Translations under genes and position numbers: made by a program | The notes under the pieces: generated by a model | What the model was told of the DNA's origin: nothing | Databases searched by the model: none | Seen by the model: the letters and a program-made list of their open reading frames with translations, nothing else | Part shown: one piece after another, positions 1-64,000 of the stretch | Layout of the letters: every line of letters starts with the position of its first letter | How positions within the stretch are numbered: position 1 is the first letter of the stretch | NCBI GenBank assembly: GCA_018266085.1 | Contig: JAFEAZ010000008.1 | Coordinates: 3,278-67,277 of the forward strand | DNA length: 64,000 bases | Direction: 5' to 3' | Source of the DNA: Candidatus Babelota bacterium | GTDB lineage: Bacteria; Babelota; Babeliae; Babelales; Vermiphilaceae

Positions 1-706
1 GCTTGGTACAATCGAAATTGCATAAGGCCAGACGAAGCAGGTTAGAGACTTCGCGGTGGCGTGGCATGCTCACATAGGCCGCGTACAGTATATGATGCTC
101 ATGTAATGCGGTCAGCGTTGTAACATAGCGGTTGATAAAATAGGTTTTAAAAGAGGCGTCTTTCGATTCTAAGTGCCAAAAAATCAGCGATCCATCAAAC
201 AGCAGCGCCATGCCATCGGTAGCGGTTTCCCGTTCGCGCAGTGCGCGCGCAAGACCGGCTTCAAACTCATACGCTTCGCGTAATGCATTGACGATATCGG
301 TTGATGATGCCAAAAAAGCCGCATCCTCATCGCCGGTGAATACATATGGCTCTGTTGCCACCTGAGCATACGAGTCGGTGGCGCCATAGTTCAACACAAT
401 ACAGCCAACGTTAATTAAATAGCAGCTGGTGCCTTGGTGGCGGTCAGGGTAAATTTGTGATCCGTCCACTGCAATGACGCGATAGATCGCCGATGCTTCT
501 GTTATATCGTATGTTGCATCGAGCGGTCCAGACCATGCAGGAATTGGTAATGACCATTGTTGAGCGATTACGTTGTCGGCAAATGAAGGATCAGTGGTAA
601 TGCGTTGCCAGACTGCGCGTGCGCATGCATACTCATCAGTATAGGAAATAAAGAGCGCGTCAGATACGCGGGTGATCTCTTTGAATAGTTTTGCGCGATC
701 GAGCAT
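1..706 (-). CDS. NurA-like nuclease domain protein, N-terminal 235 codons; gene runs off the left edge
   Basis: Manual minus-strand translation from ATG 706 gives an open frame to position 1 (MLDRAKLFKEITRV...RVIAVDGSQIYPDRH...LLFDGSLIFWHL...AAYVSMPRHREVSNLLR). The IAVDGS and FDGSL motifs are typical of NurA-type nucleases. A GGAG sits 8 nt upstream. It is absent from the ORF track because no stop lies in the window. Confidence 0.55.
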   Translation of the reverse strand, partial: MLDRAKLFKEITRVSDALFISYTDEYACARAVWQRITTDPSFADNVIAQQWSLPIPAWSGPLDATYDITEASAIYRVIAVDGSQIYPDRHQGTSCYLINVGCIVLNYGATDSYAQVATEPYVFTGDEDAAFLASSTDIVNALREAYEFEAGLARALRERETATDGMALLFDGSLIFWHLESKDASFKTYFINRYVTTLTALHEHHILYAAYVSMPRHREVSNLLRLALCNFDCTK

Positions 707-733
707 ATTCGTATACTCCAAGCTCTTGTGTAA

Positions 734-1126
734 TCAGTTCAGTTTCGCGTGAAGAGCATCTCCTCTGCTGAGCAGCCCTTGCTTAAGGGCTTGTAATGGT
801 AATAAAGCACATTTGAGACGCGTTGGTCCAAGCTCTATACCAATCAACTGAAGAACGCTCGCACTGTCAAGAGCCATAATCTGGTCGTGTGATTTACCAA
901 GAGACTGTTCAAAGAGCAGTGAGCCTGTTGCCACGCTGATAACGCAACCGGTAGCTTCAAATCCAACGGCCTGTAATAGTCCATTGGCATCAAAGCGGCC
1001 CGATACGGTTACCTGGTCACCGCATGAAGGGTTATGTTCACGCGAGAGAAAATCGTACTCGGTAAGGAGCCCATGATTGCGCGGGGAACGGTAATGGTCC
1101 ATCAATTCATGTTGGTAGATATTCAT
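734..1126 (-). CDS. sufU: SufU/IscU-type Fe-S cluster assembly scaffold
   Basis: MNIYQHELMDHYRSPRNHGLL...NPSCGDQVTV...ATGCVISVATGSLL matches the NifU N-terminal/SufU signature. Start moved to the internal Met at 1126. Confidence 0.8.
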   Translation of the reverse strand: MNIYQHELMDHYRSPRNHGLLTEYDFLSREHNPSCGDQVTVSGRFDANGLLQAVGFEATGCVISVATGSLLFEQSLGKSHDQIMALDSASVLQLIGIELGPTRLKCALLPLQALKQGLLSRGDALHAKLN

Positions 1127-1205
1127 ACTACAAAGCATACCGCAAAAAAAAGACGATGCATAACACATCGTCTTTTGTAAGATCTGGTTCGATTAGCAAG
1201 GCTCA

Positions 1206-1853
1206 TTAGCCAAGAATAGCGTCTTCAGAAGCAACTTCAGTCACTTCTTCTTGGCAGATTACGCGTTCAATAACTATTTCGTCAGGCGTAACTGCTACAA
1301 CACATACAGCTTCTTCTGGGCATTCTGTAGCGATTTCGTTAGTAATGACTTCTACAGGGGCAACTTCAGCATATTCTTGTGCAGCCTGTGCTAATGCTTT
1401 AGCCTCTTCTTGGCTGGTTGTTATGTAGAAATATACTGGTTCTTCTTGCTCTTCGATCGCTACAGCTTTGGTTGGGCGAGCGAACAATTTTTTGTAAGCG
1501 TAGTAAAGAGCATAGCTTGTTACCAATACAGCAACCACTTTTGCACCTTGAACAAAAACCACTTTAGCTTGACCATCGTTGTCATTGATACCAAAAGTTA
1601 TTGCCTTCGTAGCAAGCTTTGACGCTTGTTCTTGAGCTTTAGCAACAGCAGCGCTGTTCTTAAAGGTTGAAGTAGCGGCGGTCGCTTTTTGTGCAACAAA
1701 TGAGAAAGCTTTTGTACCATTATCTTTAATAGAGCCAGCTGTTTTGCTTGCAGCATCTGTTACTTTACCAAATACGCTTTGTGCCTGTGTGTTGTCAGCA
1801 GCTTGAGCTGAGACAGCAACGAATAGTCCTGCAACGATGAGCAACTTTTTCAT
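1206..1853 (-). CDS. hypothetical secreted/membrane protein with an acidic C-terminus
   Basis: Signal peptide MKKLLIVAGLFVAVSAQA, Ala/Lys-rich region, one internal hydrophobic helix (VVAVLVTSYALYYAY), and a Glu/Val-rich tail. Confidence 0.55.
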   Translation of the reverse strand: MKKLLIVAGLFVAVSAQAADNTQAQSVFGKVTDAASKTAGSIKDNGTKAFSFVAQKATAATSTFKNSAAVAKAQEQASKLATKAITFGINDNDGQAKVVFVQGAKVVAVLVTSYALYYAYKKLFARPTKAVAIEEQEEPVYFYITTSQEEAKALAQAAQEYAEVAPVEVITNEIATECPEEAVCVVAVTPDEIVIERVICQEEVTEVASEDAILG

Positions 1854-2003
1854 GGTATACATACATGAATCCTACGAGTAAGTGATGAATTAAACGATCT
1901 GCCAACGACAGGAGCAAGTATAGGCAGTTCATATCTACGCGTCAAATAAGACTCTTTTTTTAAGTGTCAAAAAGCCTGTTGTTTGCTCATTGTATGACTC
2001 ATC

Positions 2004-2366
2004 TCAGCCAGGGTTGCAGCTGTTTACGCCGAAAGAATAACCGGTCAAGCCTGCCAAAAAAGTCATTGCCCCCACAGCAGCTGCCATGAAGCATGTTTTT
2101 TTGCACGCAGAGACTCTTGGTGGCTGATCAAGCTCCTGCCGCTCCGGCGAATGATGCGGGCTTAACATGACCGTGGCGACAGAACCATACGATGGAGAGC
2201 TGTGCAAACTAGATCGGGCAGAAGGGAGCGTAGGGCGTGGAGATTCGTCTTGCCCTGTCTCAATGCATAAGATCAGTGGTTGTTCGTCCATGGCGGTGGT
2301 TGCGGTGTGCGTGCAGAGCGAAGCAATAAAGAGCATAACTAAAGGTACAGGTGCGTGTACGAGCAT
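2004..2366 (-). CDS. hypothetical small membrane protein
   Basis: N-terminal hydrophobic segment and a C-terminal TM (FMAAAVGAMTFLAGLTGYSF). No recognisable domain. Confidence 0.35.
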   Translation of the reverse strand: MLVHAPVPLVMLFIASLCTHTATTAMDEQPLILCIETGQDESPRPTLPSARSSLHSSPSYGSVATVMLSPHHSPERQELDQPPRVSACKKTCFMAAAVGAMTFLAGLTGYSFGVNSCNPG

Positions 2367-2566
2367 ATAGAACTCTCTTTCTTTGTGTATGAATAAAACG
2401 AGTGTACATCAATGCAGGCCCAGTTTATTGCCAGAAAGTAGCTTGGTCAAATCAGCAGGCAATTATCGCCAAAGCCTGCATAGCATAAGGCCATTTGTGT
2501 CGGTCAGGCATCTAGCGTACACTTGCTACTATGCATGTGATGTAGCCTTAAAACAGGAAAGCAGGT

Positions 2567-3412
2567 ATGGAAACTATACGTTTCAAAGCCGTAGTGCTAG
2601 CCGTATGCTCTTTGACTTTCTCGGTCAGAGCTGGTGATCAAGCAGCACAAAAAGCGGTGATTTTTGATATAGGTGGGGTTTTGGCGGCCTCTGACAAGCT
2701 CCAGGCATTCAAAGCCACTGGGCCGCACCATTTTTTTTACTACTTTAGTGCCAATCCGTGCATGATCTCTGGATCGACTGAAAAAATTCGCAATCAACTG
2801 TTGTACCCCTTTTTGCGCTCCTGTATGCCGTATACGGCTACTGATTGCTTCGCTTATGATGAGTTTGGCCAACGATTGCCACAGCTGATGGTTGAGTGGA
2901 TGACCGGGCGTCTGAGTTGCCGTTCATTGCGCGCGATTTGTAAAGAAAACTGTGCGCTTTATTCGTCGTGGTTCGTCAGTCCCGCCGAGCGTGACCTTAT
3001 GTATGGTATGACCATGATGATGTTCACGCCGCACCATCTGGCGAATACGCAACAGTTGCTGTACAAGAGTCTTGATTTTGTGCGCGCGTGCAAAGCATCA
3101 GGCTATAAGCTCTATATTCTTTCAAACTGGGACTCTGAATCATTTCCTGAGCTGGTCAAAAAGGATCCAGATTTATTTGCTCTTTTTGATGGTATTGTGA
3201 TATCGGGTGATTGTGGGTACGTAAAGCCTGATCCGGCAATCTACCGGCATCTTTTGAATACCTATAATCTTGATCCACACGATACTTTCTTCATCGATGA
3301 TGTTATCCAAAACGTCCAGGCGGCGCGAGATGCCGGCATGACGGCTGCACAGTGCATGTTGTGTGATATTGATAGTATCAAGTCCGCATTTCATGCGTGG
3401 CAAAACGCTTAA
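2567..3412 (+). CDS. HAD-superfamily hydrolase with N-terminal signal peptide
   Basis: FDIGGVL (motif I), LSNWD, and FFIDDVIQNVQAARDAGM (motif IV-like). Signal-like N-terminus METIRFKAVVLAVCSLTFSVRA. Confidence 0.65.
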   Translation: METIRFKAVVLAVCSLTFSVRAGDQAAQKAVIFDIGGVLAASDKLQAFKATGPHHFFYYFSANPCMISGSTEKIRNQLLYPFLRSCMPYTATDCFAYDEFGQRLPQLMVEWMTGRLSCRSLRAICKENCALYSSWFVSPAERDLMYGMTMMMFTPHHLANTQQLLYKSLDFVRACKASGYKLYILSNWDSESFPELVKKDPDLFALFDGIVISGDCGYVKPDPAIYRHLLNTYNLDPHDTFFIDDVIQNVQAARDAGMTAAQCMLCDIDSIKSAFHAWQNA

Positions 3413-3413
3413 A

Positions 3414-4193
3414 TTATTTTTCCTTGTGGCCACGATGAGGTGTCTGCGCATTCTTTGATGCAGTGCTATTCTCAGTGCTCTCTTTATCCTCATCCAAATA
3501 GGCAGATGAACCTTTAAGTCGTTGTATAACGATCGGTATTGCCGCAAGCAATAATAATAAAAGCATCGCAATAATCACCGGCCATGAGAGCATATCTGAC
3601 AGTGAATTGACTTCGCTCAATTCATGCCCTGCAAAGGTGTAGATTAAATAGACGGGAAATGAACCGAGTGCTGTCAGACGCATGAAGGTCATCAGTGACA
3701 TATTCGTCAGCCCTGCAAAGGTGTTGATAATGAAAAAGGGTACAATTGCCAGATAATGGAGCACTAACACATAGTTAGCGCCATACTTCTCAACGCGGGT
3801 ATTAAAGGTTGCAAACTTCTTGCTATACCGTTTTTTGATATAGTTGCCACACAAGTAACGCACAATTAAAAAGGGTACAAGCGCTCCTATTACCGTAGCG
3901 ATTACGGAATAAAGCGCCCCTAAAAAGAGGCCAAACAGGTATCCGCTTGCTATAACAACCGGTATGACGATAGGCAGCGATAGGGCAACGATCAGTATCA
4001 TTGAGCCTATGTACACGGCAACTGAGTGTCCGTAGGTGTAGCCACCCATCTGTTTCAGCGTGTTGCTTGCGCCATCGCTCCACAGCGCGTGATATAGTTT
4101 TTCATAGAGACCGGTTGCATAGAGGAGCAGTGCGAGACCGATTATGAGTGCAATGGTGACCGCTTTACATATCCATGAGCATTTTTTTTTCAT
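3414..4193 (-). CDS. TVP38/TMEM64 (DedA-related, SNARE-associated) family membrane protein
   Basis: Polytopic protein. VVIASGYLFGLFLGALYSVIATVIGALVPFLIVRY is typical of the family. Confidence 0.65.
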   Translation of the reverse strand: MKKKCSWICKAVTIALIIGLALLLYATGLYEKLYHALWSDGASNTLKQMGGYTYGHSVAVYIGSMILIVALSLPIVIPVVIASGYLFGLFLGALYSVIATVIGALVPFLIVRYLCGNYIKKRYSKKFATFNTRVEKYGANYVLVLHYLAIVPFFIINTFAGLTNMSLMTFMRLTALGSFPVYLIYTFAGHELSEVNSLSDMLSWPVIIAMLLLLLLAAIPIVIQRLKGSSAYLDEDKESTENSTASKNAQTPHRGHKEK

Positions 4194-4294
4194 GCTTTCC
4201 CTTTGCTAAAGTAATGGTTTTACCTGCGAAGGTACTACATTCGGTCGAGCGCTGGCAAGAGAATTGCACAAAAACAAGCTTCCACTAGCTCCGG

Positions 4295-4322
4295 GTCATC
4301 CCCATGAAAATGGGGATCCAGG
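4295..4322. repeat. palindromic intergenic element, copy 1 (gtcatccccatgaaaatggggatccagg)
   Basis: Inverted repeat CATCCCC/GGGGATC. Same family as the copies at 6223, 10834, 17710, 36304 and 51076. Confidence 0.8.
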
Positions 4323-4377
4323 CGTCGTGTATTAGTAAAGCTTGCCATTATAAAGCACTTTAGCGCATCGCCACTCT

Positions 4378-4767
4378 CTACTTAGATTCATCTCGTGGAA
4401 AAGCTTTCTCTCTATGAAATGGGAAATCATGCATGTCCTCTTCTGACATGTCTTTATACGTGACGTTGGTGACCGTCATTGGTGTAAAGAGATATCCCCC
4501 ATCTTTCTTTCCCAATGTTTGGTACAATACCAATGCGCTGAGGTCTAGATTTTGCTCTTTTAATCTTGCAAGCGCTTGCCCGCAGTCAGCTGCTGTAAAC
4601 GGCTCTGTTAATGGCGCCATCTCCATTGTGTCTACCACTTGTCGTGTTGTACGCTCCGATGCGCGAGGAGACTCTGTTGCACCCGTTGTGTGCTCGTTGT
4701 CTGACGCTTGCAGCGTCAGTGCAGCGCCTATGACTAATAACAGCAGCGGGTATAGTTTTATGTTCAT
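4378..4767 (-). CDS. hypothetical secreted protein
   Basis: Signal peptide MNIKLYPLLLLVIGAALTLQA. No recognisable domain. Confidence 0.5.
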   Translation of the reverse strand: MNIKLYPLLLLVIGAALTLQASDNEHTTGATESPRASERTTRQVVDTMEMAPLTEPFTAADCGQALARLKEQNLDLSALVLYQTLGKKDGGYLFTPMTVTNVTYKDMSEEDMHDFPFHREKAFPRDESK

Positions 4768-4893
4768 GCTGGTCCTTTGTGTTAGCGAGTTGGGAGATTT
4801 TTGTTTATTAGGGACACAGAATATAACATTGCTTGTGCGGGAGCAAGAAAGAAGAGCAGGCTACCACGATCGGCAGCCTGCGCATGAGTATGT

Positions 4894-5946
4894 CTATTGA
4901 ATGGATCTTGTAGAAGGATTTTGAAATGTCATTCTTTTGTTGCTTTGTAAAAGAAGCGCAGCAAATCCGTGAGCTCCGCTGACAAAGTTATTTAATTGTT
5001 GATTTGTTCTGGTAGAGACATCTAGAAGTCGATCAAGCTTGCCATTAACATCATCGATCTTTCTGGCTTGCTCTGTTGCTACTGATTCCAGTGCAGCGGT
5101 TCTCACAAGGATTTTTTCCAAGACAGATCGAGATTGCTCATTTCTTCCTGCAATATCACTGACCTGCTTTTCTATACTTTGATTCCAAGTGCTAGTTGCT
5201 TTGTCTCGCAGTAATTGCAGTCTTTCTTGCTCTTTTTGTTTTGCTACAATGGTTGCAAGTGATGAGTTAGCGGTAGCGACACCACCGGCCAAGCCATTAA
5301 CTTGAAGTGCAAGCTCATTTACTGAATTCTGGGTTGCTCTGGTAGCAACATCTGTACCTACTGCACTAACGCGTGAGTTTACATCGCTAAACCCTTGGTC
5401 GACTGATGCTTGAGTAGCTCTGGTAGCAACATTTGCTGCGACAGAATCAAGTCTGTTGTTAGCGGCACCGACTTCCTGGCTTAGTTCATCAACCGATGCT
5501 TGAGAAGCTCTGGTATTAACAGCTTCACGTAATTGATTGTCTCTCAGTATGCGTGAACGTTCTCTGAAATAATCAATTCTTTGTTTTCTTCTGTTGCTCA
5601 TTATAAGACGAGTAGCGCAGAACGCAGCAGTAACAGTTGTTCCTATGGCAGTTATGGTCAGTACTGGATGTTGCAGGAAGAATTCCGCAGCAAAACCTCT
5701 ACCAGATTGCACTGTTGGCTGAGCTGGTTGCGGTGCTGGTTGTGAAGGGACAAGATACACAAGTTGTGGTTGGGTGCTTGGTTGTTGCAGAGTGCAAGCA
5801 TTTCCGGGTGGCAGCAAGAGACTGTTTGCAACAGCAGCGCCACTTGTTGCCGCTGTATCGACCGCTTGCAGCATCGGTGCTACGCACAGACAGCATGATA
5901 ACAACACAGTAGTTACATCTATCATTTTGTTGCGTCTAATTTTCAT
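4894..5946 (-). CDS. hypothetical membrane-anchored coiled-coil protein with about 27-aa tandem repeats
   Basis: Start moved to MKIRRNKMIDV (ATG 5946). Signal/TM, Pro/Gln-rich linker, second TM, then repeats NTRASQASVDELSQEV / VATRATQASVDQGFSDV / VATRATQNSVNELALQV. Confidence 0.6.
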   Translation of the reverse strand: MKIRRNKMIDVTTVLLSCCLCVAPMLQAVDTAATSGAAVANSLLLPPGNACTLQQPSTQPQLVYLVPSQPAPQPAQPTVQSGRGFAAEFFLQHPVLTITAIGTTVTAAFCATRLIMSNRRKQRIDYFRERSRILRDNQLREAVNTRASQASVDELSQEVGAANNRLDSVAANVATRATQASVDQGFSDVNSRVSAVGTDVATRATQNSVNELALQVNGLAGGVATANSSLATIVAKQKEQERLQLLRDKATSTWNQSIEKQVSDIAGRNEQSRSVLEKILVRTAALESVATEQARKIDDVNGKLDRLLDVSTRTNQQLNNFVSGAHGFAALLLQSNKRMTFQNPSTRSIQ

Positions 5947-6222
5947 GTGAGATCCTGCATAAATAAAAAAATAGATAAACGAATGGTCTAACATTTTGGT
6001 GTCGGTGTATCAGCTACTTGTGCTTAATGATACATGCAGTATCACGTGAATGTACAGAAAACATGCAGCAGCTGGCACGATTTTTAACAGCATAAAATTC
6101 ATACTGCAACTAAGTGTGACGTGAAAATAAATTAAGACAAGATATTGTGATGATAAAACACATCTAACAAGATGGTAAGAATGCGTTTTTCTCAATCTCG
6201 TCTTTTGTTGTTGTTGTGAGAT

Positions 6223-6247
6223 GGATCCCCGCTTTCGCGAGGATGAC
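6223..6247. repeat. palindromic intergenic element, copy 2 (reverse orientation: ggatccccgctttcgcgaggatgac)
   Basis: Reverse complement matches the GTCATCC-n-GGGGATCC family. Lies just downstream of sufS. Confidence 0.75.
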
Positions 6248-6270
6248 CCGAGGAGGGGCAAATGTCGTAT

Positions 6271-7530
6271 TTAAGGTAGTTTGCTATATAGAGCAGTGTT
6301 TTCTGTCATAAGGCGTGTTAACACAGCTAACAAAAAATCAACTTCGTCTGCAGTGTTGTACCAATAAAAGCTGACACGCACCGATGCAAGAACGCCAAGC
6401 ATTTGTGCAAGCGGTTGAGCACAATGGTGACCGGCGCGTACGCAGATGTTATGCATACTCAAATATGCGGCAACATCATGCGCATGAATGCCTGAACAGA
6501 CAAAACTGACCAAATGGCCACGCGTGCACAGCTCATCGACAGGACCTAAAATCTGTATCCCCGGTATGCGCTGTAATCCATGAATAAGCTGCTTGGTAAG
6601 TGCGGCTTCGTGCGCATGTACCGCTTGTACATCAAGCTGCGTGCTGAAAAAATTGAGCGCAGCAGCAAGCCCAATCGCCTGCGCTACTGGTGGTGTGCCC
6701 GCCTCTAAGCGGTAGGGCATTTCGCGCCATGTGGCAGTTTGATAGGCTGCACTATAAACCATGCCGCCACCCCGTTGATAGGGCTGGAGCTGGTCATGAA
6801 GAGAATGCTTGAGATAGCAGATACCGATGCCGGTGGGCCCCATAATTTTATGGCCAGAAAAGACCAACATATCGCAGTCAAGCTCTTGCACATTAACACC
6901 GCCATGCGGCACCGATTGTGACGCATCGACCAAAATCTTGGCACCAACTTGGTGTGCAAGGTCGGCCAGAGCTTTCACCTCAACGGGTGTGCCCAGCAGG
7001 TTAGAAATATGGCAGAGTGCCACGAGCTTGGTGTGCTTGGTAATGAGCTGTTCGGCTTGCTGCATGTTAAGCGTGCCGTCAGGCAGTATCGGTATAATAA
7101 GTAGCTGTGCACCCGTTTGTGCTGCAATCTGTTGCCACACAAGAAGATTAGCATGATGCTCCAGCGCGCTGATGACGATCGTGTCACCCTGCGCAAGCTG
7201 TGAAGCTGCCCATGCATAGGCGACCATGTTAATAGATTCGGTTGCTCCATGCGTAAAGACGATCTCATCGGCATGCTGTGCACCAAGAAAATGCGCAACG
7301 GTACCACGCGCTGCCTCATAGGCGCTCGTAGCCTGCTCGGCCAGTCTATAAAGACCACGTCCGGTAGTTCCATAGGCGTCAGTATAAAAGCTGCTGATTG
7401 CATCGATAACCGCTTGTGGCTTGTGTGTGGTGGCAGCATTGTCAAGATAGATCAGTGGCTGTCCGTTGTACGGTTTATTGAGCAAGGGAACCATCATACG
7501 CGCTTGTGCAAAAGGATAGGCGTGCTTCAT
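6271..7530 (-). CDS. sufS: cysteine desulfurase SufS (class V aminotransferase)
   Basis: FSGHKIMGPTGIGICYL (PLP-Lys) and RAGHHCAQP (active-site Cys loop). ATGA overlap with the sufD stop. Confidence 0.9.
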   Translation of the reverse strand: MKHAYPFAQARMMVPLLNKPYNGQPLIYLDNAATTHKPQAVIDAISSFYTDAYGTTGRGLYRLAEQATSAYEAARGTVAHFLGAQHADEIVFTHGATESINMVAYAWAASQLAQGDTIVISALEHHANLLVWQQIAAQTGAQLLIIPILPDGTLNMQQAEQLITKHTKLVALCHISNLLGTPVEVKALADLAHQVGAKILVDASQSVPHGGVNVQELDCDMLVFSGHKIMGPTGIGICYLKHSLHDQLQPYQRGGGMVYSAAYQTATWREMPYRLEAGTPPVAQAIGLAAALNFFSTQLDVQAVHAHEAALTKQLIHGLQRIPGIQILGPVDELCTRGHLVSFVCSGIHAHDVAAYLSMHNICVRAGHHCAQPLAQMLGVLASVRVSFYWYNTADEVDFLLAVLTRLMTENTALYSKLP

Positions 7531-8660
7531 GAGCTCTCCTGCAAACGGTGCAACATAGTTTCACATACAGGCTCTAGCATGGCGCATGGGCCTAATGAAG
7601 CAGATAAAAAACCATCTATAAGCATACGGCGTGCCTGCGATTCGGCAATGCCACGGCTGACCAAATAGGCAATTGCATTGACATCGAGTGAGCCTACCGC
7701 GCTGGCATGGACGCAGTGCACGTTGTGAGCGAGTGCTTCGAGCGTTGGTACCGATACTGCGCGTGCCGTATCGCTGACCAGCAGCGTACTGTTGCGTTGT
7801 GCAGCGACGGCATGCTCTGCCGATGTGGCAATATGAATACGCCCTTGGTAATCTGCCGACGCTTGACCAGCTAGGCAGCCATTGAGCTGTATTTCACTGG
7901 TCGTATGAGCAGCTTTATGTACCTGCTCGGCAATAATGTTGAGCTTTGCTGCTTGCCCGAGCGCATAGATGCCGCGCAGGTACGCCTGTGCCTCAGGCTC
8001 TTCAAGCAGCAGATCGAACCAACTATCGTTCTGCAGGCCTGGTTGTATGAGACAGTGCATGTTGAATCTGCTGTGTCCTGCACAGGTGACCAGTTGTGCC
8101 ATTGCCAGCTGCGCCGTGCCTTGTGTGACATGATCTTGTATCACGCTCAGAGTAGCCCGTGTCCCCACGTGATAGGTTGCTGAACGGATGTGCGTGCCTT
8201 GCGTTGCTCGATAGCGGTCAATAATAGTTGCCTGTGCCTGCTTGCCGAGTACAATTTTATATGCTTGGTAGCGATCGATGGCGTCACACGTGTCAAGCAG
8301 GCTGTGCAACGCAATAGGTTCAGCCAAACGCACCTCTGGTGGGATGTATATGACGAGTGTGTGGTTAGCATAGGCGTCGGCATACGCATAGATTTGACGG
8401 TGATTCCATAGCTTTGGCGATCGGTTGAAGATGTAGGTCGCTGCTTCGTGTGGGTACTGCTCAATGAAGCTCTCGAGATCGAGTGCCACTGCGCCACAAC
8501 CGAGCTGCCGCTGCACATGAAATCTACTTGGCGAGCTGGTTGGTATTGGGCGCACAAAAGCAGCTCGACGTGCTTGGTCAGGGTTAGGTGATGGTGTGTA
8601 GCTGCTGTATGCCTGTGCCGCTCGAAGGCGGTAGGTGGCAGCGTTGTGTGGTCCGCTCAT
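7527..8660 (-). CDS. sufD: Fe-S cluster assembly protein SufD
   Basis: Position between sufB and sufS. C-terminal VHASAVGSLDVNAIAYLVSRGIAESQARRMLIDGFL is typical of SufB/D. ATGA overlap with sufB. Confidence 0.85.
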   Translation of the reverse strand: MSGPHNAATYRLRAAQAYSSYTPSPNPDQARRAAFVRPIPTSSPSRFHVQRQLGCGAVALDLESFIEQYPHEAATYIFNRSPKLWNHRQIYAYADAYANHTLVIYIPPEVRLAEPIALHSLLDTCDAIDRYQAYKIVLGKQAQATIIDRYRATQGTHIRSATYHVGTRATLSVIQDHVTQGTAQLAMAQLVTCAGHSRFNMHCLIQPGLQNDSWFDLLLEEPEAQAYLRGIYALGQAAKLNIIAEQVHKAAHTTSEIQLNGCLAGQASADYQGRIHIATSAEHAVAAQRNSTLLVSDTARAVSVPTLEALAHNVHCVHASAVGSLDVNAIAYLVSRGIAESQARRMLIDGFLSASLGPCAMLEPVCETMLHRLQESS

Positions 8661-10048
8661 CCAATAGACCCTTCCATTTCATGGGCAATGAGCCGATTGA
8701 TTTCAACCGCATATTCCATGGGCAGCTCTTTGACAAAATCATTAATAAATCCATTAATAATGAGCGCGCGTGCAGCAGCTTGTGACAAACCACGACTGGC
8801 TAGATAGAGCATCTGTTCGTCACTGATTTTACTTAATGAGGCCTCATGTCCTACATCCACTGGGTGTTGTTCTATGGTTAGCGTAGGGTAGGTATCTGAA
8901 CGGGATGCTGCATCGAGCAGTAATGCATCACATTGAACACGAGCACGCACGTTACGCGCACCTTTGATAACTTTCAGCAGCCCGCGATAACTTGAGCGGC
9001 CACCATCTTTGCTGATCGATTTCGACAGGATGGTTGAGGTGGTGTTGGGAGCGCAATGAATCATTTTGCCGCCAGCATCTTGATGTTGCCCTTTGCCAGC
9101 AACGGCAATCGACAGAATATGGCCATGAGCACCAGGCTCTTTAAGAATAATGGCAGGGTATTTCATGGTGATTTTGCTGCCAAAATTGCCATCAATCCAT
9201 TCAACCGTTGCATTTTTGTAAGCAAGAGCCCGCTTGGTTACTAAGTTGTATACGTTGTTGGACCAGTTTTGAATGGTTGTGTAGCGCAGCCGCGACCCTG
9301 GGCGAGCGACCAACTCTACCACGGCGCTATGCAATGAATTTTTACGATACACAGGTGCGCTGCAGCCTTCGACATAATGCACGCTGCTGTTATCGTCGGC
9401 AATAATCAACGTGCGCTCAAACTGGCCCATCTGTGCAACGCTCATAGCAAAATATGCTTGTAGCGGCATCGTGACCTCGATTCCCTTGGGGATATAGATA
9501 AATGAGCCACCGCTCCATACTGCCGTATTGAGTGCTGCAAATTTATTGTCATGAGCGGGCACGATGGTGCCAAAATATTCTTTAAAAAGATCCGGATATT
9601 CAGATAACCCTTGCGTCATGTCACAGAAGATCACGCCAAGATCGGCCCATTTTTTACGCAGACTTTTGTAGATAACTTCCGACTCCATCTGTGCGCCAAC
9701 ACCGGCTAAAAACTGCCGTTCTGCTTGAGGTATGCCAAGCTTTTCGAAAGTAGTTTTAATGGTGGTAGGCACATCGTCCCATGAGGTCTGTTGTGCCGCG
9801 AGTGGTTTGACATAATAGAAAATGTCATAGGGGTCGAGCTGGCTCAGATCGGCACCCCAGGTAGGCATGGGCATCGCTTCAAAGCGGGCTAATGCTGCCA
9901 GGCGTATGTCGATCATCCAGTCCGGTTCATTTTTCTGCTCAGCAATCTGCAGTACAATTTTCCTGTTGAGCCCTTTTTGCGTGGCAAAATGGTAATCGCT
10001 TCGTTTCTGACGGGTATTCTTTTCAGCTGTTGTGGGTAAAGGCATCAT
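8657..10048 (-). CDS. sufB: Fe-S cluster assembly protein SufB
   Basis: Highly conserved SufB blocks (FIYIPKGIEVTMPLQAYF, HYVEGCSAP, GHEASLSKISDEQMLYLASRGL). Start is ambiguous (10048, 10045 or 10081). Confidence 0.9.
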   Translation of the reverse strand: MMPLPTTAEKNTRQKRSDYHFATQKGLNRKIVLQIAEQKNEPDWMIDIRLAALARFEAMPMPTWGADLSQLDPYDIFYYVKPLAAQQTSWDDVPTTIKTTFEKLGIPQAERQFLAGVGAQMESEVIYKSLRKKWADLGVIFCDMTQGLSEYPDLFKEYFGTIVPAHDNKFAALNTAVWSGGSFIYIPKGIEVTMPLQAYFAMSVAQMGQFERTLIIADDNSSVHYVEGCSAPVYRKNSLHSAVVELVARPGSRLRYTTIQNWSNNVYNLVTKRALAYKNATVEWIDGNFGSKITMKYPAIILKEPGAHGHILSIAVAGKGQHQDAGGKMIHCAPNTTSTILSKSISKDGGRSSYRGLLKVIKGARNVRARVQCDALLLDAASRSDTYPTLTIEQHPVDVGHEASLSKISDEQMLYLASRGLSQAAARALIINGFINDFVKELPMEYAVEINRLIAHEMEGSIG

Positions 10049-10808
10049 ACCCCTTATCTTTAAGAGTTGAGAGCAGGGCATAAGTGCCAGAATGGGTGAG
10101 TTTGCCGTCGGTCACTATATGTACCGCATCAGGGTTCAGTTGATCCAACAGTTGCGGGTTGTGAGTGATGACGACAATCGTTGTCGATGGGGCATCTGCT
10201 CTGAGTGCAGCGATACAGCGGGTAACCAGTTTTAAGGCATCAAGATCAAGACCTGAGTCGATCTCGTCAAGGATGATGCAGCGCGGTCGCAGTACGAGTA
10301 GCTGTAACAGTTCAAGCTTTTTCTTCTGCCCGCCCGAGAACCCTTCGTTGACGTTACGCTCACAAAAATTGGGGTCCATATCCAAAAAGAGCATCTGCGC
10401 TATGACATATTCTTTAAATGCCTGCACCGAACCTATCTGGTTGCCTTGTGCTTGGTAGGCTTCTTTGAGCAGCGTAAAGACGGGCACGCCGGGAAGTATA
10501 CAGGGGTTTTGAAAGGCGAGAAATATGCCTAACCGTGCGCGTTTGTCGGCAGAAAGCTCACGTAATGCTTGACCGTTGTAGGTTAATGATCCTGCCGTTA
10601 CGGTGCATGCAGGGTCACCCATGATGGTGCGGGCGAGGCTGCTTTTGCCTGAGCCATTTTTTCCCATCAGCAGATGTAAGGAGCCTGGTTGCAGGGTGAG
10701 CGAGAGATCGGTTACTACTGGCGCATCCTCAATGCTGACGCTGAGGTTGTCGATATGCAATATGTTGTCTCGAGTATTGTTGGGATATAACAAACCATTG
10801 TTAGCCAT
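10023..10808 (-). CDS. sufC: Fe-S cluster assembly ATPase SufC
   Basis: Walker A GKNGSGKS, signature FSGGQKKK, Walker B ILDEIDSGLD. ATG 10808 is preceded by GGAGAGGAGGAG. Confidence 0.9.
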   Translation of the reverse strand: MANNGLLYPNNTRDNILHIDNLSVSIEDAPVVTDLSLTLQPGSLHLLMGKNGSGKSSLARTIMGDPACTVTAGSLTYNGQALRELSADKRARLGIFLAFQNPCILPGVPVFTLLKEAYQAQGNQIGSVQAFKEYVIAQMLFLDMDPNFCERNVNEGFSGGQKKKLELLQLLVLRPRCIILDEIDSGLDLDALKLVTRCIAALRADAPSTTIVVITHNPQLLDQLNPDAVHIVTDGKLTHSGTYALLSTLKDKGYDAFTHNS

Positions 10809-10833
10809 ACAGAAGAATCTCCTCCTCTCCATC

Positions 10834-10862
10834 GTCATCCCTGCGTAGGCAGGGACCCATGG
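10834..10862. repeat. palindromic intergenic element, copy 3 (gtcatccctgcgtaggcagggacccatgg)
   Basis: Same architecture with a variant stem CCCTGC/GCAGGG. Lies upstream of sufC. Confidence 0.65.
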
Positions 10863-11100
10863 TTAATGTTTTTCAGAATTTTTGAGGATACGTCGGCCAT
10901 GTGCAAATCTTAATGAGCAATTAACTACAGAGCCTTTTTTAACGGTGTATCTTAGTAGATTTAGTATAAGCATTTTGGCAGTAAAAACCACTTTTTGCAC
11001 GCTTTATCTACAATTCTTGTTTTTCTTTTGATCATTCAGTTAGGATTATTGGCAGCAAGGTTTGGCTGAGCGTAAGCGCAAATAGACAAAGAGGGTGCAG

Positions 11101-11589
11101 ATGAAGCGTGCGATCTATTTTTTTGGCTCAGCACTATTCGTGAGTAGTCTGTCTGGGCGTTGTTCGCAACAGCAGGCTTATAAATCGGTCGCAGTGGTTG
11201 AAGAGAAGCTGGTCGTCTGCAAAACGGGCAGTAATACCGAACGTTGGTGTGTGGTGGCGGTCGAGTCACGCGATGGTCAGCCAACGTTGTATACGTATGG
11301 CAGCATAGTTGCGCGTTCTGGCAAAGCCTCTCGGCGTTTGCGCGTCCCGGTAGATGCAGAATTTTTTGTTTGCGTCGATGGCGGGTCCTATCAAAAGATC
11401 AACATTGCTACGTATTGCGCATCAAGAGGCTGTACTCGAGGTAAGAACCAATGCACTATACCTCATGGGCCTATAAAAATTTGGGATATTCAGCTGAACA
11501 TCGATGACGACAAACGCGTTACGATTGGGCCGAGAACTGATGGTTGTTTAGGATGTATACAACGTACAAGGAGTTGTTATGAAAATTAA
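11101..11589 (+). CDS. paralog-array protein 1 (secreted, Cys-rich, one module)
   Basis: Hydrophobic N-terminus MKRAIYFFGSALFVSSL. LVVCKTGSNTERWCVVAVESRDGQ...LRVPVDAEFFVCVDGG matches the module shared with array members 4-9. Confidence 0.7.
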   Translation: MKRAIYFFGSALFVSSLSGRCSQQQAYKSVAVVEEKLVVCKTGSNTERWCVVAVESRDGQPTLYTYGSIVARSGKASRRLRVPVDAEFFVCVDGGSYQKINIATYCASRGCTRGKNQCTIPHGPIKIWDIQLNIDDDKRVTIGPRTDGCLGCIQRTRSCYEN

Positions 11590-11977
11590 AGTATTGGCGG
11601 GAGTTATTCTGTTGTCGGCAGGCTTTGTGCCTGGGCTTCACTCAAAAAATATTAGGATAAAAGTTGTCAAAGAAGAACCTTCTGTAGCATTAGAATACGC
11701 CGTCGACACTGGTACGAATGATCCAAAGTGGCAATCACTCAAAAACAATGCGCAGATTAAGTACGACGACAATAAAACTATAAAAAAGCTCTATGTGAAG
11801 AGGCCTAGCGAGTCGGTTGGTTCGGCTAAGGTTTTGTTCTTGTTGGACGAGGCAGAACAAAAGAGACAGGGACACGATATTATTGTTGTTAACGAGATAG
11901 GGTTTCCCCGTTATTGGAAGCAAGAATACTTTAAAACCTCCCAAGAGAGCAAAGGTAAGAGCAGAAGTCGTCTGTAA
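11579..11977 (+). CDS. paralog-array protein 2 (small secreted)
   Basis: AAGGAG RBS. Signal peptide MKIKVLAGVILLSAGFVPGLHS. IRIKVVKEEP strand opening as in the other members. Overlaps protein 1 by 11 nt. Confidence 0.65.
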   Translation: MKIKVLAGVILLSAGFVPGLHSKNIRIKVVKEEPSVALEYAVDTGTNDPKWQSLKNNAQIKYDDNKTIKKLYVKRPSESVGSAKVLFLLDEAEQKRQGHDIIVVNEIGFPRYWKQEYFKTSQESKGKSRSRL

Positions 11978-12030
11978 AGTTCAATGATAGAGCAAATTGG
12001 TGCCTGCGTTAGCAATAAGGGGTACGTTGT

Positions 12031-12429
12031 ATGAAAATAATAACCGTTCGCTTACTCGCTATCGCCGCACTGTGCGTATGTGGTATACAGATCATCAGGC
12101 CGTATACAGTTGTTATCAAGCTGGTAGCAGAGGATGTGCGTGCGAATTTCTTGTATGCCATCGGCAGCATGGACGAAAACCTCTGCGATTTTCCTAATCC
12201 TATAGAGCTTACCTATAAAGTCATTAATGGTGGGGGTAAAGGTGTGCTCATAGCTTTTGACAATACCCTTATCAACTGGCTTTTTGTACGTGAATCGAAA
12301 GATGTCAAGCCATATCCGCGTTATGGCTTCAACTTAAAAAATACGCAAACACTTCAGATGGGTGGCTACAACTGTGTAGTGATTCGCCGTGATGGCACGA
12401 TTGGGTACGACATGGTTGAGAATTTGTAA
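12031..12429 (+). CDS. paralog-array protein 3 (small secreted)
   Basis: Signal peptide MKIITVRLLAIAALCVCGIQ is homologous to those of members 7 and 8. Beta-rich body. Confidence 0.65.
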   Translation: MKIITVRLLAIAALCVCGIQIIRPYTVVIKLVAEDVRANFLYAIGSMDENLCDFPNPIELTYKVINGGGKGVLIAFDNTLINWLFVRESKDVKPYPRYGFNLKNTQTLQMGGYNCVVIRRDGTIGYDMVENL

Positions 12430-12467
12430 AAGAGTTATGTATTTAAACAAGGTGAAGAAGATACCCT

Positions 12468-13286
12468 ATGAAACGTACCACTAGTTTTATAATCGTTGCT
12501 CTATTGAGTGTCAGTTGTGTGCAGGCTCTGTTGCCAGCCAAGCAGTCGGTTAAAGCATACAAAACCGGTCTTAAAAATGAGACATGGACTGTAGCCGTAT
12601 TTACTCAAGAGAATGATCCGACGCCCTTTTCGCAGACATCATTCAAAAGTACGAGCAGCATTTTGCCAGGCAGAGGGCTCTACTTTAATTTCGATGGCAA
12701 CAGTACCAACTATATCAAGGTGTACCCAGTCGATGCTACGAAGGCAAAAAGATGTCAAGGGCAAAACATGCACTACAGCTGCGGTCAGATTGAGACCTTG
12801 AAAATTACTGAAGAGCAAGCGCTGCCGGGTTCAGTTATTCGCATAGAGGTGACCAGTGCTGATGTGTACAGCATTAAAATCGATCCACCGAAGAAAGATA
12901 GCGTAGAGATTGCGGTAAAAAGAGACTGTGATATTGGTGAAGCATGTGAAGCTTCTTGGACCGTAACAATACATGACGAACAAGACAACCCTACCGGGTA
13001 TACTGCGCAGGTTGGAGATGATAAACCTGCAAAAATACGAGTGCCTGCGAATAAACTATTCTGGGTGCATGTAAAGGCCGGTTCTTCTGAGATAGGAAAC
13101 AAAAAGATTGAACCTACAAAAAAATTAACGAACAAAAATGTGCTGCTTGTTAGTAGTGGCATGGTAGCAGTAGCGACTCAAGGTGACAAGATTGATACAT
13201 TGTTTGATACGGTGAAGGCTGCTGCACCGAAAAAAAGAAAAAAACCTGTACAAGATAGAGAGTTTGAGCAGTTTGGCAGTCTTTAA
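12468..13286 (+). CDS. paralog-array protein 4 (secreted, two modules)
   Basis: Signal peptide ...VALLSVSCVQA. Module A: VKAYKTGLKNETWTVAVFTQENDP. Module B: ASWTVTIHDEQDNP...IRVPANKLFWVHVKAGS. Confidence 0.75.
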   Translation: MKRTTSFIIVALLSVSCVQALLPAKQSVKAYKTGLKNETWTVAVFTQENDPTPFSQTSFKSTSSILPGRGLYFNFDGNSTNYIKVYPVDATKAKRCQGQNMHYSCGQIETLKITEEQALPGSVIRIEVTSADVYSIKIDPPKKDSVEIAVKRDCDIGEACEASWTVTIHDEQDNPTGYTAQVGDDKPAKIRVPANKLFWVHVKAGSSEIGNKKIEPTKKLTNKNVLLVSSGMVAVATQGDKIDTLFDTVKAAAPKKRKKPVQDREFEQFGSL

Positions 13287-13309
13287 GCTATACATAAAAA
13301 GGAGATGGC

Positions 13310-14071
13310 ATGAAGAAGATGAAGAGAGTAGTTGCAGTGGGTGTGATGAGCATGGGCTTGGTGAATGCTGTGTATTGCGAGATACGCAAGCTGGTAGCAA
13401 CGAAAAACAGCGATACGTTTGGTTGGTCGGCGATACAGATCTGGCAAAACGGCAGCCAGGTATCGGCGGCAAAGTTTAAGAAAAGCACTGCATCTGATGC
13501 ACAATATCCACAGGGTCAGAGTAATAAATATCTCTTTTTTGATACAGACAAAGGTGGTGTTGAAGTTCGTTTCTATTGGACTGCTGATGCCTATGCATCT
13601 CCTGGTACAGGAGCCGCTGACGTACCTCTTTTTAAAAATACAACACTATACACTCAAAATGATTTGCCTTTTGGAACTACGATAAAGATTAACTGTCCTT
13701 CTGGTTATAATGGCACAGGAAGCTGCAAGATGGAGGCCGCTAAACCTACGATTAAGTATACGAAAGTAAAGGTCGTCAAGGCTGATAACCAGAATGTATT
13801 GTGGACGGTCAAAGCAGCATCGGGAAAATTGGCTAATCCCAACAAAAGTCAGACCTATGGAACGGTAAACATATTGAAAGAAACTGGGCTTACGAGCAGA
13901 TTGAAGGTTCCCAACAATAAAGATTTTTGGATAGTTGTGAGTTCTAATGATAAAAACGACAAGGTCTTTGTTGGTAACAAAACGGCCGAGATTACTGAAA
14001 TCAAGGCTGGCGCGATAAAGAGCGGTTCTGTGATCAATATTGATGGACAAGGCAAAGCGACTATAAAGTGA
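13310..14071 (+). CDS. paralog-array protein 5 (secreted, two modules)
   Basis: AAGGAG RBS and a signal peptide. Module B: VKVVKADNQNVLWTVKAASG...LKVPNNKDFWIVVSSND...VINIDGQGKATIK. Confidence 0.75.
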   Translation: MKKMKRVVAVGVMSMGLVNAVYCEIRKLVATKNSDTFGWSAIQIWQNGSQVSAAKFKKSTASDAQYPQGQSNKYLFFDTDKGGVEVRFYWTADAYASPGTGAADVPLFKNTTLYTQNDLPFGTTIKINCPSGYNGTGSCKMEAAKPTIKYTKVKVVKADNQNVLWTVKAASGKLANPNKSQTYGTVNILKETGLTSRLKVPNNKDFWIVVSSNDKNDKVFVGNKTAEITEIKAGAIKSGSVINIDGQGKATIK

Positions 14072-14115
14072 ATTTAGAATGTCAGAATAAACGTTTATAA
14101 AAAAAGGAGAATGGT

Positions 14116-14496
14116 ATGAAATTTCTCAATAAAATAATGCTGCTGAGTGCGGGGTTTGTCTGTGCAGCGCAAGCAAATGAAATCAGCATAACAAATACCT
14201 TGTCACAAGAAATGCCGGTTACTGTTACCTTCGCGGTGAGCAAAACTGCAAAAGCAACAAGACCAGCTAAAAAGAGAATACTGTATAACCAAACAGCTTC
14301 TTTCGACCAGCCCATTGACAAAGATTGGGTAACGATTACGGTGTATCACGCTGGTGGGTATAAAACCGTTAAGATCCAGCGGTCATTTAGTCTCAAAAAC
14401 CCTCTTTTTGACAATAGCAGAGCAATTACCATTGAAGGTGTAAGTAGCACACCTACCTTGTGGCTTAATGGCAAAGAGCTTGAGGCAGTACGCTAA
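14116..14496 (+). CDS. paralog-array protein 6 (small secreted)
   Basis: AAGGAG RBS. Signal peptide MKFLNKIMLLSAGFVCAAQA. Beta-rich, 126 aa. Confidence 0.65.
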   Translation: MKFLNKIMLLSAGFVCAAQANEISITNTLSQEMPVTVTFAVSKTAKATRPAKKRILYNQTASFDQPIDKDWVTITVYHAGGYKTVKIQRSFSLKNPLFDNSRAITIEGVSSTPTLWLNGKELEAVR

Positions 14497-14526
14497 AGAG
14501 GCTGAGTAAATAGAAAAGGTAACAGT

Positions 14527-15276
14527 ATGAAGATAATGACACGAATAGTGACCATTGCTGCGTTGTGCGTCGGGGTTGCGCCGATGGTAACGGCGGTCAC
14601 GGTTAAAGTTTTCAAAAATGACCCAGCTACCTGGAGCAAGCCTTGGACTTACCAATTGAGAACACAAAAAGATGCAGGACAAGAGAGCACTATGCAGGGT
14701 CCGTTGACCTCCGCAGGCGTTGCTTCTGAAGTGGCCGTTACCAGAGGAGCATCGACTGTTATGACAGCACAACCAAAAAGGTTTACAAAGACTGTCAACC
14801 TATCAGTTGATCCAGGCAAGCATAAGACTATTTTACGTGTGTATCCTAACACTACTCAAATAGAAAATACTGGTTCAGACTTGCTGTTAAAAGAAGGGAA
14901 TGATGAGCCATTTAAAGGTAAGGCGGTTCTAGCCGACACGAATGGCAAGCTCTCATTCGTAGATCTAGATATTGCTCTTGCCCCAACGCACAAAGTGCCG
15001 GTTGAAAAAGAAGTAAAAGGTCCCTTGTGGACAATAACTGCAAAAGAAGTTGCGAGTGGTCCTAATAATGGTTTTGTCTATGGCGAAGTAAAAATAAAGA
15101 AAGATACCAGCTTTGGCAAAGATCTTGTGGTTCCTACGAATAAAGACTTTATTTTGTATGTAAAAGGACCCGGTTTGTCGGCAGCTAGTCAGTTCTTATT
15201 CAGCGGTGACAACGTAAATAGGCTTCAAAAAATCACAATCGACAAAGGCGGAAAGATCGTGCCGGTACTAAAATAG
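14527..15276 (+). CDS. paralog-array protein 7 (secreted, two modules)
   Basis: VTVKVFKNDPATWSKPWTYQLRTQ (module A). PLWTITAKEVASG...LVVPTNKDFILYVKGPG...ITIDKGGKIVPV (module B). Confidence 0.75.
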   Translation: MKIMTRIVTIAALCVGVAPMVTAVTVKVFKNDPATWSKPWTYQLRTQKDAGQESTMQGPLTSAGVASEVAVTRGASTVMTAQPKRFTKTVNLSVDPGKHKTILRVYPNTTQIENTGSDLLLKEGNDEPFKGKAVLADTNGKLSFVDLDIALAPTHKVPVEKEVKGPLWTITAKEVASGPNNGFVYGEVKIKKDTSFGKDLVVPTNKDFILYVKGPGLSAASQFLFSGDNVNRLQKITIDKGGKIVPVLK

Positions 15277-15296
15277 TGAAGAACTCGTAAAAACAT

Positions 15297-15364
15297 GCCC
15301 TACCACTGTATGCATAAACCCCATACATCCGGTAGGGCTCTTTCATGCCATGCCGCAGGCATGG
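15297..15364 (+). terminator. two stem-loops in the only long spacer of the array (possible terminator or transcript boundary)
   Basis: gccctacc(15297-15304)/ggtagggc(15331-15338), with inner tgtatg/cataca, followed by TCTTTC. Then ccatgcc-gca-ggcatgg (15348-15364). Confidence 0.4.
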
Positions 15365-15471
15365 AACATCGTATGTCATGCTACAGACACAACTCTTGTT
15401 TTGTCGCAACCCAACCGGCTAGAGTTGGTTGCGGCGATACTGTATGACGCTATAAAAAAGAGGTAGAGAGT

Positions 15472-16392
15472 ATGAAGGTAAGATCGAGAATGGTAGTGGT
15501 TGCTGCGTTGTGCATAAGCTGTGTGCAGGTGACGCAGCCAAAAAAGGTGAGCTTAAAGCTCTATAAAACTGATCCGACAACCTGGAACAAGCCTTTTTAT
15601 TATGTGATACAAACTGCAGCAACTGACGTTAGCCAAAGCGTAGGGCTGCCTCCTAGAAAAGATGGCAAGCCGCGCATGTTACAGACGCGGTTAGAAAGGA
15701 CACCGGCAAGAACGGTGACGACTAGCCATTCACTGGCAGCTTATAAACCGATAAAAAAAGATGTGACGATATCCTTTGATGATGAAGATGAAAACATCCT
15801 ATTTATCAACGAAAAACAGGATGGCAAGGGCAAAGGTGGCTCTTTGGTGCTGTCTGACCCTGATGGTAAACATGCAGGCAAACCTGCTTACACGACAGGG
15901 CATGTTATTGCAATAGGAGCCGGAGAAGGTGCCGAAGATATCTACAAACCAACAAGCATGTTGAAGGTAGGCGTAAGCGAGATCATAAAAGAGCGACAAG
16001 GTAAATTTTTTAAGATCCCGGTATATAAAGAAGATCCGGATACATGGGGGCAGAAGTGGACCATCACCTTGGTTGATGGGCAAGGGAGAGAATACCCTGA
16101 TGCTAAAGTAGATATTTACAAAGATTCTACTTTCAAAAAACTGTGGATTGCAAAAGATATAGAGCCAGGCAGTACGTATGTTGAGGTACGTAAGCCTAAG
16201 GCCCCTACCTTGGTAGATACGCCGTTGCAAAATAACCCTGGTGTTTCTTGGGAGCAGGGATTGTTGGTTATTGATGAAGATGGGCATGGGCGCATCGAGA
16301 ATAAGTCATTTATGCAGAGTGCGCCCAAGAAAAAAGCAAACAAAACAGTTCGAGCTGCTGAGAATCAGAAGTCAGAAGCAGAGCTCTTTTGA
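15472..16392 (+). CDS. paralog-array protein 8 (secreted, two modules)
   Basis: VSLKLYKTDPTTWNKPFYYVIQT (module A). IPVYKEDPDTWGQKWTITLVDGQG...LLVIDEDGHGRIEN (module B). Confidence 0.75.
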   Translation: MKVRSRMVVVAALCISCVQVTQPKKVSLKLYKTDPTTWNKPFYYVIQTAATDVSQSVGLPPRKDGKPRMLQTRLERTPARTVTTSHSLAAYKPIKKDVTISFDDEDENILFINEKQDGKGKGGSLVLSDPDGKHAGKPAYTTGHVIAIGAGEGAEDIYKPTSMLKVGVSEIIKERQGKFFKIPVYKEDPDTWGQKWTITLVDGQGREYPDAKVDIYKDSTFKKLWIAKDIEPGSTYVEVRKPKAPTLVDTPLQNNPGVSWEQGLLVIDEDGHGRIENKSFMQSAPKKKANKTVRAAENQKSEAELF

Positions 16393-16438
16393 CTCTATGT
16401 CCAATGAGCGTTGGTTTACAGAAAAAAGGACATAAAAT

Positions 16439-17695
16439 ATGAAAAAGATGTTGTGTTTAGTGAGACTGTCGGTTATCAGTTGCAGCATTGTATGCAGCGT
16501 GCGCGCAGCAACCGTTACGGTAAAGCTTTTAAAAACTGACCAAGGCACGTGGGACAGGCAGTTCGCCTATTTCATTTCGACGCGAACCAGTGAAAAAAAG
16601 AGCAAGATTGGAGTGGGGCCACTTGTTATCAGAGAGGCAACGTTAGAGATGCCGACAAAATATTCGGCCGAAAAATTTATAAGAAAAGATGGCAAAGTAA
16701 CTTTTGAAAGAGAAAGTGAAGACACCGTACTTTATGTCTGTACAAAGCTTAATGTGAGAGAACCTGAAAAAGCGCTAGATGTTTGTAAATCGCTTAGTTT
16801 AAATGATTTTGCGACTCGTGGCACTAGCTCTAATTTGGTCGTTGGCATCGACAAAAATGGTGTTCCATCGGTAATGACGCAGGCTGAAGCGAATAAAAAA
16901 ATTGCCGATAGTGGAAAACCACCAATGCATGCTGTAAAGGTGAGAAAAGTCGGTAATAATACTGCTGCATGGACCGTTAAGGTGATACGCTCTGACGATG
17001 GCGTACCAGCACCGGATGTTATTTTAAGTCGAATTACCATAAAAAGAAATTCTTCATTCAAGTTAGACTCGTTAAAAGTTCCAAGGAACAGAGAATTTTT
17101 TATTACGGTCAATGACGAAGCGCCACAAAAATTTAAGAACATTGCTGTCGATGCAGTGTTGAACATTAATGATGATCGCATTGTGGAAATCGGTGGCATG
17201 ACGGCAGCAGTGCTTGCGGCGCAAGAAGAAGAGCGTAAAAAGAAAAAGGCAGAGCATGATGCACAAGTTGCTCAAGCAAAAGAGAAACAAGATAAAGCAA
17301 AAGAAGAAAAACGGGCGAAAGAAGAAGCGCTTTTAGAAAAAAAAGTCCGTTTTGCTCAAGCAAATCTCATAAGAGCTCAATCAAAAAAACTCTCTGATCA
17401 TGACCAAGCCGATGCCTTGGAACTATTGGCAAATCATAAACGCGACAGCGGAGATACAGAGGGTGAAAGTCGTGTTCGCCCCGCAATAGATACTATAGAA
17501 GCGCGCAAAAAGCTTACCAAAGAAGACAAAGAAGTTGCACTTAATTTACTGCTCGAGCAGAGAGAAATACAACTCGAAACGGCTCAGTTGAATTTGCAGC
17601 GGGCACAAGTCTCTGCTCGTATACACTTACCAGGTGAATCAGGAGCAGCTTTGACACCACCGACGGGTGCAAAAGAAGTACATGTTAAGCGATAA
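16439..17695 (+). CDS. paralog-array protein 9 (secreted, two modules plus a Lys/Glu-rich coiled-coil tail)
   Basis: VTVKLLKTDQGTWDRQFAYFIST (module A). VKVRKVGNNTAAWTVKVIRSDDG...LKVPRNREFFITVNDE...LNINDDRIVEIGG (module B). The C-terminal ~170 aa read AAQEEERKKKKAEHDAQVAQAKEKQDKAKEEKRAKEE... Confidence 0.75.
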   Translation: MKKMLCLVRLSVISCSIVCSVRAATVTVKLLKTDQGTWDRQFAYFISTRTSEKKSKIGVGPLVIREATLEMPTKYSAEKFIRKDGKVTFERESEDTVLYVCTKLNVREPEKALDVCKSLSLNDFATRGTSSNLVVGIDKNGVPSVMTQAEANKKIADSGKPPMHAVKVRKVGNNTAAWTVKVIRSDDGVPAPDVILSRITIKRNSSFKLDSLKVPRNREFFITVNDEAPQKFKNIAVDAVLNINDDRIVEIGGMTAAVLAAQEEERKKKKAEHDAQVAQAKEKQDKAKEEKRAKEEALLEKKVRFAQANLIRAQSKKLSDHDQADALELLANHKRDSGDTEGESRVRPAIDTIEARKKLTKEDKEVALNLLLEQREIQLETAQLNLQRAQVSARIHLPGESGAALTPPTGAKEVHVKR

Positions 17696-17709
17696 TAATG
17701 ATTTTCTGA

Positions 17710-17737
17710 GTCATCCCCGCTTTATGCGGGGATAACC
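17710..17737. repeat. palindromic intergenic element, copy 4 (gtcatccccgctttatgcggggataacc)
   Basis: Stem TCCCCGC/GCGGGGA. Lies between the convergent array gene 9 and the ligase gene. Confidence 0.8.
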
Positions 17738-17803
17738 TGCGATAGAGAGTCTGTGTAGGAACGAGAGCATGGCGTGCAAGAGCATACGCTTGCCAAAAGA
17801 GCT

Positions 17804-19540
17804 CTATTTCACAAACTGATCTTCATACAGTCGCACAATCTCATCACTGGTGGTCGCCTCGCCAGGCCCTTTGTCAGGCCTGTAATCAACAAAGCGAGGA
17901 AAGCGCAATGCATAGCCAAGTGTCGTGTCGGTACTGCCCGCCTTATGCGTTGGCGATTGCGTAATCTCTTCGGCAAGAATGCTCACCACCAGCTCAGGAG
18001 CTACCCACACATCGGGGTAGAGTTGTGGTGCACACGCAACATTCTTTGGTTGTTGCTGCACAGCAAGGCTATCACAGCGCCTGCGCAGTTCTATCCAATC
18101 AGCATCCTTAAGTCCAGTCCCAACCTTTGCTAGTGTCTGAAACGAGTCATCATGCTTGTTGTAAACGCCAACCAGAAAGGCGCCAATGCCAAAGGCAGCA
18201 CGTTTGCCAGAACCGGCATAGTAGCCAAGCACGACAGCATCGATGGAATCTTCCAGTTGCCCCATTTCATGCCGCTTGAGCTTGATCCAATTAAAATTAC
18301 GCTTACCCGCTTGGTAAGGAGCATGCGGGCGCTTGACCACAAGCCCTTCAAGACCTGCTGCAATGCAACTCAAAAAATAGCTTTCTAAAGCCTGTACATT
18401 CTCTATAGGCTTTTCTTCAATGACACGCATCGCTGAGGATCGATCACCGACCAGATCCAACAATAATGCGCGACGTTGCTCATGACCGGTTGACAACAGA
18501 TCTTGGCCGTTTAAGTACAGAAGATCGAAAAAGATTATTTGGAGTGGAAATTCTGCTGCTTTGGCTTCAATATCATGCTTGCGTCGACGTTTCATAGTTT
18601 CTTGAAACGGCAAAAATGATTGGGTGTTTGGGTCATAGGCTATTGTTTCACCCTCTGCAATAAAGCTCTGTTTGCCCAGCTTCACAATCTCCTGCACGAG
18701 GTCAGGAAACATTGCCGACATATCGGTCAAATGGCGAGAGAAGAAATGAATTTTCGGTGTGGGGCCGGTTGCATCATAATGAATCTGCAAGCGAAAACCA
18801 TCAATTTTTGGTTGCGCAACACACCTGCCCATCTTGTCGATAATTGCCTGTGCGCTTGGCAACCGCTCTGCGCCAGCAGGTCTGATGGGTGATCCGATTC
18901 GTATCGCCACATGCTGTATAGCATCAATACCAGATTCTTTCAGCAAGCGCGCGGTATAACCAATATCAGCGCAGAGATTGTAAGCCGATTCGATGGTCTC
19001 GTGTAATGATTTGTTGCCACAGATCATCCATGACAATGCATCGATAATGGTCATATCAGAAAAGCCGAGTCGCAGCTTGCCGATAATGATACGTACAATG
19101 AATTTTGCCGATACTGGATCTACTTGACGCAGTAACGCGACTGTCTTATTCCGTTTCTCTTCATGGGAGCCACTGCCGGAAATCTCTTCAAGCGCGCATA
19201 GGTTACCATACACCTGCGCAACGGTCAGCTCTTGCGTTGTCCGATCGGCATACTGCTCAATCACAAGCCCCAGATCTCCCAATTTTTTTGCTTGCTGCGT
19301 AACAGTGTCGACATTTTGTTGCGCAATATCGGCAACAATATGGGTCATCAACGTTTCTGCCAGCGTAAATTGGGTACCAATAAAGGGTGGGTGCAGTTGC
19401 CCTAACGCAAGATTGCATATGATGTCGGCTTCGTTGGCAGATGCTTGGCTCAAGAGTTGCGCAAGCAAACGCGTCATATCAAGGCGGCCCGGTGTAGATT
19501 CTATCTGTTGAAAATAGTCGCTTACTACTGAAAAATTCAC
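17804..19540 (-). CDS. lig: ATP-dependent DNA ligase, Lig1/archaeal-type three-domain architecture
   Basis: Motif I KIDGFRLQIH, motif III FIAEGETIAYD, motif IV EGLVVKRP, motif V NWIKLK. An N-terminal DNA-binding domain of about 230 aa. GTG start with an AAGGAT RBS. Confidence 0.85.
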   Translation of the reverse strand: MNFSVVSDYFQQIESTPGRLDMTRLLAQLLSQASANEADIICNLALGQLHPPFIGTQFTLAETLMTHIVADIAQQNVDTVTQQAKKLGDLGLVIEQYADRTTQELTVAQVYGNLCALEEISGSGSHEEKRNKTVALLRQVDPVSAKFIVRIIIGKLRLGFSDMTIIDALSWMICGNKSLHETIESAYNLCADIGYTARLLKESGIDAIQHVAIRIGSPIRPAGAERLPSAQAIIDKMGRCVAQPKIDGFRLQIHYDATGPTPKIHFFSRHLTDMSAMFPDLVQEIVKLGKQSFIAEGETIAYDPNTQSFLPFQETMKRRRKHDIEAKAAEFPLQIIFFDLLYLNGQDLLSTGHEQRRALLLDLVGDRSSAMRVIEEKPIENVQALESYFLSCIAAGLEGLVVKRPHAPYQAGKRNFNWIKLKRHEMGQLEDSIDAVVLGYYAGSGKRAAFGIGAFLVGVYNKHDDSFQTLAKVGTGLKDADWIELRRRCDSLAVQQQPKNVACAPQLYPDVWVAPELVVSILAEEITQSPTHKAGSTDTTLGYALRFPRFVDYRPDKGPGEATTSDEIVRLYEDQFVK

Positions 19541-19553
19541 GGGTAGATCCTTT

Positions 19554-20336
19554 TTATTCGGTTAATCGCTCAAGCCCTTTGTTTCTATTCGCTTCAAAGG
19601 CTGTCTTAAAGATACATAACGAAAGAACGAGGTAGATGCAGTTTAATATAAGACCAATAATGAGGTTCGAGAGAGGCAACTGCTTCAGGATGACGAGAGA
19701 TCTCATCGCCTCAAAGGTGTAACTCATGGGCAGCAGGCGTGCAATGGCCTGCGCAAAGGGCGGTAACACCTCGATGGCATAATAGACGCAACTAAATGGG
19801 TCGAAAAGCCAACCGACAATATAGATCAACGCACCTGCTCGCTTACCGCGATAGGAAACGAGCGAAGCACATAAAAAACCTACCCATAACCCGGAGAGAA
19901 TAAGTTGTGCAATGATAGGAGCTAGCCGCCAGCCAAGGGTCGTGATCACAAAACCATATAAAAAGTAGATGATGATCGACAGGAAAAGACAGACGACACA
20001 GGCAACAGCAATTGCCAGGAGCAGTGTTGCCAACATCCATTCAGAGAGTCGTAAGGGTGATGCGAAAAGATTGACCAGATTTTGAGACCAGACCTCTTCC
20101 AAAAAGCTGAATGAGATTTCATAATTAATACGTGTCACTAAATGCCACAATAATGCACCAATTAAAATAGAGGATGCTGAGCTCTGTTGCGTCTCGGTCC
20201 AGACGCTGGCATAACCCCATGAGATAAGATCCATTAAGGGCCAGTAAAAGACCTCTATAAAACGGAGTGCATCTTGTGTCATATGACTTATGTGCCCCAA
20301 AATGACCGCTCTTACACGATAGAACGATATGTTCAT
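19554..20336 (-). CDS. ABC-2 type transporter permease
   Basis: Six predicted TM helices. 4-nt overlap with the upstream ATPase gene. Confidence 0.7.
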   Translation of the reverse strand: MNISFYRVRAVILGHISHMTQDALRFIEVFYWPLMDLISWGYASVWTETQQSSASSILIGALLWHLVTRINYEISFSFLEEVWSQNLVNLFASPLRLSEWMLATLLLAIAVACVVCLFLSIIIYFLYGFVITTLGWRLAPIIAQLILSGLWVGFLCASLVSYRGKRAGALIYIVGWLFDPFSCVYYAIEVLPPFAQAIARLLPMSYTFEAMRSLVILKQLPLSNLIIGLILNCIYLVLSLCIFKTAFEANRNKGLERLTE

Positions 20337-21295
20337 AGAACTCCAGACGAAGTACGCAAAAGGTGTAAGAAATAATCTTCTAACGTAGGTTTCTCAATCG
20401 AAATTTGACAGTATTCAACATTGCTACGAGACAGACTTGTCAACAACTGTGCAATTGCTTGTTCATTGACCGTAATTTCAAGGGTATTACTCGTGACGCT
20501 ATAGGGCAGCTCTTGTTGTTGCGTGTAGGTGATAGCAGCATCTAAACCATGCTCAATCTCTAAGACAACGCGTGTATTGCCTATGCGGTGCGCAAGCTGT
20601 GCCGGTGTGCTGTCATCGATAATGCGTCCGTTTTTCAGAATAAGTACGCGATCACACAGCTGGCTTACCTCAGTCATATTGTGTGACGTGATTAAAAATG
20701 AGGTGCCGAACTCCTGGCGCTGACGTAAAACAAAATGGCGTACATCCTGTGCTACCTCAGGATCAAGAGAGGCGGTAGGTTCGTCGAGAATAACGATTTT
20801 TGGGTTAGCTAGAAATGCTTTTGCGAGCACAACGCGTGTGGTCTCACCAGCAGAGAGTACGCCAACTTCGGTATCGGCCCGTTGTTGCATACCAAAAAAG
20901 GTTAAACAGTGATCGATACGCTGTTCGATGTGGCGCGATGATAAGCCGTACAGACGTCCATACATGCGTAAATTGGAGCGTACGGTAAGCCGCTCAGGGA
21001 GCTTTGCGTAGGTACTTGCAAAACCGACAGAACCTAAAATTTCGGAGCGATGAGTGGTAAAATCTTGATCAAAATAGAAAATATTTCCTGAGGTAGGTTG
21101 CATAGTACTCAAGAGCATCTGCACCGTCGTCGTTTTTCCAGCACCATTAGGACCCAGGAGGCCGAGAATTTCAGCTTCCGCTACGGTGAATGATATGTCA
21201 TCGACAGCAGTATGAGCAGCTCTATTGGGTCCAAAAAAACGTCTAACACTAGGAAATGTTTTTTTGAGATTTTCAACACGTAAAACGGCCACCAT
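20333..21295 (-). CDS. ABC transporter ATP-binding protein
   Basis: Walker A GPNGAGKTT, signature LSAGETTR, Walker B ILDEPTASLD. Confidence 0.85.
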   Translation of the reverse strand: MVAVLRVENLKKTFPSVRRFFGPNRAAHTAVDDISFTVAEAEILGLLGPNGAGKTTTVQMLLSTMQPTSGNIFYFDQDFTTHRSEILGSVGFASTYAKLPERLTVRSNLRMYGRLYGLSSRHIEQRIDHCLTFFGMQQRADTEVGVLSAGETTRVVLAKAFLANPKIVILDEPTASLDPEVAQDVRHFVLRQRQEFGTSFLITSHNMTEVSQLCDRVLILKNGRIIDDSTPAQLAHRIGNTRVVLEIEHGLDAAITYTQQQELPYSVTSNTLEITVNEQAIAQLLTSLSRSNVEYCQISIEKPTLEDYFLHLLRTSSGVL

Positions 21296-21376
21296 TACCT
21301 CTGAAAAAAGAGTGATTTAGCTCAACTATCTACTTATAATCGCAGCATACTTAAGTAGAGTGCCATGAACGAAAAA

Positions 21377-21955
21377 TCAATCAATAGGCAGCTGTAAGAA
21401 TCTCTTAATATTATCCAGATGGCGCCAGATTCCCCACAAGCCCATGACCACAAAGGCAGAGGCAATCGATGTCTGCGTGGACAGCAAATAAACACCACTG
21501 ACGACCAGACCAAGACAGGTGGTAGCCGATGCAATACCGACCGTACGCACGAGCATAAAGGTTGTTATCCAAAGACAGAACAGTAAGATCGTTAAGCACG
21601 GTTTGAAAAACCACATGATACCCGTTACCGTCGCAAATCCTTTACCGCCCGTAAAGTGCAAAAAGAGGGAATATCCATTGCCGACAAGTACTGTGATGGC
21701 ACAGCCAAGCAGCACCGGCTCGCTTGCACCATACCATGCTGCCATCCGTAGGTACAGCAGCGCTTTGAGCGCATCGATGACAAAGACGGGAACAAAATAA
21801 TGAGCTCCTAAAATGCGTGCAACATTGGTAGCGCCAATATTACCAGAACCATGACGTCGAATATCATGAATGCCGCCAGCATAGGCAAACAGATAGCCGG
21901 TCGGTATTGATCCCACTATATAAGCTCCAAGCAGAAGCAATTGTAGATCAACCAT
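21377..21955 (-). CDS. plsY: glycerol-3-phosphate acyltransferase PlsY
   Basis: GSIPTGYLFAY...RRHGSGNIGATNVARILG signature. Start moved to ATG 21955 (MVDLQLLLLGAYIVG), overlapping the pgsA stop. Confidence 0.85.
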   Translation of the reverse strand: MVDLQLLLLGAYIVGSIPTGYLFAYAGGIHDIRRHGSGNIGATNVARILGAHYFVPVFVIDALKALLYLRMAAWYGASEPVLLGCAITVLVGNGYSLFLHFTGGKGFATVTGIMWFFKPCLTILLFCLWITTFMLVRTVGIASATTCLGLVVSGVYLLSTQTSIASAFVVMGLWGIWRHLDNIKRFLQLPID

Positions 21956-22553
21956 TACGCGCCTTACTGCCGGAAAGCCTGTAGGCATTGACGACGGTGC
22001 GGTAGTACTGGTAGCCAGAGAGTACAGACAAGCATAAGGCAAGAGCCAATAAGATGGTCTGTATCCCATTCCAATAGGGCGCACCAGATAAACCATACGC
22101 TTGGTACGGATTGAGCAGCGCAACGGTGATATAGGAGAATTGAAAGAACGTTTTTATTTTAGCTGACCAGCAGACACGTAATGACAATGTATGTTCAAGC
22201 GCTATGTGGCGCAAGCCCATCACGAAAAATTCACGACCAATAAAGATAAGCACCCAGTAGTAATATATCTTGCCAACGACGAGTAAGCCAATCAGTGCGC
22301 TATACATAAGGAATTTGTCGGCCAATGGATCTAAAATAGCACCCAATACCGTTTGTTGATTATATTTGCGCGCAAAATAACCGTCGAAGAAATCGGTGAG
22401 TCCAAAAAAAACAAAACAAGCAGCGACAAAAAGATTAATCAACACCGCATTATACGGGCTGAGATGCACGATTAAAAAAGGAATGCTGCAGGGAGCAATT
22501 ACAAGTCTGATTAACGTAAGACTGAGAGGAAGGTTTGGGAGGGAAAGGATCAT
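21948..22553 (-). CDS. pgsA: CDP-diacylglycerol--glycerol-3-phosphate 3-phosphatidyltransferase
   Basis: CDP-alcohol phosphatidyltransferase motif DFFDGYFARKYNQQTVLGAILDPLADK. Confidence 0.8.
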   Translation of the reverse strand: MILSLPNLPLSLTLIRLVIAPCSIPFLIVHLSPYNAVLINLFVAACFVFFGLTDFFDGYFARKYNQQTVLGAILDPLADKFLMYSALIGLLVVGKIYYYWVLIFIGREFFVMGLRHIALEHTLSLRVCWSAKIKTFFQFSYITVALLNPYQAYGLSGAPYWNGIQTILLALALCLSVLSGYQYYRTVVNAYRLSGSKARNG

Positions 22554-22595
22554 GTACGCTACCTACCGTTGGTAATCATCGATTGCCAACTATTT

Positions 22596-22672
22596 TGGTA
22601 GCGGCGCAGGGACTCGAACCCCGGACCTACGGATTATGATTCCGCCGCTCTAACCAGCTGAGCTACGCCGCC
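22596..22672 (-). tRNA. tRNA with anticodon CAT (elongator Met or lysidine-Ile2; not distinguishable by eye), encoded CCA
   Basis: Manual cloverleaf: GGCGGCG/TA/GCTC-AGCTGGTTA-GAGC/G/GCGGA-ATCATAA-TCCGT/AGGTC/CGGGG-TTCGAGT-CCCTG/CGCCGCT-A-CCA. Confidence 0.85.
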
Positions 22673-22697
22673 ACATCTATGCAGAACTAAGTATAGC

Positions 22698-24251
22698 TTA
22701 AATTCTTAATTTTTGAATATTAAAAACATCTAAAAATAAATTAAATAGAGATCTCAAGAAAAACAGACCGCTAATCAGTGTCGCAACGATGCCGAGCATT
22801 AAGGTGATCGCAAAACCACCAATAGGACCGGTACCAAATGTATAGAGAACAAGACCAACAATAAAGGTGGTGAAGTTCGAATCTAAAATAACACGCATAG
22901 CATCTGCAAAACCATCACTGACCGCTTTGCGCACATTGATGCCAGCAGCGAGCTCCTCTTTGATGCGCTCAAAGATCAAAATAGAAGCATCGATCGCCAT
23001 ACCGATCGTTAACACAATACCCGCAATACCTGGCAACGTGAGTGTTGCTTGCATCCATGACAAACCAAGCAAGATCAACAATACGTTATACAGCAATGCG
23101 ATAAAGGCAAGTAGACCCGATACACTATAGTAGTAGAGCGCGAAAAAGAATACTAAGGTCAAGCCGATGATACATGACAAAAGCCCCTGTCTGATCGATT
23201 CTGCACCAAGTGATGGACCAACTTGACGCTCTTCTTCAAAGGTTACGGGTGCAACAAAAGCGCCGGAACGTAACAAGACTGCCAATTCTTTGGCGCTGTC
23301 TTTGGTGAAGTTGCCAGAGATTTGGCCGCGATCTTTAATTTCATCTTGGATAACCGGTGCGCTGATAATCACATCATCAAGCACAATAGCCAGCTGTTTG
23401 CGATAGTTGTTGCTCGTAATAGCATGGAACTTTCTGCCACCTTGCTCAGATAATACAAAGGATACGATCCATTGCGCATGCTCTTGATCGATCACAGCAG
23501 AGGCATCACGCAAATCTTTACCCGATACATCGGCAGATTTTGGCACCAAGTAATATATTTTTTCACCCGCATGGTCGCCACGGCCCGACAGAATCTCCAT
23601 GCCGTTTGGTAATACGCCATCATATTCATATAAAATATCTTCGGCAGATTTGCCCATTTTTTCTACCAGCTTAAATTCAAGCACAGCAGCGGTGCCGATC
23701 ATAGCCTTTGCTTTTTGTGGGTCTGAAACATCAGGTAGTTCGATCACAATGTTGCGATCGCCGTGTGCGGCAATAGAGATTTCAGCAACGCTCAAGCCAT
23801 CTAAACGTGCGCGAAGCACTTCAATGTTACGAGCAACGGCATCAGTCTCTATCTGTTTGATAGCGGCTGCGGTTGGTTGCATGCGCACGGTCGTGCTATG
23901 TACGTCTTGTGTGTATGCAGAGTCACGAATTGCCGATGCGGCAACTTGAGCGTCATCATTTGACGCGAAGATTAATTCTATAGAGCCATCTTTAACATCG
24001 TAGGAGGTTGGGAGCTGTTTGTTGGTGCTGCGTAATTCGATCAGTATAAGATCCAGTTTGGAACGCATCTGAGCTTCGACCGCTTTGTTTGTCTGTACGC
24101 CGAGTGTAATGTAGGTGCCACCAACAAGATCGATACCAAAGCGTAGTTTCTGACGCAGCGGAAACAACAAGTAACAGCTGACGATTGCGAGAACAATCCA
24201 TGGGGTAAAACTAGAAAATGCGATTCTGCGTAGTGCAACACTCATGCTCAA
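22698..24251 (-). CDS. secD: protein translocase subunit SecD
   Basis: N-terminal TM, large periplasmic domain, C-terminal six-TM block (GIAGIVLTIGMAIDASILIFERIKEE). No secF adjacent. Confidence 0.8.
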   Translation of the reverse strand: MSMSVALRRIAFSSFTPWIVLAIVSCYLLFPLRQKLRFGIDLVGGTYITLGVQTNKAVEAQMRSKLDLILIELRSTNKQLPTSYDVKDGSIELIFASNDDAQVAASAIRDSAYTQDVHSTTVRMQPTAAAIKQIETDAVARNIEVLRARLDGLSVAEISIAAHGDRNIVIELPDVSDPQKAKAMIGTAAVLEFKLVEKMGKSAEDILYEYDGVLPNGMEILSGRGDHAGEKIYYLVPKSADVSGKDLRDASAVIDQEHAQWIVSFVLSEQGGRKFHAITSNNYRKQLAIVLDDVIISAPVIQDEIKDRGQISGNFTKDSAKELAVLLRSGAFVAPVTFEEERQVGPSLGAESIRQGLLSCIIGLTLVFFFALYYYSVSGLLAFIALLYNVLLILLGLSWMQATLTLPGIAGIVLTIGMAIDASILIFERIKEELAAGINVRKAVSDGFADAMRVILDSNFTTFIVGLVLYTFGTGPIGGFAITLMLGIVATLISGLFFLRSLFNLFLDVFNIQKLRI

Positions 24252-24312
24252 CTCCTTTTTGGGGCGTGTATTTTTTTACTAGGCTTAAAAAATGAGAGAT
24301 GATGCTTTATAT

Positions 24313-24362
24313 GGCGTAGCCCGGCGTAGCTTGCCGAGCCTGAAGGCCCGGATAAGCGTAGA
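24313..24362. repeat. tRNA-trailer hairpin element (core 24324-24358)
   Basis: gcgtagcttgccgagcctgaaggcccggataagcg is the reverse complement of the near-identical units at 58858-58892 and 58910-58944. Lies immediately 3' of tRNA-Leu. Confidence 0.75.
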
Positions 24363-24364
24363 CG

Positions 24365-24451
24365 TGGTGCCGAGGAGGGGACTCGAACCCCTACAGGATT
24401 TCTCCCACAGCCACCTCAAGGCTGCGTGTATACCAGTTTCACCACCTCGGC
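24365..24451 (-). tRNA. tRNA-Leu(GAG), long variable arm, encoded CCA
   Basis: Manual fold: GCCGAGG acceptor, anticodon stem CAGCC/GGCTG with loop TTGAGGT, variable arm, T-arm AGGGG-TTCGAGT-CCCCT, then CCTCGGC-A-CCA. Confidence 0.85.
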
Positions 24452-24526
24452 TTGTGCATGTCAAAAGCAACCAGGCAAAGATACCACAAGAAATGGCAAT
24501 TTTCAAACTCTGATATGCTTTTTTCT

Positions 24527-25735
24527 TTATTCCTTAGAAGTCCAGAAACTACGTATCCATTGATAGACAGAGTCCCATGCGCTTGAGAGCCAGCTGAACA
24601 TGCCATGATCGCTATTAGCTTCAGCGTTAGCAGGCTCCGGCTGCTCAGTATTTTCAAGAGCACAGCTTTTGGTGCGTAGCGTTTCTACCTGTTTTTTGAC
24701 ATCAACACCATGCTCTTTCAGCGTGGCAAGCGCGATCATCACCGCATCAATATGCTCTTTTGTTTTGTTGGTGAGCGTCGTGAAATAGGTGGCAAAATCA
24801 GCTTTAATGTACTGCTCTATGGTGATAATATTTTCAAAAGAGGTGCGCATCTGATGGTACGATTCTTTGGCTTGTTTGTCGCTGAGCTCCCGTTCTATTT
24901 CGCGCAGCTGCTGGCTAGCCTGTTGTTCATAGGTTGAGCAGAGCGCAACTTGATGATTAAGCATTTTGAGCGCTTCATCAAAAAGGAGTGCTAATTTGTC
25001 TATTGCCTGAGACTCTGTTTGCAGCTGATCAAGCTGCTCTTTTTCTTTTTCGAGTGCAGCAAAAGCCGCACGCTCTTGCTCATTTAATTCACCAACTCTT
25101 TTACGTTGCTCTTCTAGCTCCGTTTTGAGCATGGTAAGTGCTGCAGCAAGTTCGCCTTGTTCATAACCACTTTTTCGGTAAAAATCGGCAAAAGTGGTCA
25201 TAAGGATGCTGCTGTAACGTTCGGCAAAAGCGTCGCGCTCCGCATCCACTATTTTTACACGATTGATGATTTCATCATACAGCTTGCGCGCACGCTCCCA
25301 CCAATGGCGTTTGAAAAGCCAGTTTCCTTTTGTTTCCCCTTTAACGTCCATGGTGTCAATCCCTGCTGCCGCATCCTCTGTTTGCTCCTGCACGACTGCT
25401 GTTGCAGCAGGCTGAGTTGCTGGTGGGGTTGCACTTAGTGATGCAGTGCTGGATTCTGCCACCGGTGGTGTAGGTAAGGCAGGAAATGATGCAATGGTCG
25501 CCGTCGCTGTCTCTGGTATCGTGATAGGGATAGTTGCTGAAATAAGTGGCCTTTCATCGGCCTGAGGCATGCTTGTTACGGGGGTAGCAGCCTGCACGTG
25601 TTGAGAATTTGAACCAGGCGGGAGCATTAATGTATGGCTTTGGTCGGTAGAGAATTGACCCATGCTGGTAGAGCCGGTCAACATTGATACCATACCGATT
25701 CCTAATTTCAAATGGTTACGGCACATGCAGGACAC
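24527..25735 (-). CDS. hypothetical secreted protein: Pro/Ala/Thr-rich region plus long coiled coil
   Basis: Low-complexity N-terminal third (PATQPAATAVVQEQ), heptad-rich central part, Trp-rich C-terminus (FSWLSSAWDSVYQWIRSFW). Confidence 0.55.
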   Translation of the reverse strand: MSCMCRNHLKLGIGMVSMLTGSTSMGQFSTDQSHTLMLPPGSNSQHVQAATPVTSMPQADERPLISATIPITIPETATATIASFPALPTPPVAESSTASLSATPPATQPAATAVVQEQTEDAAAGIDTMDVKGETKGNWLFKRHWWERARKLYDEIINRVKIVDAERDAFAERYSSILMTTFADFYRKSGYEQGELAAALTMLKTELEEQRKRVGELNEQERAAFAALEKEKEQLDQLQTESQAIDKLALLFDEALKMLNHQVALCSTYEQQASQQLREIERELSDKQAKESYHQMRTSFENIITIEQYIKADFATYFTTLTNKTKEHIDAVMIALATLKEHGVDVKKQVETLRTKSCALENTEQPEPANAEANSDHGMFSWLSSAWDSVYQWIRSFWTSKE

Positions 25736-25738
25736 TCC

Positions 25739-26200
25739 TTATAATATTTTTGAAAGCTCTTTTAACTCATCCAAAAGCGCTTGAGAGAGCTCTTGTGCTT
25801 CTGGTGATGTATAGCTCCAGCGCACGCCAGCATCGACTTTTGTCAGGGGCGAACGATCGCTTTTGATGTCGATGATATCAATTCGCACGAGATTCATCAA
25901 TGGATGTACTTGTGAGGGAGCGCGCACCACACCAGCTCTTCCTAAAATACTGTAAGCAACATTCCCTTCATCTAAAAAGCAGATCATTACCTTTTTTTGC
26001 CACACCATATTATGGTAGCCAGTATGATCTTTATGGATAGAAATCAAGATGCTTTCTTGCCCTTTAGGGTATATCGATTGGATAGGAGTCGTATGTGGTA
26101 ACCCTTTTTCTGAAAAAGTAGCCAAAACGCCTACCGTCTTTCCCTCTTTAAGTACTTGAAGAATATCATCAGGAAGTTTAACACCAACATGTTTTGCCAT
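25739..26200 (-). CDS. pyridoxamine 5'-phosphate oxidase-like (FMN-binding split-barrel) family protein
   Basis: Size and pattern (GKTVGVLATFSEKGLPHTTPI...MICFLDEGNVAYSILGRAGVV) resemble the PNPOx-like fold. Not verified. Confidence 0.4.
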   Translation of the reverse strand: MAKHVGVKLPDDILQVLKEGKTVGVLATFSEKGLPHTTPIQSIYPKGQESILISIHKDHTGYHNMVWQKKVMICFLDEGNVAYSILGRAGVVRAPSQVHPLMNLVRIDIIDIKSDRSPLTKVDAGVRWSYTSPEAQELSQALLDELKELSKIL

Positions 26201-26295
26201 GCAGTCCCTATCAGTTAATAAATAGATATGATGTACGCTATTTTACCAAGTTCTTGTTGCGCCCTAGCTTTTTTAAGCAATGGCGGGCACGCAGG

Positions 26296-27462
26296 TTATA
26301 AAGATAAATGAGATGCAATACCATTTTCTACAGATATGCCTTCTGATGTTAATATAAGGTAACCATCTACATCTTTTATAAGTCCGGCGTGCATCAACGA
26401 TGCTATTCTGTCTGTTATTTGCCGATGTTCGTCAGCAGTGAGTCCGTCCAGAATATCTTTGCATATTACTCCAGTAGACTGTCGTAATCCAAGCATAACT
26501 TTTTCAAGATGTATCTGTTGACGTGTTAACGTCTCCCATGAGGCTTGAACAGACCCTTTTTTTTCAGCTGCTTGCAGATAACGCATAAGATTTTTCTCAT
26601 TTTGGGTACGAATCGTACCGTCAAATGAACAGGCCCCAAGACCAAAGGCTTTGTAGGGCTTGCGCTGCCAATATACTTTATTATGGCGCGATTGATGGCC
26701 AGGTTTTGCAAAGTTTGAAATTTCGTACTGCTCAAAGCCGTGCTCTACGAGGATATGGCGTGTCCAGGTATACAGATCAACCAAATCATCATCAGGGGTC
26801 AAGGTGACCTCTTGTTTCTTGACCTTGAAATAGAGAGGGGTGTCTTCATGAACCGTCAAGAAGTAGACAGAGATATGTTGTATAGGCCATTGAACAATCT
26901 GATGAATCATGCTGCGCCATTCATCCGCATCAACACCAGGTAACCCTACGATCAAATCGACCGAAAGTGATTCGAAAAATTCTGACGCTTGTGTGAGCAA
27001 CGGAAGCACATCGCGAGCCGACTGGTGACGATTAAGCCCTTTGAGCACCTTGTCATTCAGCGATTGCACGCCGATGCTTAAGCGCGTGATACCCAGTGAC
27101 TTCCAGAATGCCAATTGGCCTGGCATGACGGTACCGGGGTTAACCTCAAGGGTGATTTCGGCGCCGTTGGCAATGCCGAATAAGCGGCGCACGGTTGTTA
27201 TAGTCTCTTGCAAAAGCTCGTTAGGGTAGGTGCTTGGCGTGCCCCCTCCAAAGTAGATAGTTTCTAATGGGGTTCTGGCAGCGGTCTCGCTGGTTGAGCG
27301 TGAGGCATACTGTTCAATTTCTGACAAGAGCGCGCGGTGATACTGTCCCATGAACTGATCGTGAGATGCCAAAGCCACAAAGGGGCAAAAATGGCATTTA
27401 TAGGGGCAAAATGGCCAATGGACATACATACAACGAACAGACTCTGGGGCATAAAATTCCAC
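26296..27462 (-). CDS. hemW: radical SAM heme chaperone HemW (HemN-like)
   Basis: YVHWPFCPYKCHFCPF (CxxxCxxC), GGGTPS, and a HemN C-terminal-like domain. Confidence 0.85.
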   Translation of the reverse strand: MEFYAPESVRCMYVHWPFCPYKCHFCPFVALASHDQFMGQYHRALLSEIEQYASRSTSETAARTPLETIYFGGGTPSTYPNELLQETITTVRRLFGIANGAEITLEVNPGTVMPGQLAFWKSLGITRLSIGVQSLNDKVLKGLNRHQSARDVLPLLTQASEFFESLSVDLIVGLPGVDADEWRSMIHQIVQWPIQHISVYFLTVHEDTPLYFKVKKQEVTLTPDDDLVDLYTWTRHILVEHGFEQYEISNFAKPGHQSRHNKVYWQRKPYKAFGLGACSFDGTIRTQNEKNLMRYLQAAEKKGSVQASWETLTRQQIHLEKVMLGLRQSTGVICKDILDGLTADEHRQITDRIASLMHAGLIKDVDGYLILTSEGISVENGIASHLSL

Positions 27463-27480
27463 AAATCCTCACAGGCTCAG

Positions 27481-28014
27481 TTATTTTTTCTGAGGGATAG
27501 TTTTATCAATAATGGTACGGCTCGCGGCAAAATCAGACTCAATCTGAGCTTTAATGGCGCAGGCATTCGAGAATTTAATAATAACACTTCCGCTAAAAAT
27601 AGCCCGTATTGATTCTAAAAGATCGCTCGGGAACTTATTTTTTTCTAAAAAAGCGATCGCTTCATCGTCAGTTTTACCTATAATATCCAGGCCGTATCGT
27701 TCATAAATATACCGTTTCAAAAGTCCGGTTAGCGCGGTGTAGAGCTCTTTGCTGTAGACGACCGATAAAAACCCTTCTGTCTCCAGCCTGTCCAGCTCGT
27801 CGATAGCCTTCTGCCAGGGGGTCAGGACCCGTTTTCTTCCAATAACTGCTCGTGCACTGTACCAGAGTATGCCCAACAGTAGGAGCACTATGGCTATATA
27901 AGCGCAATAGGTGAGCCATGACTGTTGCCACCATGGGGTATGGCTCATGTCGTAAATGTCGTAGAGTTGTTGCGCAGGATCATGTTGACTGTAGCTGACC
28001 ATGTTTCTCGCCAC
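27481..28014 (-). CDS. hypothetical single-pass membrane protein (possibly DUF4381-like)
   Basis: TPWWQQSW followed by TM YCAYIAIVLLLLGILWY. Confidence 0.4.
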   Translation of the reverse strand: MARNMVSYSQHDPAQQLYDIYDMSHTPWWQQSWLTYCAYIAIVLLLLGILWYSARAVIGRKRVLTPWQKAIDELDRLETEGFLSVVYSKELYTALTGLLKRYIYERYGLDIIGKTDDEAIAFLEKNKFPSDLLESIRAIFSGSVIIKFSNACAIKAQIESDFAASRTIIDKTIPQKK

Positions 28015-28384
28015 ATTTTTGTAGGTTTATGAGCATGTTTTGTAAGAGATTCACACTCGTAGGATAAAAGTAGTCATTGAAAAGGTCAATATAGCAGCCG
28101 GTTGCCTGCCGCATTCTTCGCGGTTGCCCATCGCTGTTGGTATGTCGACTGTCCACTTGTAACAGACGTCTGGCAAGAAGTTTTACAAAAGCTTTATCTA
28201 AAACTTGATTCATTGCTTTATGAATTTATACTTACCATGATATAAAAAAGAAATGCAACAACAAGTTCTGCGTATGTGGTTGATAAAAACTCTATTTTTT
28301 TTCAGCGACATTCAGTAAGGTTGTTGCTTGTGATACATTGCGTATTTTACACTATCATTCTTTATTAGCATAAGGAGCTAAGAC

Positions 28385-28588
28385 ATGGCGTACAGCGTTA
28401 AATCGAAAAAGAGCGGAAAGACTTACTTCTTGCATACAAAAGAAGTTGAATTGGCTGCAGGTCGTAAGCAAAGAATCTACTACTTTGCAGGCGAAGCTGC
28501 AGATAATGCTATCGCTGCATTGCCTGCTGGCTATGAAGTAATGGAAAATGAACGCACTGGCTTGCCAATGTTGCGTAAGAAAAAGTAA
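28385..28588 (+). CDS. small conserved hypothetical protein (67 aa)
   Basis: AAGGAG RBS 7 nt upstream. The pattern KSGKTYFLH...RIYYFAGE...LPAGYEVMENERTGLPMLRKKK recalls a widespread small-protein family. Confidence 0.6.
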   Translation: MAYSVKSKKSGKTYFLHTKEVELAAGRKQRIYYFAGEAADNAIAALPAGYEVMENERTGLPMLRKKK

Positions 28589-28623
28589 AATACTGGTAAC
28601 AGAGATCACAAGAGGTTCAAGCT

Positions 28624-29772
28624 TTACTTGAGCCTCTTTTTTGTGTGTATAGCCATTTCATATACCGCGATTAGGTCTTGTGCATGTGTTTCAAGTGTGT
28701 AGTTGTTTGCTGTTGTGCGTGCGCCACGAGATAGTTTTTCTAGCAGCTGTTCGTCATGAGTGAGTCGCTCTATTGCTGCAGCCATCTCATGCACCGTCTC
28801 AACAATATACCCATTGTAACCATTGTTGATGATAGAGCGCTGGCCAGGCCCATCAAGAGCGATAACCGGCGTGCCGGATGCCATTGCTTCTGCAAGCACT
28901 AACCCTTGCGTATCGCTCGATGAAGGGAAAAGAAAAAGATCGGCCTGCCGATACCAAGCAACCAAGCTCGCCTGATCAGCTTTGTGATGAAACCGCACAT
29001 GCGCGGGATTTAACCCAAGTGTGTCATACGCATAGGTTTGTATCTCATGCCAAAGCTGTCCGTACCCAACAGCATCAAGTTCATAGCTGCCATGCGGCAG
29101 CAGCGCGACGGCCTCAAGCATTGCAGGCATATTTTTTTCGCGGACAAATCTGCCCACATACAAAAGTTTGCGTGGTTGTGTGGTGGTACTCAATGCTTTT
29201 TCTGGCGTAAAAAAACAGGAGCGTATAGGGCTTGCGACGATCGATATCGGAGTCTCTGTTTGATCTGTATTGATCGCCTGCGCAACCGCCTGACTTGGTG
29301 CAATAATATGATCAACCTGCGCGTAATAGGTACGCAAGCGTTGCGTAATCAAGAAGGAGGTAATCTTGTGTGGTAATGGCACATAATGTGTGTAGGCATG
29401 GTAGAGCGTATGATGTGTAAAGACCACGGGGCAATCGCGCATGCGGGCTATTTTAAGCGCTGCGTGACCCAGTAACCACGGATGATGAGCATGTATGATA
29501 TCCGGTTGCACCGTTTCTATGAGCTCTTTCAAGTATGCGTGCGTGCGCCATGGCACCGCAATCGGATTGTTCTTAAATTCCATGGGCAATACGGTTGGCA
29601 GGCGGTGTACATAGTCAGGATCTTGATCGGCACCTGCAATATTGAGCGTGACGATCTTCACGTTGTAACCGCATGCAAGCAATGCTTGTGTTGAGGCATG
29701 TACCGATTGGGCAACGCCACCTTGATACGGGAAATAGTTGTTGGTGACCATGAGTACTGTGCGCGGCGTCAT
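28624..29772 (-). CDS. glycosyltransferase family 4
   Basis: MTPRTVLMVTNNYFPYQGGVAQSV N-terminus. C-terminal ...FLFPSSSDTQGLVLAEAMASGTPVIA (E-x7-E region). Confidence 0.8.
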   Translation of the reverse strand: MTPRTVLMVTNNYFPYQGGVAQSVHASTQALLACGYNVKIVTLNIAGADQDPDYVHRLPTVLPMEFKNNPIAVPWRTHAYLKELIETVQPDIIHAHHPWLLGHAALKIARMRDCPVVFTHHTLYHAYTHYVPLPHKITSFLITQRLRTYYAQVDHIIAPSQAVAQAINTDQTETPISIVASPIRSCFFTPEKALSTTTQPRKLLYVGRFVREKNMPAMLEAVALLPHGSYELDAVGYGQLWHEIQTYAYDTLGLNPAHVRFHHKADQASLVAWYRQADLFLFPSSSDTQGLVLAEAMASGTPVIALDGPGQRSIINNGYNGYIVETVHEMAAAIERLTHDEQLLEKLSRGARTTANNYTLETHAQDLIAVYEMAIHTKKRLK

Positions 29773-29776
29773 CCTT

Positions 29777-30805
29777 TTACACCGAAGCATTTAATGCGCG
29801 CATGATGCTCAAAACGCTGCCAACACCGATTTTTGGTTTGCAAAAAATAAGATAAGTTGATTCTTTTTTAGGACGAAATTTTTTCCAATATCGTTGTCGT
29901 TCTTCATCTCCAAAATTGAATATTTTTTTCGATACACCATACGCATGCCGCGCAAACCATGTGGTGAGATATCCCAAGCCTTCAATGCGATTCAGTTCGT
30001 TGCTCGGTACTGAACCGATTGAAAAAAATGAACAGCCCTGTTTTGCCAGCAGTTCAAACGCGCAGACGAGCAGCAGCTCAGAGGTTCCTTTTGGTGCAGT
30101 ATCAGGCACCATCGAGAAGCTCAATACCCATCCTTTTGGTATGCCGATTGCGTTCAAGATCAGCACGCCGATAATGACGCCATCCTGCTGCGCATAAAAA
30201 TAACGCTTATGTTCACGGTCGGCAAAAATAGCGACATGTTGTAGATATATTTGTGGGCCTTTGCGATTCTTTATCCATGACTGACCGATTGCTTCAATCA
30301 TCTTTTCTTGCTCAGCATTATATTCGATATACTCGAAGATCTGCACCCCTTGGCGTGCTGCTTGGTTGCATTTTCTGCGCAACAGTGCAGCCTTTTCTCC
30401 TGGTCCAATGCGTGGGTCGTGTGATGGATCGATAATCAGTTCGTGCCCGAAGCTGATAGCTGCTTTGTTCAATTTTTGGAGCGACCAGTTGGTAAATCGT
30501 TCAGACGCAGCAACATAGATTATGTTCTTCACGCTCTTTTCAAACTCAGCATGAAATGCTGCAGTCAAATCGGCGATATGTTCTGGCGGGCAGAGTGGGT
30601 CGCCGAATACGATAATATTATTCGATTCACGGCGATAGCCGATAATGCCCGGTATGGTCGGTTTGCTAAAAATTTTACAGGCAGGGTCGAGCAGTGCAAT
30701 CGATGCTGAATTTCCCCACAGCGTTATGCAATCGGCAACTGAGTACTGTTCGTTGCACATACTCAACTGTTTTTCTTGCGTCAGTGTTGTTGTTTTTGAA
30801 AGCAT
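29777..30805 (-). CDS. DUF2156 / MprF C-terminal-like (aminoacyl-phosphatidylglycerol synthase domain) protein without a flippase domain
   Basis: IPGIIGYRRESNNIIVFGDPLCP and overall size fit the LPG-synthase C-domain. Start uncertain (30859, 30805 or 30760). Confidence 0.5.
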   Translation of the reverse strand: MLSKTTTLTQEKQLSMCNEQYSVADCITLWGNSASIALLDPACKIFSKPTIPGIIGYRRESNNIIVFGDPLCPPEHIADLTAAFHAEFEKSVKNIIYVAASERFTNWSLQKLNKAAISFGHELIIDPSHDPRIGPGEKAALLRRKCNQAARQGVQIFEYIEYNAEQEKMIEAIGQSWIKNRKGPQIYLQHVAIFADREHKRYFYAQQDGVIIGVLILNAIGIPKGWVLSFSMVPDTAPKGTSELLLVCAFELLAKQGCSFFSIGSVPSNELNRIEGLGYLTTWFARHAYGVSKKIFNFGDEERQRYWKKFRPKKESTYLIFCKPKIGVGSVLSIMRALNASV

Positions 30806-30963
30806 GTACGATCTTAATTTCTTTTGAAAATGGTGAGAATTACTATGCGATAGGCACAATAATACTGAAAGAATGGTGTACGTGCAAAAAAGAGATACGT
30901 GTGTGTGAATGCTTTGCGCTCATCAGTCTATTGGCGCGGACAATGCGTGATACAGTGTGAGCA

Positions 30964-30998
30964 CAAAAAAAGAGGCCTGATTGTTACATCAGGCCTCT
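30964..30998 (-). terminator. rho-independent terminator downstream of the 31024-31776 gene
   Basis: On the minus strand: agaggcctgat-gtaaca-atcaggcctct followed by TTTTTTT. Confidence 0.75.
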
Positions 30999-31023
30999 TG
31001 CGAATTAATAAGAAATTCGAGAT

Positions 31024-31776
31024 TTAGTCAATAGAGTCTTCGATAAGAAAGTGCAATCTCTCTGCGGCTTCTTTGTCTGTGCCATGACTGTCGCGCAGTT
31101 TTTCGTAAACAGGGCTTCCAAGTATTTTCAGATTCCAGAGTGTCGGTACACTAGCGAGTCCACGGTTTTTAACACTGCTACTTCTTCCCATCATGTAGGG
31201 AGTTTGGCCAAGACAACCAGGCCAAGGTTCATTCTCAAGCTCTTGAAGGCGCTCGCGATTTTCATTGCCATAGGCATCAACTAAGCTATCTATGCCTGTT
31301 CCACACGAATATTTTTGTATCAAATAAGCCTTGACTCTCATTCTTATATCCAGGTTCTTACATTTCCTCTCAATCAAATCATAGCTAGCTTCTGGCATAG
31401 GAGCTCGTTTTTCGTCTGCCCAAGTAATAAATGCTGCCTCTTTGTCACTCTCGTTAGCAGTCGTTTGGATGCCAGGGGCCAAAGCCAAAACAGCTAATGT
31501 GGAAGGCTTTGGAAATGAGGCTTGAGGTGTTGCAGTCTTGACATTATTTAGATTGCGAGAATAAGAACACCTTTCCGTAATAAGACATGTTTTATACACC
31601 GGTTCTTCGTCACGGGGCTTTAGTTTACGAAAAATTGGCCATGTGTCTCCATCTAATCCGCGCTTTCCTTGGGCTTGAGAGCCAGCCTCTTTTTGATCTC
31701 CACTGGCTTTGATTTCAAATGTGCTGCCCGAGGCAAAAGCCAAAACAACTAATAAGGCTAATTTTAAGTTCTTCAT
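31024..31776 (-). CDS. hypothetical secreted protein
   Basis: Signal peptide MKNLKLALLVVLAFASGSTFEIKA. No recognisable domain. Confidence 0.55.
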   Translation of the reverse strand: MKNLKLALLVVLAFASGSTFEIKASGDQKEAGSQAQGKRGLDGDTWPIFRKLKPRDEEPVYKTCLITERCSYSRNLNNVKTATPQASFPKPSTLAVLALAPGIQTTANESDKEAAFITWADEKRAPMPEASYDLIERKCKNLDIRMRVKAYLIQKYSCGTGIDSLVDAYGNENRERLQELENEPWPGCLGQTPYMMGRSSSVKNRGLASVPTLWNLKILGSPVYEKLRDSHGTDKEAAERLHFLIEDSID

Positions 31777-32084
31777 AGAAACATCCTTTATCTATATAAA
31801 AGATTAAACATACTAGTTTCTCAGGTTTGAGTAGGCAATCCCTTTTGCTCTATTCTTGACTAATTGTACTATAGTCAGCGGTATTGTCAAAGGAGGTAGG
31901 GGTAAGGGGGAAGACAGGGGAAAGAGGTGTTTTTTGGGTTTTTCAGGTTGGCATGCCATAAAAATTTTATTCCAGCCATCTTTGTTAATACGTAAACCCT
32001 GCCCCAAGTAGGTGGCATCTTACGCTCAATCTGCTACACTAAGAGCTCATATAACTATTATTGTATTACCATGAGTTTGACCGT

Positions 32085-33089
32085 ATGAACAACCTCGAAT
32101 ACTGGCGCGGATCTATAACCATAGGTTCGCTCAAATTCCCCCGTTTTATAGGTGGCCCTTTAGACGGCATCACCGATTCACCCTTCAGAAAGCTGGTGCG
32201 TGATTTCTCGCCTACCGAACTCCTCTATACTGAAATGCGTCATGTAGCCTGGGTCGCCAATGACAAAGGTGGGGTAAAGGCGCTCGATTTTGAGCAGATT
32301 GAACGACCAATAAACTATCAAGTTGCTGCAAACAGCATCGACTTTATCGAAAAAGCATGTGACAAGATTCTTGCAGCTGGTGTGGACATGCTTGATCTCA
32401 ACGTCGGCTGCCCAGCACGCAATGTGATCGGCTCAGGGTCAGGATCGGCATTGATGGCGGACCCTGAACGCTTAGAGCGTATTTTAAAGACATTCCGCGC
32501 ACGACTGCCAATACCTTTTACCGTAAAAATACGTGCCGGTTTCAAAACTTGTAATGCGCTTGATATTGCACAATTGGTGCAAGATTGTGGTGCCGATGCG
32601 CTGGCAATCCATCCACGTTTGCAAACACAACATTTTGAAGGCCGACCCGATTATGCTTTAGTAGCACAGGTAAAAAAGGCGGTATCGATTCCGGTGATTG
32701 TGTCGGGTGGGGTGGTTAATTTTAAAACAGCAGCACTTGTCTACGATCAGACCGGCGTTGATGGCTTTTTGATTGGCCGTGGTATCTGGGCGCAACCATG
32801 GAAGCTGCATGAAATGGCAGAGCATAGTCAAGGGCGTGTGTATGTGGTGCCGCGTGATACCGTGTTGTTATACGCGTTGAAACATTTAGAGGCGATGCTC
32901 ACCTATTATGGTCCAAAAGGGTTATATGCATTCAGAAAGCATCTGCCTTTCTATATTCGTGGCGTGCAGGATGCGTCTCACCTTCGTAAAAAATTAGTCG
33001 TTGCCGAGTCGAGTGATGAAGTGCGGCAACTCTTGTTGTCTGCTTTAGGGAGTGTGCCAGATGAAGCATCCGGTCTATCAAGGGCGTAG
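32085..33089 (+). CDS. dus: tRNA-dihydrouridine synthase
   Basis: PLDGITDSPFR, DLNVGCPARNV, FTVKIRAGF, ALAIHPR. ATG at 32085 preferred over the TTG at 32061. Confidence 0.85.
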   Translation: MNNLEYWRGSITIGSLKFPRFIGGPLDGITDSPFRKLVRDFSPTELLYTEMRHVAWVANDKGGVKALDFEQIERPINYQVAANSIDFIEKACDKILAAGVDMLDLNVGCPARNVIGSGSGSALMADPERLERILKTFRARLPIPFTVKIRAGFKTCNALDIAQLVQDCGADALAIHPRLQTQHFEGRPDYALVAQVKKAVSIPVIVSGGVVNFKTAALVYDQTGVDGFLIGRGIWAQPWKLHEMAEHSQGRVYVVPRDTVLLYALKHLEAMLTYYGPKGLYAFRKHLPFYIRGVQDASHLRKKLVVAESSDEVRQLLLSALGSVPDEASGLSRA

Positions 33090-33903
33090 ACTTTCGTCCC
33101 TTACCATATTCTTGCTGATGTTCGGCTGTTTGGGTGCTGCAGTCTGTGCTCCTCAGCTGGTAAAAAAGGGCGCATCAGCATGCGTCTACCCATTTTTCTA
33201 TATCCAACATCGTGTCGTTGAGTATGGCAATGCGCTGAGCATGCAGCGTGCAACGGTTCATGAGCTTGAATCGACGGTAGGGCAGTTACGGCAAGAGAAT
33301 CATCAGCTCATGGCACGCATCATTGAGCATGAATCTGCTGCGCACTATATGCAGGGAATTCAGGAGCTGCTGGCATTCAAGCAACGGTATGCATTAGATG
33401 GCGCGCATTGTGTGAAAATAGTGTCTACAACTATCTCAGAGCAGTCTCACTCAATGGTGATCGACGCTGGCAGCGCGCAGGGCATAGAGCCTGATATGAT
33501 CGCCCTCTATAATAATGTGCTGCTTGGGCGCGTCACGCATGTCTATCCTCATTATAGCAAGGTAGTTCTGGTCTCAGATCGTGGCTGCAAGGTTGCGGCC
33601 TATTGTGCGGCAACAGGAGCACATGGCATTCATGAAGGGTGCAATGGCGTCACTTCATTGTTGTCAAAGGTGAGCCATCTAGAAAAGGTTGACGAGCAGG
33701 ATCTTGTTATATCAAGCGGGCAAGGGCTTATTTTTCCACAAGGCTTTGCGCTTGGGCGCATTGTAAAGGTGCAGCAGCAGGATCTCTTTTATGCCGTCAC
33801 CGTTGCGCCACTCATTGAGTTGGAAAAGCTCTCTTATTGCATGATCATTAGCAAACAGATGATTAGTCTACCGCGACATAAAAACGGTATATCCTCTTTG
33901 TAA
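33061..33903 (+). CDS. mreC: rod shape-determining protein MreC
   Basis: N-terminal TM, coiled coil (LESTVGQLRQENHQLMARI), and VISSGQGLIFPQGFALGRIVKV, typical of MreC. Confidence 0.7.
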   Translation: MKHPVYQGRRLSSLTIFLLMFGCLGAAVCAPQLVKKGASACVYPFFYIQHRVVEYGNALSMQRATVHELESTVGQLRQENHQLMARIIEHESAAHYMQGIQELLAFKQRYALDGAHCVKIVSTTISEQSHSMVIDAGSAQGIEPDMIALYNNVLLGRVTHVYPHYSKVVLVSDRGCKVAAYCAATGAHGIHEGCNGVTSLLSKVSHLEKVDEQDLVISSGQGLIFPQGFALGRIVKVQQQDLFYAVTVAPLIELEKLSYCMIISKQMISLPRHKNGISSL

Positions 33904-34611
33904 AGAGGCATACAGCGAATCTATGATGCTGGGGTTATAATCGATTATGCTCACATAGGCAATATCACCCTCTATAAGTGCTCTTTTTTTCATGATCTGT
34001 AGAGCGTCATATTCGGAGCCGAGCGCGTCGACAAGGCCAAGAGTAACCGCTTTTTTGCCAGAAAAGAGTTTGCCGTCTGCCCACTGGGTCGACTGTGAGC
34101 GTGCTAGATGCCTATTGGTAGCAACATCGGCAACAAACTGTTGGTACGCATCATCTACCAGCTCTTGCGGCAATGGTGTGTCCGGCGACATGCAGCCATC
34201 GATCTTGCCGATTAAGGCCATGCCGGGAGCAACGATAAAATCTGCTATGCATGCTATGTAATAACCGCCCGATGTGCAGTTATTTTCTACTAATACACCT
34301 ACCGGTTTTTGGTAGTGATGCTTCAGTGCTTTAATCTCATTATGTATTGCTTGTGCGGTGCCTGCGGCGGTTTCCGCGCTGTCGAGTATCATCAAGATGC
34401 CCTTAATCTCTTTATCTTTAAAGAGCATATTGAGTGCTTGAATAGGCGCAGTTGCATCGTTGATGTCCCCTTTCAGCGAGACGAGACCGATTTTAGCCTT
34501 TGGTTTGAGATAGGCTTTGTACTCTTTCTCAATGCCTTCAAGAAGTGCTGGAGCAAGACGTATCAGAATCAGTAGCAGAAGAATATTTTTCAGAAGATTG
34601 AACAAGCTCAT
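33868..34611 (-). CDS. sppA: signal peptide peptidase SppA, 36K type (S49 family)
   Basis: N-terminal TM. CTSGGYYIACIADFIVAPGMALIG matches the S49 block containing the nucleophile Ser. Confidence 0.7.
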   Translation of the reverse strand: MSLFNLLKNILLLLILIRLAPALLEGIEKEYKAYLKPKAKIGLVSLKGDINDATAPIQALNMLFKDKEIKGILMILDSAETAAGTAQAIHNEIKALKHHYQKPVGVLVENNCTSGGYYIACIADFIVAPGMALIGKIDGCMSPDTPLPQELVDDAYQQFVADVATNRHLARSQSTQWADGKLFSGKKAVTLGLVDALGSEYDALQIMKKRALIEGDIAYVSIIDYNPSIIDSLYASLQRGYTVFMSR

Positions 34612-34779
34612 GGTGGTCCTTATAGCAGAGATATAATTGTTACTTCATGCTACTGCAAAAATAGGTAGAGTGCTACCATTTTAAAGATGTGATGAGCGAA
34701 CAATAACACAGCTCTTGGGCCGGCCTCTTTTCTATGGTAGAATGGAATTGTTGAGGATAAAAACGAAAGATTTTTATAT

Positions 34780-35217
34780 ATGATACTGTCTGTTTTTTGG
34801 TGTGCTGTTGCCATCCTTTTCTTTCTGTTTGAATTGGGTCATCCAGGTCTATTTTTTTGTCTTGCCTTTTCGTGCGGAGCTGTCGCTGCTTTGATAGCTA
34901 CGCTGTTTGATGCACATGAGCTTTTGTTGCAAGCAGTGAGCTTTTTTATGGGCACCATGGTATCGCTGTGTGTGTTGCGTTACTTTATACGCAAAAATCT
35001 GCACCAGAAGGCTCATCGGACAAATATCGATGCTTTGGTAGGGCGACATGGTTTTGTTATTGTAGCCATAACACCCATGCGGCCGGGTTCTGTTAAAATT
35101 GGAGGTCAGCTATGGATGGCTGTTTCTGCGCACCAAGAGGATATTCCGGCCAATACAGTGATTGAAATAGTGTATGTACGTGGTGCGCATCTGGCGGTAA
35201 AACCTGTCGCGCAATAA
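34780..35217 (+). CDS. NfeD family membrane protein
   Basis: Three N-terminal TMs plus a C-terminal OB-like segment (GSVKIGGQLWMAVS). Located upstream of an SPFH gene. Confidence 0.75.
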   Translation: MILSVFWCAVAILFFLFELGHPGLFFCLAFSCGAVAALIATLFDAHELLLQAVSFFMGTMVSLCVLRYFIRKNLHQKAHRTNIDALVGRHGFVIVAITPMRPGSVKIGGQLWMAVSAHQEDIPANTVIEIVYVRGAHLAVKPVAQ

Positions 35218-35256
35218 GCTGTTTTTTAAACCAATTAGGATAAGAGAGGTTTCGTT

Positions 35257-36243
35257 ATGTTATTAACGCTTGGCATTGTTATGTTTGTATTCATAGCCTT
35301 TGCTGCCTTTGTGTTTTTATTATCATCATTCTTTCTCGTCAATCAGGCGGAAGTTATTATTATTGAGAGACTCGGTAAATTTGATCGCATCTTAACGCCT
35401 GGATTGCATCTCGTGACACCTTTTATCGAACGCCCTCGTCGTGTCTTGTGGAGTTACGTAACCGAAGGAGACAACAAGCGATATAATCGTGTTACCAGGT
35501 TGTTCGAGCGACTTGATTTGCGCGAGTCGGTATACGATTTCCCACGGCAAAATGTGATCACAAAAGATAACGTTACCATGGAAATCAATGCATTATTATA
35601 TTATCAGATTACCGATCCTAAAGCGGCAGTCTATGAAATTGATAACTTGCCACAAGCAATTGAGCAGCTGACACAAACAACATTGCGTGATGTTGTTGGA
35701 TCTCTTACGCTTGATGAAACATTAACTTCGCGCGCACAAATTAATGATCGCTTACGGTTGATTCTTGACGAAGCTACTGACAAATGGGGAGTCAAGGTTA
35801 ATCGTGTTGAACTTAAAGAGATTAATCCGCCTGCCGATATTCGCCATGCAATGGAAAAAGAGATGCGAGCAGAGCGTGATCGCCGTGCCATCATTTTAGA
35901 GGCTGAAGGTGTTAAGCAATCGGCCATTTTACAAGCAGAAGGTGCACGTGAATCACAGGTGCTGCGTGCGCGTGGTGAAGCTGATGCTAATATCTTGCAT
36001 GCTGAAGGTGAAGCGCAAGCGCGTTTAAAAATTGCAACGGCCGAAGCACAAGCAATCGAAATGATTAAGCGTACGGTTCCTGAGGGAGATCCGATGCCGT
36101 ATATGATTGCTATGCGTTACATCAATGTTCTGCCAGAAGTTATGCAAGGCAAAGACAACAAAATGATTGTTATTCCGTATGAAGCAAGTTCACTGGTGGG
36201 CTCATTGGCAACGGTTAAAAAGCTCTTTGAAGAGACAAAATAA
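35257..36243 (+). CDS. SPFH/band-7 (stomatin-like) protein
   Basis: FLVNQAEVIIIERLGKF, ITKDNVTMEINALLYYQITDP, and an Ala/Glu-rich C-terminal helix. Confidence 0.85.
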   Translation: MLLTLGIVMFVFIAFAAFVFLLSSFFLVNQAEVIIIERLGKFDRILTPGLHLVTPFIERPRRVLWSYVTEGDNKRYNRVTRLFERLDLRESVYDFPRQNVITKDNVTMEINALLYYQITDPKAAVYEIDNLPQAIEQLTQTTLRDVVGSLTLDETLTSRAQINDRLRLILDEATDKWGVKVNRVELKEINPPADIRHAMEKEMRAERDRRAIILEAEGVKQSAILQAEGARESQVLRARGEADANILHAEGEAQARLKIATAEAQAIEMIKRTVPEGDPMPYMIAMRYINVLPEVMQGKDNKMIVIPYEASSLVGSLATVKKLFEETK

Positions 36244-36303
36244 GCATCTTTAAAGCTATCAATAGAACAAACCGTATTTAATCAAGTTAAGACACCTGCT
36301 GGG

Positions 36304-36330
36304 GTCATCCCCGTGAAAACGGGGATCCAG
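36304..36330. repeat. palindromic intergenic element, copy 5 (gtcatccccgtgaaaacggggatccag)
   Basis: Perfect stem ATCCCCG/CGGGGAT. Lies between the convergent SPFH and ppsA genes. Confidence 0.85.
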
Positions 36331-36380
36331 CGTGCGAACCTTAGTGCGACTTGCTATATATGTTCAAAGACAAGCAATTT

Positions 36381-38825
36381 TTATACCTTCCTTTGGTGCA
36401 CTCGCATCAAAAAAGGTACAATCGAATCATCATTGAGCGATAGCGAGTCGATCTTTGCATCGATTAAAAAGTCGGCAAACTCAGGGTAGTCTGATGGTCC
36501 TTGGCCGCAAATACCGATCGGTTTGCCAGCTTTATGTGCACCAGCAATTGCTCTGCTGATGAGCAGTTTAACGGCTGGATCACGTTCGTCAAATAGCCTG
36601 CTCAGCTGTGGGGCGTCACGATCGACGCCCAATGTCAGTTGAGTCAGATCGTTAGATCCGATAGAAAAACCATCAAAATAATGTGCGAACTGCTCGATTA
36701 ACAGTGCATTTGATGGTATTTCGCACATCATAAAAACTGCAAGATCATTCTGCCCACGCGTGAGGCCCTGACGAGCCATCTCCTGTAATACGAGTTCAGC
36801 CTCTTTGGTTGTGCGTACAAAGGGTATCATCACTACTACGTTAGTGAGCCCCATGTGATTGCGCACGATCTGCAATGCTGAGCACTCTAAGGCAAACGCA
36901 TCGGTAAAGGCCGCATCATAAAAGCGGGCTGCGCCGCGGAATCCGAGCATCGTGTTTTCTTCGACCGCTTCAAAAAAAGTACCACCAAGGAGGTTGCGAT
37001 ATTCGTTCGTTTTAAAATCTGATAAGCGCACAATCACCGGGCGTGGATAGAATGCGGCGGCAATCATACCAATGCCCTGCGCAAGAGTCTGTGTATAAAA
37101 ATCTGCGGGCGTTGGATAAGGGCCTTTCTTTGCCGACAGGAGCGTTGCCGTTGCTGCATCGACACGCTCAGGATGAGCACAAGCCATTGGATGCACACCA
37201 ATGTTGTTGGTAATAATAAATTCAATGCGCGCAAGACCGACACCATCGACCGGTAGCTGACAGAGCGTGAACGCGCGATCAGGGTCGGCGCAATTGACAT
37301 ACAGGGTTAAGGGCAGCTGTATGTCGGGAATTTCGAGCTGGTCTGTTTCAAAAGGGAGTATGCCCTCATAGACGTACCCCGTTGTTCCTTTGCTGCAATC
37401 GATGGTGACCTGCATGCCATCGCGCAAAGAATCAAAAGCATTATGCACGCCGACTAACGCAGGGATTTCTAACTCGCGACTCACAATGGCCGCATGACAG
37501 GTGCGACCACCTTGTGCGGTAATCAGTGCAGCGGCACGTTTCATAACGGGAACCCAGTCAGGGTTGGTCATCTGCGTGACAATGATGTCGCCCTCCACCA
37601 CCTCATCTATATTTTTTACATCATGAATAACCTTGACGCGTCCTGCAGCAATACGTTGCCCAATACTTTGCCCTGTGGTGATGATGGTAGGGTGTGGGCT
37701 TGCCAGTCGGTAGAGCGTATGGACGGTGCGTTTGAGATGAATCGTCTCAGGACGTGCTTGCACTATGTAGAGCAGGCCATCAACACCATCCTTTGCCCAT
37801 TCGATATCCATGGGAGACCAGCAGTTTTTGAGCGTTGAGTAATACGCTTCAATTGCCAGTACATACGTGGCAAGCTCAACTAGTTCAGCATCCGTTAAGC
37901 TGAATTGCTGTTGGAGTTCTCGAGGGACTGGCTCGATTGCAGTCGGTTCATCAGCATGGTTAACATAGATCATACGCACCGTTTTTTCACCGAGCCGTTT
38001 GCGTATAATAGAGGCATACCCTTGACTCAATGTAGGCTTGTGGATGATATATTCGTCAGGTACGACGCTCCCTTTAACGACCAGCTCACCAAGACCATAG
38101 CTGCCATTGATAATGATGGCATCTTTGTAACCGGTTTCGGTGTCGATGGAAAAGGCAACGCCAGCAGATGCTTTGTCTGAGCGCACCATTTTTTGCACAC
38201 CAACAGACAGAGCAACTTTGTCATGGGCAATCTTCTGTTCTGTGCGGTAGACGATAGCGCGATCGGTAAAGAGTGATGCCATGCTTTTGATGACCGCCTG
38301 CAGCAGCTGTGTGTGTCCTGCGATGTTGAGATAGGTTTCCTGCTGACCAGCAAATGATGCGGTGGGTAGATCTTCAGCCGTTGCCGATGAGCGTACCGCA
38401 ACATCACAGGTTTTCACACCGTACTGTTGAGACAGTGCATCATAAGCGGCGAGAATCTGACGAGCCAGATCATCGGGAATGGTTGCTTGTTCAATGAGCG
38501 CACGTAGTTGCGATCCAGCCTGTTGCAGCTGTTCGAGTGTATAGGTGTCGCCCAATGTTGCTAACAATCTTTGTATCGGTCTGCGCAATCCGTTACGGTC
38601 AATGACATACCAGTATGCGTCCGTGGTAATGGCAAAGCCATCAGGGATGCGGATGCCTTGTGCGCTGAGCTGACTTATCATCTGACCGATTGAAGCATTT
38701 TTGCCACCTACGGTTGAGATGTCGGTTAGGCGTATTTCAGCAAATGGACGTATATAGTTCATCAGAGGACCCTTTTGTAACGATGCTTTCAGGGCATCAT
38801 ACTCAAGTGGCTCCATACTCTGCAA
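36381..38825 (-). CDS. ppsA: phosphoenolpyruvate synthase
   Basis: VGGKNASIGQM, phospho-His region GGRTCHAAIVSRELEIPALVG, and a C-terminal PEP-utilising TIM barrel. Start ambiguous (TTG 38825, ATG 38816 or ATG 38762). Confidence 0.9.
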   Translation of the reverse strand: MQSMEPLEYDALKASLQKGPLMNYIRPFAEIRLTDISTVGGKNASIGQMISQLSAQGIRIPDGFAITTDAYWYVIDRNGLRRPIQRLLATLGDTYTLEQLQQAGSQLRALIEQATIPDDLARQILAAYDALSQQYGVKTCDVAVRSSATAEDLPTASFAGQQETYLNIAGHTQLLQAVIKSMASLFTDRAIVYRTEQKIAHDKVALSVGVQKMVRSDKASAGVAFSIDTETGYKDAIIINGSYGLGELVVKGSVVPDEYIIHKPTLSQGYASIIRKRLGEKTVRMIYVNHADEPTAIEPVPRELQQQFSLTDAELVELATYVLAIEAYYSTLKNCWSPMDIEWAKDGVDGLLYIVQARPETIHLKRTVHTLYRLASPHPTIITTGQSIGQRIAAGRVKVIHDVKNIDEVVEGDIIVTQMTNPDWVPVMKRAAALITAQGGRTCHAAIVSRELEIPALVGVHNAFDSLRDGMQVTIDCSKGTTGYVYEGILPFETDQLEIPDIQLPLTLYVNCADPDRAFTLCQLPVDGVGLARIEFIITNNIGVHPMACAHPERVDAATATLLSAKKGPYPTPADFYTQTLAQGIGMIAAAFYPRPVIVRLSDFKTNEYRNLLGGTFFEAVEENTMLGFRGAARFYDAAFTDAFALECSALQIVRNHMGLTNVVVMIPFVRTTKEAELVLQEMARQGLTRGQNDLAVFMMCEIPSNALLIEQFAHYFDGFSIGSNDLTQLTLGVDRDAPQLSRLFDERDPAVKLLISRAIAGAHKAGKPIGICGQGPSDYPEFADFLIDAKIDSLSLNDDSIVPFLMRVHQRKV

Positions 38826-38833
38826 GAATCGCC

Positions 38834-40801
38834 TTAACGATAGGTACGGGTGCGCTGACAGAAGCGTGCTTTTGCCAGTGCTCGTTTCTTGCTTTGACGT
38901 TTATACACCGTACATTTTTTCTGTAGTGGTTTACGTGTAGAGGCTGCCTGCTGTTTCAGCGTTGCTATCTTTTTCTCTTGTGCTTGTTGGATGGCGGCAG
39001 CTGTTTCTGTGGTGAGATATGTATGCTCAGGTTCTAGTTGTTTGAGTGTGCCATGCTTGCCATATTTCTTGAGCAGCGATTCATAAGCGGCTCGTTGCTT
39101 CTCGTTTGCTACGGCGGGTAGCTGCTCGGGACCAAAATCCTCATCATCTTCTTGTGCACAACCAAAGGCTATGTATACGGTGCCTTGATAGGTGAAATAT
39201 GTGGTGCACGTGCCTTTGGCGATAGACACCATCACGTTGGTGAGCGTGCCTGATGGTGCATCAGTAGAGAGTGCTTTGCTCATCTGTGCAGAAAAGGGAG
39301 CAGTCAGCTCATCAATACTAAAGAGTTTTGGGTAATAGAGCTCTTCAAGATAAAAGTTTGCCATGATATCGAGTGCCGTGTTGCATGAAGAGGATATTTT
39401 TTTTAACGTGTGCACAGCACGACCAGGAATCATAGAGACGAAGATAGGAACATAACAGTTGCCGGTGGTTGCTAATGAAGGATCGTTAGCGGCTGTTGTC
39501 GGCATCTTCGTGTCGATAATGAGTTCGAATGGGATATCGTGAGCGTATAGTAGAGTTGCATAGGGGGCTGCCCGTTTGCCCTGTTTTGCAAAAAATGTGG
39601 CAATATTTAACGGTTGCGTGCGCGTTTTGGCCATAATGCCACCGATCGAGGCGACGATATCATAATCGAGTATCGAAAACCATGGCAAGCCTGGGTACCG
39701 TATTTGGGGGATATTACTTTCGAGCAACGTTGGCTCAATACAGCGTATAGCTTTGCTGTACTCTATCATGTCTGAGGCGGTAATCGCAGCAACAAAACAG
39801 CTATAATCGGTTGCGATATATGGCTGCATTACGCCTTGTTTCAGCATAAGAGCTATAGAATTAGTGCGGGTAGGAGTGTCGGTAAGTGCTATAGTTATAA
39901 TGGGGAAGCTATAGGTTGCTTGAGCTCCTGCTGTGGCATCTTGGTATATAAGGCTTGTATTGGTGCTTGCAGCATAGCATGATTTATAAATCAATAGTTT
40001 GGTCTGGATTTTTTCAAGAAATGATAAGAAGATTTTAAATTGATTAAGCGATAGGTCACATATTTCTGTCCTTAAAAAGCCATGACCATGAATAAAAACC
40101 GACATATTAGGAATCATTGCCTGGTTAGGATATTCTTTGGTAGTAACAAAAATATCGTTGAGAGCGTCAATAAAATAGTCGGCCACCTCTGGGCTATTTA
40201 TAGGATCTGCGATACTCTTTGTTTCGACCGTGGTCAAGTGATTAACTTTCAAGCCTAAAGCTTTTTCAGTATCGGTTACCGTGTTGGCGGAAGAAAATTG
40301 CTGTACTTTATCTGGAGTTATATTTTTTGATAGCAGATAATCATTGGGCAAAAGCAGATAGAGATAGTCATTTATCTTCTTGATGATCCATTTGTTCGCA
40401 GCCTGTTCGTCGAATTGTATCGTTGATGCGATAATCCCTTTAATAATTGCTTTTTCTTGGGCGGTTGGTGTTTCTTTTTGATATAGCTCTTTAGCGGTAG
40501 CAAATAGTTTAAGGGGATCTTTCTCTGAAGGCTGTACTGTCGAGCGAATATTATTAATAAGAGATGTTGATACGATGATCGGTGCGGCTTCCTGTGTAAA
40601 CGCCGCCAAAAAGCCGCTTGTTATAGAATAGATTTCCTCTTTTTCGGTGTCATCTAAAAATATAAGCACCGCGTTGGTGGCAGCAGGTGTCGCGCTATTA
40701 TTAAGAAATTCCGTTGGCGGTTGACCATTAACCGCTTGATATGCAGTCGATGGCATAACATATCCACAGAGAACGAAAAGAACTAGCGCTTTGCGTATCA
40801 C
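38834..40801 (-). CDS. large hypothetical secreted protein (655 aa) with a possible clan-CD peptidase-like His/Cys core
   Basis: GTG start with an AGGAG RBS. Signal peptide MIRKALVLFVLCGYVMPSTA. MSVFIHGHGF ... KLLIYKSCYAAS spaced about 36 aa apart. Basic C-terminal tail. Confidence 0.6.
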   Translation of the reverse strand: MIRKALVLFVLCGYVMPSTAYQAVNGQPPTEFLNNSATPAATNAVLIFLDDTEKEEIYSITSGFLAAFTQEAAPIIVSTSLINNIRSTVQPSEKDPLKLFATAKELYQKETPTAQEKAIIKGIIASTIQFDEQAANKWIIKKINDYLYLLLPNDYLLSKNITPDKVQQFSSANTVTDTEKALGLKVNHLTTVETKSIADPINSPEVADYFIDALNDIFVTTKEYPNQAMIPNMSVFIHGHGFLRTEICDLSLNQFKIFLSFLEKIQTKLLIYKSCYAASTNTSLIYQDATAGAQATYSFPIITIALTDTPTRTNSIALMLKQGVMQPYIATDYSCFVAAITASDMIEYSKAIRCIEPTLLESNIPQIRYPGLPWFSILDYDIVASIGGIMAKTRTQPLNIATFFAKQGKRAAPYATLLYAHDIPFELIIDTKMPTTAANDPSLATTGNCYVPIFVSMIPGRAVHTLKKISSSCNTALDIMANFYLEELYYPKLFSIDELTAPFSAQMSKALSTDAPSGTLTNVMVSIAKGTCTTYFTYQGTVYIAFGCAQEDDEDFGPEQLPAVANEKQRAAYESLLKKYGKHGTLKQLEPEHTYLTTETAAAIQQAQEKKIATLKQQAASTRKPLQKKCTVYKRQSKKRALAKARFCQRTRTYR

Positions 40802-40950
40802 GACTAAACTCCTCTACCATGGCTTCGTGCTGTTAATTTCAATTGTAAACTTTAAACAATTTAAAAAGATAGGGTTTACGGGTTTATTGGCAGCAAGTGG
40901 CGAGGCATAGGCTTTTTTTGATTTTAGATGCTAAATCGGGCTCTTTTTTA

Positions 40951-41013
40951 ACTATATGTAAAGTGCGTTTTACATTTGGAGTTACTATATGCTAAAATGA
41001 CTTTACATATAGT
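40951..41013. promoter_or_regulatory. 14-bp perfect inverted repeat pair upstream of the DUF4143 ATPase gene
   Basis: actatatgtaaagt (40951-40964) and actttacatatagt (41000-41013). A third partial copy, actatatgc, lies at 40984, and TAAAAT at 40993 could be a -10 box. Confidence 0.4.
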
Positions 41014-41165
41014 ATGACTTTTGGCCGTTTGGATCTCTTCGGATACTATGTCAATCTTGATTCGACGGTAGCGCAATCATCAGAGGTAGTATTTGGTTTG
41101 ATCACGTCATGTGGCGTGCTCTCTCTTCGAAGAGCTCTATTTTTAACAAAAAAGGGGTTTTCTCA

Positions 41166-42341
41166 ATGTTGGTACAAAGACCTTTTTGGAAACAATTAAT
41201 TGAAAACGCCTGGCAAGAGAAAAGTATCATCTGGCTAATGGGGTTAAGGCGGATCGGCAAAACCAGTTTGTGCCATAGCTTTGAAGGTATCGAATATCTT
41301 GATTGTGAGCGTCCTCGGGTGCGCCAGTTGATGGCTGATCCTGAAGGCTTTTTGGAGTCAAAAAAAGGCGCTTTGTTAGCGCTTGATGAGATTCATCGCC
41401 TTGATAACCCTTCGGAGTTGTTAAAGTTGGCGGCAGATCATTATCCCTCTATTAAGATTATTGCAACGGGATCGTCAACCTTAGGCGCAAGTGCCAAGTT
41501 TAAAGATACGCTTACCGGAAGAAAGCGTGAGATTTGGTTGACGCCGTTATTGTTGCAAGAGATAGAAGATTTTGGCAATCCCGATATTCGCCATAGATTT
41601 TTATTTGGTGGTCTCCCGTCATTTTTTGCAAGAAAGCAGATATCGGAAATCGATTTTCAAGAGTGGATCGATGCGTATTGGGCAAAGGATATACAGGATC
41701 TGTTCAGTGTTGGCAAAAGAAGCTCCTTTCAGAAGTTTGCTGAACTATTGCTTGCGCATAGTGGCGGTATGTTCGAAGCAGCTAAGTTTGCCATTCCGTG
41801 CGAAGTGACAAGGCCAACCATTGCCAACTATTTACATGTGCTTGAAGAAACATTTGTTGTGCATGTTATTAGGCCCTATTCTACCCATCGGACCACTGAA
41901 ATCGTTATGGCACCAAAAGTCTACGGTTTTGATACTGGCTTCATCTGTTATGTAAAAGGGCGCAAAGAGTTACGTGCTGAAGATATGGGCTTTATGTGGG
42001 AGCATTGCGTTTTAAATGAAATACAAGGGCATTTGCAGACGCGGGCAATCAATTATTGGCGCGATAAGCAAGGGCATGAGATCGACTTTGTCCTTAATCG
42101 TCGTTCAGAAAATGGGCTTGTCGCTATAGAATGTAAGTTTAATACCGTTCTTGAGGATATAACGTCGACAAAGCTTGCTGGCTTGGGTAAAAACTTCCAA
42201 GCTTTTCGTGATCTGTATCCCAATGGCTGCAACTTTATAGTTTCGCATAATGTTGATACCCCATTCATGAAAAAGCATCAAGACTTGGATATCTGGTTTG
42301 TTAATCCAAAAGATTTGATTAAAAAATTGCAGGAGAAATAA
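41166..42341 (+). CDS. AAA-family ATPase with a DUF4143-type C-terminal domain
   Basis: MLVQRPFWKQL..., Walker A GLRRIGKTS, Walker B LLALDEIH. C-terminal ...INYWRDKQGHEIDFVL is typical of the AAA_14/DUF4143 family. Confidence 0.7.
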   Translation: MLVQRPFWKQLIENAWQEKSIIWLMGLRRIGKTSLCHSFEGIEYLDCERPRVRQLMADPEGFLESKKGALLALDEIHRLDNPSELLKLAADHYPSIKIIATGSSTLGASAKFKDTLTGRKREIWLTPLLLQEIEDFGNPDIRHRFLFGGLPSFFARKQISEIDFQEWIDAYWAKDIQDLFSVGKRSSFQKFAELLLAHSGGMFEAAKFAIPCEVTRPTIANYLHVLEETFVVHVIRPYSTHRTTEIVMAPKVYGFDTGFICYVKGRKELRAEDMGFMWEHCVLNEIQGHLQTRAINYWRDKQGHEIDFVLNRRSENGLVAIECKFNTVLEDITSTKLAGLGKNFQAFRDLYPNGCNFIVSHNVDTPFMKKHQDLDIWFVNPKDLIKKLQEK

Positions 42342-42426
42342 GATGGTGGTGCCTATCAAGCCATAATGCGTTGGTGATATAATCTATCTCTGTAGCTGTT
42401 TTTTTCAAGGCGTAGAGGTTTTTTCC

Positions 42427-42816
42427 GTGAATAATAGATTGTTGATAACGCTGCTTTTGTTCACTACTATTTCGCTACAGGCCGTTGAACCAACGACGTC
42501 GCCGGTAGAAGAAGAAAGCAAGGAGCCCTATGCATACGAGATTTCCATAAGTCCTTGGCCGCCCTATGTGCGTGGAGCTTATGACTATGAGTCTTCTGAA
42601 GATGAAGCGCTGAAGCCAGACTCTCATGGTGTGAGACCTATCATAGATCTTGCGCTCAGAGAGGCAATTATGAGTGGGCAGATAAAGGCGCGCTCTACAA
42701 CCTATCGTGCAGTTAGTGCGCTTTTTGAGCAAGAAAAAGAAGAGAAAAAAGGTACAAAAAAGGTACGCAAGCAATTAGCCCTTAGACTCAAGAAACAACG
42801 CCTTGGTAGTGCTTAA
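42427..42816 (+). CDS. hypothetical small secreted protein with a basic C-terminus
   Basis: GTG start. Signal peptide NNRLLITLLLFTTISLQA. C-terminal KKVRKQLALRLKKQRL. Confidence 0.45.
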   Translation: MNNRLLITLLLFTTISLQAVEPTTSPVEEESKEPYAYEISISPWPPYVRGAYDYESSEDEALKPDSHGVRPIIDLALREAIMSGQIKARSTTYRAVSALFEQEKEEKKGTKKVRKQLALRLKKQRLGSA

Positions 42817-42919
42817 CTTACTGCATAATCTGCGTAACACTAGCGACTTGGTGGTTTTTTTTGCTTCGCTATACTGTCGCGCGTATTCTCATAAGTACTC
42901 ATCTTCTCAGGAGTTTTGT

Positions 42920-43303
42920 ATGAAGCAACAGATTTCCTTTGCATTAGCTGCTCTTTTGTTAACCACCGGAGCGTTACTCGTTGCGAGTGAGCCCAGCAAC
43001 ACTGGCGCCACTAGTGGCTCTGGCTATGATCTTCTGGTGCGATTTGCACCCGACTATGTTGGCTTTTGTCCTGAAAGTGTTACTGTGCGCACTGAAGATC
43101 TTGCCTTTGAGTTGGATAAAGATCCCTGTTTTAACGAAGCGATTGAGCTAGCGAGTAAAAGAATGCGAGAGCTGGATGTTGTGGTGAGTCGACGTGCCGA
43201 CCAAGAGCACCGAGCTACACTGGCACAACGCCAGCGAGAAGTCAGCGCTGCTAAACGTCAGCGCCGCCTAAAGTATCAGCTCGCCTGGAGCTTGAAAAAG
43301 TAA
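42920..43303 (+). CDS. hypothetical small secreted protein with a basic C-terminus
   Basis: AGGAG RBS. Signal peptide MKQQISFALAALLLTTGALLVA. C-terminal KRQRRLKYQLAWSLKK resembles the tail of the preceding gene product. Confidence 0.5.
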   Translation: MKQQISFALAALLLTTGALLVASEPSNTGATSGSGYDLLVRFAPDYVGFCPESVTVRTEDLAFELDKDPCFNEAIELASKRMRELDVVVSRRADQEHRATLAQRQREVSAAKRQRRLKYQLAWSLKK

Positions 43304-43523
43304 ATAAGAGCATACCACTGCTTAACAATCTCAAGCTCGATGTCAAACTCGGGTTTTTCTCTGTCGATGCCTATAGAAAAACCGGCTCAATTGCACTTAT
43401 GCCCAAATGCTCCTATACTAAACGTTTGAGTTGCACATAGTGCGTCAAGAACAGTGAAAGTATTCATAACGCATACAGGTAAAAACAAAATATATACACC
43501 ACCCACGGAGGTTAGGGTTTTTC

Positions 43524-44756
43524 ATGACCAAGTTATTACAGTCGACAACAGTTTCTACCGGGCTAGCGATCTTTTCTATGCTCTTTGGAGCCGGGAACCT
43601 TATGTATCCTCTCCAAGTTGGTATGACGTCGGGCGATAAGATAATCTGGGGTATTGGGTGTTTTATTTTAACTGCGGTTATTCTACCTGTGATGGGCTTT
43701 GTGGGTATGATTCTCTTTAATGGTGATTATCAGAGCTTCTTCTATCGCCTTGGCAGACCGGTCGGATCGGCTGCAATCTTTTTATGTATGCTTGTTATAG
43801 GCCCTTTGATTGCCATTCCGCGTATTACCACCTTGTCTCACACGATGATTGCGCCATTTTTAGCAGGCACACCACTTGGCACGATCACCTATTTCTCTTC
43901 ATGCATCTTTGCTTTGCTGTTCTTAGGTATAACCTTTTTAGTTACCTACCGTGAAAATCGCATCATGAGCATATTGGGAACTATCATTAGCCCATTGCTC
44001 TTACTTTCGCTGGCAATTATCATCATCAAGGGTTTGCTGTTCCATGATGGTATAACCCATACTGATGCATCGATTTTATGCGTTTGTAAGACGAATTTTA
44101 TGTTAGGGTATGAGACCTTAGATTTGGTTGGTGCGTTATTTTTGTCATCGATCGTTTTAGGGTTGATAAAAACGAATGTTGATGCAGCTATCGCCAACAA
44201 TCCACGGTTATTGGCCTATGTAGCGCTTAAAGCAAGTATGATAGGCGTTGGCCTGTTATCGCTGGTATATGTTGGTATGGCGCTGTTGGGTATGTATCAT
44301 GGTTATGGTCTTGAGCATATCAACGCTGGTGAGCTTTTTAGAGCAATATCACACAGAGTCTTGGGAACGTCTGGTGCGATTGTTATCGCAACGGCAGTAC
44401 TGATGGCCTGTTTGTCAACCGCTATAGCGCTCAGCGCAGTGGTTGCTGAATATCTGCAAAAAGAGCTGTTCAACAAACGCATTAGCTTTATTACAGCACT
44501 TATTATGGTATTAGTTGCTTCGTTGCCTTTGTCGATTGCAGGGCTTACTGCAGTACTCAAACTGACTGGTGGCCTTATCACTTATATTGGGTACCCGGTG
44601 CTCATCGTGCTGACGATGGTGAACGTGTTATACAAGCTTTTTGGTTTTCGTTGGGCAAAGCTACCGGTTGCACTTACCTTTGTAGTGGTCGTTTTGTTCC
44701 ATCCTGACATGCAGGAGCATGTGCAGCGTATTATACAGGGTTTTTGCAGCGCATAA
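43524..44756 (+). CDS. brnQ: branched-chain amino acid transport system II carrier (LIVCS family)
   Basis: GLAIFSMLFGAGNLMYPLQVG signature and 12 predicted TMs. Confidence 0.85.
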   Translation: MTKLLQSTTVSTGLAIFSMLFGAGNLMYPLQVGMTSGDKIIWGIGCFILTAVILPVMGFVGMILFNGDYQSFFYRLGRPVGSAAIFLCMLVIGPLIAIPRITTLSHTMIAPFLAGTPLGTITYFSSCIFALLFLGITFLVTYRENRIMSILGTIISPLLLLSLAIIIIKGLLFHDGITHTDASILCVCKTNFMLGYETLDLVGALFLSSIVLGLIKTNVDAAIANNPRLLAYVALKASMIGVGLLSLVYVGMALLGMYHGYGLEHINAGELFRAISHRVLGTSGAIVIATAVLMACLSTAIALSAVVAEYLQKELFNKRISFITALIMVLVASLPLSIAGLTAVLKLTGGLITYIGYPVLIVLTMVNVLYKLFGFRWAKLPVALTFVVVVLFHPDMQEHVQRIIQGFCSA

Positions 44757-44787
44757 ACTGTACTGAAGATCATACGCTTAAAAATTA

Positions 44788-44820
44788 AAGCCCCAGCACG
44801 TAAAATGCTGGGGCTTTTGC
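44788..44820 (+). terminator. rho-independent terminator between the convergent brnQ and htrA genes
   Basis: aagccccagca-cgtaaaa-tgctggggctt followed by TTTG. Confidence 0.75.
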
Positions 44821-44845
44821 TGTCTAAAAGAGTGTACTCAAGCAA

Positions 44846-46531
44846 TTACGTTACAACCGTATTCAAAGCACCTGGCTTTGTCACAGCTGGTGCAATTTCA
44901 CTCAGCGACTTGTGCGTGTCGAGCATCGCTTGCATCGTTGGTGACAAATGATAATGGTAGGTGGATGCCAATACCGTTTCTTCAGCAAGGACCTTAGGAT
45001 ATGGCAAGGCAACAAACACATTGTCTGATGCGCGCGCTACGTTGTCCGTTGCGCGGATGGTCAAGAATTTACCCGCAATCGGTTTTTGCAATGCAGCACG
45101 AAACTCTTGCAACGTATGCACAGGCCGTCCATTAATTTCATTGAGTGTTGAGCCTATTGCAATAGAGCGTGAGCGATAGAGCTGCGAGTTGGGGAAGATA
45201 TGGGTGACAATAAGCGTTGGTTCTGTTTGATGCTTTAATTCAGCAAATTTTGCAAGGCCAGAAACGCTTTTCGACAGCCCAGCAATATGGTTGAGCGTGA
45301 GTGGCATTACCACCATGCCGGCAGCAACTTCGAAATCGATCTCTTCATAGCCAGGATAGAATTTACGTATGGCGGGTAACTCTGCTTGGTTAAATTGAGC
45401 AGCAAGCTCTTTACGTTCACCGTTGCGATAGACGACTAAATGGACCTGTTCACCAACTGACAGACGTGCGACATAATCGACGATCGATATCTTATCTTCC
45501 GTCCATGGTACCTGCATTTCACCATAGCGGTCGATAGGCAGATGATTGATCTCATACAACATATCACCACGTTTAACGCCCGCCATCGACAAGGTACTCT
45601 TGTCTACTACTTCAACGACATAACAACCGCCCGGTTCTGGGTTGCCGAGCAGTTCGGTCAAGCTTTCAGTCGCATTATTAAATAGCACCCCCAAAAATGG
45701 TTTACGTACCAGTTTCATAGTGCGCATGTCAGACAGGACATTTTTTAAATCGTTGATGGGAATAATATAACCGACGTTCTGAGCATCGGGCACATTGGCG
45801 GTATTAATACCGATCACCTGCCCTGATGCGTTGAGCAAAGGGCCGCCAGAGTTGCCGGGGTTAATTGGAGCGCTCATCTGTATCAATTGGCCTTCTCTGC
45901 CGCTAATAACACCACTGGTGCTTTTGAGTGATTGTTGCCCCAATGGGTAACCCAAAGCCAACACTTCTTCAGAGCGTTTGATTGCATCAGAATCGCCAAA
46001 AGGAAGATAGGGAATAGTGCCAAGGACTGCACGTATTGTTTTAAGACATTCCGGTTTGACGCGTAATAAGGCCAAATCTCGTTCAGGGCTTACGCTTAAC
46101 ACGTCAACGTCAATAATCTGTTTGCCCAGTGAAGGAATTTGGATCCATACGGTTGAGGCCTGATTGACCACGTGAGCGTTGGTGATCAGATCACCTTCGT
46201 CACTGATAAAAAAAGCGGTTCCCGTTGCAGAGTATTGATTAGGGGTTTTGTAGGGTTCAAGAAAATTAAATTCTAAAATTTGTGAAAAGACTTGAGCGAC
46301 AGTGTCTTTCACGCGTTCTTGAATTGGCCGCCACAGCTCTGATTTGGTAACAACACGCTCGACAGGTTCAGGTATGGCAGGCTGCTGTTGGTCGGACGTT
46401 GTTGGTGTTGTTGGCAGGCGATGAGTGAGTTCGTCAAGCTTGCGCTCTTGTCTGATCAGGATGAATGCTAGACCGACACAGGCAAGCACAGTGAAGGCTG
46501 ACACAAGGGCAAGTAAGATATTTTTTTTCAT
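44846..46531 (-). CDS. htrA: HtrA/DegP-family serine protease with PDZ domains
   Basis: TNAHVV (His), DLALLRV (Asp), GNSGGPLLN (Ser). A C-terminal region of about 250 aa is consistent with two PDZ domains. N-terminal signal anchor. Confidence 0.85.
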   Translation of the reverse strand: MKKNILLALVSAFTVLACVGLAFILIRQERKLDELTHRLPTTPTTSDQQQPAIPEPVERVVTKSELWRPIQERVKDTVAQVFSQILEFNFLEPYKTPNQYSATGTAFFISDEGDLITNAHVVNQASTVWIQIPSLGKQIIDVDVLSVSPERDLALLRVKPECLKTIRAVLGTIPYLPFGDSDAIKRSEEVLALGYPLGQQSLKSTSGVISGREGQLIQMSAPINPGNSGGPLLNASGQVIGINTANVPDAQNVGYIIPINDLKNVLSDMRTMKLVRKPFLGVLFNNATESLTELLGNPEPGGCYVVEVVDKSTLSMAGVKRGDMLYEINHLPIDRYGEMQVPWTEDKISIVDYVARLSVGEQVHLVVYRNGERKELAAQFNQAELPAIRKFYPGYEEIDFEVAAGMVVMPLTLNHIAGLSKSVSGLAKFAELKHQTEPTLIVTHIFPNSQLYRSRSIAIGSTLNEINGRPVHTLQEFRAALQKPIAGKFLTIRATDNVARASDNVFVALPYPKVLAEETVLASTYHYHLSPTMQAMLDTHKSLSEIAPAVTKPGALNTVVT

Positions 46532-46553
46532 AGACAGTACCTTTTTTTATAAG

Positions 46554-46581
46554 CAGGCCTGCTCATGTGTAAGCAGGCCTG
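46554..46581. other. 10-bp stem-loop formed by a duplicated AAGCAGGCCTG motif between ssb and htrA
   Basis: caggcctgct (46554-63) pairs with agcaggcctg (46572-81). No canonical T-tract on either strand. Confidence 0.4.
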
Positions 46582-46602
46582 AGAGTTGTTTCGTATACTC
46601 GT

Positions 46603-47148
46603 TTAAAAAGGAAGCTCGTCTTTAAAAGGAGCTTCATCATTAAAAGCAATTTCGCCTGTTGCAGGCATTTCTGCAGGAGCCTTTTTCTTTGCAAGTGATT
46701 TTGCGGCCATTTTTGCTTTTAGATCACCAATTTGATCAGCTATCTCTTTATTGTTTTGTGCAAGAGACTCAAATCGTTCATCAACCGGCTCTTGTTCTGT
46801 AATGTCGGCAGATGCTCCAGAGCCTAAGAATACGACGCGGTCGGCTACTACAGAGTGTTTATTGCGCGTTTGGCCAGCCTGATCTTCCCAACTGTCGAAT
46901 TTCAAGCGTCCTTCGATCAGCACCGAACGACCTTTTTGTAGATATTGACGGCAGCTTTCTGCTTGCGCTCCCCATACGTCGATATCGATGTAGCAGACTT
47001 CTTGTACCATTGCACCAGTCTGCCTATTTTTAAACTGACGGTTGGTTGCAATGCCAAGACGACATACTGCTTGTCCTGAGGTTAGTTGGCGATATTCAGG
47101 ATCTCTGGTGAGATTGCCTACTATAATAATGCGATTAAAACCGGCCAT
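46603..47148 (-). CDS. ssb: single-stranded DNA-binding protein
   Basis: MAGFNRIIIVGNLTRDPEYR OB fold. Flexible acidic tail ending DELPF. Confidence 0.9.
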   Translation of the reverse strand: MAGFNRIIIVGNLTRDPEYRQLTSGQAVCRLGIATNRQFKNRQTGAMVQEVCYIDIDVWGAQAESCRQYLQKGRSVLIEGRLKFDSWEDQAGQTRNKHSVVADRVVFLGSGASADITEQEPVDERFESLAQNNKEIADQIGDLKAKMAAKSLAKKKAPAEMPATGEIAFNDEAPFKDELPF

Positions 47149-47187
47149 GGTGCAAATCCTTTCGATTGCATGTACAGAGGGAATAAT

Positions 47188-47619
47188 TTAGTAACACAAT
47201 GCTTCAAATTCTTTGAGCTCTGCTTTGATCTGCAGCAACTCACGGTTGAGCCTGTTGCTTTCATCACAAGCCTTTTCGTACCGTTTTTTTAATGAGATCA
47301 GAGCGTCTCGTTTAGTCATAAGCGCAGTTTTTGATGCGCCTGCTAGCCCTTGCTCATCAGCAATCCATGCACGCATTGTTGTAGTGATGCTTTTTTGTGC
47401 GTCAAGTAATGCATGTGTGCACGTATCAAGGAGTCGGTGTAAACAGCTCTGTGATAGCTCGAGCATATCGGCCATAAGAGTGGCACATTCCTCTTTGAGT
47501 GTGGCAGTTGATGCGGTGCGTTGCTTGCGTGGTTTTACGAGCGATTCATCAGATGTGCGTATGGCGCTACTGACGGTGATGAGTAACAATGCACCAAAAA
47601 GGGGATAGTTTTTTTTCAT
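47188..47619 (-). CDS. hypothetical secreted coiled-coil protein
   Basis: MKKNYPLFGALLLITVSSA signal peptide. ATGA overlap with the stop of the upstream phosphatidyltransferase gene. Confidence 0.5.
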   Translation of the reverse strand: MKKNYPLFGALLLITVSSAIRTSDESLVKPRKQRTASTATLKEECATLMADMLELSQSCLHRLLDTCTHALLDAQKSITTTMRAWIADEQGLAGASKTALMTKRDALISLKKRYEKACDESNRLNRELLQIKAELKEFEALCY

Positions 47620-48218
47620 AGGGTAGCCCGTCTGTTGTGGTTCTTTTGTTGATACCATGTCGATACATAATGAAGATAGGAGCCTATCGTCATGAAGCTA
47701 GTGCCATAGAGCATCACGTAGTACGCAGTTCCCAGCGAGTGGTTGCACCAATAGCTGGTCACGAGCAACATAACGAACAGCACTTGAGCAACGGTTGTCA
47801 GCTTCGCTAGCCGCGTCGGTGCTATTGTTACCGAGCCATACCACAGATAGAGAAGCATAACGGAGCTCACCAAAAGCAGCTCTTTGCTCACCATAAGCCA
47901 CACAAACCATGCAGGAATAACAGGAGAAAGCTGTTCAGTGCGTGATAACTCTGCTACGCTGGAGATAATGAGCAGTTTGTCGGCGATCGGATCCAAGCAT
48001 GCGCCAAAGACTGTTTTTTCATTACGCAGACGGGCAAGCATGCCATCAAGAACATCAGTAATTGCCGCTACACCAAACAATATAAGGACCTGTCCCCACG
48101 ATTCAGCAGCAATTGCTGTTACCACACATGGTACCAATGCAATACGCATAAAGGTGATGCAAGTAGAGAGCGTTAAGATGCGCTCTAAGCGAGGCTGTAC
48201 GAAAGATGGTCTGCTCAT
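47616..48218 (-). CDS. CDP-alcohol phosphatidyltransferase family protein (second paralog)
   Basis: DVLDGMLARLRNEKTVFGACLDPIADK motif. Confidence 0.75.
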   Translation of the reverse strand: MSRPSFVQPRLERILTLSTCITFMRIALVPCVVTAIAAESWGQVLILFGVAAITDVLDGMLARLRNEKTVFGACLDPIADKLLIISSVAELSRTEQLSPVIPAWFVWLMVSKELLLVSSVMLLYLWYGSVTIAPTRLAKLTTVAQVLFVMLLVTSYWCNHSLGTAYYVMLYGTSFMTIGSYLHYVSTWYQQKNHNRRATL

Positions 48219-48410
48219 GAATATCCAACAGGTATCAATATATATATATAACCATAGATACTATAATAACAGCACGCAGTTGTCTGGCAACTATGAGTTT
48301 GTAACGGAGACATGTCTTGACGTGCTATTTCTTTTTTTGCTTAACTCTGCTTGCCGCAATAGGGATGATGACGTTTTAAGATGCGCATTTTTCACTCATA
48401 AGGAATATCT

Positions 48411-48689
48411 ATGCATAAAAAGATCTCTTTTGTAACGCTCTTGCTTATGAATTCTATCGGCCAGTTGTCTGCGGTGACAGCAGGAGTCCTAGACACGACA
48501 TTTAATCCTGGCGGCGTACAGCCAGGCACCGCAACGACGACGGTAGATAATAGTACCGGTGAGCAGGTGTGGATGGTTGCGATACAAGCAGATGGCAAAA
48601 TAGTTGTTACTGGTGAGGCTGCGGGATTAGATAAGTTTGCTGTGGCCCGTTTTTTAGCAACAGGTGGAATAACGGACATTTGTGTATAG
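48411..48689 (+). CDS. short secreted protein carrying a single delta-60-type repeat (possible gene remnant)
   Basis: Signal peptide, then LDTTFNPGG...AIQADGKIVVTGE...FAVARFLATGG, the pattern of the delta-60 repeat family. Only one repeat before the stop. Confidence 0.45.
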   Translation: MHKKISFVTLLLMNSIGQLSAVTAGVLDTTFNPGGVQPGTATTTVDNSTGEQVWMVAIQADGKIVVTGEAAGLDKFAVARFLATGGITDICV

Positions 48690-48718
48690 GTCTTGACGCA
48701 GTAAAGAGCTGTTACCTG

Positions 48719-49789
48719 TTACAGAATCTGACAAATGGTACCTGAGCCTAAACAGGTAGTTCCATCGTAAAAGACAGCAAACTGGCCAGAAGCAATGCCC
48801 TGGTCTTGTGTAGCCAATGTTACTGCTATCGTATCGTCATTATTGTAGAGGAGGGTTGCTTCATGGAACATCGCGCCATGACGTAACTTTATTCGGCAGG
48901 ATCGTAGTGTTGGTTGACGATGGGTGATCCAGTTACAGTGATTGACGGTAAAATGTCTGCGATCTTTGTCGGTGTCATGGTAATGGCGTGATATGAAAAC
49001 GGTATTGCTGTTGATCTCCTTTGCCACCACATACCAAGGGCCACCTGCAAGGCCGATGCCTTGACGTTGACCGATGGTATAGAACCAAAAACCTTTATGT
49101 TCGCCAACCGTTGCTCCGGTCTCATATTCGACCAATCGGCCTGGCTTCTCACCCAAATGATGAGCGATGAAGTCACGGAAGCTGATTTTTCCCAAAAAGC
49201 AGATACCTTGGCTGTCTTTACGCTCTTTATTTGGCAGATCGAAGCGTTGGGCTTGTTCACGTACTTGCGCTTTATTCAAGTGCCCAATAGGGAATATGAT
49301 TTTGCTGAGCTGCTCTTGTTTGAGGTATGAAAGAAAATAGGTTTGGTCTTTGATCGGATCTGGCGCACATGCAAGGTGAGTAATGCCGTTTTGATCATAC
49401 ACTTGTGCATAATGGCCTGAGGCGATCTTATCGAATTTTTCGTGGTAGCGGGCAAGATAGTCACAAAAAAAGCCAAATTTGATACGGCTATTGCAGAGCA
49501 CGTCAGGGTTAGGCGTGTTGCCTTTTTTGATCTCCGCGATGGTATAGGTAACGACGTGCTCCCAATACTCTTTTTGCAGAGAAACGACTTCTAGTTGCAC
49601 CTGTGCCTGATCACAGACTTGGCGTACGTAGGCAAGATCCTCCTCCCACGGGCAGGTGCCCATGAAAGCAAGCTCATCTTCAAGCCAGATTTTTAGATAA
49701 AACGCGGTTACATCATGCCCTTGCTCTTGCAGTAACCGCAGAGCTACTGAGCTGTCGACACCGCCTGATACAAGCATAGCTATCTTCAT
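48719..49789 (-). CDS. mnmA: tRNA 2-thiouridine(34) synthase MnmA
   Basis: MKIAMLVSGGVDSSV PP-loop. NPDVLCN and KDSQGICFLG motifs. Confidence 0.9.
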   Translation of the reverse strand: MKIAMLVSGGVDSSVALRLLQEQGHDVTAFYLKIWLEDELAFMGTCPWEEDLAYVRQVCDQAQVQLEVVSLQKEYWEHVVTYTIAEIKKGNTPNPDVLCNSRIKFGFFCDYLARYHEKFDKIASGHYAQVYDQNGITHLACAPDPIKDQTYFLSYLKQEQLSKIIFPIGHLNKAQVREQAQRFDLPNKERKDSQGICFLGKISFRDFIAHHLGEKPGRLVEYETGATVGEHKGFWFYTIGQRQGIGLAGGPWYVVAKEINSNTVFISRHYHDTDKDRRHFTVNHCNWITHRQPTLRSCRIKLRHGAMFHEATLLYNNDDTIAVTLATQDQGIASGQFAVFYDGTTCLGSGTICQIL

Positions 49790-49863
49790 AATAGAGCCAG
49801 TATACTACAAAACAAAGCGTCTGCGAACGCTTACGTATGTACAGTACATGTAAAGGAGGAGCG

Positions 49864-51045
49864 ATGAAGCAGAATCGTGGCGTGGTATACAAAGGGCCTA
49901 ACCTTGTTGAAGTGCAAACAATCGATTACCCAAAGCTAGAGCACAATGGCCGAAACTGTCCGCATGGTGTTATTTTAAAGGTTATAGCAACCAATATCTG
50001 CGGAAGTGACCAGCATATGGTTCGAGGGAGAACCAGCGCGCCATCAGGACTTGTTCTGGGGCACGAAATTACCGGTGAAGTTATTGAAATAGGCTCCGAT
50101 GTTGAATTTATTAAACAGGGAGATCTTGTATCGGTCCCTTTTAATATAGCATGCGGTCGCTGTAGAAACTGCAAAGCAGGGCAGACCAGCATATGCTTGA
50201 CTACTAATGAATCGAGCATTGCAGGGGCAGCTTATGGGTATGTTGACATGGGTGGTTGGATTGGCGGGCAAGCAGAATATGTTATGGTTCCCTACGCAGA
50301 TTTTAATCTTTTAAAATTTCCAAACAAAGAACGTGCTATGGAGAAAATAAAAGATCTAGCGTTGCTTTCAGATGTTTTTCCTACCGGTTTTCATGGCGCT
50401 GTCCAAGCGAATGTTGGTCCAGGATCGATTGTCTATGTTGCTGGAGCGGGTCCTATTGGTTTGGCATGTGCGGCGTCATGCCAACTGCTTGGAGCGGCCT
50501 GTGTTATTGTAGGAGATTTAAAAAAGGCACGACTTGCGCAAGCCAGCAGTTTCGGCTGTTATACCGTAGATCTGTCTACAACCGACAGCCTGCCCGATGC
50601 GATTGAAAAGATTGTTGGTGTCCGTGAAGTGGATTCTGCTATCGATTGTGTTGGCTTTGAAGCGAAGAATAACAGTTTTGAAGAGCATGCACCGGCGGTA
50701 CTTAATACGATAATGAGGGTGGCAAGAGCAGGTAGCTCGCTCGGTATTGTTGGCTTGTATGTACCAAATGATCCTGGATCTCATGATGCATCTGCTCGGC
50801 AAGGAGAATTGGCAGTTCGTATAGGATTGGGATGGGCAAAGAGTCTTTCGTTGCATACAGGTCAAACTCCTGTTATGCGCTATAATAGACAGTTGATGAA
50901 CTGTATTTTGTATGACAAAATTGAGATAGCAAAAGCGGTTAATGTGGAAGTTGTCTCTCTTGATGATGCCGTAAAGGCTTATCATGAGTTTGATAATGGT
51001 GCACCAAAAAAGTTCATTGTAGACCCACACGGTCTTATCCGATAG
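49864..51045 (+). CDS. fdhA: glutathione-independent formaldehyde dehydrogenase (Zn-dependent MDR family)
   Basis: AGGAGG RBS. NRGVVYKGPNLVEVQTIDYPKL...HGVILKV.ATNICGSDQHMVRGRT...GQAEYVMVPYADFNLLKFP...HTGQTPVMRYNRQLM closely tracks my recollection of Pseudomonas FdhA along its whole length. Confidence 0.8.
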   Translation: MKQNRGVVYKGPNLVEVQTIDYPKLEHNGRNCPHGVILKVIATNICGSDQHMVRGRTSAPSGLVLGHEITGEVIEIGSDVEFIKQGDLVSVPFNIACGRCRNCKAGQTSICLTTNESSIAGAAYGYVDMGGWIGGQAEYVMVPYADFNLLKFPNKERAMEKIKDLALLSDVFPTGFHGAVQANVGPGSIVYVAGAGPIGLACAASCQLLGAACVIVGDLKKARLAQASSFGCYTVDLSTTDSLPDAIEKIVGVREVDSAIDCVGFEAKNNSFEEHAPAVLNTIMRVARAGSSLGIVGLYVPNDPGSHDASARQGELAVRIGLGWAKSLSLHTGQTPVMRYNRQLMNCILYDKIEIAKAVNVEVVSLDDAVKAYHEFDNGAPKKFIVDPHGLIR

Positions 51046-51068
51046 ATCTATAACAAAGGCAAGTACAG

Positions 51069-53384
51069 TCACGAAGATGTCCCCGCTTGAGCGGGGATCT
51101 TTTCTATTAACGGTTGAACCTCTGGGATGGTATCATTGGCAGTAGGCGCAGCTGGAATGCTGTCTAGTCTTTTCTCTATCCAATCGGATGATTCATCCGT
51201 TACAAGCCAGAGAGATTCGGCAAGAGAGCGCGTCTTTGGGTTAAAGGTGAAGAATAGCCCTTTGAGTGAATAATGACGTAAAGATTCCAGAGCGCTCATG
51301 ATACTTTCTCTGGTAAATGGTACGTTCAGTTTTTGTGCTACATCAAAAAAGAGGCTCATTCCAATATAGGATTCGAAAGAGAACCTATCATAGCTTTTTT
51401 TTATGTTATCCATCGCTTTGCGATATTCTCGTGCTATGGGCAGCTCACTATTTAACGGATTGGGAACGGGAGAGCCACATATAAAACGTAACCCATTTGC
51501 TTCGATGAAATATTGGAACGGCTTTTCAGCGATGAATGAAATAGCAAAGAAATATTTGTTTACGCATTGTTCGATTCCCATCTGCAAGATAAGAAGGCGT
51601 CCTGCTTGTGCCGTTGAGAAAAAGCCTATAGCATCGGGCTGGTAACTTCGTATCTCTTTCACTTGTTGTTCAAAATTGACTGTGCCGCGCGTGTAGGCAA
51701 GATCTATCCATGAAGTACCTTCTCTTTTTTTCAACTCAGCATGCGCTGCTTCAGCTGCTCCTATGCCATACGAATCATTTTGGTAAAAAAAGGCAAATTT
51801 TTTAGCTCCTATTGTAGTCGTTAGATATTCGAGTAAAAAGTAGATTTCTTCATCATAGGTTGGGCGTAGATGCATGATACCAGGCGCTGTAGAGGTGCGA
51901 AAAATAGAAGCTCCGGTTATCGGGAAAAATACTGAGATGGTATTATTTTTTACATAATCAAAATAGAGACTTAAGGTAGGACTTCCGACAGGAAATAATA
52001 TCAGATCTATCGATTCTTTGATGAGCTTTTGGATGTTTTGTAATGCCATATTAGGTGAATAATCATCATTATAGATATTGCTCTTAACAAGTCTACCTTG
52101 TATGCCTCCACTGTTGTTTTCAGCGTTAATACGGTTCATCATTCCCTGTTTTATTTCGTTGCCAATATGTGGCACGCCACTGATAAGCGACATTGTAGAG
52201 CCAATATTGATAGGATTAGTTAACGGCGTTTCGTTACGTGTGCCGACGGTAGTCGTTCCTGTCATCAGATTAAAAGTAGCTTTTGTTGCAAAATCCATTG
52301 AGTTTTCATTTCGCTGCCAAAATGATATAAGGCTTGTTCTCAACGATTTTTTGAGCGTTATTAAGGTATATGAATCTATGGCGCTCGTTACATCGGGCGA
52401 ATCGTTAGGAAAAATTGCAGGTAAGATGTTCCAATAAGAGGTCTCTAGATTATGCTCTACAAATGAGAGACCGAATATGCCAGCAGGTTCGAGATAGAGA
52501 TTGTCACTATTGATATCTACTCTCAGTGTGATCGGCTTGGTGCTCTCGTTTGCTTGTTCTTGGTTGAAAAAAACCAAAGGCTCTTTATTGTCTGTATTGA
52601 AAAGCTCATGGATGTGCGCTTCATCCATAATATCACCTTCGTCGAAGTTGGAGGATATTTTCATAAAATCTTGCGGTTGAGAGCTGATAGCAATATAGAT
52701 CGCTTTTGGCAACGAGCTGAAAAAAGTATTGAGCTCTTTTCTAAGTTCAACCACATCAAAGCTCTGCGCGCGCGTCTTTATCTCTCGATTCAAAGCGAAA
52801 TCGTTCCAATAGTTGTTGAGCTCCTGTCGAGAGCGGATCATAAAACAGTTGTCTGGATTGAGATCTAAAAGTGCCATTATAAGAGTGAGTGTTTCTAGGG
52901 CATAGGCCGATCCATTAATCGAGTAAGCATTGAACAACAGATAGATATCTTTGCGTAGTTTCAGCCTTTCATCGATTAACCCTTCTTTATTAAGCCATGT
53001 TAAGGTGCGTACGAGTCTATGGAAATGGCCACGCAAGCTACTGATAAGAATGATTGAACTATTTTCATTACATTGCAGACGAGAGGCGATCGTATTGATT
53101 TGACGATTAGCCTTTTTTGCTTCGATCGTCTTTTCGAGTAACTCCTTGAAATAACCGATTGTAAAGAAGTCGTGGAATCGATAGCCCCACGAGTCGAGCC
53201 AAGCGATAAAGGTATTGGGTAGATGTTTGTTATGAAATAAAGTGAAATCGGTGTTGCCCCACACTTTTGTTGCAGGCGGGTATTCTGGCATCTTCGCTGC
53301 ATAATCGGTCACCGTTTTTAACGTTATAGCATTGTTAAAGGTTCCTGTCAGCAAGCAACAAACAAGTAATGATCTTTTTTTCAT
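51069..53384 (-). CDS. secreted two-domain protein: degenerate PPP-type metallophosphatase-like domain plus type-1 periplasmic binding (LivK/ANF-receptor-like) domain
   Basis: Signal peptide MKKRSLLVCCLLTGTFNNA. PPP-like blocks carry substituted metal ligands (ILISSLRGHF, YLLFNAYSINGS, FMIRSRQE). The C-terminal half has PBP1 blocks (INIGSTMSLISGVPHIGNEIKQGMMNRINAENNSGGIQGRLV..., KFAFFYQNDSYGIG). Confidence 0.65.
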   Translation of the reverse strand: MKKRSLLVCCLLTGTFNNAITLKTVTDYAAKMPEYPPATKVWGNTDFTLFHNKHLPNTFIAWLDSWGYRFHDFFTIGYFKELLEKTIEAKKANRQINTIASRLQCNENSSIILISSLRGHFHRLVRTLTWLNKEGLIDERLKLRKDIYLLFNAYSINGSAYALETLTLIMALLDLNPDNCFMIRSRQELNNYWNDFALNREIKTRAQSFDVVELRKELNTFFSSLPKAIYIAISSQPQDFMKISSNFDEGDIMDEAHIHELFNTDNKEPLVFFNQEQANESTKPITLRVDINSDNLYLEPAGIFGLSFVEHNLETSYWNILPAIFPNDSPDVTSAIDSYTLITLKKSLRTSLISFWQRNENSMDFATKATFNLMTGTTTVGTRNETPLTNPINIGSTMSLISGVPHIGNEIKQGMMNRINAENNSGGIQGRLVKSNIYNDDYSPNMALQNIQKLIKESIDLILFPVGSPTLSLYFDYVKNNTISVFFPITGASIFRTSTAPGIMHLRPTYDEEIYFLLEYLTTTIGAKKFAFFYQNDSYGIGAAEAAHAELKKREGTSWIDLAYTRGTVNFEQQVKEIRSYQPDAIGFFSTAQAGRLLILQMGIEQCVNKYFFAISFIAEKPFQYFIEANGLRFICGSPVPNPLNSELPIAREYRKAMDNIKKSYDRFSFESYIGMSLFFDVAQKLNVPFTRESIMSALESLRHYSLKGLFFTFNPKTRSLAESLWLVTDESSDWIEKRLDSIPAAPTANDTIPEVQPLIEKIPAQAGTSS
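51076..51099. repeat. palindromic element, copy 6 (gatgtccccgcttgagcggggatc), overlapping the 3' end of the 771-aa CDS
   Basis: Stem TCCCCGC/GCGGGGA. The minus-strand frame through it encodes the protein C-terminus ...IPAQAGTSS. Confidence 0.75.
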
Positions 53385-53404
53385 TTGAGCACCTATTCCT
53401 CTTT

Positions 53405-54439
53405 TTAAATAACGAAATAGATGTTGAGCATAATAATCAGAAGATGCAACACGACGATGAAAGTTTTTCGATACAAAAGCCCTATGCCTTGTGAGAATTC
53501 ATCAAGCAGCAGAAACACGAAAGCAATAAAAATCGCAGCTAAGAAAATAAAGAACAGGTAATCTGAAAGCATAAAATAGCCTACCGCTGGCGAAAGCCTA
53601 TCGATAATGAAGCGGAAACTGATTAAAGCGGTAAGACCTACCGTTGGCAAGTAAAATTGGGAAGAGCTGCTGGTTGAAAAACCGAATAAAGAAAGATAGA
53701 AGAAGGTCAGCATAGGGAAAATGATCGATATAATGTAGCGATAGCTTGTTCTTGTGAAATCGATAAAGAAATCAATACAGGGGTCATAATTAGAGCGTTC
53801 ATGATCGGTATGTTCTACGGAATCGAAAGAAATCTTTCGGTACCCATAACGAACATATCTGTCGAGCATAGTCCAGCCGAAAGGTTGCGCATTGGCAGTA
53901 ATGTTAAAGTACCGATGCTCTGATACGAAGATTATCTCTTCAGGATCTAAGAAGATGTTGGTGAGTCTCAGGGTGACTCGATGCTCATCTAAAGGGAAAT
54001 AGGTATATGATAAAGGAGTTGAGAATTGAAGTCGTATACGATATTGTACCAACAGTTTTTTTTTCTCTAAAGAGATGATCGGTTCAGAAACGGACAATAA
54101 AGTGCCTCGTTGAAAGCTGAACTTATTCAACCTTTCGAGGTTGATAATGCTTGGGTCTGCAAGAAACCATAATGTGCCGACAATAACAAAATTATTGTTG
54201 ATAACATCGAATGTTTCATACTGTTCAATGGCAAGCCCGGTGAGAATCTTTGTATAGAAATCGCCAAATCTGGCCAGTGATATAGGATTATAGTCATTCA
54301 AAATTTCAATAGGATCTACCGGATCAAAGTTGCGGAGCTTATGGAGATAGATACCGGACAAGATGGTAATACTCAGAGCAATAAGCACGAGCTGGAACGG
54401 TATAGATACAAACAGTTGCGGTTTTTTTGATGCTGACAT
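53405..54439 (-). CDS. prokaryotic pentameric ligand-gated ion channel (Cys-loop receptor family) homologue
   Basis: YFPLDEHRVTLRL (F/Y-P-x-D loop without cysteines). M1 YRYIISIIFPMLTFFYLS. M2-M3 LSPAVGYFMLSDYLF. Four C-terminal TMs with a short M3-M4 loop. N-terminal signal anchor. Confidence 0.7.
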   Translation of the reverse strand: MSASKKPQLFVSIPFQLVLIALSITILSGIYLHKLRNFDPVDPIEILNDYNPISLARFGDFYTKILTGLAIEQYETFDVINNNFVIVGTLWFLADPSIINLERLNKFSFQRGTLLSVSEPIISLEKKKLLVQYRIRLQFSTPLSYTYFPLDEHRVTLRLTNIFLDPEEIIFVSEHRYFNITANAQPFGWTMLDRYVRYGYRKISFDSVEHTDHERSNYDPCIDFFIDFTRTSYRYIISIIFPMLTFFYLSLFGFSTSSSSQFYLPTVGLTALISFRFIIDRLSPAVGYFMLSDYLFFIFLAAIFIAFVFLLLDEFSQGIGLLYRKTFIVVLHLLIIMLNIYFVI

Positions 54440-54652
54440 GATTACAGACCTTTTTTTGAGTCGCTTATGAGTATAGTTATCTACTTACCATGTGCAAAAC
54501 AGGCTTGTCAATGATAATGGTGGCAGCGTAAGTGTCATGTCAAAATGAGCCATAGATGAACTCCTAGAGTGCTCGTTTCTTGAGAAATTCTCACGCTTTG
54601 TTACTGTAATAAAAAGCACGTATATCCTTTTTAACGCTAACAAAGGTTTTTT

Positions 54653-55192
54653 ATGCACGAACAGGATCTTCGACCACAGACCAACCAAGGAGAAACAGAT
54701 AATGAAAGCGTACAAACGCAGGAGACTGTCACCCTCGGGCTTGATCAATGCCGCCAAGAAATGGCTCAATGGAAAGAGCGATGCATGCGCATGACTGCCG
54801 ATTTTGAAAATTACAAAAGGCGCACAGAGAAAGAGCAGTCTTCATGGATGCGTTCAAGCAAGATGATGACATTGCGCGCCCTTTTACCAGTAATCGATAT
54901 TGTTGAGTTAGCATTGCTTGATTGCGCAAAGCGTGATCGCACTCCTGAAAATGAATCTTTTATTGCGGGTATTCAGATGATGGGTGCCGCTTTTCATAAG
55001 TTTTTAGAATCATCAGACGTGACAGACATCAAGCAAGTAACGCAGTTTGATCCTCTATTGCATGAAGCGATTGTACAGGTTGAATCTGATCAGCATCAAT
55101 CGGGTGATATTGTTGCTGTGCTACAAAAGGGATACCTGTTTGGCAAAGAGCAAGAAGTATTGAGACCTGCAAAGGTAAGCGTTGCCAAATAA
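54653..55192 (+). CDS. grpE: nucleotide exchange factor GrpE
   Basis: RMTADFENYKRRTEKE and the C-terminal LQKGYLFGKEQEVLRPAKVSV signature. Confidence 0.9.
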   Translation: MHEQDLRPQTNQGETDNESVQTQETVTLGLDQCRQEMAQWKERCMRMTADFENYKRRTEKEQSSWMRSSKMMTLRALLPVIDIVELALLDCAKRDRTPENESFIAGIQMMGAAFHKFLESSDVTDIKQVTQFDPLLHEAIVQVESDQHQSGDIVAVLQKGYLFGKEQEVLRPAKVSVAK

Positions 55193-55204
55193 GGAGCTAT
55201 CCAG

Positions 55205-55807
55205 ATGCATACAATTTTACTTGGTTCCAGCTCCCCATCACGCAAGCAGCTTTTGATGGATGCGAAATTCTCTTTTCGGGTGATCGGTCATTCTGCCGAT
55301 GAGACCGCCTGCGACTGGGGGCAACCGTTACAGAAATTGGTAGAATCCATAGCGCTCAGCAAAATGGAGCATGTCGATATCAGGCCGGGAAAGACGGGTG
55401 GCTACTGTTTTGTCTTGACGGCAGATACCTTGTCACAAGATAGTCAAGGTGTTATCAGTGGTAAGCCGCTTGATCGTGAAGATGCTCGGACCAAGCTCAA
55501 AGCGGCTCGTAATGGTATGTATACAGGCACCGCATTCTGTCTTGATCGACGCGTATGGCACAATAACGCGTGGCGCGTTGACAAGCGCATTGTTCGGTTT
55601 GTCGGAGCGCAGTATACATTTGTCGTGCCTGATGAATGGATTGAGACCTATCTTGATGCCTCGTTGGGTCTTAACGCATCGGGTGCTATTGCCATCGAAG
55701 GGTATGGCGGTCTTTTCTTGCAAGAAGTGCAGGGTTCTTATACAACGATCGTAGGGCTTCCTCTTTTTGAACTGCGCCAAGCATTGACCGAAATTGGATT
55801 TTTTTAA
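55205..55807 (+). CDS. maf: Maf-like nucleoside triphosphate pyrophosphatase
   Basis: ILLGSSSPSRKQLL, TADTL, GAIAIEGYGGLFLQEVQGSYTTIVGLPL. Confidence 0.85.
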   Translation: MHTILLGSSSPSRKQLLMDAKFSFRVIGHSADETACDWGQPLQKLVESIALSKMEHVDIRPGKTGGYCFVLTADTLSQDSQGVISGKPLDREDARTKLKAARNGMYTGTAFCLDRRVWHNNAWRVDKRIVRFVGAQYTFVVPDEWIETYLDASLGLNASGAIAIEGYGGLFLQEVQGSYTTIVGLPLFELRQALTEIGFF

Positions 55808-55813
55808 GGTAGT

Positions 55814-56377
55814 ATGATGGATAAAATAAAGAAATTGGAAAATCAGAATATCGATTTAGTGCCGCTTGAGCGAGAGAATCTTGATGAGTTGGTCAACAAT
55901 TTTACCTTTGCGTGGGTTGGCGCAGAAAAAACAGGCGCTCGCTGGCAGGAGTGGTACGCACAACATGAATCGGGCGAACGATTTGTCTGTTTAGTCAAAA
56001 AAGATGGTCGTATTGTTGGCTACGGATCGTTGCTTGCAGAATCAACCTACAAGCCTTTTGAAGAGGATGAGGTATTTGAGATAGCTGATGTATGGATTGC
56101 CAAGCCAGAACGAGAACAGGGGCTTGCTACGTTACTCATAACCTATTTCGAATCTATTGCTCACGATGAAGAGGCTACGTACATCGGCATGGGTGTTCCA
56201 CTCTATGCTGCTTATGCGGCGGCGCAGTGTCTGTGTGTCCGTCTTGGCTATCTGCCTGATGGCCAAGGCATGACCTACAAAGGAGTGCCGGTAGTGCCGG
56301 GCAAGCAGTATTCTGTCGATGATGATTTGCGTCTATGGTTTATTAAAGATCTTTCTGCTCAGCAGGACGAAGAGTAG
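55814..56377 (+). CDS. GNAT-family N-acetyltransferase
   Basis: ADVWIAKPEREQGLATLLITYFESIA resembles the acetyl-CoA binding motif A region. Confidence 0.55.
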   Translation: MMDKIKKLENQNIDLVPLERENLDELVNNFTFAWVGAEKTGARWQEWYAQHESGERFVCLVKKDGRIVGYGSLLAESTYKPFEEDEVFEIADVWIAKPEREQGLATLLITYFESIAHDEEATYIGMGVPLYAAYAAAQCLCVRLGYLPDGQGMTYKGVPVVPGKQYSVDDDLRLWFIKDLSAQQDEE

Positions 56378-56382
56378 GCTTT

Positions 56383-56655
56383 TTAAAAAAGATCACTTTT
56401 GAGCGGTTGCCATGAACAGCATGAGCCCAAGCGCCGCACGATTGCCCAGATCGCTTTCGGCACCGACTGTGAGCGCAGCTGGGCTACGGCAAATGACGTG
56501 CAGCCACGCTGGTAGCGGCAACGGGCAGGCCCGAAGAGCGGTCTTATGCAGACCAACAAGACACAGACCATTTCTACAACAAAGCTACGATTATCAAAAG
56601 GTTGTGTATTTTGTTCGTAGGCTAGGCAGTTTGCAGGATTTTTTAAAGGGATCAT
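56383..56655 (-). CDS. yidD: membrane protein insertion efficiency factor YidD
   Basis: CRYQRGCTSFAVAQL (compare the CRF-x-P-x-CS-x-Y core). Position after rnpA with an ATGA overlap. N-terminal extent uncertain. Confidence 0.6.
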   Translation of the reverse strand: MIPLKNPANCLAYEQNTQPFDNRSFVVEMVCVLLVCIRPLFGPARCRYQRGCTSFAVAQLRSQSVPKAIWAIVRRLGSCCSWQPLKSDLF

Positions 56656-57005
56656 GCCTCATGAGCCTCTATGCGTCCCGAATAGCTACTTAATGATGCA
56701 GCAACAAGAGCAACCAACTGATCAAAAGGCAGAGTCATACCAGCTTTCTTGATTACAAAAGCGCAATCATAGGACGAGCTTAAAGGTTGCTGCTCGTGGA
56801 AAATTGCTTTGATGCGTCGACGAATTCTGTTTCTTTGTACGGCATTGCCAGTGCGGCGTGAGGTGACGACAAGGAGTTTTGGGTGCTGCGTGGCGCGATT
56901 GGCCAGCAGGATATCGAAGGCAGGGTGCCGCACGATTCGTCGAGCTTGACGAAAAAAGAGAGCGGCCTCCTGCGTATTGAAAGATTCTCTAGGCGCGAAC
57001 TGCAA
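56652..57005 (-). CDS. rnpA: ribonuclease P protein component
   Basis: [24 protein letters not shown] signature. The TTG start overlaps the rpmH 3' end by 17 nt, so the true start is uncertain. Confidence 0.75.
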
Positions 57006-57132
57006 GGCGTTTTCTACCTTTAGCGCGACGACGGTTGATTATTTTTCTGCCATCATGGGTTGCCATGCGCGCGCGGAATCCGTGCTTACGATTACGTTTT
57101 TTACGGCTTTTTCTAAAGAAAGTAACTGACAT
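56989..57132 (-). CDS. rpmH: 50S ribosomal protein L34
   Basis: Manual translation: [47 protein letters not shown]. At 47 aa it is below the ORF-track cutoff. Matches the L34 consensus HGFRARM...GRK...[10 protein letters not shown]. Confidence 0.9.
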
Positions 57133-57388
57133 ACTGGTCCTATGGGTAGGTGGCTAGCGCCACGATACGATCGATTTTGCTTTCAATAAACTATGTTTAG
57201 TGTACGACTAAATCGTTTCTTTTTCAATCGGTTTTTATGAGATGTGCTATCAGGAAAGTTTCGGAGGCATAGATAGTAATTAATTGCTCTAGGAATGAGG
57301 TTTTTGGGTTGACAAACTGGATTGAGACCAGTAGCTTGATGCGGTCGAATAAGTATATGTTACATCTTTATGGAAGAAGGTATTTTTA

Positions 57389-57862
57389 ATGATACGCGCA
57401 CGCTCTAACAAACTAGCTTTGTACCTACTTTTGGCAGCAACCTGTTTTGGTCAACTATCGGCTCAGACTCCGCGCTGTACCAGCGATTGGCTAAAAGGGA
57501 AAAATGGTTTAATTTTGGCCCTCGCTGCAGTCTGTACAGCAGGCTTGGTGGCAAAACCGACAAAGGGCGACCATGCACTTTCACCAGAGCTCTTTTTTAA
57601 AGATCCAGCTACCTGGTGCAGAAATGCATTTGGCTGGCGCTCTAAAGCTCCAAAGATTAAATCTATTGATGAAGAAACCGGGCTACCAATCTACAAAGCA
57701 GGGTATGATGGACAAGGCTTTTTAGGTTCTGTGGAAGAACTAGGCAAAGCATTGGCCCCCTTTGCAGGGTTGGCGTTTTTTACGAAGGCGCTTGATCCGC
57801 TCTGCTGGACCTTTGGTACCGTGAAAGATGCTCTTGTGCAAGATGGAGCGATTGTTGCATAA
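57389..57862 (+). CDS. hypothetical secreted protein
   Basis: Signal peptide MIRARSNKLALYLLLAATCFGQLSA. No recognisable domain. Confidence 0.5.
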   Translation: MIRARSNKLALYLLLAATCFGQLSAQTPRCTSDWLKGKNGLILALAAVCTAGLVAKPTKGDHALSPELFFKDPATWCRNAFGWRSKAPKIKSIDEETGLPIYKAGYDGQGFLGSVEELGKALAPFAGLAFFTKALDPLCWTFGTVKDALVQDGAIVA

Positions 57863-57976
57863 CAAGAGATAGATTGCATCATAACGCGAGACTATTTAAA
57901 CTGGTGGCATAGCTGTTTTGAGCCTATGCCACCAGTTTTTTTGCACGAAACCAGTTCGCCCTGAAAGGATCTGCCC

Positions 57977-58711
57977 ATGTCCAAAAAAGAACGATTAGAT
58001 CTCTTACTCCAAGAGCGTATGCCTGAGCGCAGCAGGCAGCAGATTCAGAGCTGGATCATGCAAGGCAAAGTGCGGGTTGATGGACAGGTAATTACTAAGG
58101 CGGGCACACATGTTGCTCCCGATCTGTCTCTTGAGGTTGATTCCTATGAGCCGCCCTATGTCAGCCGTGCCGGCTTCAAGCTCGAAAAAGCGCTTGCCGA
58201 TTTTGGTATTGCCGTTGCCGGGTGCACCGTACTCGATGCAGGGCTTTCTACCGGTGGTTTTACCGACTGTTTGTTGCAGCAGGGTGCGCGTAAGATTTAT
58301 GGCGTTGATGTTGGCTACGGGCAGGCGCATGAGAAGATACGGGCCGATGAACGAGTCGTGGTCATGGAGCGCACGAATCTGCGTGAGTTGCGCACGGTAG
58401 GTGAACTGGTTGACATGGTAACGTTAGATCTCTCGTTTATCTCGATTCTTAAGGTGATAGAGGCTGTACACAGCCTGTTAAAGCCTGGTGGCATCCTGGT
58501 CACGCTTATTAAACCGCAATTTGAAGCTGGCCGCCACGATGTAGGCAAGGGTGGTATTGTCAAAGATCCTGCCGTACATGAGCGTGTTATCGATGAGATA
58601 ACGCGCGGCGTCTGTCAGCAGGGTTTTGTCTACAAAGGTTGTATACCATCCCCTATTTTGGGCACAACGGGGAATAAAGAGTTTTTGGCCTACTTTATTC
58701 GTAACGATTAA
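57977..58711 (+). CDS. tlyA: TlyA-family rRNA 2'-O-methyltransferase
   Basis: S4 domain (RLDLLLQERMPERSRQQIQSWIMQGKVRVDGQ), YVSRAGFKLEKAL, SAM motif LDAGLSTGGFTDCLLQQGA, DLSFISI. Confidence 0.9.
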   Translation: MSKKERLDLLLQERMPERSRQQIQSWIMQGKVRVDGQVITKAGTHVAPDLSLEVDSYEPPYVSRAGFKLEKALADFGIAVAGCTVLDAGLSTGGFTDCLLQQGARKIYGVDVGYGQAHEKIRADERVVVMERTNLRELRTVGELVDMVTLDLSFISILKVIEAVHSLLKPGGILVTLIKPQFEAGRHDVGKGGIVKDPAVHERVIDEITRGVCQQGFVYKGCIPSPILGTTGNKEFLAYFIRND

Positions 58712-58775
58712 AAAAGCAGGTTTTTCTGGTGCTTTTTCATTTTTTTTGTTACAAACTATAGAGTCTTTTTGTAAT

Positions 58776-58852
58776 GCGCCCGTAGCTCAACTGGATAGAG
58801 TATCAGACTTCGAATCTGAGGGTTGCAGGTTCGACCCCTGCCGGGCGCACCA
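58776..58852 (+). tRNA. tRNA-Arg(TCG), encoded CCA
   Basis: GCGCCCG/TA/GCTC-AACTGGATA-GAGT/A/TCAGA-CTTCGAA-TCTGA/GGGTT/GCAGG-TTCGACC-CCTGC/CGGGCGC-A-CCA. Confidence 0.85.
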
Positions 58853-58857
58853 TGTTT

Positions 58858-58944
58858 CGCTTATCCGGGGCTACCGCCTCGGCAAGCTACGCATGGCTAC
58901 GCCAGTCTACGTCTATCCGGGCCTGCAGGCTCGGCAGACTACGC
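58858..58944. repeat. two tandem tRNA-trailer hairpin elements (58858-58892 and 58910-58944)
   Basis: cgcttatccggggctaccgcctcggcaagctacgc and cgtctatccgggcctgcaggctcggcagactacgc. Same family and same orientation relative to the tRNA as the copy at 24324-24358. Confidence 0.75.
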
Positions 58945-59001
58945 CGGGCGCGGCCAGTCAAATGAGTGATTTCTTAAAATATTTTAGATTCGTAACATTT
59001 T

Positions 59002-59075
59002 GTGCCCGTAGCTCAGGTGGATAGAGCGGTAGATTCCTAATCTGCAGGCCACTGGTTCGAGTCCAGTCGGGCACA
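59002..59075 (+). tRNA. tRNA-Arg(CCT), no encoded CCA
   Basis: GTGCCCG/TA/GCTC-AGGTGGATA-GAGC/G/GTAGA-TTCCTAA-TCTGC/AGGCC/ACTGG-TTCGAGT-CCAGT/CGGGCAC-A. Confidence 0.85.
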
Positions 59076-59094
59076 ATAAGTTATATTAAATTGT

Positions 59095-59222
59095 GTGTTC
59101 GTAGCTCAGGTGAAAAGAGAGAATAGATTCCGTAATCTGCCGTCAGTCCTGCGAAGCTTGCCAAGCCAGAAGACATGGATAAGCGCAGAAGGAAGGCCAC
59201 TGGTTCGAGTCCAGCGTTTAGC
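59095..59222 (+). pseudogene. decayed duplicate of tRNA-Arg(CCT) interrupted by a tRNA-trailer repeat copy
   Basis: Shares cgtagctcaggtg...tagattcc(g)taatctgc and aggccactggttcgagtccag with the gene 20 nt upstream. It has an 8-nt anticodon loop, a ~56-nt insertion at the variable-loop position, and non-complementary acceptor arms (gtgttcg / cgtttag). Confidence 0.7.
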
Positions 59223-59297
59223 CCTCTGTAGTTTTAACGAAGTACGGGCGACAGTTTGTGTGTCTGCCTAAGCGCTCCTCATTTTCAACAATGAATA

Positions 59298-60227
59298 TTA
59301 CGATCGATTCGGTGCGTGATAACCGTTGCCCAACCGATTTTCCAGTGCAACAGCACGCTCTCGAAAGCGATTAGCTCGTGCAAGATGTGTTGGGTGTGTT
59401 GAAAACCAATTGGAGATAGCGTGAGTATTTTTTTTATCTACTTGCTTACTCTGTTGTGTAGCATACTTATTCAGCGCAAGTCTCATTAATGCATTATTGT
59501 GTTTTTTTTCGAATTCCTTGGCCTTTGCGTGCAAAAGATCAGGTTCATTGGGTACGCACTCATCCGCTTCCCATTCACACTTACGAGAAAGTGCTCGTTC
59601 TGCTAAATCACCTATTTTTTCTTTGGCCAGAATAAATGGACCAGCGCTTAATAGTAATAAAATTTTCATAGGCGAAAGAGGTGTTGTACGACAAACTTCT
59701 CTCATTGCTGTAGCTAACACACTTGTTACAACACAACCATCTATGGTCCTGGCTACCTTTAAAATATTTTTATTAAACTGTTCCTTTCTATCGCGATGCT
59801 TACACGATAAATGACCTGCTTCGTGATAAATGGAACCCTCTGCTTGTAGGTAATTTTGTCTGACTTGTTCTTCGTATCGCTTTTTAATCGTATCAATAGA
59901 GGCTGTAGAATCTAAATTATTTTTTTCGCAAATAATAGTATTTAACTGATCATAAGGCACAAGTATTTCTTCTCTGGAAGCCGTATATCTATCTGAAGAC
60001 CCAACCTTAATCGACTCAGGATTCTCCACTGAGCTCTTTTTCAATACCTGCCTAACGAATTCAATAACCTGATCTTTTGTTTCTGGCTGGTTTTTTGGTT
60101 GCTCCTGGGTTGAACTCTTACCAAACGGCCACAGAGTATGTGTCATAGGCGCATAAGTTACCGAAAGCCCCAAACAAAGCACTATATGCTTACATGTGTT
60201 CATAGAAGACAGGATGAGTTTCTTCAT
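59298..60227 (-). CDS. M48-family zinc metallopeptidase-like secreted protein
   Basis: Signal peptide, HEAGHLSCKH (HExxH), and the distal FSTHPTHLARANRF, typical of M48. Confidence 0.65.
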   Translation of the reverse strand: MKKLILSSMNTCKHIVLCLGLSVTYAPMTHTLWPFGKSSTQEQPKNQPETKDQVIEFVRQVLKKSSVENPESIKVGSSDRYTASREEILVPYDQLNTIICEKNNLDSTASIDTIKKRYEEQVRQNYLQAEGSIYHEAGHLSCKHRDRKEQFNKNILKVARTIDGCVVTSVLATAMREVCRTTPLSPMKILLLLSAGPFILAKEKIGDLAERALSRKCEWEADECVPNEPDLLHAKAKEFEKKHNNALMRLALNKYATQQSKQVDKKNTHAISNWFSTHPTHLARANRFRERAVALENRLGNGYHAPNRS

Positions 60228-60849
60228 AAGAATAAATCTCCATTACTTTGACACTCTTTAAGAAAGCTTCCCTACAGGCCACCCGCAAGATATTATAATT
60301 TTGTTATATATTGCTAATTGTAACTCTTTTGGCCAAAAAATCAATAGGATAGGGGCTTTTTAGGTTTGAACCAAGGAGGTTATGGGGGAATCCCCTGTAC
60401 TCTAGGGCGAGGCTTGAAGGATAGGCGCTGCAGTAAGTAATATTCAGAATGCAGCCCGCTTGCCAATTTCCTGTGCTACATAGTCAGGATCAAGAGCTGA
60501 GCCTTCCAGTTCTCACCATACGGTGTCATCTACTTTTTCCAAAAGGCGAGAAAAGCGATTAAACCAAATACCATCATTGGTAGTGCATACTTGCTCAGTT
60601 GAGGAAGCATCATAACGGGCAAATAATGAGCGTATATGTCCAGTTTTTGTAAATGAGGCTTGTGGAGATACGCATCATTGTTAAAACTCGCAAGCAGTAT
60701 GGAGCGGTCTGGTGTGCTTAAGCCTGCGGTAATGCCTTCTATAAAATAGGTTGCCGGGAGTGTTGGTGCATAATACCATTGATCGCTATACTGTAATATA
60801 GTATAATGAGATTAGAATTTTACCAAATTTCCAGAAAGTTGTGCTGTTT

Positions 60850-61005
60850 ATGGCTGTTAAATGGGTAATAAAGTATTGGCCGCCAAAAGATAAGCATGTT
60901 GTTGTTTTGTTAACTGCTGGTGATAAATCGACGCAAGAGAACGATATAAAAATAGCCCGTTTACGATTGTCTGAAGTGCTTGAGCGCGGAGAAGAATTGT
61001 TATGA
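60850..61005 (+). pseudogene. addiction-module killer (RelE/ParE superfamily) C-terminal fragment
   Basis: Manual translation: MAVKWVIKYWPPKDKHVVVLLTAGDKSTQENDIKIARLRLSEVLERGEELL. The block VVLLTAGDKSTQ..DI..A matches the C-terminal part of killer-protein toxins. Only about 51 codons, with an in-frame stop at 60799. ATGA overlap with the antitoxin. TATAAT at 60802. Confidence 0.4.
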
Positions 61006-61310
61006 AATTGAAGAATTTTAAGGATTTGGTTGAGGAATGTCTCACCAAGCAAGAGATCGCCGAAATTGAGCAACAGGCCCAGTTAGAACTGCAAGCTATG
61101 CAGTCATTGCAAAGTTGCCTCAAGAAAGCCATGGATGATTACATGAAAAAGAATAAGGTGGGTTTTAATGAACTGGTCAGAAGGCTGAATTCAAATCCTA
61201 GACAGGTTGCCAAGATACAACAAGGCAAGGCTAATTTAACATTGGCTAGTATTGCACACATAGCAGCGTTGCTTGGGCAAGAGCCGACTATTGTTTTTAA
61301 AAAGAAATGA
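61002..61310 (+). CDS. XRE-family helix-turn-helix antitoxin-like protein
   Basis: GFNELVRRLNSNPRQVAKIQQGKANLTLASIAHIAALLGQEPTIVF is a typical HTH_XRE domain. Confidence 0.65.
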   Translation: MKLKNFKDLVEECLTKQEIAEIEQQAQLELQAMQSLQSCLKKAMDDYMKKNKVGFNELVRRLNSNPRQVAKIQQGKANLTLASIAHIAALLGQEPTIVFKKK

Positions 61311-61346
61311 TGTTCAGTTTTAAATCATTTAGCTATCTTCCCGTAT

Positions 61347-61661
61347 TCATTCTTTTGCTGGCATATTTCCCCATGATAGGAACAGAATCTCTTTCAACTC
61401 AAAACCAATGATGGGCAAGCGATGCATCTTATCGATGATTGTACGCTTATAGTGTATCCCTTCATGTTCTTCGACAAAAAGACCCGTGCTTTCAATCTGG
61501 GTGATAGTTGCACTACAACTATTCTTTGAGCCAATATATAGGTAATAATCATATCCAAAATGAATGCGCATGTTTTTTGCTTCAAGCTTACACCAGAGAT
61601 CTTCTCTTAATGCTAATCGTCTAACGCTCTTTATATAGTGCGACCATACGTTTGAGTACAC
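61347..61661 (-). CDS. hypothetical protein
   Basis: GTG-start ORF of 104 aa with protein-like composition. No recognisable domain. Confidence 0.3.
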   Translation of the reverse strand: MYSNVWSHYIKSVRRLALREDLWCKLEAKNMRIHFGYDYYLYIGSKNSCSATITQIESTGLFVEEHEGIHYKRTIIDKMHRLPIIGFELKEILFLSWGNMPAKE

Positions 61662-61859
61662 TGTTTTAAAGGAGAGCCATTCTCATACGTGCAGATCCCG
61701 TTCTCTTGAAAGCATTCTTCTGCTATACTTTTTCATGTCACGCCAAACAGCTGGCTTAAAACTAACTGTGGAGCTCTGCGTATGCTCATGCTACTTGTCA
61801 CTATTGCACCGATGGTAGTATCTTTCGCATGCTTCTCACCTTTATTTGAGGAATAAATT

Positions 61860-62291
61860 ATGAACTTTTTAGATAATCTTCATGCAGTTTTGATTTCAAT
61901 AAGTATAGCTATTCTATTGCCTATAACGGTCTATTGGGGCGTCAGTAGTGTCTATGCCTGCCCGAATTGGCGAGACTTTAACCTAGAATATACACAAGAA
62001 CCTGACGCTGATGAGGCGCAAAACGATATACGGTTGGCAGCATGGGAAGAAGCAAAAAAACCCTTCAATAAGGCTCTTTTTTCCACAGCAACTTTGATAG
62101 GGCTATTGCTTATTGTCGTCGGCTCCTATAGCCCTATTAAGGCTCTTTCAATCGGATTACTTGCGGGCGGTTTATTCACTTTTTTAATGGGATTAACGGT
62201 CAATCCGGGCATAGCGCTCTTAAATTTTGTTATAGCAGCGCTTATTTTAATGATTATTATTGTTTCGTTAATGATACAGAGAAAAAGTTGA
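61860..62291 (+). CDS. hypothetical membrane protein (three or four TMs)
   Basis: GAGGA RBS. TMs AVLISISIAILLPITVYWGV, LIGLLLIVVGSY, LLAGGLFTFLMGL, LLNFVIAALILMIIIVSLMI. Confidence 0.5.
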   Translation: MNFLDNLHAVLISISIAILLPITVYWGVSSVYACPNWRDFNLEYTQEPDADEAQNDIRLAAWEEAKKPFNKALFSTATLIGLLLIVVGSYSPIKALSIGLLAGGLFTFLMGLTVNPGIALLNFVIAALILMIIIVSLMIQRKS

Positions 62292-62335
62292 CATCATCTT
62301 AACGGTTGAAGCAGCCGTTGATCTGCAAAAAAATA

Positions 62336-64000
62336 TTATTCTTGCCGAAGAGTAAATCCAATCAATCGGCTTGCGTTCAATAAGATAAGCACGTCGGAAA
62401 TGGCATGGAAAAAAGCGGCTTGAATCGGATTGATAAGATGCATCAAGGTTAAGGTGAATCCAAGAGCATGCATGAGCAGAAACCCAATAATAAGATTCTG
62501 TTTTATTATTCTAAAAACCTGTTGCGATAATTTTCGTACAAAATAGATATTGCCTAGCTGATTGGTCATGAGTACGATGTCGGCAGCTTCAATAGCAGGC
62601 TCCATACCCATGGCGCCCATGGCGATCCCAACGTTTGCTTGCTTGAGCGCTGCAACATCATTAATCCCATCCCCAATCATGGCGACGCTCATTCCTTGCT
62701 CTTGCAGCTGGTCAAGGAGCTTCAATTTGTCTTCGGGAAAGGCTTGCCCATAGGCGCGGGTAATACCAAGCTGTTGAGCGATAGTTTCAGTTATCGCTGT
62801 GCTGTCACCACTGAGCAGTATCATCTGGCTAATGCCAGCTTTTTTGAGACGTTCGATGGTAGCTTGTGCGTCAGGCCGTAGTGTGTCCATAACGGTTATC
62901 ATGCCAATAACCTTGCCATTGCAGGCAAGATAATGATTGCTGTAGCTATGTTGATTGGCAATTCTGTCGAAAGGAATGGGGCTATTGCCATGTTCTGGTG
63001 CTTCTATGAAATGCTCATTGCCAAAGAAATATCGCTTGCCGCCGAAAAGAATCTCAACACCATGACCGACCAGAGACACGTAGTTCTCTGGTTGATCAAG
63101 ATGTATATGAAGTTCAGCAGCCTTTTTTAAGAGCGTTTTTGCTATTACATGATCTGCTCTCAATTCCGAAATAGCCGCTATTTTTAGTATCTCTTGTTGT
63201 GTGTAGCCTGCATCAAATGAGTGAATATCGACGATGGTAGGTTCGCCGAGGGTGAGGGTTCCTGTCTTGTCAAAAATCATCGTAGTGACCGATGCGAGCT
63301 GTTCTAGTGCGCGACCCCCTTTAATTAGGATGCCGTGGCGAAATGCGGCGACAGTGCCTGCCAGTACCGTAAGCGGCGTTACTAATGAAAGTTCGAGCGG
63401 TGAGCCAAAGATGAGGAGCGTAATGACCAATTCAAGATTACCCGTGACGAGCCATACAATGAAAATGAGCAGCAAAATACTGGGGACCAAGATGAGCGCA
63501 ATTTTATTGGTCAGGAGTGTGATTTTTGCTTTTTTTTGTTCAGCCTGTTCAAACAATGAGGCCATTTTGCTAAACAAGCTCTCTTGATGCACTTTTTGTA
63601 CCTGGACAATGATGCTGCCGCTTTCAATAAAAGTTCCTGCAAAGACTTGATTGTTGATCCTTTTTTCTCGGGGCATGCTTTCGCCGGTAAGCGTCGCTTC
63701 GTTAATAGTCCCATTCCCCTCAATAATAAAACCATCAACTGGTATGCGGCTTCCTGTTTTTACCAGCACCTGCATGCCAGGCCGTACCTGTTCAATGGCA
63801 AGAACGGTCTCTCTGTTGTTTTCTAACACGATAGCCGTTGAAGGCATAAGTTTAATAAGGTTTTCAATGGCGTGATGCGTATGTTGTTCGATGATAATCT
63901 CAATATAGCGAGCAAAGAGCATGATTAGCAAGACATACATGATAGCTATTTCTTGTTTGCCAATCACGGCTACGATGGTTGCAAAAACGAGGAAGAATTC
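62336..64000 (-). CDS. P1B-like P-type ATPase, C-terminal about 555 codons; gene continues beyond the right edge
   Basis: TGES, DKTGTLT, GDGINDVAAL. The frame stays open from 63967 to 64000 (EFFLVFATIVAV...). The TM6 motif reads SPL instead of CPC/SPC. Confidence 0.85.
   Translation of the reverse strand, partial: EFFLVFATIVAVIGKQEIAIMYVLLIMLFARYIEIIIEQHTHHAIENLIKLMPSTAIVLENNRETVLAIEQVRPGMQVLVKTGSRIPVDGFIIEGNGTINEATLTGESMPREKRINNQVFAGTFIESGSIIVQVQKVHQESLFSKMASLFEQAEQKKAKITLLTNKIALILVPSILLLIFIVWLVTGNLELVITLLIFGSPLELSLVTPLTVLAGTVAAFRHGILIKGGRALEQLASVTTMIFDKTGTLTLGEPTIVDIHSFDAGYTQQEILKIAAISELRADHVIAKTLLKKAAELHIHLDQPENYVSLVGHGVEILFGGKRYFFGNEHFIEAPEHGNSPIPFDRIANQHSYSNHYLACNGKVIGMITVMDTLRPDAQATIERLKKAGISQMILLSGDSTAITETIAQQLGITRAYGQAFPEDKLKLLDQLQEQGMSVAMIGDGINDVAALKQANVGIAMGAMGMEPAIEAADIVLMTNQLGNIYFVRKLSQQVFRIIKQNLIIGFLLMHALGFTLTLMHLINPIQAAFFHAISDVLILLNASRLIGFTLRQE

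Follow-up and report, generated by a model that had tools for sequence, protein, structure and literature searches.

A tandem array of nine exported-protein genes with divergent alleles in a Dependentiae genome

The array and its genomic setting

In a MAG from an uncultured member of the Dependentiae (TM6/Babeliales), nine ORFs follow one another on the plus strand at positions 11101-17695 of the window, by which is meant the whole 64,000-nt stretch of DNA that was analysed, between sufC and a gene for an ATP-dependent DNA ligase. The row of consecutive ORFs described in an earlier note on this DNA proved real in the ORF map, with products of 126-418 aa, and the Shine-Dalgarno sequence claimed for each gene was found as a purine-rich, SD-like stretch 5-10 nt 5' of all nine. 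Intergenic gaps range from -11 to 53 nt, with the exception of 195 nt between g7 and g8. The features of the locus are:

10839-11100, no strand assigned: divergent intergenic region between sufC (minus strand) and g1 (plus strand), the presumed promoter region of the array
11101-11589, plus strand: g1, 162 aa (alternative GTG start at 11095); signal peptide, a single C-type module (residues 36-96) and a Cys-rich C-terminal part (10 Cys)
11579-11977, plus strand: g2, 132 aa, overlapping g1 by 11 nt; signal peptide and probably a single N-type module
12031-12429, plus strand: g3, 132 aa; membership in the module family unproven
12468-13286, plus strand: g4, 272 aa; signal peptide, N-terminal hairpin motif, C-type module and Lys-rich tail ending REFEQFGSL
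13310-14071, plus strand: g5, 253 aa (allele A); two modules, dimorphic gene
14116-14496, plus strand: g6, 126 aa; signal-peptide protein
14527-15276, plus strand: g7, 249 aa; signal peptide, N-type module (24-104) and C-type module (156-218)
15472-16392, plus strand: g8, 306 aa; signal peptide, modules at residues 26-111 and 182-242, Lys-rich tail ending SEAELF
16439-17695, plus strand: g9, 418 aa; signal peptide, two beta-sandwich modules (24 to ~255) and charged helical tail
17222-17695, plus strand: tail of g9, ~155 residues rich in Lys, Glu, Ala and Gln, ending in the motif HLPxxSGAA

The intergenic region 5' of g1 is 100% identical among strains of the same species, and no sigma-70-like site was found above chance within it. 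At the other end of the array, the HLPxxSGAA terminus of the g9 tail also occurs in some orthologues; against Pfam and NCBIfam the tail, a low-complexity stretch, gave chance-level matches only, none near a curated cut-off. It is probably helical or coiled-coil, judging from a helix that starts where the AF2 model ends.

The Dependentiae are a widespread and almost wholly uncultured phylum whose members are known to live as obligate parasites within the cells of protists; close to half of the proteins predicted for them are exported ORFans to which no role has been assigned. Assignment of the window to this phylum is in keeping with the relatives of the flanking ligase and with proteins identical to g3 and g5, which are annotated as coming from "Candidatus Dependentiae bacterium". 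Many records of the ligase relatives bear generic labels only, and all those with a named taxon are MAGs of Dependentiae, Babeliales or TM6. In the one well-studied Dependentiae genome, that of Chromulinavorax destructans, signal peptides have been reported on 44% of CDS, with an enrichment in ORFans among these, and both secreted ORFans and outer-membrane vesicles have been described (PMC6561590).

All nine products of the array carry 2-4 Lys or Arg within their first 8 residues and, by a crude heuristic, one N-terminal hydrophobic segment with no later TM-like segment, which bears out the signal peptides read earlier. DNA repeats common to paralogues are confined to signal-peptide coding 5' ends, in g5, g7 and g8 and in g4 and g8 (families D1 and D3), where the proposed relatedness of the signal peptides is upheld at the DNA level for g4, g5, g7 and g8. 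The proteins are rich in Lys as had been judged by eye (10.5%, vs 4.6% in 22 other genes of the window) and basic in net charge in all nine cases; the supposed richness in A/T is present and slight (GC 0.42-0.45 vs 0.48-0.53 in the suf flank; GC3 0.413 vs 0.449). When the first 35 residues were searched with the lipobox pattern [LVI][ASTVI][GAS]C, a weak match (VISC) was found in g9 and no canonical lipobox in the other eight. Neither the array nor 20 other ORFs of the window that were scanned yielded an outer-membrane anchor, an autotransporter barrel or secretion machinery.

A module family and its predicted fold

A module of ~65-100 aa is common to g1, g4, g5, g7, g8 and g9, often occurring twice per protein. 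Membership was established with iterated HMMs on the mature parts, with 222 reversed or shuffled sequences as decoys; these HMMs recover the six proteins, and 0/222 decoys at E<=1e-3. Profile-profile comparison (hhalign) links the recovered groups at 90-99% probability, with g1 reaching 98.8% against the family profile. The module HMM opens with VKVxKxDxxxW..WT and carries YGxVxIxKDT..LxVPxNxxF in its core, and its best-conserved parts are the N-terminal strand and the C-terminal hairpin. The earlier note had described nine paralogues with a common motif; this stands for the six of nine that the iterated HMMs recover, and by profile comparison g2 is a probable further member, matching the N-type module (profile A2) at 79% and E 1.6e-5 in hhalign. 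It is unproven for g3, whose weak link to the family runs via g2 (26 bits pairwise; ~1% in hhalign), and for g6, which has no tie to the family profile (~1% in hhalign) and shares only the signal peptide and, as judged by eye, the C-terminal hairpin motif.

The module belongs to no named domain, as had been suspected, and searches of Pfam, NCBIfam, PHROGs and PADLOC, of the PDB by profile and of structures with Foldseek gave no convincing match. In Pfam and NCBIfam none of the nine proteins came at or near a curated cut-off, the few chance-level matches lying at E 0.002-0.9 and the best curated-family score being that of g3 against a PetP-like family (18 bits, cut-off 25); PHROGs and PADLOC gave 0 matches for the nine proteins, and the family profile gave 0 matches among PDB sequences at E<=10. 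Among 1.84 billion representative proteins a profile search returned 32 matches, 1 of them spurious, and g3 is represented by only 7 clusters among 5.8 billion proteins. The module family is previously undescribed and occurs almost nowhere else.

An AF2 model of g9 residues 24-264 is confident (pLDDT 89.8, pTM 0.80) and predicts two tandem beta-sandwiches. In Foldseek its top match is a streptococcal ancillary pilin, 4oq1 (E 3.9e-4, probability 0.98, query TM 0.26, rmsd 13 Angstrom), followed by other two-domain pilins and adhesins: the major pilin Spy0128, T-antigens, Mfa3 as a tip pilin of type V, and BACOVA/Bacteroides FimA-like "cell adhesion" proteins. The pilin matches lie at TM 0.19-0.26 and E 4e-4 to 1e-2, and no match exceeds a query TM of 0.31; likeness to pilins and adhesins is weak, and the predicted fold is generic. 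Single modules superpose locally on transthyretin-like, TssJ and CBM41-type sandwiches (TMt 0.43-0.58 over ~90-140 residues), a generic fold resemblance only, with sequence identity of 8-16%.

Divergence and allele replacement among strains

The position of the array is kept in related species, where the number of genes varies (9 or 10) and g4 is triplicated in one case (L090). Orthologues are 33-92% identical in the array vs 91-99% in the flanking genes, and dN/dS is 0.15-0.63 vs 0.01-0.10, in agreement with the earlier description of a locally expanded, diverging family. The ORFs persist across five versions of the array, which together with these dN/dS values marks them as real, selected genes. 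The most conserved of them is g3 (90-92% aa between species), while orthologues of g6 are kept in all arrays at 37-83% aa. The g7 of the window is closer to that of another species (88%) than to that of L003, a strain of its own species (81%). Wherever divergence between a pair is measurable, dN/dS is <1, the sole ratio >1, that of g4 between the window and L003, resting on a dN of 0.008 and a dS of 0.006. Relaxed constraint could therefore explain part of the divergence, and since dN/dS is <1 it is the allele pattern by which diversifying or balancing selection is indicated.

This pattern was seen by comparing contigs of the same species from 14 sequencing runs and one NCBI MAG, which are 99-100% identical throughout with the exception of g5; variants of g7 also exist (L003, L002), as does a 6-nt indel at 13225-13230 in g4. 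Between the window and L003 there are 550 differences, of which 521 fall in two blocks:

13393-14014, plus strand: variable block 1, the mature-protein part of g5, with 311 of the 550 differences
14597-15607, plus strand: variable block 2, comprising g7, the g7-g8 spacer and the first ~45 codons of g8, with 210 of the 550 differences and 38-95% identity to L003

The alleles of g5 are discrete, where A (253 aa) and B (274 aa) have 63% nt identity in a background that is otherwise identical, and the g5 block is replaced in L003 and likewise in L092, L094, L096 and L097. The two alleles do not differ in the 28-aa signal peptide or in the last 19 aa, and the dS between them (0.67) exceeds that of the flanks between species (0.40-0.56). 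Directly 3' of the replaced g5, g6 is 100% identical across strains. Chimerism of strains within the contigs is conceivable in principle, against which it can be held that each allele recurs at 100% identity in several independent runs. The array evolves by the birth and death of genes and also by homologous recombination that replaces whole alleles, its breakpoints lying in the conserved 5' ends for the signal peptide and in the conserved 3' ends, and at least two very different versions of g5 and several of g7 circulate within one species. No sample contained both allele A and allele B, and selection that balances them within a population is therefore to be regarded as a possibility only.

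Possible functions of the array products

Two very different versions of g5 in otherwise identical strains suggest proteins that are exposed to a host or the environment, and their circulation together with several versions of g7 is the pattern expected for proteins seen by a host, predator or phage. A surface or host-interaction function is accordingly suggested, and the reading preferred here, tentatively, is that the products may well be Sec-exported, strongly basic surface proteins of a lineage-specific family, each with one or two beta-sandwich modules ~100 residues long, facing host or environment and evolving by gene birth and death and recombinational allele replacement. In this scheme the operon-like array would be transcribed as a unit from the sufC-g1 intergenic region, its products would cross the inner membrane by means of their N-terminal signal peptides and reach the surface of the cell envelope or the outside, and the Lys-rich beta-sandwich modules would form an adhesin- or coat-like set that binds ligands of the host or the environment, in which the charged helical tail of g9 may serve as a stalk or oligomerisation element. 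The existence of such an array is made less surprising by the share of signal-peptide CDS, and their enrichment in ORFans, in C. destructans (PMC6561590).

An unlikely but still serious alternative is that the products are periplasmic, unexposed proteins with an envelope-structural or ligand-binding role, whose divergence reflects relaxed constraint and hitch-hiking recombination. This would fit the finding of Sec signals only, without an evident path through the outer membrane, dN/dS <1 in all pairs with measurable divergence, the good conservation of g3, and the likeness of single domains to transthyretin-like folds and to TssJ, a periplasmic lipoprotein. However, relaxed constraint leaves unexplained both the existence of two discrete alleles, each 100% conserved and 37% apart with identical ends, and an allele dS above the species-level dS.

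It is rather improbable that the array encodes subunits of an extracellular fibre or pilus, where paralogous two-domain beta-sandwiches (stalk, minor and tip) polymerise and g5 is the exposed major or tip subunit. A dimorphic pilus subunit of this kind would have parallels in the fimA genotypes of Porphyromonas and the T-antigen types of group A streptococci. The best Foldseek matches are pilins, and the arrangement of the genes recalls operons that encode several paralogous subunits; conservation is highest in the N-terminal strand and C-terminal hairpin, but this strand also opens the internal second module, which makes it a feature of the domain rather than a donor strand. Like type V pilins (FimA/Mfa), the array would combine two tandem beta-sandwiches, multi-subunit paralogous operons and deeply divergent allelic types of an exposed subunit; the matches to these (Mfa3 5nf4, BACOVA_04078 3up6) are weak (E 1.6e-3 to 1.3e-2, TM 0.20-0.24), there is no Pfam FimA/Mfa match, eight of the nine proteins lack a canonical lipoprotein signal, and the phylum is another. 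With the sortase pilins of Gram-positive bacteria (4oq1, Spy0128 3b2m, T-antigens), which give the best match, it would share tandem Ig-like sandwiches and antigenic variability; unlike them it is without LPXTG sorting signal or C-terminal TM segment, in an envelope of the Gram-negative type (PMC6561590), and no sortase occurs among the scanned ORFs of the window. The nine-gene array, without a Pfam pilin match, likewise includes no usher, chaperone or PF00419-type subunit of chaperone-usher fimbriae, nor does an usher or chaperone occur among the scanned ORFs.

Less probable again is a role as soluble effectors released into the host cell, for instance via outer-membrane vesicles, which with a large secretome have been described in Dependentiae (PMC6561590), where Lys-rich tails would act as host targeting signals. 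The tail of g4 (PKKRKKP) does resemble a classical nuclear localisation signal, and that of g8 is Lys-rich too; yet the string in g4 is not kept, reading APTKKDFGQH in L001 and L006 and AEKRKK in L003, no effector-type domains were found, and the modelled arrays of beta-sandwiches are closer in appearance to modules for binding or structure. Very improbable, and largely refuted, are a conflict system (polymorphic toxin-immunity or other) and a locus made hypervariable by a diversity-generating retroelement: hypervariability is confined to defined blocks and small genes stand among larger ones, but g6 is invariant beside the replaced g5 and so is no co-varying immunity gene, PADLOC, PHROGs and Pfam toxin domains gave 0 matches, and a retroelement target was rejected because the substitution spectrum in the blocks is unbiased with many indels, not adenine-directed, and neither a template repeat nor a reverse transcriptase was found.

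Tandem or multicopy families of variable surface proteins are well known in host-associated bacteria, among them Chlamydia Pmp, Anaplasma Msp2/P44, the paralogous lipoproteins of Borrelia and Mycoplasma Vlp/Vsp. On the preferred reading of exported surface proteins, the array resembles these in its clustered paralogues with conserved signal-peptide-encoding 5' ends, fast divergence, gene gain and loss, and strain-level allele replacement in the reduced genome of an intracellular organism. It differs in having no sequence or domain similarity to them (Pfam, NCBIfam), no autotransporter barrel, no canonical lipobox in eight of nine proteins and no silent-cassette or phase-variation repeats, and its variation is seen between strains, within-clone variation not being demonstrable. 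The advance lies in the family and in one more example, both new, and not in the principle: a family of exported proteins whose fold model is confident and whose place in the genome is fixed, and a clear population signal where one gene has discrete, deeply divergent alleles in a near-clonal background, which makes g5 and g7 candidate host-recognition or antigenic determinants. More speculatively, and with low probability, the array could build a hitherto undescribed surface structure (fibre or coat) of a Dependentiae genus, in which divergent alleles of g5 and g7 are held by frequency-dependent selection from a protist host or predator; these two genes would then be determinants of host range or serotype in an uncultured intracellular parasite, within a fold family that has no described relatives.

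Layout and export signals of the array

The ORF map places nine successive plus-strand ORFs (g1-g9) between sufC and an ATP-dependent DNA ligase, and it has been shown that these array genes are real and under selection.

Genes of the array and its flanks (window positions, strand, description)
10023-10838, minus: sufC, array flank
11101-11589, plus: g1, 162 aa
11579-11977, plus: g2, 132 aa
12031-12429, plus: g3, 132 aa
12468-13286, plus: g4, 272 aa
13310-14071, plus: g5, 253 aa
14116-14496, plus: g6, 126 aa
14527-15276, plus: g7, 249 aa
15472-16392, plus: g8, 306 aa
16439-17695, plus: g9, 418 aa
17804-19540, minus: ATP-dependent DNA ligase, the other flank; 578 aa, Lig1-type (N/M/C domain)

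The spacing is operon-like, with an 11-nt overlap of g1 and g2 and remaining gaps of 23-53 nt, except for the 195 nt between g7 and g8. A purine-rich, Shine-Dalgarno-like stretch lies upstream of all nine start codons, so that the earlier note's claim of nine plus-strand ORFs, each with its own Shine-Dalgarno sequence, is borne out. A promoter and terminator scan of the array found nothing exceeding shuffled expectation. The Lys enrichment seen by eye is real (10.5% in array proteins versus 4.6% in 22 other window genes), and all nine proteins have a basic net charge; the supposed A/T-richness amounts to a mild shift and is not marked (GC3 0.413 versus 0.449).

The array proteins have been shown to carry Sec-type N-termini. 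By a simple hydropathy and charge check, a heuristic, all nine have 2-4 Lys/Arg within the first eight residues and a single N-terminal hydrophobic segment, with no further membrane-spanning window in any of them. By the same heuristic, AXA-like cleavage sites are plausible in g2, g4, g5, g6, g7 and g9, and g9 alone of the nine matches a canonical lipobox, weakly.

Distribution and divergence between species

The phyletic range of the module family encoded here has been shown to be narrow. Among 5.8 billion proteins, g7 has four 90%-identity clusters, g3 seven and g5 six, and a search of 1.84 billion representatives with the family profile matched 32 proteins, one of them spurious; P0031 (1958 aa) was rejected as a distant relative, since it is a eukaryotic Tudor/FH1 protein and the match lay in low-complexity sequence. 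About 11 of the remaining matches belong to the arrays retrieved in this analysis, most others share just 25-54% identity with an array gene, and at least one is a solitary, dispersed gene in a relative with 36% GC (L008). There, it directly follows a pair of genes that is syntenic with the window (51069-54439, minus strand; L008:12462-16507; ~51-55% amino-acid identity), namely a 771-aa Peripla_BP_6 protein and an upstream 344-aa gene; in the window, that place holds an alcohol-dehydrogenase gene on the opposite strand.

The ligase (17804-19540, minus strand), used as a taxonomic anchor, is conserved in no fewer than 80 species genomes with identities of 52-93%; the named ones are Dependentiae or Babeliales. 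When GTDB species genomes were scanned with the ligase, only one came close, with 93% identity; it is the L001 MAG, that of the sister species. All other matches reached 62% at most; wherever a record names a taxon it is a Dependentiae, Babeliales or TM6 MAG (Vermiphilus pyriformis among them), many records having generic labels only. The ligase-adjacent array is restricted to this genus-level group, and its presence in other Dependentiae was rejected, as it is missing at 79 other species loci.

Database entries that match g3 and g5 exactly carry the annotation '[Candidatus Dependentiae bacterium]' and locus tags JST99_. The MAG L002 (GCA_020850675.1) is labelled 'Epsilonproteobacteria bacterium', yet is 99.55% identical to the window, and its label therefore looks wrong. 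The same appears to hold for L010, L012 and other MAGs titled 'Epsilonproteobacteria bacterium' or 'uncultured Pseudomonadota bacterium', which carry the locus or the ligase and group with Dependentiae.

Those Dependentiae that have been cultured live inside protists as obligate parasites. In C. destructans signal peptides are found on 44% of CDS and are enriched in ORFans, with outer-membrane vesicles also seen (PMC6561590). Exported ORFans are the norm in this phylum, and the locus is of a familiar kind: a family of secreted paralogues, clustered and variable, in a bacterium that depends on a host. ORFans are also frequent in the genome outside the array: Pfam at E<=1e-5 gave no match for ORFs at 38834-40801 (655 aa), 24527-25735 (402 aa), 4894-5994 (366 aa) and 53405-54439 (344 aa), all on the minus strand.

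Five versions of the array occupy one and the same genomic site, and the locus has been shown to evolve by birth-and-death together with recombinational allele replacement.

Versions of the array
Window: 9 genes
L003 (conspecific strain): 9 genes
L001/L010: 10 genes
L005-L007: 10 genes
L090 (74% ligase identity): three g4-like genes and gX, without g7

The extra family gene gX lies between g5 and g6 (L001:8698-9294, whose copy includes a stretch of X residues from Ns in the assembly; L006:3411-4208; L090:4046-4759) and is absent from the window. A mobile island is unlikely, given the identical site in the relative with 74% ligase identity and the small compositional shift; neither an integrase nor an adjacent tRNA was found at the array. 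In the sister species, a 97-aa GIY-YIG domain gene, perhaps inserted at the array edge in the manner of a homing endonuclease, lies between sufC and g1 (L001:4823-5116); it is missing from window 10839-11100 and from conspecific strains.

Between the window and L001, amino-acid identity is 91-99% in the flanks and runs from 92% (g3) down to 33% (g9) in the array, while dN/dS is 0.01-0.10 in the flanks and 0.15-0.63 in the array, in keeping with the divergence proposed earlier. Synonymous divergence is also raised, from a flank dS of 0.40-0.56 to 0.87-1.6 in g5, g8 and g9, which means that these alleles predate the species split or were imported. On the leading reading, slightly less likely than not, the array products would be exposed on the cell or released and would bind host or environmental ligands, with g5 and g7 under frequency-dependent or diversifying pressure. 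It is unlikely that they are unexposed periplasmic proteins under relaxed constraint.

The module family and its tandem beta-sandwich fold

The array proteins have been shown to form a new module family. All-against-all BLASTP gave weak links among them; iterating HMMs from each half of g7 led to one and the same module, with VKVxKxDxxTW..WT at its start and YGxVxIxKDTSF..LxVPxNKDFxxxV as its core, and against 222 reversed or shuffled decoys these HMMs gave zero matches at E<=1e-3. They find one copy in g1, two each in g7 and g8, a C-type (second) module plus an N-terminal hairpin in g4, and a C-type module alone in g5, while each half of g9 is matched by one of the two HMMs; two modules in g4, g5 and g9 are backed by full-length alignments and the g9 model. 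When orthologue groups are compared as profiles, g1, g4, g5, g7, g8, g9 and gX are linked at 90-99% probability, and g2 aligns to the N-type (first) module of the 37-sequence family profile (79% probability, E 1.6e-5). Against that profile g3 and g6 reach only ~1%, and profile-profile, family-profile and pairwise attempts to tie them to the module failed; g3 has a weak likeness to g2 (26 bits), and by eye a C-terminal hairpin, h-x-I-x-I-D-x-x-G-x-h-x-h, ends all nine proteins. Membership is certain for six (g1, g4, g5, g7, g8, g9), probable for g2 and unproven for g3 and g6, so the idea of nine paralogues stands for the first six, probably for g2, and not for the last two. The duplications are old, since DNA similarity between paralogues is confined to the signal-peptide coding 5' ends.

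That the module is unlike any named domain, as first supposed, was upheld: Pfam, NCBIfam, PHROGs and PADLOC assigned no family to the array proteins, the family profile had no matches in a PDB sequence-profile search, and assignment to a known family was rejected on these empty results. A first AF2 model, of g7 from an 8-sequence alignment, was of low quality (pLDDT 63; uninformative Foldseek matches), whereas g9 residues 24-264 with the 37-sequence alignment gave pLDDT 89.8 and pTM 0.80; the deeper alignment mended the model and still yielded no family. In this predicted structure, a short helix joins two beta-sandwiches. Foldseek against the PDB never exceeded a query TM of 0.31, and a BFVD structure search gave nothing useful. 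The best-ranked Foldseek matches are mostly pilins and adhesins of two domains: 4oq1 leads at E 3.9e-4, followed by Spy0128, T-antigens, Mfa3 and FimA-like proteins of Bacteroides. At the level of one domain there is a likeness to the HGSNAT luminal domain, TssJ and CBM41, among others. On these weak matches, with nothing useful from BFVD and no match in the PDB profile search, the fold is a generic tandem beta-sandwich to which no family is assignable; the protein family is undescribed, and its structural placement is not possible. Pilus-like fibre subunits, which the best-ranked matches would recall at low TM, are quite improbable.

The last 20-25 residues of g4- and g8-type proteins (13215-13283 and 16320-16389) form a disordered AP-Lys-rich linker and then a short acidic/aromatic end (REFEQFGSL and SEAELF in the g4/g8 tails, REIYGEF in the relative P0025), which may serve in docking or sorting. 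Soluble host-targeted effectors are very doubtful; the NLS-like tail of g4 was rejected as a targeting signal, its string not being conserved among orthologues.

Variation of g5 and g7 within the species

The window and L003 were compared over 9.8 kb; of the 550 positions at which they differ, 521 fall in two blocks.

Variable blocks
13393-14014: block 1, mature part of g5
14597-15607: block 2, g7, spacer and start of g8

In contigs of 14 sequencing runs and one NCBI MAG, genes from sufS to the ABC transporter are 99.4-100% identical to the window, with the exception of g5, which occurs as allele A (253 aa, 100% identical, carried by the window) or as allele B (274 aa). The two share 62-63.5% nucleotide and 60% amino-acid identity, and each is invariant across runs. 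Both begin with the same 28-residue signal peptide and end in the same 19 residues, which places the exchange points within these conserved ends. The g7 variants are 80.8% (L003) and 93.5% (L002) identical to that of the window, whose g7 is nearer to that of the sister species than to that of L003. This discrete g5 dimorphism on a clonal background is what merits follow-up.

A conflict or DGR system is extremely improbable as an account of such localized change: DGR-type hypermutation is excluded by an unbiased block substitution spectrum with many indels, and g6, adjoining the replaced g5, is invariant across strains, which argues against toxin-immunity co-variation. Gene conversion between paralogues was likewise rejected as the allele source, as the paralogues share no long DNA repeats and the best matches of allele B are g5 orthologues (50-60% identity).

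The 195-nt g7-g8 spacer (15277-15471), the sole long gap of the array, lies inside block 2 with 73% identity to L003; it could be the site of an internal promoter or terminator, and the consensus scan found none there. Many independent metagenome contigs (L002, L004, L096-L100) start or stop at g5 or g7 (window equivalents ~13286-14600), which fits strain polymorphism disrupting assemblies at the variable blocks. Elsewhere in the window (28624-30859, minus strand), a GT4 glycosyltransferase adjoins an MprF-like protein with a phosphatidylglycerol lysyltransferase C-terminal domain, a pair that suggests envelope lipid modification.

Follow-up and report, generated by a model that had tools for sequence, protein, structure and literature searches.

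Module and gene duplication in an array of predicted secreted beta-sandwich proteins from a Candidatus Dependentiae genome

Introduction

Nine same-strand genes (p1-p9) form a single array at 11.1-17.7 kb of the 64-kb stretch of DNA analysed here (the window), between the suf Fe-S operon on one side and a gene for an ATP-dependent DNA ligase on the other. The source genome belongs to an uncultured bacterium labelled Candidatus Dependentiae, which is probably protist-dependent. The locus raises the question of how its two-module proteins arose, whether their two halves share an ancestor, and what such a set of proteins may do for the bacterium.

Array layout and module classes

All nine array proteins (9/9) start with a putative Sec-type signal peptide, as read by eye from the ORF translations, and carry one or two copies of a lineage-specific, previously undescribed all-beta module of ~100 residues and eight strands (Table 1). 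The array is a clean case of module duplication combined with gene duplication. The p1 module is cysteine-rich with a p1-specific insert, and the p1 and p2 genes overlap by 11 nt. The most conserved member is p3 (92% identity to its ortholog in the related array L001), while p4 matches P0005 ('hypothetical protein JST99_01270 [Candidatus Dependentiae bacterium]') at 100% identity and has a K-rich tail after its B module, extending to 13283 and ending in REFEQFGSL. The family link of p6 is weak (S6 against A1: hhalign 36%, E 3.7e-4, 55 columns; A1 HMM E 0.04). The tail of p9, probably helical or coiled coil judging by its composition, gave weak helical-linker-type matches in NCBIfam (E 0.03-0.9) and ends in an HLPxxSGAA motif conserved in P0019 and P0024.

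Table 1. Genes and modules of the array (positions in the window; percentages are hhalign values).
Feature	Position	Strand	Class and supporting data
p1	11095/11101-11589	+	predicted exported single-module protein; orthologs begin at MKR
p1 module	about 11182-11532	+	class B; LRVPVDAEF; p1B-p9B 96%; B HMM 83.6 bits
p2	11579..11977	+	predicted exported, one module, class S2; S2-A1 97.3%, E 1.7e-11, 100 columns
p3	12031..12429	+	predicted exported, one module, class S3; S2-S3 94.8%, E 5e-8
p4 gene	12468-13286	+	two modules
p4 N-module	12540..12890	+	class A2, diverged B-like; A2-B 90-92%, 88 columns
p4 C-module	12897..13184	+	class B; IRVPANKLF; B HMM 62 bits
p5 gene	13310-14071	+	two modules
p5 N-module	13376..13738	+	class A3, homologous to A2; A2-A3 95.4%, E 1.9e-8, 111 columns
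p5 C-module	13751..14068	+	class B; LKVPNNKDF; p5B-p7B and p5B-p9B 96%; B HMM 94.8 bits
p6	14116..14496	+	predicted exported, one module, class S6; weak family link
p7 gene	14527-15276	+	two modules
p7 N-module	14593..14970	+	class A1; A1 HMM 119 bits; AlphaFold model
p7 C-module	14986..15273	+	class B; LVVPTNKDF; pLDDT 80-92 in AlphaFold model
p8 gene	15472-16392	+	two modules
p8 N-module	15541..15924	+	class A1; p8A-p9A 98%, p7A-p8A 94%; A1 HMM 102 bits
p8 C-module	16003..16305	+	class B without VP motif; bridging, resembles both B and A1
p9 gene	16439-17695	+	two modules and long tail
p9 N-module	16508..16873	+	class A1; A1 HMM 112 bits; 94-98% to p7A/p8A
p9 C-module	16922..17197	+	class B; LKVPRNREF; p1B-p9B and p5B-p9B 96%
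p9 tail	17225..17692	+	K/E/A/Q-rich, ~155 aa; composition read from sequence

An earlier, sequence-only reading of this DNA had described five proteins sharing one architecture, an N-terminal module A followed by a C-terminal module B. The two-module layout holds in all five (p4, p5, p7, p8, p9), but 'module A' is not one class: p7, p8 and p9 carry A1 modules (94-98% pairwise by hhalign), p4 and p5 carry the mutually similar A2 and A3 (95%), and A1 against A2 reaches only 3%, giving two architectures, A1-B and A2/3-B. By sequence comparison the modules fall into three classes. S/A1 stands alone in p2, p3 and, weakly, p6 and forms the N-terminal half of p7, p8 and p9; B stands alone in p1 and forms the C-terminal half of p4, p5, p7, p8 and p9; A2/A3, a diverged form of B, is the N-terminal half of p4 and p5.

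The full class B signature is hKVxK...W[TC][VI]x[VA]...YGxVxIKKDT...LxVPxNKDFxIxV...IxIDxxG. When all 477 ORFs of the window (six frames, 50 aa or longer) were searched for its relaxed core motif, [LIV]xVPx[ND][KRA][DEL]F, there were five matches, namely p1, p4, p5, p7 and p9, and none elsewhere. The same reading had attributed the signature to these five and to p8, where the VP motif is absent and LWIAKDIEPGSTYVEV takes its place. Its literal pattern fits p5 and p9 only, with p4 and p7 differing at one to three positions. Every peptide that it quoted was found in the translated ORFs, and the measured distance from W to the core motif (27-34 aa) agrees with the 25-35 aa claimed. The second module of p8 was nevertheless recognised by a B HMM built without p8 (positions 5-100, E 6.6e-5, window ORFs) and aligned with B in profile-profile comparison (hhalign 97.1%, E 7e-11, 92 columns).

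Origin of the two-module genes

The proposed order of events, module duplication followed by gene duplication, stood in its second half. Across p7, p8 and p9 the A-modules cluster with A and the B-modules with B, as they do across p4 and p5, which supports duplication of genes that already had two modules. For internal duplication, the first half, clear cases are limited to the p4/p5 type and to relatives: P0010 is a B-B tandem (Smith-Waterman score 160 against a null of 30 +/- 5), and P0022, P0032 and P0038 consist of three modules each. The A1 N-modules are most closely related to the single-module genes p2/p3, and B exists free-standing as p1; fusion of adjacent single-module paralogues thus explains p7, p8 and p9 equally well, and the two routes are equally plausible for these genes.

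The stronger version of this alternative holds that all A1-B proteins (p7, p8, p9 and the strain-variable pX) are fusions of diverged S-type (p2/p3-like) and B-type (p1-like) neighbours, with loss of the intervening stop codon and of the second signal peptide, and that only the p4/p5 type is truly an internal duplication. We regard it as a serious but somewhat doubtful possibility. A1 is far nearer to S2 (Table 1) than to any B (7% in direct comparison), a free-standing B is also known in P0025 (136 aa), single-module S and B genes adjoin in the array, as in the overlapping p1/p2 pair, and the related array L009 has eight consecutive single-module genes. However, an unfused S and B pair orthologous to p7, p8 or p9 was not found in any relative, and the A-B linkers show no trace of another signal peptide. 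In addition, the N-terminus of p8B retains an A1-type motif (YKEDPDTW), a feature explained equally well or better by an ancient internal duplication or by gene conversion.

Overall, the two-module genes would have arisen at least twice: the A2/3-B type would derive from an internal duplication of B, and the A1-B type either from an older duplication or from an S-type gene that fused with a B-type neighbour. Tandem gene duplication would then have copied each two-module gene, giving p4/p5 and p7/p8/p9.

Predicted structure and likeness to known systems

The mature p7 protein was modelled with AlphaFold2 from a 16-sequence family alignment (model mdc448ae634de; pLDDT 80.5, pTM 0.73); in a first model, from a shallower alignment, module A had reached a pLDDT of only 50-60. 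Both modules are predicted to be all-beta and to have eight core strands, and the A1 module has an inserted hairpin in addition. Structure prediction had been suggested as a check that both modules share a fold, and in the p7 model their strands match one-to-one in order: under the transitive A-to-B sequence alignment the DSSP state was equal at 71/88 paired residues (16-61 in shifted registers) and the eight strands paired, in a comparison of strand order rather than of superposed topology. The predicted fold is a generic beta-sandwich.

Sequence searches of Pfam, NCBIfam and PDB found no relative of the module family, and Foldseek found no significant specific match to the p7 model in the PDB (best E 8e-4, single-domain TM <=0.48). 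The top full-length matches were tandem same-fold beta-sandwiches (2x CBM41, 2j43; 2x C2, BON1; 2x CBM26; pilins). The best matches were carbohydrate-binding modules (tandem CBM41 of Streptococcus pyogenes PulA, 2j43; single CBM41, 2j72; tandem CBM26, 6b15; E 8e-4 to 5e-3), the tandem ones of which like p7 consist of two successive ~100-residue all-beta same-fold modules in an exported bacterial protein. Unlike them, p7 has no identified aromatic sugar-binding platform, Pfam and PDB sequence searches detect no relationship, and TM is <=0.47 on a single-domain target; the likeness goes no further than that of generic beta-sandwiches. Single modules matched seven- to eight-stranded transthyretin-/Ig-like sandwiches (E. 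coli transthyretin-related protein, 2g2n; T6SS TssJ/Lip, 4a1r; HGSNAT luminal domain, 8vkj) over ~105-140 residues with Foldseek probability 0.97-1.0, rmsd 3.6-5.7 A and TMt 0.42-0.48, but with E 7e-3 or weaker, 7-13% identity, other biological contexts and no shared motifs found. The best viral matches (BFVD; E 9e-5 to 8e-4, probability 0.9-1.0) were two-domain proteins of protist giant viruses (Pithovirus LCPAC202 A0A481Z5Q7, LCPAC201 A0A481Z471, Tupanvirus A0A6N1NQ68, chlorovirus M686L, Edafosvirus). They align over the full two-module length and their hosts are likewise protists, but TM is only 0.24-0.31, identity 10-15%, and the viral proteins are themselves uncharacterised.

Some of these matches bear on an unlikely alternative, in which the array would encode surface-fibre subunits (pilin-like, with strand exchange) or lipoprotein/pilotin-type envelope-assembly factors rather than binders that are soluble or directed at the host. 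Small exported Ig-like proteins encoded in tandem are a typical feature of pilus operons, and weak matches were obtained to Gram-positive pilins (3gld, 6n0a, 7vcr), to transthyretin-like TssJ/Lip (4a1r, TMt 0.42-0.45) and to a T2SS pilotin (5wec), but every one of these Foldseek E-values is 8e-4 or weaker and none of 31 family members matched a Pfam pilin or PapD family. Several putative signal peptides end in Cys, and VISC of p9 fits a lipobox, although a canonical lipobox is absent from most members. The flanks (window, L001 and L009) contain no usher, chaperone, sortase, prepilin-type signal or T6SS gene.

Relationship of the N- and C-terminal modules

With profiles enriched with about 30 metagenomic relatives, all modules joined one superfamily, in agreement with the claim that N- and C-modules are related; the weakest link is that of A1 to B. 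A2 aligned with B at hhalign 90-92% (E 8e-7 to 2e-6, 88 collinear columns; score 37-39 against 10-11 +/- 2-3 for column shuffles), A2 with A3 at a score of 51.5 (shuffles 10.5 +/- 1.2), and p8B with A1 at 78.2% (E 1.8e-5, 98 columns; 33.3 against 11.9 +/- 2.1), while the M-B profile link reached 97%. Direct comparison of A1 with B was weak (7-16%, ~20 C-terminal columns only), A3 had no direct link to B (1%), and ortholog-only profiles of the A and B modules of the same protein gave 0-16%. The A1-B link consequently rests on the p8B intermediate or on merged profiles, (A1+S2) against (B+p8B), at a probability of 72-80% (E 1.4-3.4e-5, 95-98 collinear columns; shuffles 8.2 +/- 1.4), which is not decisive. 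In composition-preserving controls with column-shuffled and reversed profiles, which also covered the S2-A1 link of p2, the score never exceeded 21, against 31-57 for the real comparisons.

Repeat detection within single proteins by Smith-Waterman was not significant for p5 (p 0.8), p7 (p 0.5) and p9 (p 0.07) and was marginal for p4 (p 0.004) and p8 (p about 0.011, 1000 shuffles), where the reported resemblance of the two modules is real but weak in single sequences. Taken together, the full-length profile links, their controls and the strand mapping in p7 support homology of the two halves. That the modules are unrelated, and alike only because two all-beta domains share their composition and the generic amphipathic periodicity of beta-strands, is very unlikely: the insignificant direct A1-B and A3-B comparisons and Smith-Waterman tests of p5, p7 and p9, and the spurious summed matches of an early B profile to giant repeat proteins (DUF7507, LapA, CshA, Tudor), would suit this view, but profiles of the same composition scored far lower, the alignments are collinear over their full length, all eight predicted strands coincide, the giant-protein matches vanished with a better profile, and the intra-family links grew stronger as sequences were added.

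Relatives and allelic divergence

An exhaustive HMM search returned 37 matches, of which about 28 are genuine small proteins, all metagenomic, mostly with two modules and B at the C-terminus. The giant repeat proteins were rejected as relatives, their matches being lost with the improved B profile. Syntenic arrays occur in L001, L003, L005/6 and L002, and L009 carries 17 or more array genes at the corresponding site next to suf. The labels of three related MAGs conflict (Dependentiae, Epsilonproteobacteria, Pseudomonadota). Synonymous divergence (dS) was 0.3-0.55 in flanking genes and 0.84, 1.4 and 3.7 in p5, p8 and p9, respectively, while dN/dS stayed below 1 (0.15-0.45 in the array, 0.01-0.23 in the flanks). 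The ortholog alignment shows allele swaps in array genes, including two alternative alleles among strains for the last ~40 residues of the p7 B module. Divergence between alleles of p5, p7, p8 and p9 is thus unusually deep and mosaic, in keeping with selection for variable sequences at an exposed interface.

Proposed function

Signal peptides occur on 44% of CDS in the cultured Dependentiae member Chromulinavorax destructans, and ORFans are over-represented among its secreted proteins (PMC6561590). In TM6 genomes there are genes for Sec, type II secretion and type IV pilus components (PMC4776705). Like those secreted ORFans, an example of the lineage-specific families of obligate protist-associated bacteria, the array proteins combine a putative Sec signal peptide, no recognisable domains, a narrow phylogenetic range and a host-dependent lineage (PMC6561590); the likeness is one of description, as no family with an array-type module is described in that work, and the members of the array family that the search detected are about 28 metagenomic proteins. 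The neighbouring genes included no secretion, assembly or regulatory gene, and no ligand-binding signature was found in the module family.

Overall, we consider a duplicated family of secreted beta-sandwich modules at the host interface to be the fairly probable explanation of the locus. The array proteins would be exported to the periplasm, the cell surface or a host compartment, and their most likely role is that of host-interface binding proteins, in which the modules may act as non-enzymatic binding or adhesion units between bacterium and host, and a long, charged, helical stalk would carry the two modules of p9. The process that built the array would be continuing in its relatives, as in the fresh B-B tandem, the three-module proteins and the array of at least 17 genes.

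Array organization and putative export signals

The stretch at 12468-17200, read from sequence alone as a set of two-module proteins, covered five of the nine genes (p1 to p9) of a same-strand array, which was flanked by sufS/D/B/C on the minus strand and by an ATP-dependent DNA ligase. In the window and in two related loci (L001 and L009), the flanking genes were sufSDBC, DNA ligase, an ABC transporter, plsY, pgsA and secDF. The p1 and p2 genes overlapped by 11 nt (11579-11589) and most intergenic gaps within the array measured 23-60 nt, which suggests that the array is co-transcribed; a promoter and terminator consensus scan of the array found no excess over chance. At L001, a gene for a 97-aa GIY-YIG nuclease (4823-5116) was located between sufC and p1; the matching position in the window (10838-11095) is non-coding and just some 250 nt long.

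Coordinates of the nine array genes in the window and of pX, an extra gene present at some related loci
Gene	Position	Strand	Feature
p1	11095/11101-11589	array strand (same for all nine)	ORF
p2	11579-11977	array strand	ORF
p3	12031-12429	array strand	ORF
p4	12468-13286	array strand	ORF
p5	13310-14071	array strand	ORF
p6	14116-14496	array strand	ORF
p7	14527-15276	array strand	ORF
p8	15472-16392	array strand	ORF
p9	16439-17695	array strand	ORF
pX	L001 8698-9294; L006 3411-4208; L009 17164-17877		array, between p5 and p6

Inspected by eye, all nine proteins showed a layout typical of Sec signal peptides (basic n-region, hydrophobic h-region and small-residue cleavage site, e.g. MKIMTRIVTIAALCVGVAPMVTA/V), which was kept in their relatives. 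The p1 protein (11101-11589) was Cys-rich, with about 10 Cys, and possessed a specific insert, YCASRGCTRGKNQC, between its B-module strands, as well as a C-terminal CLGCIQRTRSCYEN; the insert was shorter in the distant ortholog P0012. These features would suit an extracytoplasmic protein held together by disulfide bonds. The p9 protein carried a long, charged and probably helical tail, whose C-terminus (17600-17692) contained the motif [HV]LPxxSGAAxxP (HLPGESGAALTPP in the window, HLPEPSGAALLP in P0019 and HLPDASGAAVLPP in P0024, two proteins found in searches), while p4 (13257-13283) ended in REF[EQ]Q[FS]G[SG]L, and L009_14593 and P0032 in EQHGGL. Both short motifs, at the extreme C-termini, were kept in distant orthologs and could be sorting or interaction signals.

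Module classes and their homology

The sequence-only reading had proposed that p4, p5, p7, p8 and p9 each combine an N-terminal module A with a C-terminal module B bearing a recurring signature. The peptides it quoted were all present in the translated ORFs, and the spacing between the W-T-[VI] strand and the central motif was 27-34 residues, as it had stated. The central motif of the signature was recovered in p4, p5, p7 and p9 (and in p1), but p8, the fifth protein for which the signature had been claimed, lacked it. Its relaxed form, [LIV]xVPx[ND][KRA][DEL]F, occurred exactly five times among the 477 ORFs of all six reading frames, in p1, p4, p5, p7 and p9 and nowhere else in the window. 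The second module of p8 (p8B) was assigned to class B with an HMM built without p8 (positions 5-100 aligned, E 6.6e-5). What had been described as a single module A was split into two classes, A1 (p7, p8 and p9; profile-profile probability 94-98%) and A2/A3 (p4 and p5, respectively; 95%), with no direct similarity between A1 and A2 (3%).

With ortholog-only profiles, class A against class B reached 0.5%, and A against B of the same protein 0-16%; such profiles were too shallow and would have led to a wrong rejection of homology. When the profiles were enriched with distant relatives, the modules formed one connected graph, which also included the single modules of p2, p3 and p6 (S2, S3 and S6), the B-like middle module M of three-module relatives and the second module of pX (pXB).

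Links between module classes in enriched profile-profile comparisons (the score is a probability)
Pair	Score	E-value	Aligned columns
p8B-B	97%	7e-11	92
M-B	97%	1.3e-10	85
A2-B	90-92%	7.7e-7 to 1.9e-6	88, nearly full length
A2-A3	95%	1.9e-8	111
S2 (p2-like singles)-A1	97%	1.7e-11	100
S2-S3 (p3)	95%	5e-8	98
p8B-A1	78%	1.8e-5	98, full length
pXB-B	60%	8.9e-5	42
S6 (p6)-A1	36%	3.7e-4	55

The direct A1-B link stayed weak (7-16% over about 20 C-terminal columns), and merged profiles, A1 and S2 with or without S3 against B and p8B with or without M, aligned at 72-80% (E 1.4-3.4e-5) over 95-98 collinear columns. Composition-keeping controls (column-shuffled or reversed) scored 8-12 ± 1-3, with a maximum of at most 21, compared to 31-57 for the real profiles. 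The common ancestry proposed for the two halves was supported by family-profile links and shuffle controls: judged at the family-profile level, the A and B modules are probably homologous. Within single sequences, Smith-Waterman comparison of the halves was marginal for p4 (p = 0.004) and p8 (p = 0.011) and not significant for p9 (p = 0.07), p7 (p = 0.5) and p5 (p = 0.8), so that for the last three the statistical similarity of the halves is found in family profiles and not in individual sequences.

Predicted structure of p7

A first AlphaFold2 model of mature p7, based on 14 sequences, had a pLDDT of 64.8 (50-60 in module A), and Foldseek retrieved nothing with it at E 1e-3 or better. Using a 16-sequence A1-B alignment, the model of mature p7 (14596-15273) reached a pLDDT of 80.5 and a pTM of 0.73. 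Both modules were all-beta in this model, with eight core strands each, and module A carried an extra hairpin (residues 30-49) corresponding to a variable insert in the family alignment. Module A was mapped onto module B by chaining the p7A-to-p8B and p8B-to-p7B profile alignments, which gave 88 residue pairs; the DSSP state was equal at 71 of them (42 strand-strand), compared to 16-61 in registers shifted by 2-8 residues. The eight A strands paired one-to-one with the eight B strands, so that the two modules are predicted to contain the same secondary-structure elements in the same order. The expectation of a shared fold held for the strands of the p7 model. A generic Ig-like or transthyretin-like beta-sandwich (two sheets that together comprise seven to nine antiparallel strands, within some 100 residues) is a candidate fold for the modules: all Foldseek matches were beta-sandwiches, none significant enough for superfamily assignment.

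Against the PDB, the second model matched nothing strongly (best E 8e-4). Over the full length, it came closest to pairs of beta-sandwiches sharing one fold in tandem, namely two CBM41 (2j43), two C2 (BON1) or two CBM26 domains, pilins and Fab chains, and the best single-module matches were CBM41, the HGSNAT luminal domain, TssJ/Lip and a transthyretin-related protein (TMt ≤0.48). In a viral library, the best matches were uncharacterised proteins from giant viruses that infect protists (Pithovirus LCPAC201/202, Tupanvirus, chlorovirus M686L and Edafosvirus), at E 9e-5 to 8e-4 and TM of only 0.24-0.31; this likeness could reflect a shared-host connection, or merely a generic double beta-sandwich.

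Comparison with known families

None of the nine window proteins scored above a curated Pfam-A or NCBIfam cut-off. When 31 family members were compared with Pfam, allowing E values up to 1, each matched family was shared by at most two members and none scored above cut-off; PDB sequence searches returned no match. Membership in CBM41 or CBM26 was rejected, as neither Pfam nor PDB sequence searches matched and the fold-level match was weak (E 8e-4 to 5e-3). The DUF7507 protein P0013 scored 69 bits summed over 8 stretches with the first B profile and 1.6 bits with the enriched one, with no domain above 0 bits, and Pfam DUF11 matched none of the 31 members; kinship with DUF11/DUF7507 repeats was rejected on the loss of this score. 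Seven giant repeat proteins were found among the B-profile matches, four of which were annotated with Pfam and fell into unrelated families (DUF7507/DUF11, LapA, CshA/Big_9 and Tudor). They were considered summed-repeat artefacts that do not tie the module to any established Ig-like family, because every individual domain fell below 9 bits with the enriched profile and the DUF7507 match disappeared with it.

Relatives and distribution

An HMM search with the B profile across 1.84 billion representative proteins gave 37 matches at E 1e-3 or better, about 28 of which were small proteins (136-462 aa), all metagenomic and mostly two-module with B at the C-terminus. Close syntenic arrays were found in four other assemblies (L001, L002, L003 and L005/L006). 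The L009 locus (Logan contig SRR21358936, 79.5 kb), from a more distant relative, possessed an array of at least 17 genes (8906-20438) directly after sufSDBC, including eight consecutive single-module genes and three p4-like A2+M genes, and the L010 array began right after sufC. A p3-based locus search found one GTDB species representative only, and an alignment-based homologue search with one query recovered p4 and p7 orthologs only. Only a narrow lineage carries the family, which always adjoins the suf operon.

The p4 protein was 100% identical to 'hypothetical protein JST99_01270 [Candidatus Dependentiae bacterium]' (NCBI name; P0005). MAG labels at the locus disagreed: Candidatus Dependentiae (JST99), 'Epsilonproteobacteria bacterium' (GCA_020850675.1) and 'uncultured Pseudomonadota bacterium' (GCA_964533545.1). 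The assignment to Dependentiae used here rests on one source label; the window contained no rRNA and four tRNAs only.

Gene content and divergence among strains

In some strains, pX encoded an additional two-module protein (198-265 aa), A1-like in its N-module and weakly B-like in its C-module. It was missing from the window (gap 14071-14116) and from L003, and is a whole-gene presence/absence polymorphism. Compared to L001, dS was 0.3-0.55 in flanking genes and reached 0.84 in p5, 1.4 in p8 and 3.7 in p9, with protein identities of 54%, 51% and 33%, respectively; dN/dS was 0.15-0.45 in the array and 0.01-0.23 in the flanks. The dS and identity values of p5, p8 and p9 point to replacement by deeply diverged alleles and not to clock-like divergence. 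Ortholog alignments also showed mosaic junctions inside p7 and p9. The last ~40 residues of p7 occurred as two unrelated alleles among strains (window 13310-17695 compared with L001, L003 and L005/L006), and L005 p9 combined an L001-like N-terminus with a window-like tail. This uneven, mosaic divergence indicates recombination between deeply diverged alleles.

Proposed order of duplication or fusion events

As A grouped with A and B with B across p7, p8 and p9, and likewise in p4 and p5, the two-module architectures predate the gene duplications, in agreement with the proposed order of events. By module class, there are two such architectures, A1-B and A2/3-B. The further proposal of internal duplication in all five proteins was borne out only for the p4/p5 type: their N-module was a diverged B, which would be the expected outcome of an internal B-B duplication. 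The B-B state was fresh in P0010, a clean tandem whose halves scored 160 by Smith-Waterman against 30 ± 5 when shuffled, and was extended to three modules (A2, M and B) in P0022, P0032 and P0038. For p7, p8 and p9, fusion of adjacent single-module paralogues explains the architecture as well as an ancient internal duplication does, their N-module being closest to the free-standing p2 and p3 and B being free-standing in p1. The p8B module combined an A1-type first hairpin (YKEDPDTW) with a B-type remainder, which could reflect ancestral retention or conversion.

Possible function and significance

Roles of the array proteins as pilus subunits or as lipoprotein/pilotin factors lack support, since genes for an usher, a chaperone, a sortase or a T6SS were absent from the array flanks in the window, L001 and L009, and Pfam found no pilin or PapD domains in the window proteins or the 31 family members. 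FimA/Mfa structures were absent among the best 50 Foldseek matches. Readings as chaperone-usher pilin, type V pilin (defined by a lipoprotein with an Arg-cleavage site), PapD-like chaperone, TssJ or OspE-like protein were not supported.

The proteins are probably exported and would serve as non-enzymatic binding modules where the bacterium meets its host. This would fit the putative signal peptides on all members, the Cys-rich p1, the generic binding-type beta-sandwich, the long charged tail of p9, the lack of enzymatic motifs in the array proteins and of neighbouring assembly genes, the very narrow phylogenetic range and the unusual evolutionary dynamics. Signal peptides were reported on 44% of the CDS of Chromulinavorax destructans, whose secreted set is ORFan-enriched (PMC6561590), and genes for Sec, type II secretion and type IV pilus components have been described in TM6 genomes (PMC4776705). 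The picture of exported ORFans obtained for the array fits this literature on Dependentiae.

A bolder reading, which we consider rather unlikely, would see in the array a polymorphic cassette locus with which a Dependentiae clade recognises its hosts, encoding a new extracellular beta-sandwich superfamily and comparable in function to loci for variable adhesins or antigens. The locus would diversify as genes are duplicated in tandem, modules are duplicated or fused, whole genes come and go (pX) and deeply diverged alleles recombine, thereby tuning how the bacteria attach to different protist hosts or manipulate them. If so, giant viruses with those hosts might hold structural relatives.

Secreted beta-sandwich proteins that carry internal repeats and form tandem families are well known, and the array adds a sequence family, new and unannotated, to this ordinary kind. 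It overturns nothing, and its role is one that we infer. It offers a tidy teaching example for domain-architecture evolution, as all the common routes are represented: genes are duplicated, gained and lost, modules are duplicated or fused, and alleles are replaced. Dependentiae (TM6), widespread parasites of protists, have hardly been cultured, and ORFans without an assigned role make up a large share of the proteins that they export. One such ORFan family is defined here at the module level through its boundaries, its three sequence classes, a signature motif and the fold predicted for it; its narrow lineage, suf adjacency and many evolutionary routes make it a reasonable candidate for a role at the host interface.

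Follow-up and report, generated by a model that had tools for sequence, protein, structure and literature searches.

A phosphatase-fold and periplasmic-binding-domain fusion protein encoded next to a divergent pentameric ligand-gated ion channel

Sensor-linked bacterial channels and the layout of the fusion protein

[quoted passage not shown] Tasneem, Iyer, Jakobsson & Aravind (2005; PMC549065) described domains of the periplasmic binding protein (PBP) type, PBP-I, fused to the channel N-terminus in some alpha-proteobacteria, together with stand-alone PBP-II or Cache proteins encoded in conserved operons with pLGICs. The sensing targets of bacterial pLGICs and the roles of their extra domains are largely unknown, and the DeCLIC NTD is the only such accessory domain to have been characterised structurally (PMC12664993). 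Here we describe a gene pair in which a PBP-type sensor accompanies a pLGIC by a different arrangement, involving a domain with the fold of the PPP phosphatases.

The DNA analysed, referred to below as the window, is a single stretch of 64,000 nucleotides. On its minus strand, an open reading frame at 51069-53384 encodes a 771-residue protein (the query in family comparisons) that was deposited under the name 'ABC transporter substrate-binding protein' and that has three parts: a signal-like N-terminus, an N-domain spanning residues ~20-382 and, C-terminal to it, a type-1 periplasmic binding domain. The protein begins with the hydrophobic, signal-like stretch MKKRSLLVCCLLTGTF, and within residues 1-19, MKKRSLLVCCLLTGTFNNA (53328..53384, minus strand), the Kyte-Doolittle 12-mer maximum is 2.05, at residue 5. 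A signal-like segment is also present in 124 of the 143 unfused members of the N-domain family. From hydropathy we infer that this segment is a signal peptide, in agreement with the original prediction. A lipoprotein N-terminus was considered and rejected, as the LLVCC motif is not part of a proper lipobox, there being no small residue at position -1.

The C-terminal part had been predicted to be a PBP1 domain of the LivK/ANF-receptor type, and profile searches agree. Pfam Peripla_BP_6 (PF13458) matches residues 391-728 with E=2.7e-31 (score 109.9 bits, cutoff 31.7) and the match spans profile positions 1-336 of 343, the whole domain; there are in addition weak Pfam matches to ANF_receptor and Peripla_BP_5. 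When a family profile is compared with the PDB it finds 4kv7 (6e-50), 3lop (5e-39) and LivJ (4e-21), and we place the LivK/LIVBP-like domain at residues 391-730 (51195..52214, minus strand). A low-complexity tail rich in Pro, Ala and Thr (residues 731-771 and the stop codon; 51069..51194, minus strand) falls beyond the PBP HMM envelope. A gene for a BrnQ branched-chain amino-acid carrier lies about 6 kb from the fusion gene, both in the window and in the related locus L001.

The upstream channel gene

The gene immediately upstream (53405..54439, minus strand) encodes 344 residues with an N-terminal transmembrane or signal-anchor helix (residues 13-36), a beta-sandwich ectodomain and transmembrane helices at 234-255, 260-282, 291-315 and 321-343, the chain stopping at the end of the last of these, M4. 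Curated pLGIC models do not recognise it: there is no Pfam match to Neur_chan_LBD or Neur_chan_memb, the NCBIfam LIC/LGIC_1 models give E~0.08 (11.6-12.2 bits against cutoffs of 280-500), and no precomputed Pfam domain is present among 24 channel homologs. Searched against the PDB, the single sequence finds an ELIC-GLIC chimera by phmmer (1.5e-5) and the family profile finds GLIC (5e-13), in an alignment that covers the positions of the Pro-loop and of the M1 proline. The Pro-loop motif is FPLDEH (F148-P149-x-D-x-H153), of which F148 and P149 are invariant, as is P242 in M1. An AlphaFold2 (AF2) model of the channel has a pLDDT of 87.1, and Foldseek matches it to GLIC (6e-16, TM 0.68-0.72) and also to sTeLIC, GluCl and GABA-A; the beta-sandwich ectodomain and four transmembrane helices that mark a pLGIC are both present in the modelled product. 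Judged by profile and predicted fold, this gene product is a divergent pLGIC undetected by Pfam.

The channel stop codon and the ATG of the fusion gene are separated by a spacer of 20 nt (53385..53404, minus strand), which is read directly from the sequence and which contains a Shine-Dalgarno-like AAGAGGA at 53403-53397. We see no terminator-like site between the two genes, the spacer being too short for a terminator or a promoter. With this gap, the shared strand, the ribosome-binding-like site and the profile and fold evidence for the channel, the proposal that the fusion gene is operonic with a pLGIC stands. A candidate operon promoter of the sigma-70 type, TTGACA-18-CATTAT (54514..54543, minus strand; 10/12 matches), comes from a consensus scan only and lies in the 213-nt region that separates the channel gene from a divergently oriented grpE, where the number of sigma-70-like sites is not above shuffled expectation.

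The N-domain: phosphatase fold and degenerate catalytic site

The relationship of the N-domain (52239..53327, minus strand) to the PPP phosphatases is not evident from the single sequence. Residues 1-387 alone have no match in Pfam or NCBIfam, Pfam Metallophos (PF00149) is absent from the query even at E<=1, and the N-domain compared alone with the PDB gives a marginal match to a PP1-like phosphatase (E=1.1). However, Metallophos is matched by 24 of 35 N-domain homologs and the family profile finds PP5 in the PDB with E=3.4e-9, so that homology of the query is transitive rather than direct. The blocks of the family profile and of PP5 correspond as GdlqG to GDTHG, NGnvIdrs to NGDFVDRG, rGkhE to RGNHE, and FFntLPlalY to VFEWLPLAQC; an hhalign comparison with PP1alpha gives 95.9%, in a global alignment that can be trusted as far as the LPLA/HGG region, short of His248. 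All 60 PDB sequence matches listed for the family are eukaryotic-type PPPs (PP5, PP2A, rdgC, BSU1, PP1 and calcineurin).

Structure prediction points in the same direction. The AF2 model of the N-domain (pLDDT 90.3, pTM 0.91) has the alpha-beta-beta-alpha sandwich of the metallophosphoesterases, and the best 50 Foldseek matches in the PDB are all PP5, PP1, PP2A or calcineurin, with E from 3e-10 to 1e-8, probability 1.00 and target-normalised TM of 0.54-0.60. The similarity to PPPs is thus real, although, with no Pfam or NCBIfam match and a marginal PDB match for the query itself, it can be detected only at the level of the family or of structure. Separate profile and structure searches of this domain therefore return the PPP/calcineurin-like fold, and the block-by-block alignment proposed for it is recovered, with the motif residues exactly where they had been placed.

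In PP1, Asp64 and His66 are metal ligands, Asp92 is bridging, Asn124 is a metal ligand and His125 is the general acid; the C-terminal His ligands of PPPs are His173 (in HGG) and His248. Profile alignment to PP5 locates the equivalents of motifs I-III in the query, all on the minus strand. Motif I, GDxHG, is represented by SSLRG at residues 115-119 (53028..53042), with S116 and R118 at the D64 and H66 equivalents and G119 kept; across the family, the motif I columns hold G in 128/150, D in 92/150 and H in 55/150 members. Motif II, (N/L)GDxVDRG, reads NAYSINGS at residues 152-159 (52908..52931), so that D92, D95 and R96 are replaced by Y154, N157 and G158. Motif III, RGNHE, reads RSRQE at residues 184-188 (52821..52835), with R186 for N124 and Q187 for H125, Glu188 alone being kept; this glutamate is found in 149 of 150 family members. 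The equivalent of His173 maps to Ser245, in a column that holds His in 62% of motif-intact members and 14% of degenerate ones. The replacement of metal and catalytic ligands supposed in the original prediction thus holds at each of these positions, and the query scores 0/5 for the D64, H66, D92, N124 and H125 equivalents. Read from its sequence, the N-domain of the query is a putative pseudo-phosphatase that has lost the catalytic residues of motifs I-III and, by this mapping, His173. The same dead signature is seen in orthologs (L001, L037, P0001 and P0002) at 37-80% identity, which indicates that the loss is old and that the domain has been retained.

What holds for the query does not extend to the family as a whole, in which degeneration is variable: all five canonical residues are kept in 14 of 223 members (6%) and four in 39 of 223 (at least four in 24%). 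Members with four or five canonical residues might act as catalysts and not as scaffolds. It could also be argued more generally that the N-domain does function as a phosphatase in the periplasm, using a non-canonical site to release a metabolite from a phosphorylated precursor so that the PBP captures the product, either for nutrient scavenging or to generate a signal. Such an argument would draw on the motif-intact members, on split-type members whose match to Pfam Metallophos covers nearly the full length (P0030, 4.8e-12), and on the near-invariant H122, N176 and E188, which could in principle form an alternative site. We consider it quite improbable, as the replacements in the query (S, R, Y, R, Q and S) are unable to coordinate a dinuclear centre as PPPs do, the replacement pattern is stable throughout the clade of the query, and 170 of the 223 members have no more than three of the five residues.

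Complete loss of the catalytic residues might alternatively mean that the N-domain is a functionless relic, a decayed enzyme kept as a spacer while the PBP alone is functional. Consistent with this, the N-domain evolves faster than the PBP within the query clade (identities of 37% against 57%, and of 27% against 47%). Decay is difficult to reconcile with a domain still predicted at pLDDT 90 and with some 25 family-specific positions conserved whatever the catalytic state; E34, H122, R126, N176, E188, W193, W318, D337 and others are conserved in motif-intact and motif-degenerate members alike. Nor is the N-domain missing from any system found, and in split operons (L003, L080 and L081) it is maintained as a separate gene. 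In a mirror-tree comparison, channel identity tracks N-domain identity (rho 0.42) at least as well as PBP identity (rho 0.34), which is a weak signal. We therefore regard a mere relic as unlikely. The pairing of paralogs at L026 and L035 likewise gives at best a weak signal of specific co-evolution between channel and partner. The faster evolution of the N-domain could itself reflect relaxed constraint rather than a conserved interface.

Linkage to the channel, proposed role and relation to known systems

Homologs of the N-domain were collected by an exhaustive HMMER search, a word-indexed homolog search with this domain having found nothing, and domain architectures were scored with three separate HMMs for the channel, the N-domain and the PBP. 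The family comprises 773 representative clusters at 50% identity, mostly from Dependentiae, and includes multi-copy and tandem arrays, in which as many as 7 PBP repeats occur. The linkage of channel, PPP-like domain and PBP is tight, specific and widespread. A channel gene is adjacent in 44 of 49 loci of the N-domain family and in 0 of 28 PBP-only control loci, and it accompanies the N-domain in unrelated genomic contexts; of the five loci without one, three lie where a contig ends, while L047 and L050 have no channel despite about 9.9 kb of upstream sequence. The loci are not phylogenetically independent, and the Fisher probability for this linkage (p=3e-16) therefore overstates its significance. 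Among 46 channel-to-N-domain gaps in relatives, 44 are of 44 nt or less or are overlaps. No other flanking gene family recurs in more than 6 of the 49 loci, and no ABC-type or secretion-system family is recurrent there.

The three domains are also found in other arrangements. PBP, channel and N-domain are separate genes of split operons at L003, L005, L080 and L081, and all three are joined in one chain at L020 (two copies) and L023, as well as in the independently called database proteins P0079, P0082 and P0146. In every fused member the order is channel, PPP-like domain, PBP, with the added domains C-terminal to M4. The N-domain of these triple fusions begins 6-30 residues past M4, and the M4 helix takes the place of the signal peptide; because the N-domain comes after M4 in this form, it is expected to be periplasmic. 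Triple fusions occupy two separate places in the channel tree, and among the loci scored with the three HMMs we found no channel and PBP system that lacks the N-domain.

These arrangements bear on the deposited name, according to which the protein would bind branched-chain or other amino acids for an ABC transporter, carrying an irrelevant N-terminal extension and lying beside a channel gene by coincidental synteny. The kinship of the PBP domain, nearest to LIV-binding proteins, is compatible with such a function, as is the nearby BrnQ gene. Yet no ABC permease or ATPase genes adjoin the pair in the Pfam-annotated neighbourhoods of the window, L001, L003 and L079, no ABC-type family recurs in the flanks of the 49 loci, the channel goes with the N-domain and not with related plain PBPs, and triple fusions tie the PBP covalently to the channel, so that we attach a low probability to the transporter explanation. 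The 27 PBP-only control loci, whose flanking genes were inspected for LivHMGF, are not classic Liv operons.

Dependentiae are uncultured parasites of protists with reduced genomes, which raises the further possibility that this is a secreted or surface protein of host interaction, its eukaryote-like PPP fold serving as a decoy or binder of host proteins and not as part of a channel subunit. The exclusively eukaryotic-type PPPs among the 60 PDB matches listed would suit such a role, and host-interface proteins typically expand into tandem arrays like those seen here. However, triple fusions attach the same domains to the last transmembrane helix of a channel of the inner membrane, the channel is an operon partner in nearly all cases, and secretion-system genes do not recur nearby; we think an interaction of this kind very unlikely.

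A more plausible explanation, and one that we favour with reasonable though not high confidence, is that the 771-residue protein senses ligand in the periplasm as an accessory subunit of the channel, the pseudo-phosphatase serving as adaptor. The original prediction had built its idea of a sensor or accessory subunit on one locus. The pair itself is upheld, and the locus proves to belong to a large family, found mostly in Dependentiae, rather than being a single case. Co-occurrence of the two genes across genomes, together with the natural single-chain fusions, gives the idea good support from comparative genomics, short of a demonstration. According to this model, the protein would be exported to the periplasm, where the LivK-type domain would capture a small molecule (a metabolite resembling an amino acid is the likeliest), and the PPP-fold N-domain, its metal and catalytic site lost, would act as a structural adaptor docking the sensor in physical contact with the periplasmic face of the channel. 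Closure of the PBP on its ligand might then be relayed to gating, or the ligand might be passed to the channel ectodomain.

Conservation of the trio, sometimes as a single chain, across hundreds of relatives suggests an undescribed type of bacterial receptor-channel, and the family of 773 clusters is probably central to how Dependentiae read their host. Somewhat more speculatively, we can envisage a modular class in which a cryptic pLGIC clade, a PPP-derived coupling adaptor and one to seven LIVBP-type domains allow tuning or gating by host metabolites, arrayed in Dependentiae, and in a few further bacteria presumed to be intracellular, as their main means of host sensing. On that view, this pLGIC would be the first to carry an extracellular sensor at its C-terminus, and a phosphatase fold would for the first time be seen recruited as the accessory scaffold of a channel. 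Reuse of a protein-phosphatase fold as a non-catalytic periplasmic module, and placement of a PBP sensor after M4, would widen the design space of the receptor superfamily. The system occurs naturally in split, two-gene and single-chain versions, the last of which offer constructs of fixed stoichiometry for cryo-EM and electrophysiology. There is also a consequence for annotation: the name 'ABC transporter substrate-binding protein' on hundreds of these proteins, and 'hypothetical' on hundreds of the channels, leave them mis-annotated or un-annotated.

Literature searches combining Dependentiae with ligand-gated channels, or pLGICs with metallophosphatases, returned nothing, and the system is not mentioned in a pLGIC survey (Jaiteh 2016), in TM6 genomics (Yeoh 2016) or in work on bacterial eukaryote-like PPPs (Kerk 2021). 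The literature searched thus contains no earlier description of a pseudo-phosphatase and PBP partner encoded in trans, as had been supposed. Comparison with the nearest described proteins places the system as follows. PP5, PP1, PP2A and calcineurin, the best structural and profile matches of the N-domain, share its fold and have motifs I-III and the LPLA strand in the same order and at the same spacing, but sequence identity is 12-15%, the C-terminal half cannot be aligned by sequence, and the query has replaced every catalytic or metal residue that was compared; eukaryotic PPPs are moreover cytosolic, whereas the N-domain is predicted to be periplasmic and is fused to a PBP. The PBP type-1 fold is common to the LivJ/LivK (HAAT family) proteins and the 771-residue protein, the latter differing in that its neighbourhood holds no ABC importer partner. 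LIVBP-like amino-terminal domains serve as ligand sensors in iGluR, mGluR and ANF receptors, offering a conceptual parallel, and a sensor placed after M4 has a counterpart in the LIVBP-like domains that eukaryotic glutamate receptors carry, although here the PBP is coupled to a pLGIC instead of to an iGluR pore or a GPCR.

Among bacterial pLGICs, DeCLIC (Desulfofustis; lobes NTD1 and NTD2) also carries a large extra periplasmic modulatory module, but its NTD is N-terminal, beta-rich, Ca2+-binding and part of the same chain, whereas here PPP-fold and PBP domains are C-terminal or in trans. The systems of Tasneem et al. (2005) are closer, as they likewise couple a PBP-type sensor to a bacterial pLGIC by operon and by fusion, with the same proposed role of small-molecule sensing for the channel, and a PBP-family protein in a conserved operon with a channel is what we find in 44 of 49 loci, with gaps mostly of 44 nt or less. 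The precedent invoked in the original prediction therefore applies to the coupling of a PBP but not to the manner of attachment. Their fusions are N-terminal to the ectodomain, an arrangement absent from all fused members here, in which attachment is C-terminal after M4 or in trans; the sensor is joined through a PPP-phosphatase-fold domain (the word 'phosphatase' occurs 0 times in PMC549065), 1-7 PBP-I repeats can follow, and the channel clade, mainly from Dependentiae, has diverged too far for the pLGIC models of Pfam to recognise it. The pairing of a pLGIC with a binding-protein sensor is thus an already known theme, and the novel part of the present system is the phosphatase-fold link and the C-terminal or in-trans attachment of the sensor.

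The binding protein and its N-terminal domain

The ORF at 51069–53384 on the minus strand encodes a 771-aa protein, deposited as MBS1986583.1 in a Candidatus Dependentiae MAG under the name 'ABC transporter substrate-binding protein'. Because Pfam Peripla_BP_6 matches residues 391–728 with E=2.7e-31 (ANF_receptor and Peripla_BP_5 match more weakly), its sequence makes the type-1 periplasmic-binding (PBP) domain certain, as the original prediction had it for the C-terminal part. The signal peptide proposed at the same time fits the N-terminus, MKKRSLLVCCLLTGTF, which is hydrophobic and signal-peptide-like; such N-termini occur in 124 of 143 unfused family members. At its other end the protein carries a low-complexity P/A/T-rich tail (residues 731–771; 51072–51194, minus strand). 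A protein of the related locus L080 (6001–7689) has a low-complexity tail of Q/P-rich tandem repeats (QPQIQQPVLRQAQDERS...) in its C-terminal ~140 aa, and both tails are possibly tethers or spacers.

Residues 1–387 match nothing in Pfam or NCBIfam and, searched alone against PDB sequences, give a marginal PP1-type phosphatase match (E=1.1, residues 145–207). No homologs of this N-domain came from a word-indexed search; exhaustive HMMER searching of 1.84 billion cluster representatives yields 773 relatives at E≤1e-3, of which 462 remain at E≤1e-10. All 35 relatives sampled have Peripla_BP_6, and 24 of the 35 match Pfam Metallophos (best 4.2e-12). In the PDB the family profile finds PP5 at 3.4e-9, together with PP2A-C, rdgC, BSU1, PP1 and calcineurin, and all 60 matches listed are eukaryotic-type PPP phosphatases. 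The block-by-block PPP alignment first described for this region recurs in the alignment of the profile with PP5, where GdlqG pairs with GDTHG, NGnvIdrs with NGDFVDRG, rGkhE with RGNHE and FFntLPlalY with VFEWLPLAQC. Against PP1alpha (used for motif placement only) hhalign gives the family 95.9% probability. The AlphaFold2 model of the query N-domain has pLDDT 90.3 and pTM 0.91, and every one of its best 50 Foldseek matches in the PDB is a PPP phosphatase (E 3e-10 to 1e-8, prob 1.00; target-normalised TM 0.54–0.60). As judged from profile and predicted structure, the N-domain has a PPP-phosphatase fold.

Catalytic residues of the PPP-like domain

The metal and catalytic ligands had been predicted to be replaced, and the eight equivalents tested (motifs I–III and H173) all differ: in PP1 numbering, D64 corresponds to S116 of the query, H66 to R118, D92 to Y154, D95 to N157, R96 to G158, N124 to R186, H125 to Q187 and H173, placed by alignment, to S245. 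Glu188 alone remains of GNHE. The PPP catalytic site of the query is, by these substitutions, dead, and a phosphatase active by non-canonical means is for this protein the less likely reading. When D64, H66, D92, N124 and H125 are scored over 223 family N-domains, all five are kept in 14, four in 39, three in 52, two in 48, one in 41 and none in 29, the query among these last; catalysis is possible in those members, a minority, whose motifs are intact.

The same dead signature is common to the query orthologs L001, L037, P0001 and P0002 (37–80% identity), so the loss of catalytic residues is ancient, the N-domain having been retained all the same. A functionless relic has to be weighed here, and in the query clade the N-domain is indeed less conserved than the PBP (identity 37% vs 57% and 27% vs 47%). 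The alignment columns that vary together with the state of the motifs coincide exactly with the PPP catalytic positions, and E34, H122, S123, R126, N176, P177, E188, W193, F221/F222, P226, G305, W318 and D337 are conserved whatever the catalytic state. Since this set is independent of catalytic state, it argues for a non-catalytic role common to intact and degenerate N-domains, and we regard a relic as less likely.

Linkage to an upstream channel gene

Upstream of the query by 20 nt and on the same strand is an ORF of 344 aa (53405–54439), deposited as 'hypothetical' (MBS1986584.1); the spacer contains a Shine-Dalgarno-like AAGAGGA. Its product has no match in Pfam and only below-threshold matches in NCBIfam. 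Phmmer finds an ELIC-GLIC chimera (1.5e-5), and a family profile of 39 sequences finds GLIC at 5e-13 from the Pro-loop to M4, in agreement with the pentameric ligand-gated ion channel (pLGIC) gene that the query was said to follow. AlphaFold2 predicts an N-terminal anchor helix, a beta-sandwich and four TM helices (pLDDT 87.1), and this model matches GLIC (6e-16, TM 0.68–0.72) as well as sTeLIC, GluCl and GABA-A receptors; within the family neither the FP of the Pro-loop nor the proline of M1 varies. By profile and predicted fold, the clade is clearly GLIC-like. All 24 database homologs are 'hypothetical' and none has a Pfam domain. The clade (this channel and homologs P0157–P0183) is unseen by Pfam and NCBIfam, and Pfam-based surveys of prokaryotic pLGICs would overlook it.

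Taking one genome per species gave 75 loci, annotated with three separate domain HMMs. The gene pair recurs: the channel is present in 44 of 49 N-domain loci vs none of 28 loci with a related PBP and no N-domain, the compared loci being phylogenetically non-independent, and three of the five N-domain loci without it have <100 nt of upstream sequence. The channel gene is mostly directly upstream, with an overlap or a spacer of ≤44 nt in 44 of 46 cases, and in arrays one to four N-domain+PBP genes come after it in tandem. No other flanking family recurs in more than six of the 49 loci, the flanks being varied housekeeping genes. Judged by gene order, channel, N-domain and PBP are a conserved unit. 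A plain ABC binding protein, as the deposited name has it, is less likely, and no ABC permease or ATPase genes adjoin in the window, L001, L003 or L079.

One MAG, CAYJDW01, has at least eight separate family loci (L032, L033, L038, L042, L045, L047, L050, L051), of which L047 and L050 are the only well-flanked N-domain loci without an adjoining channel; this suggests orphan copies in a highly expanded genome. Near-identical or related copies (query cluster; L005, L018, L020, L023, L031–L034) are in MAGs labelled Epsilonproteobacteria/Campylobacterota, Pseudomonadota, Myxococcales and Alphaproteobacteria, and at least the one holding a ≥90%-identical query copy is probably a mislabelled Dependentiae bin. 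Elsewhere in the window are tRNA genes for Arg-TCG and Arg-CCT (58776–58852 and 59001–59076, plus strand, ~150 nt apart) and for Met-CAT and Leu-GAG (22596–22672 and 24365–24451, minus strand), and two ~156-aa ORFs (47188–47658, minus; 57389–57862, plus) whose products have a hydrophobic N-terminus, match nothing in Pfam and are unrelated to the query system. There is also a DUF4143/AAA_14 ATPase gene (41109–42341, plus; 1.6e-31/1.2e-19), of a kind often found in mobile or defence-related contexts.

Architectures, proposed function and known systems

Besides the query type, in which a channel gene precedes an N-domain+PBP gene, there are split operons, where PBP, channel and N-domain each have a gene of their own (L003, L005, L080, L081; motif I of these N-domains is GNxQG), and single polypeptides joining all three (L020, in two copies, L023, P0079, P0082, P0146), in which the N-domain starts 6–30 residues past M4. 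The pLGIC C-terminus is extracellular, an established topology of the superfamily, and the PPP-like domain and PBP of the triple fusions would therefore be periplasmic, which agrees with the signal-like N-termini of unfused members. Beside this topology, an effector directed at the host seems less likely. In a neighbour-joining channel tree (without support values) true split-type channels form one clade; triple fusions fall at two places, which hints at independent fusion events. Mirror-tree correlations (rho 0.42 for channel/N-domain, 0.34 for channel/PBP, 0.09 for N-domain/PBP) and a paralog-pairing test give at best a weak signal.

Further family members have 2–7 PBP repeats; the giants P0010 (the extreme, 3020 aa), P0128 (2274 aa) and P0067 (L007 2629–8259, 1876 aa) have 4, 5 or 7 tandem PBPs behind a single phosphatase-like domain. 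In L007 two channel paralogs (941–2614 and 8280–9959) are extended at the N-terminus by ~215 aa that match nothing in Pfam, and after each come genes for N-domain proteins carrying three or four PBP repeats. Next in line after split operons L080 and L081 are large genes (7822–9912, 696 aa; 7638–9998, 786 aa) whose products lack Pfam domains and are mutually homologous (2.6e-205); at this position L003 encodes a protein with a signal peptide (477 aa; 5450–6883) that is unrelated to them. The gene 3' of split operons is a possible fourth component.

The best-supported explanation is an exported PBP sensor, docked to the channel via the pseudo-enzyme domain and tuning its gating. In this model the 771-aa protein would be exported, its PBP would sense a small molecule and the PPP-derived domain would dock it onto the channel's periplasmic face, with PBP closure modulating gating or the ligand being handed to the channel ectodomain. 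The model builds on domain identities, a dead site, genetic linkage and a fusion topology that the data establish, and from these it infers export, contact, ligand class and gating. A BrnQ-type branched-chain amino-acid carrier (43524–44756, plus; Branch_AA_trans, 1.5e-56) is encoded ~6 kb away from the pair of channel and PBP genes, and one is also found in syntenic L001 (362–1585, ~5 kb from the pair) and is not kept in more distant loci; it could be a clue to ligand class or mere synteny.

The general theme, a pLGIC served by a binding-protein sensor, is already known, since Tasneem et al. 2005 (PMC549065) described PBP-I at the N-terminus of some bacterial pLGICs and PBP-II or Cache proteins operonic with pLGICs, proposing a sensing role; the word 'phosphatase' is absent from that text. 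DeCLIC is the sole accessory-domain pLGIC with a structural study (PMC12664993). The channel/PPP-like/PBP system is unmentioned in the pLGIC survey of Jaiteh 2016, in TM6 comparative genomics and in a survey of eukaryote-like PPPs in bacteria, and our literature search found no paper on ligand-gated channels in Dependentiae, nor one linking pLGICs to metallophosphatases. Whereas the PBP-I of the Tasneem systems is N-terminal to the channel, attachment in the present system is after M4 or in trans. This mode of attachment, the PPP-fold adaptor and the PBP arrays appear to be new, as had been supposed of a pseudo-phosphatase and PBP partner in trans, and so do the unannotated channel clade and the expansion of the system in Dependentiae.
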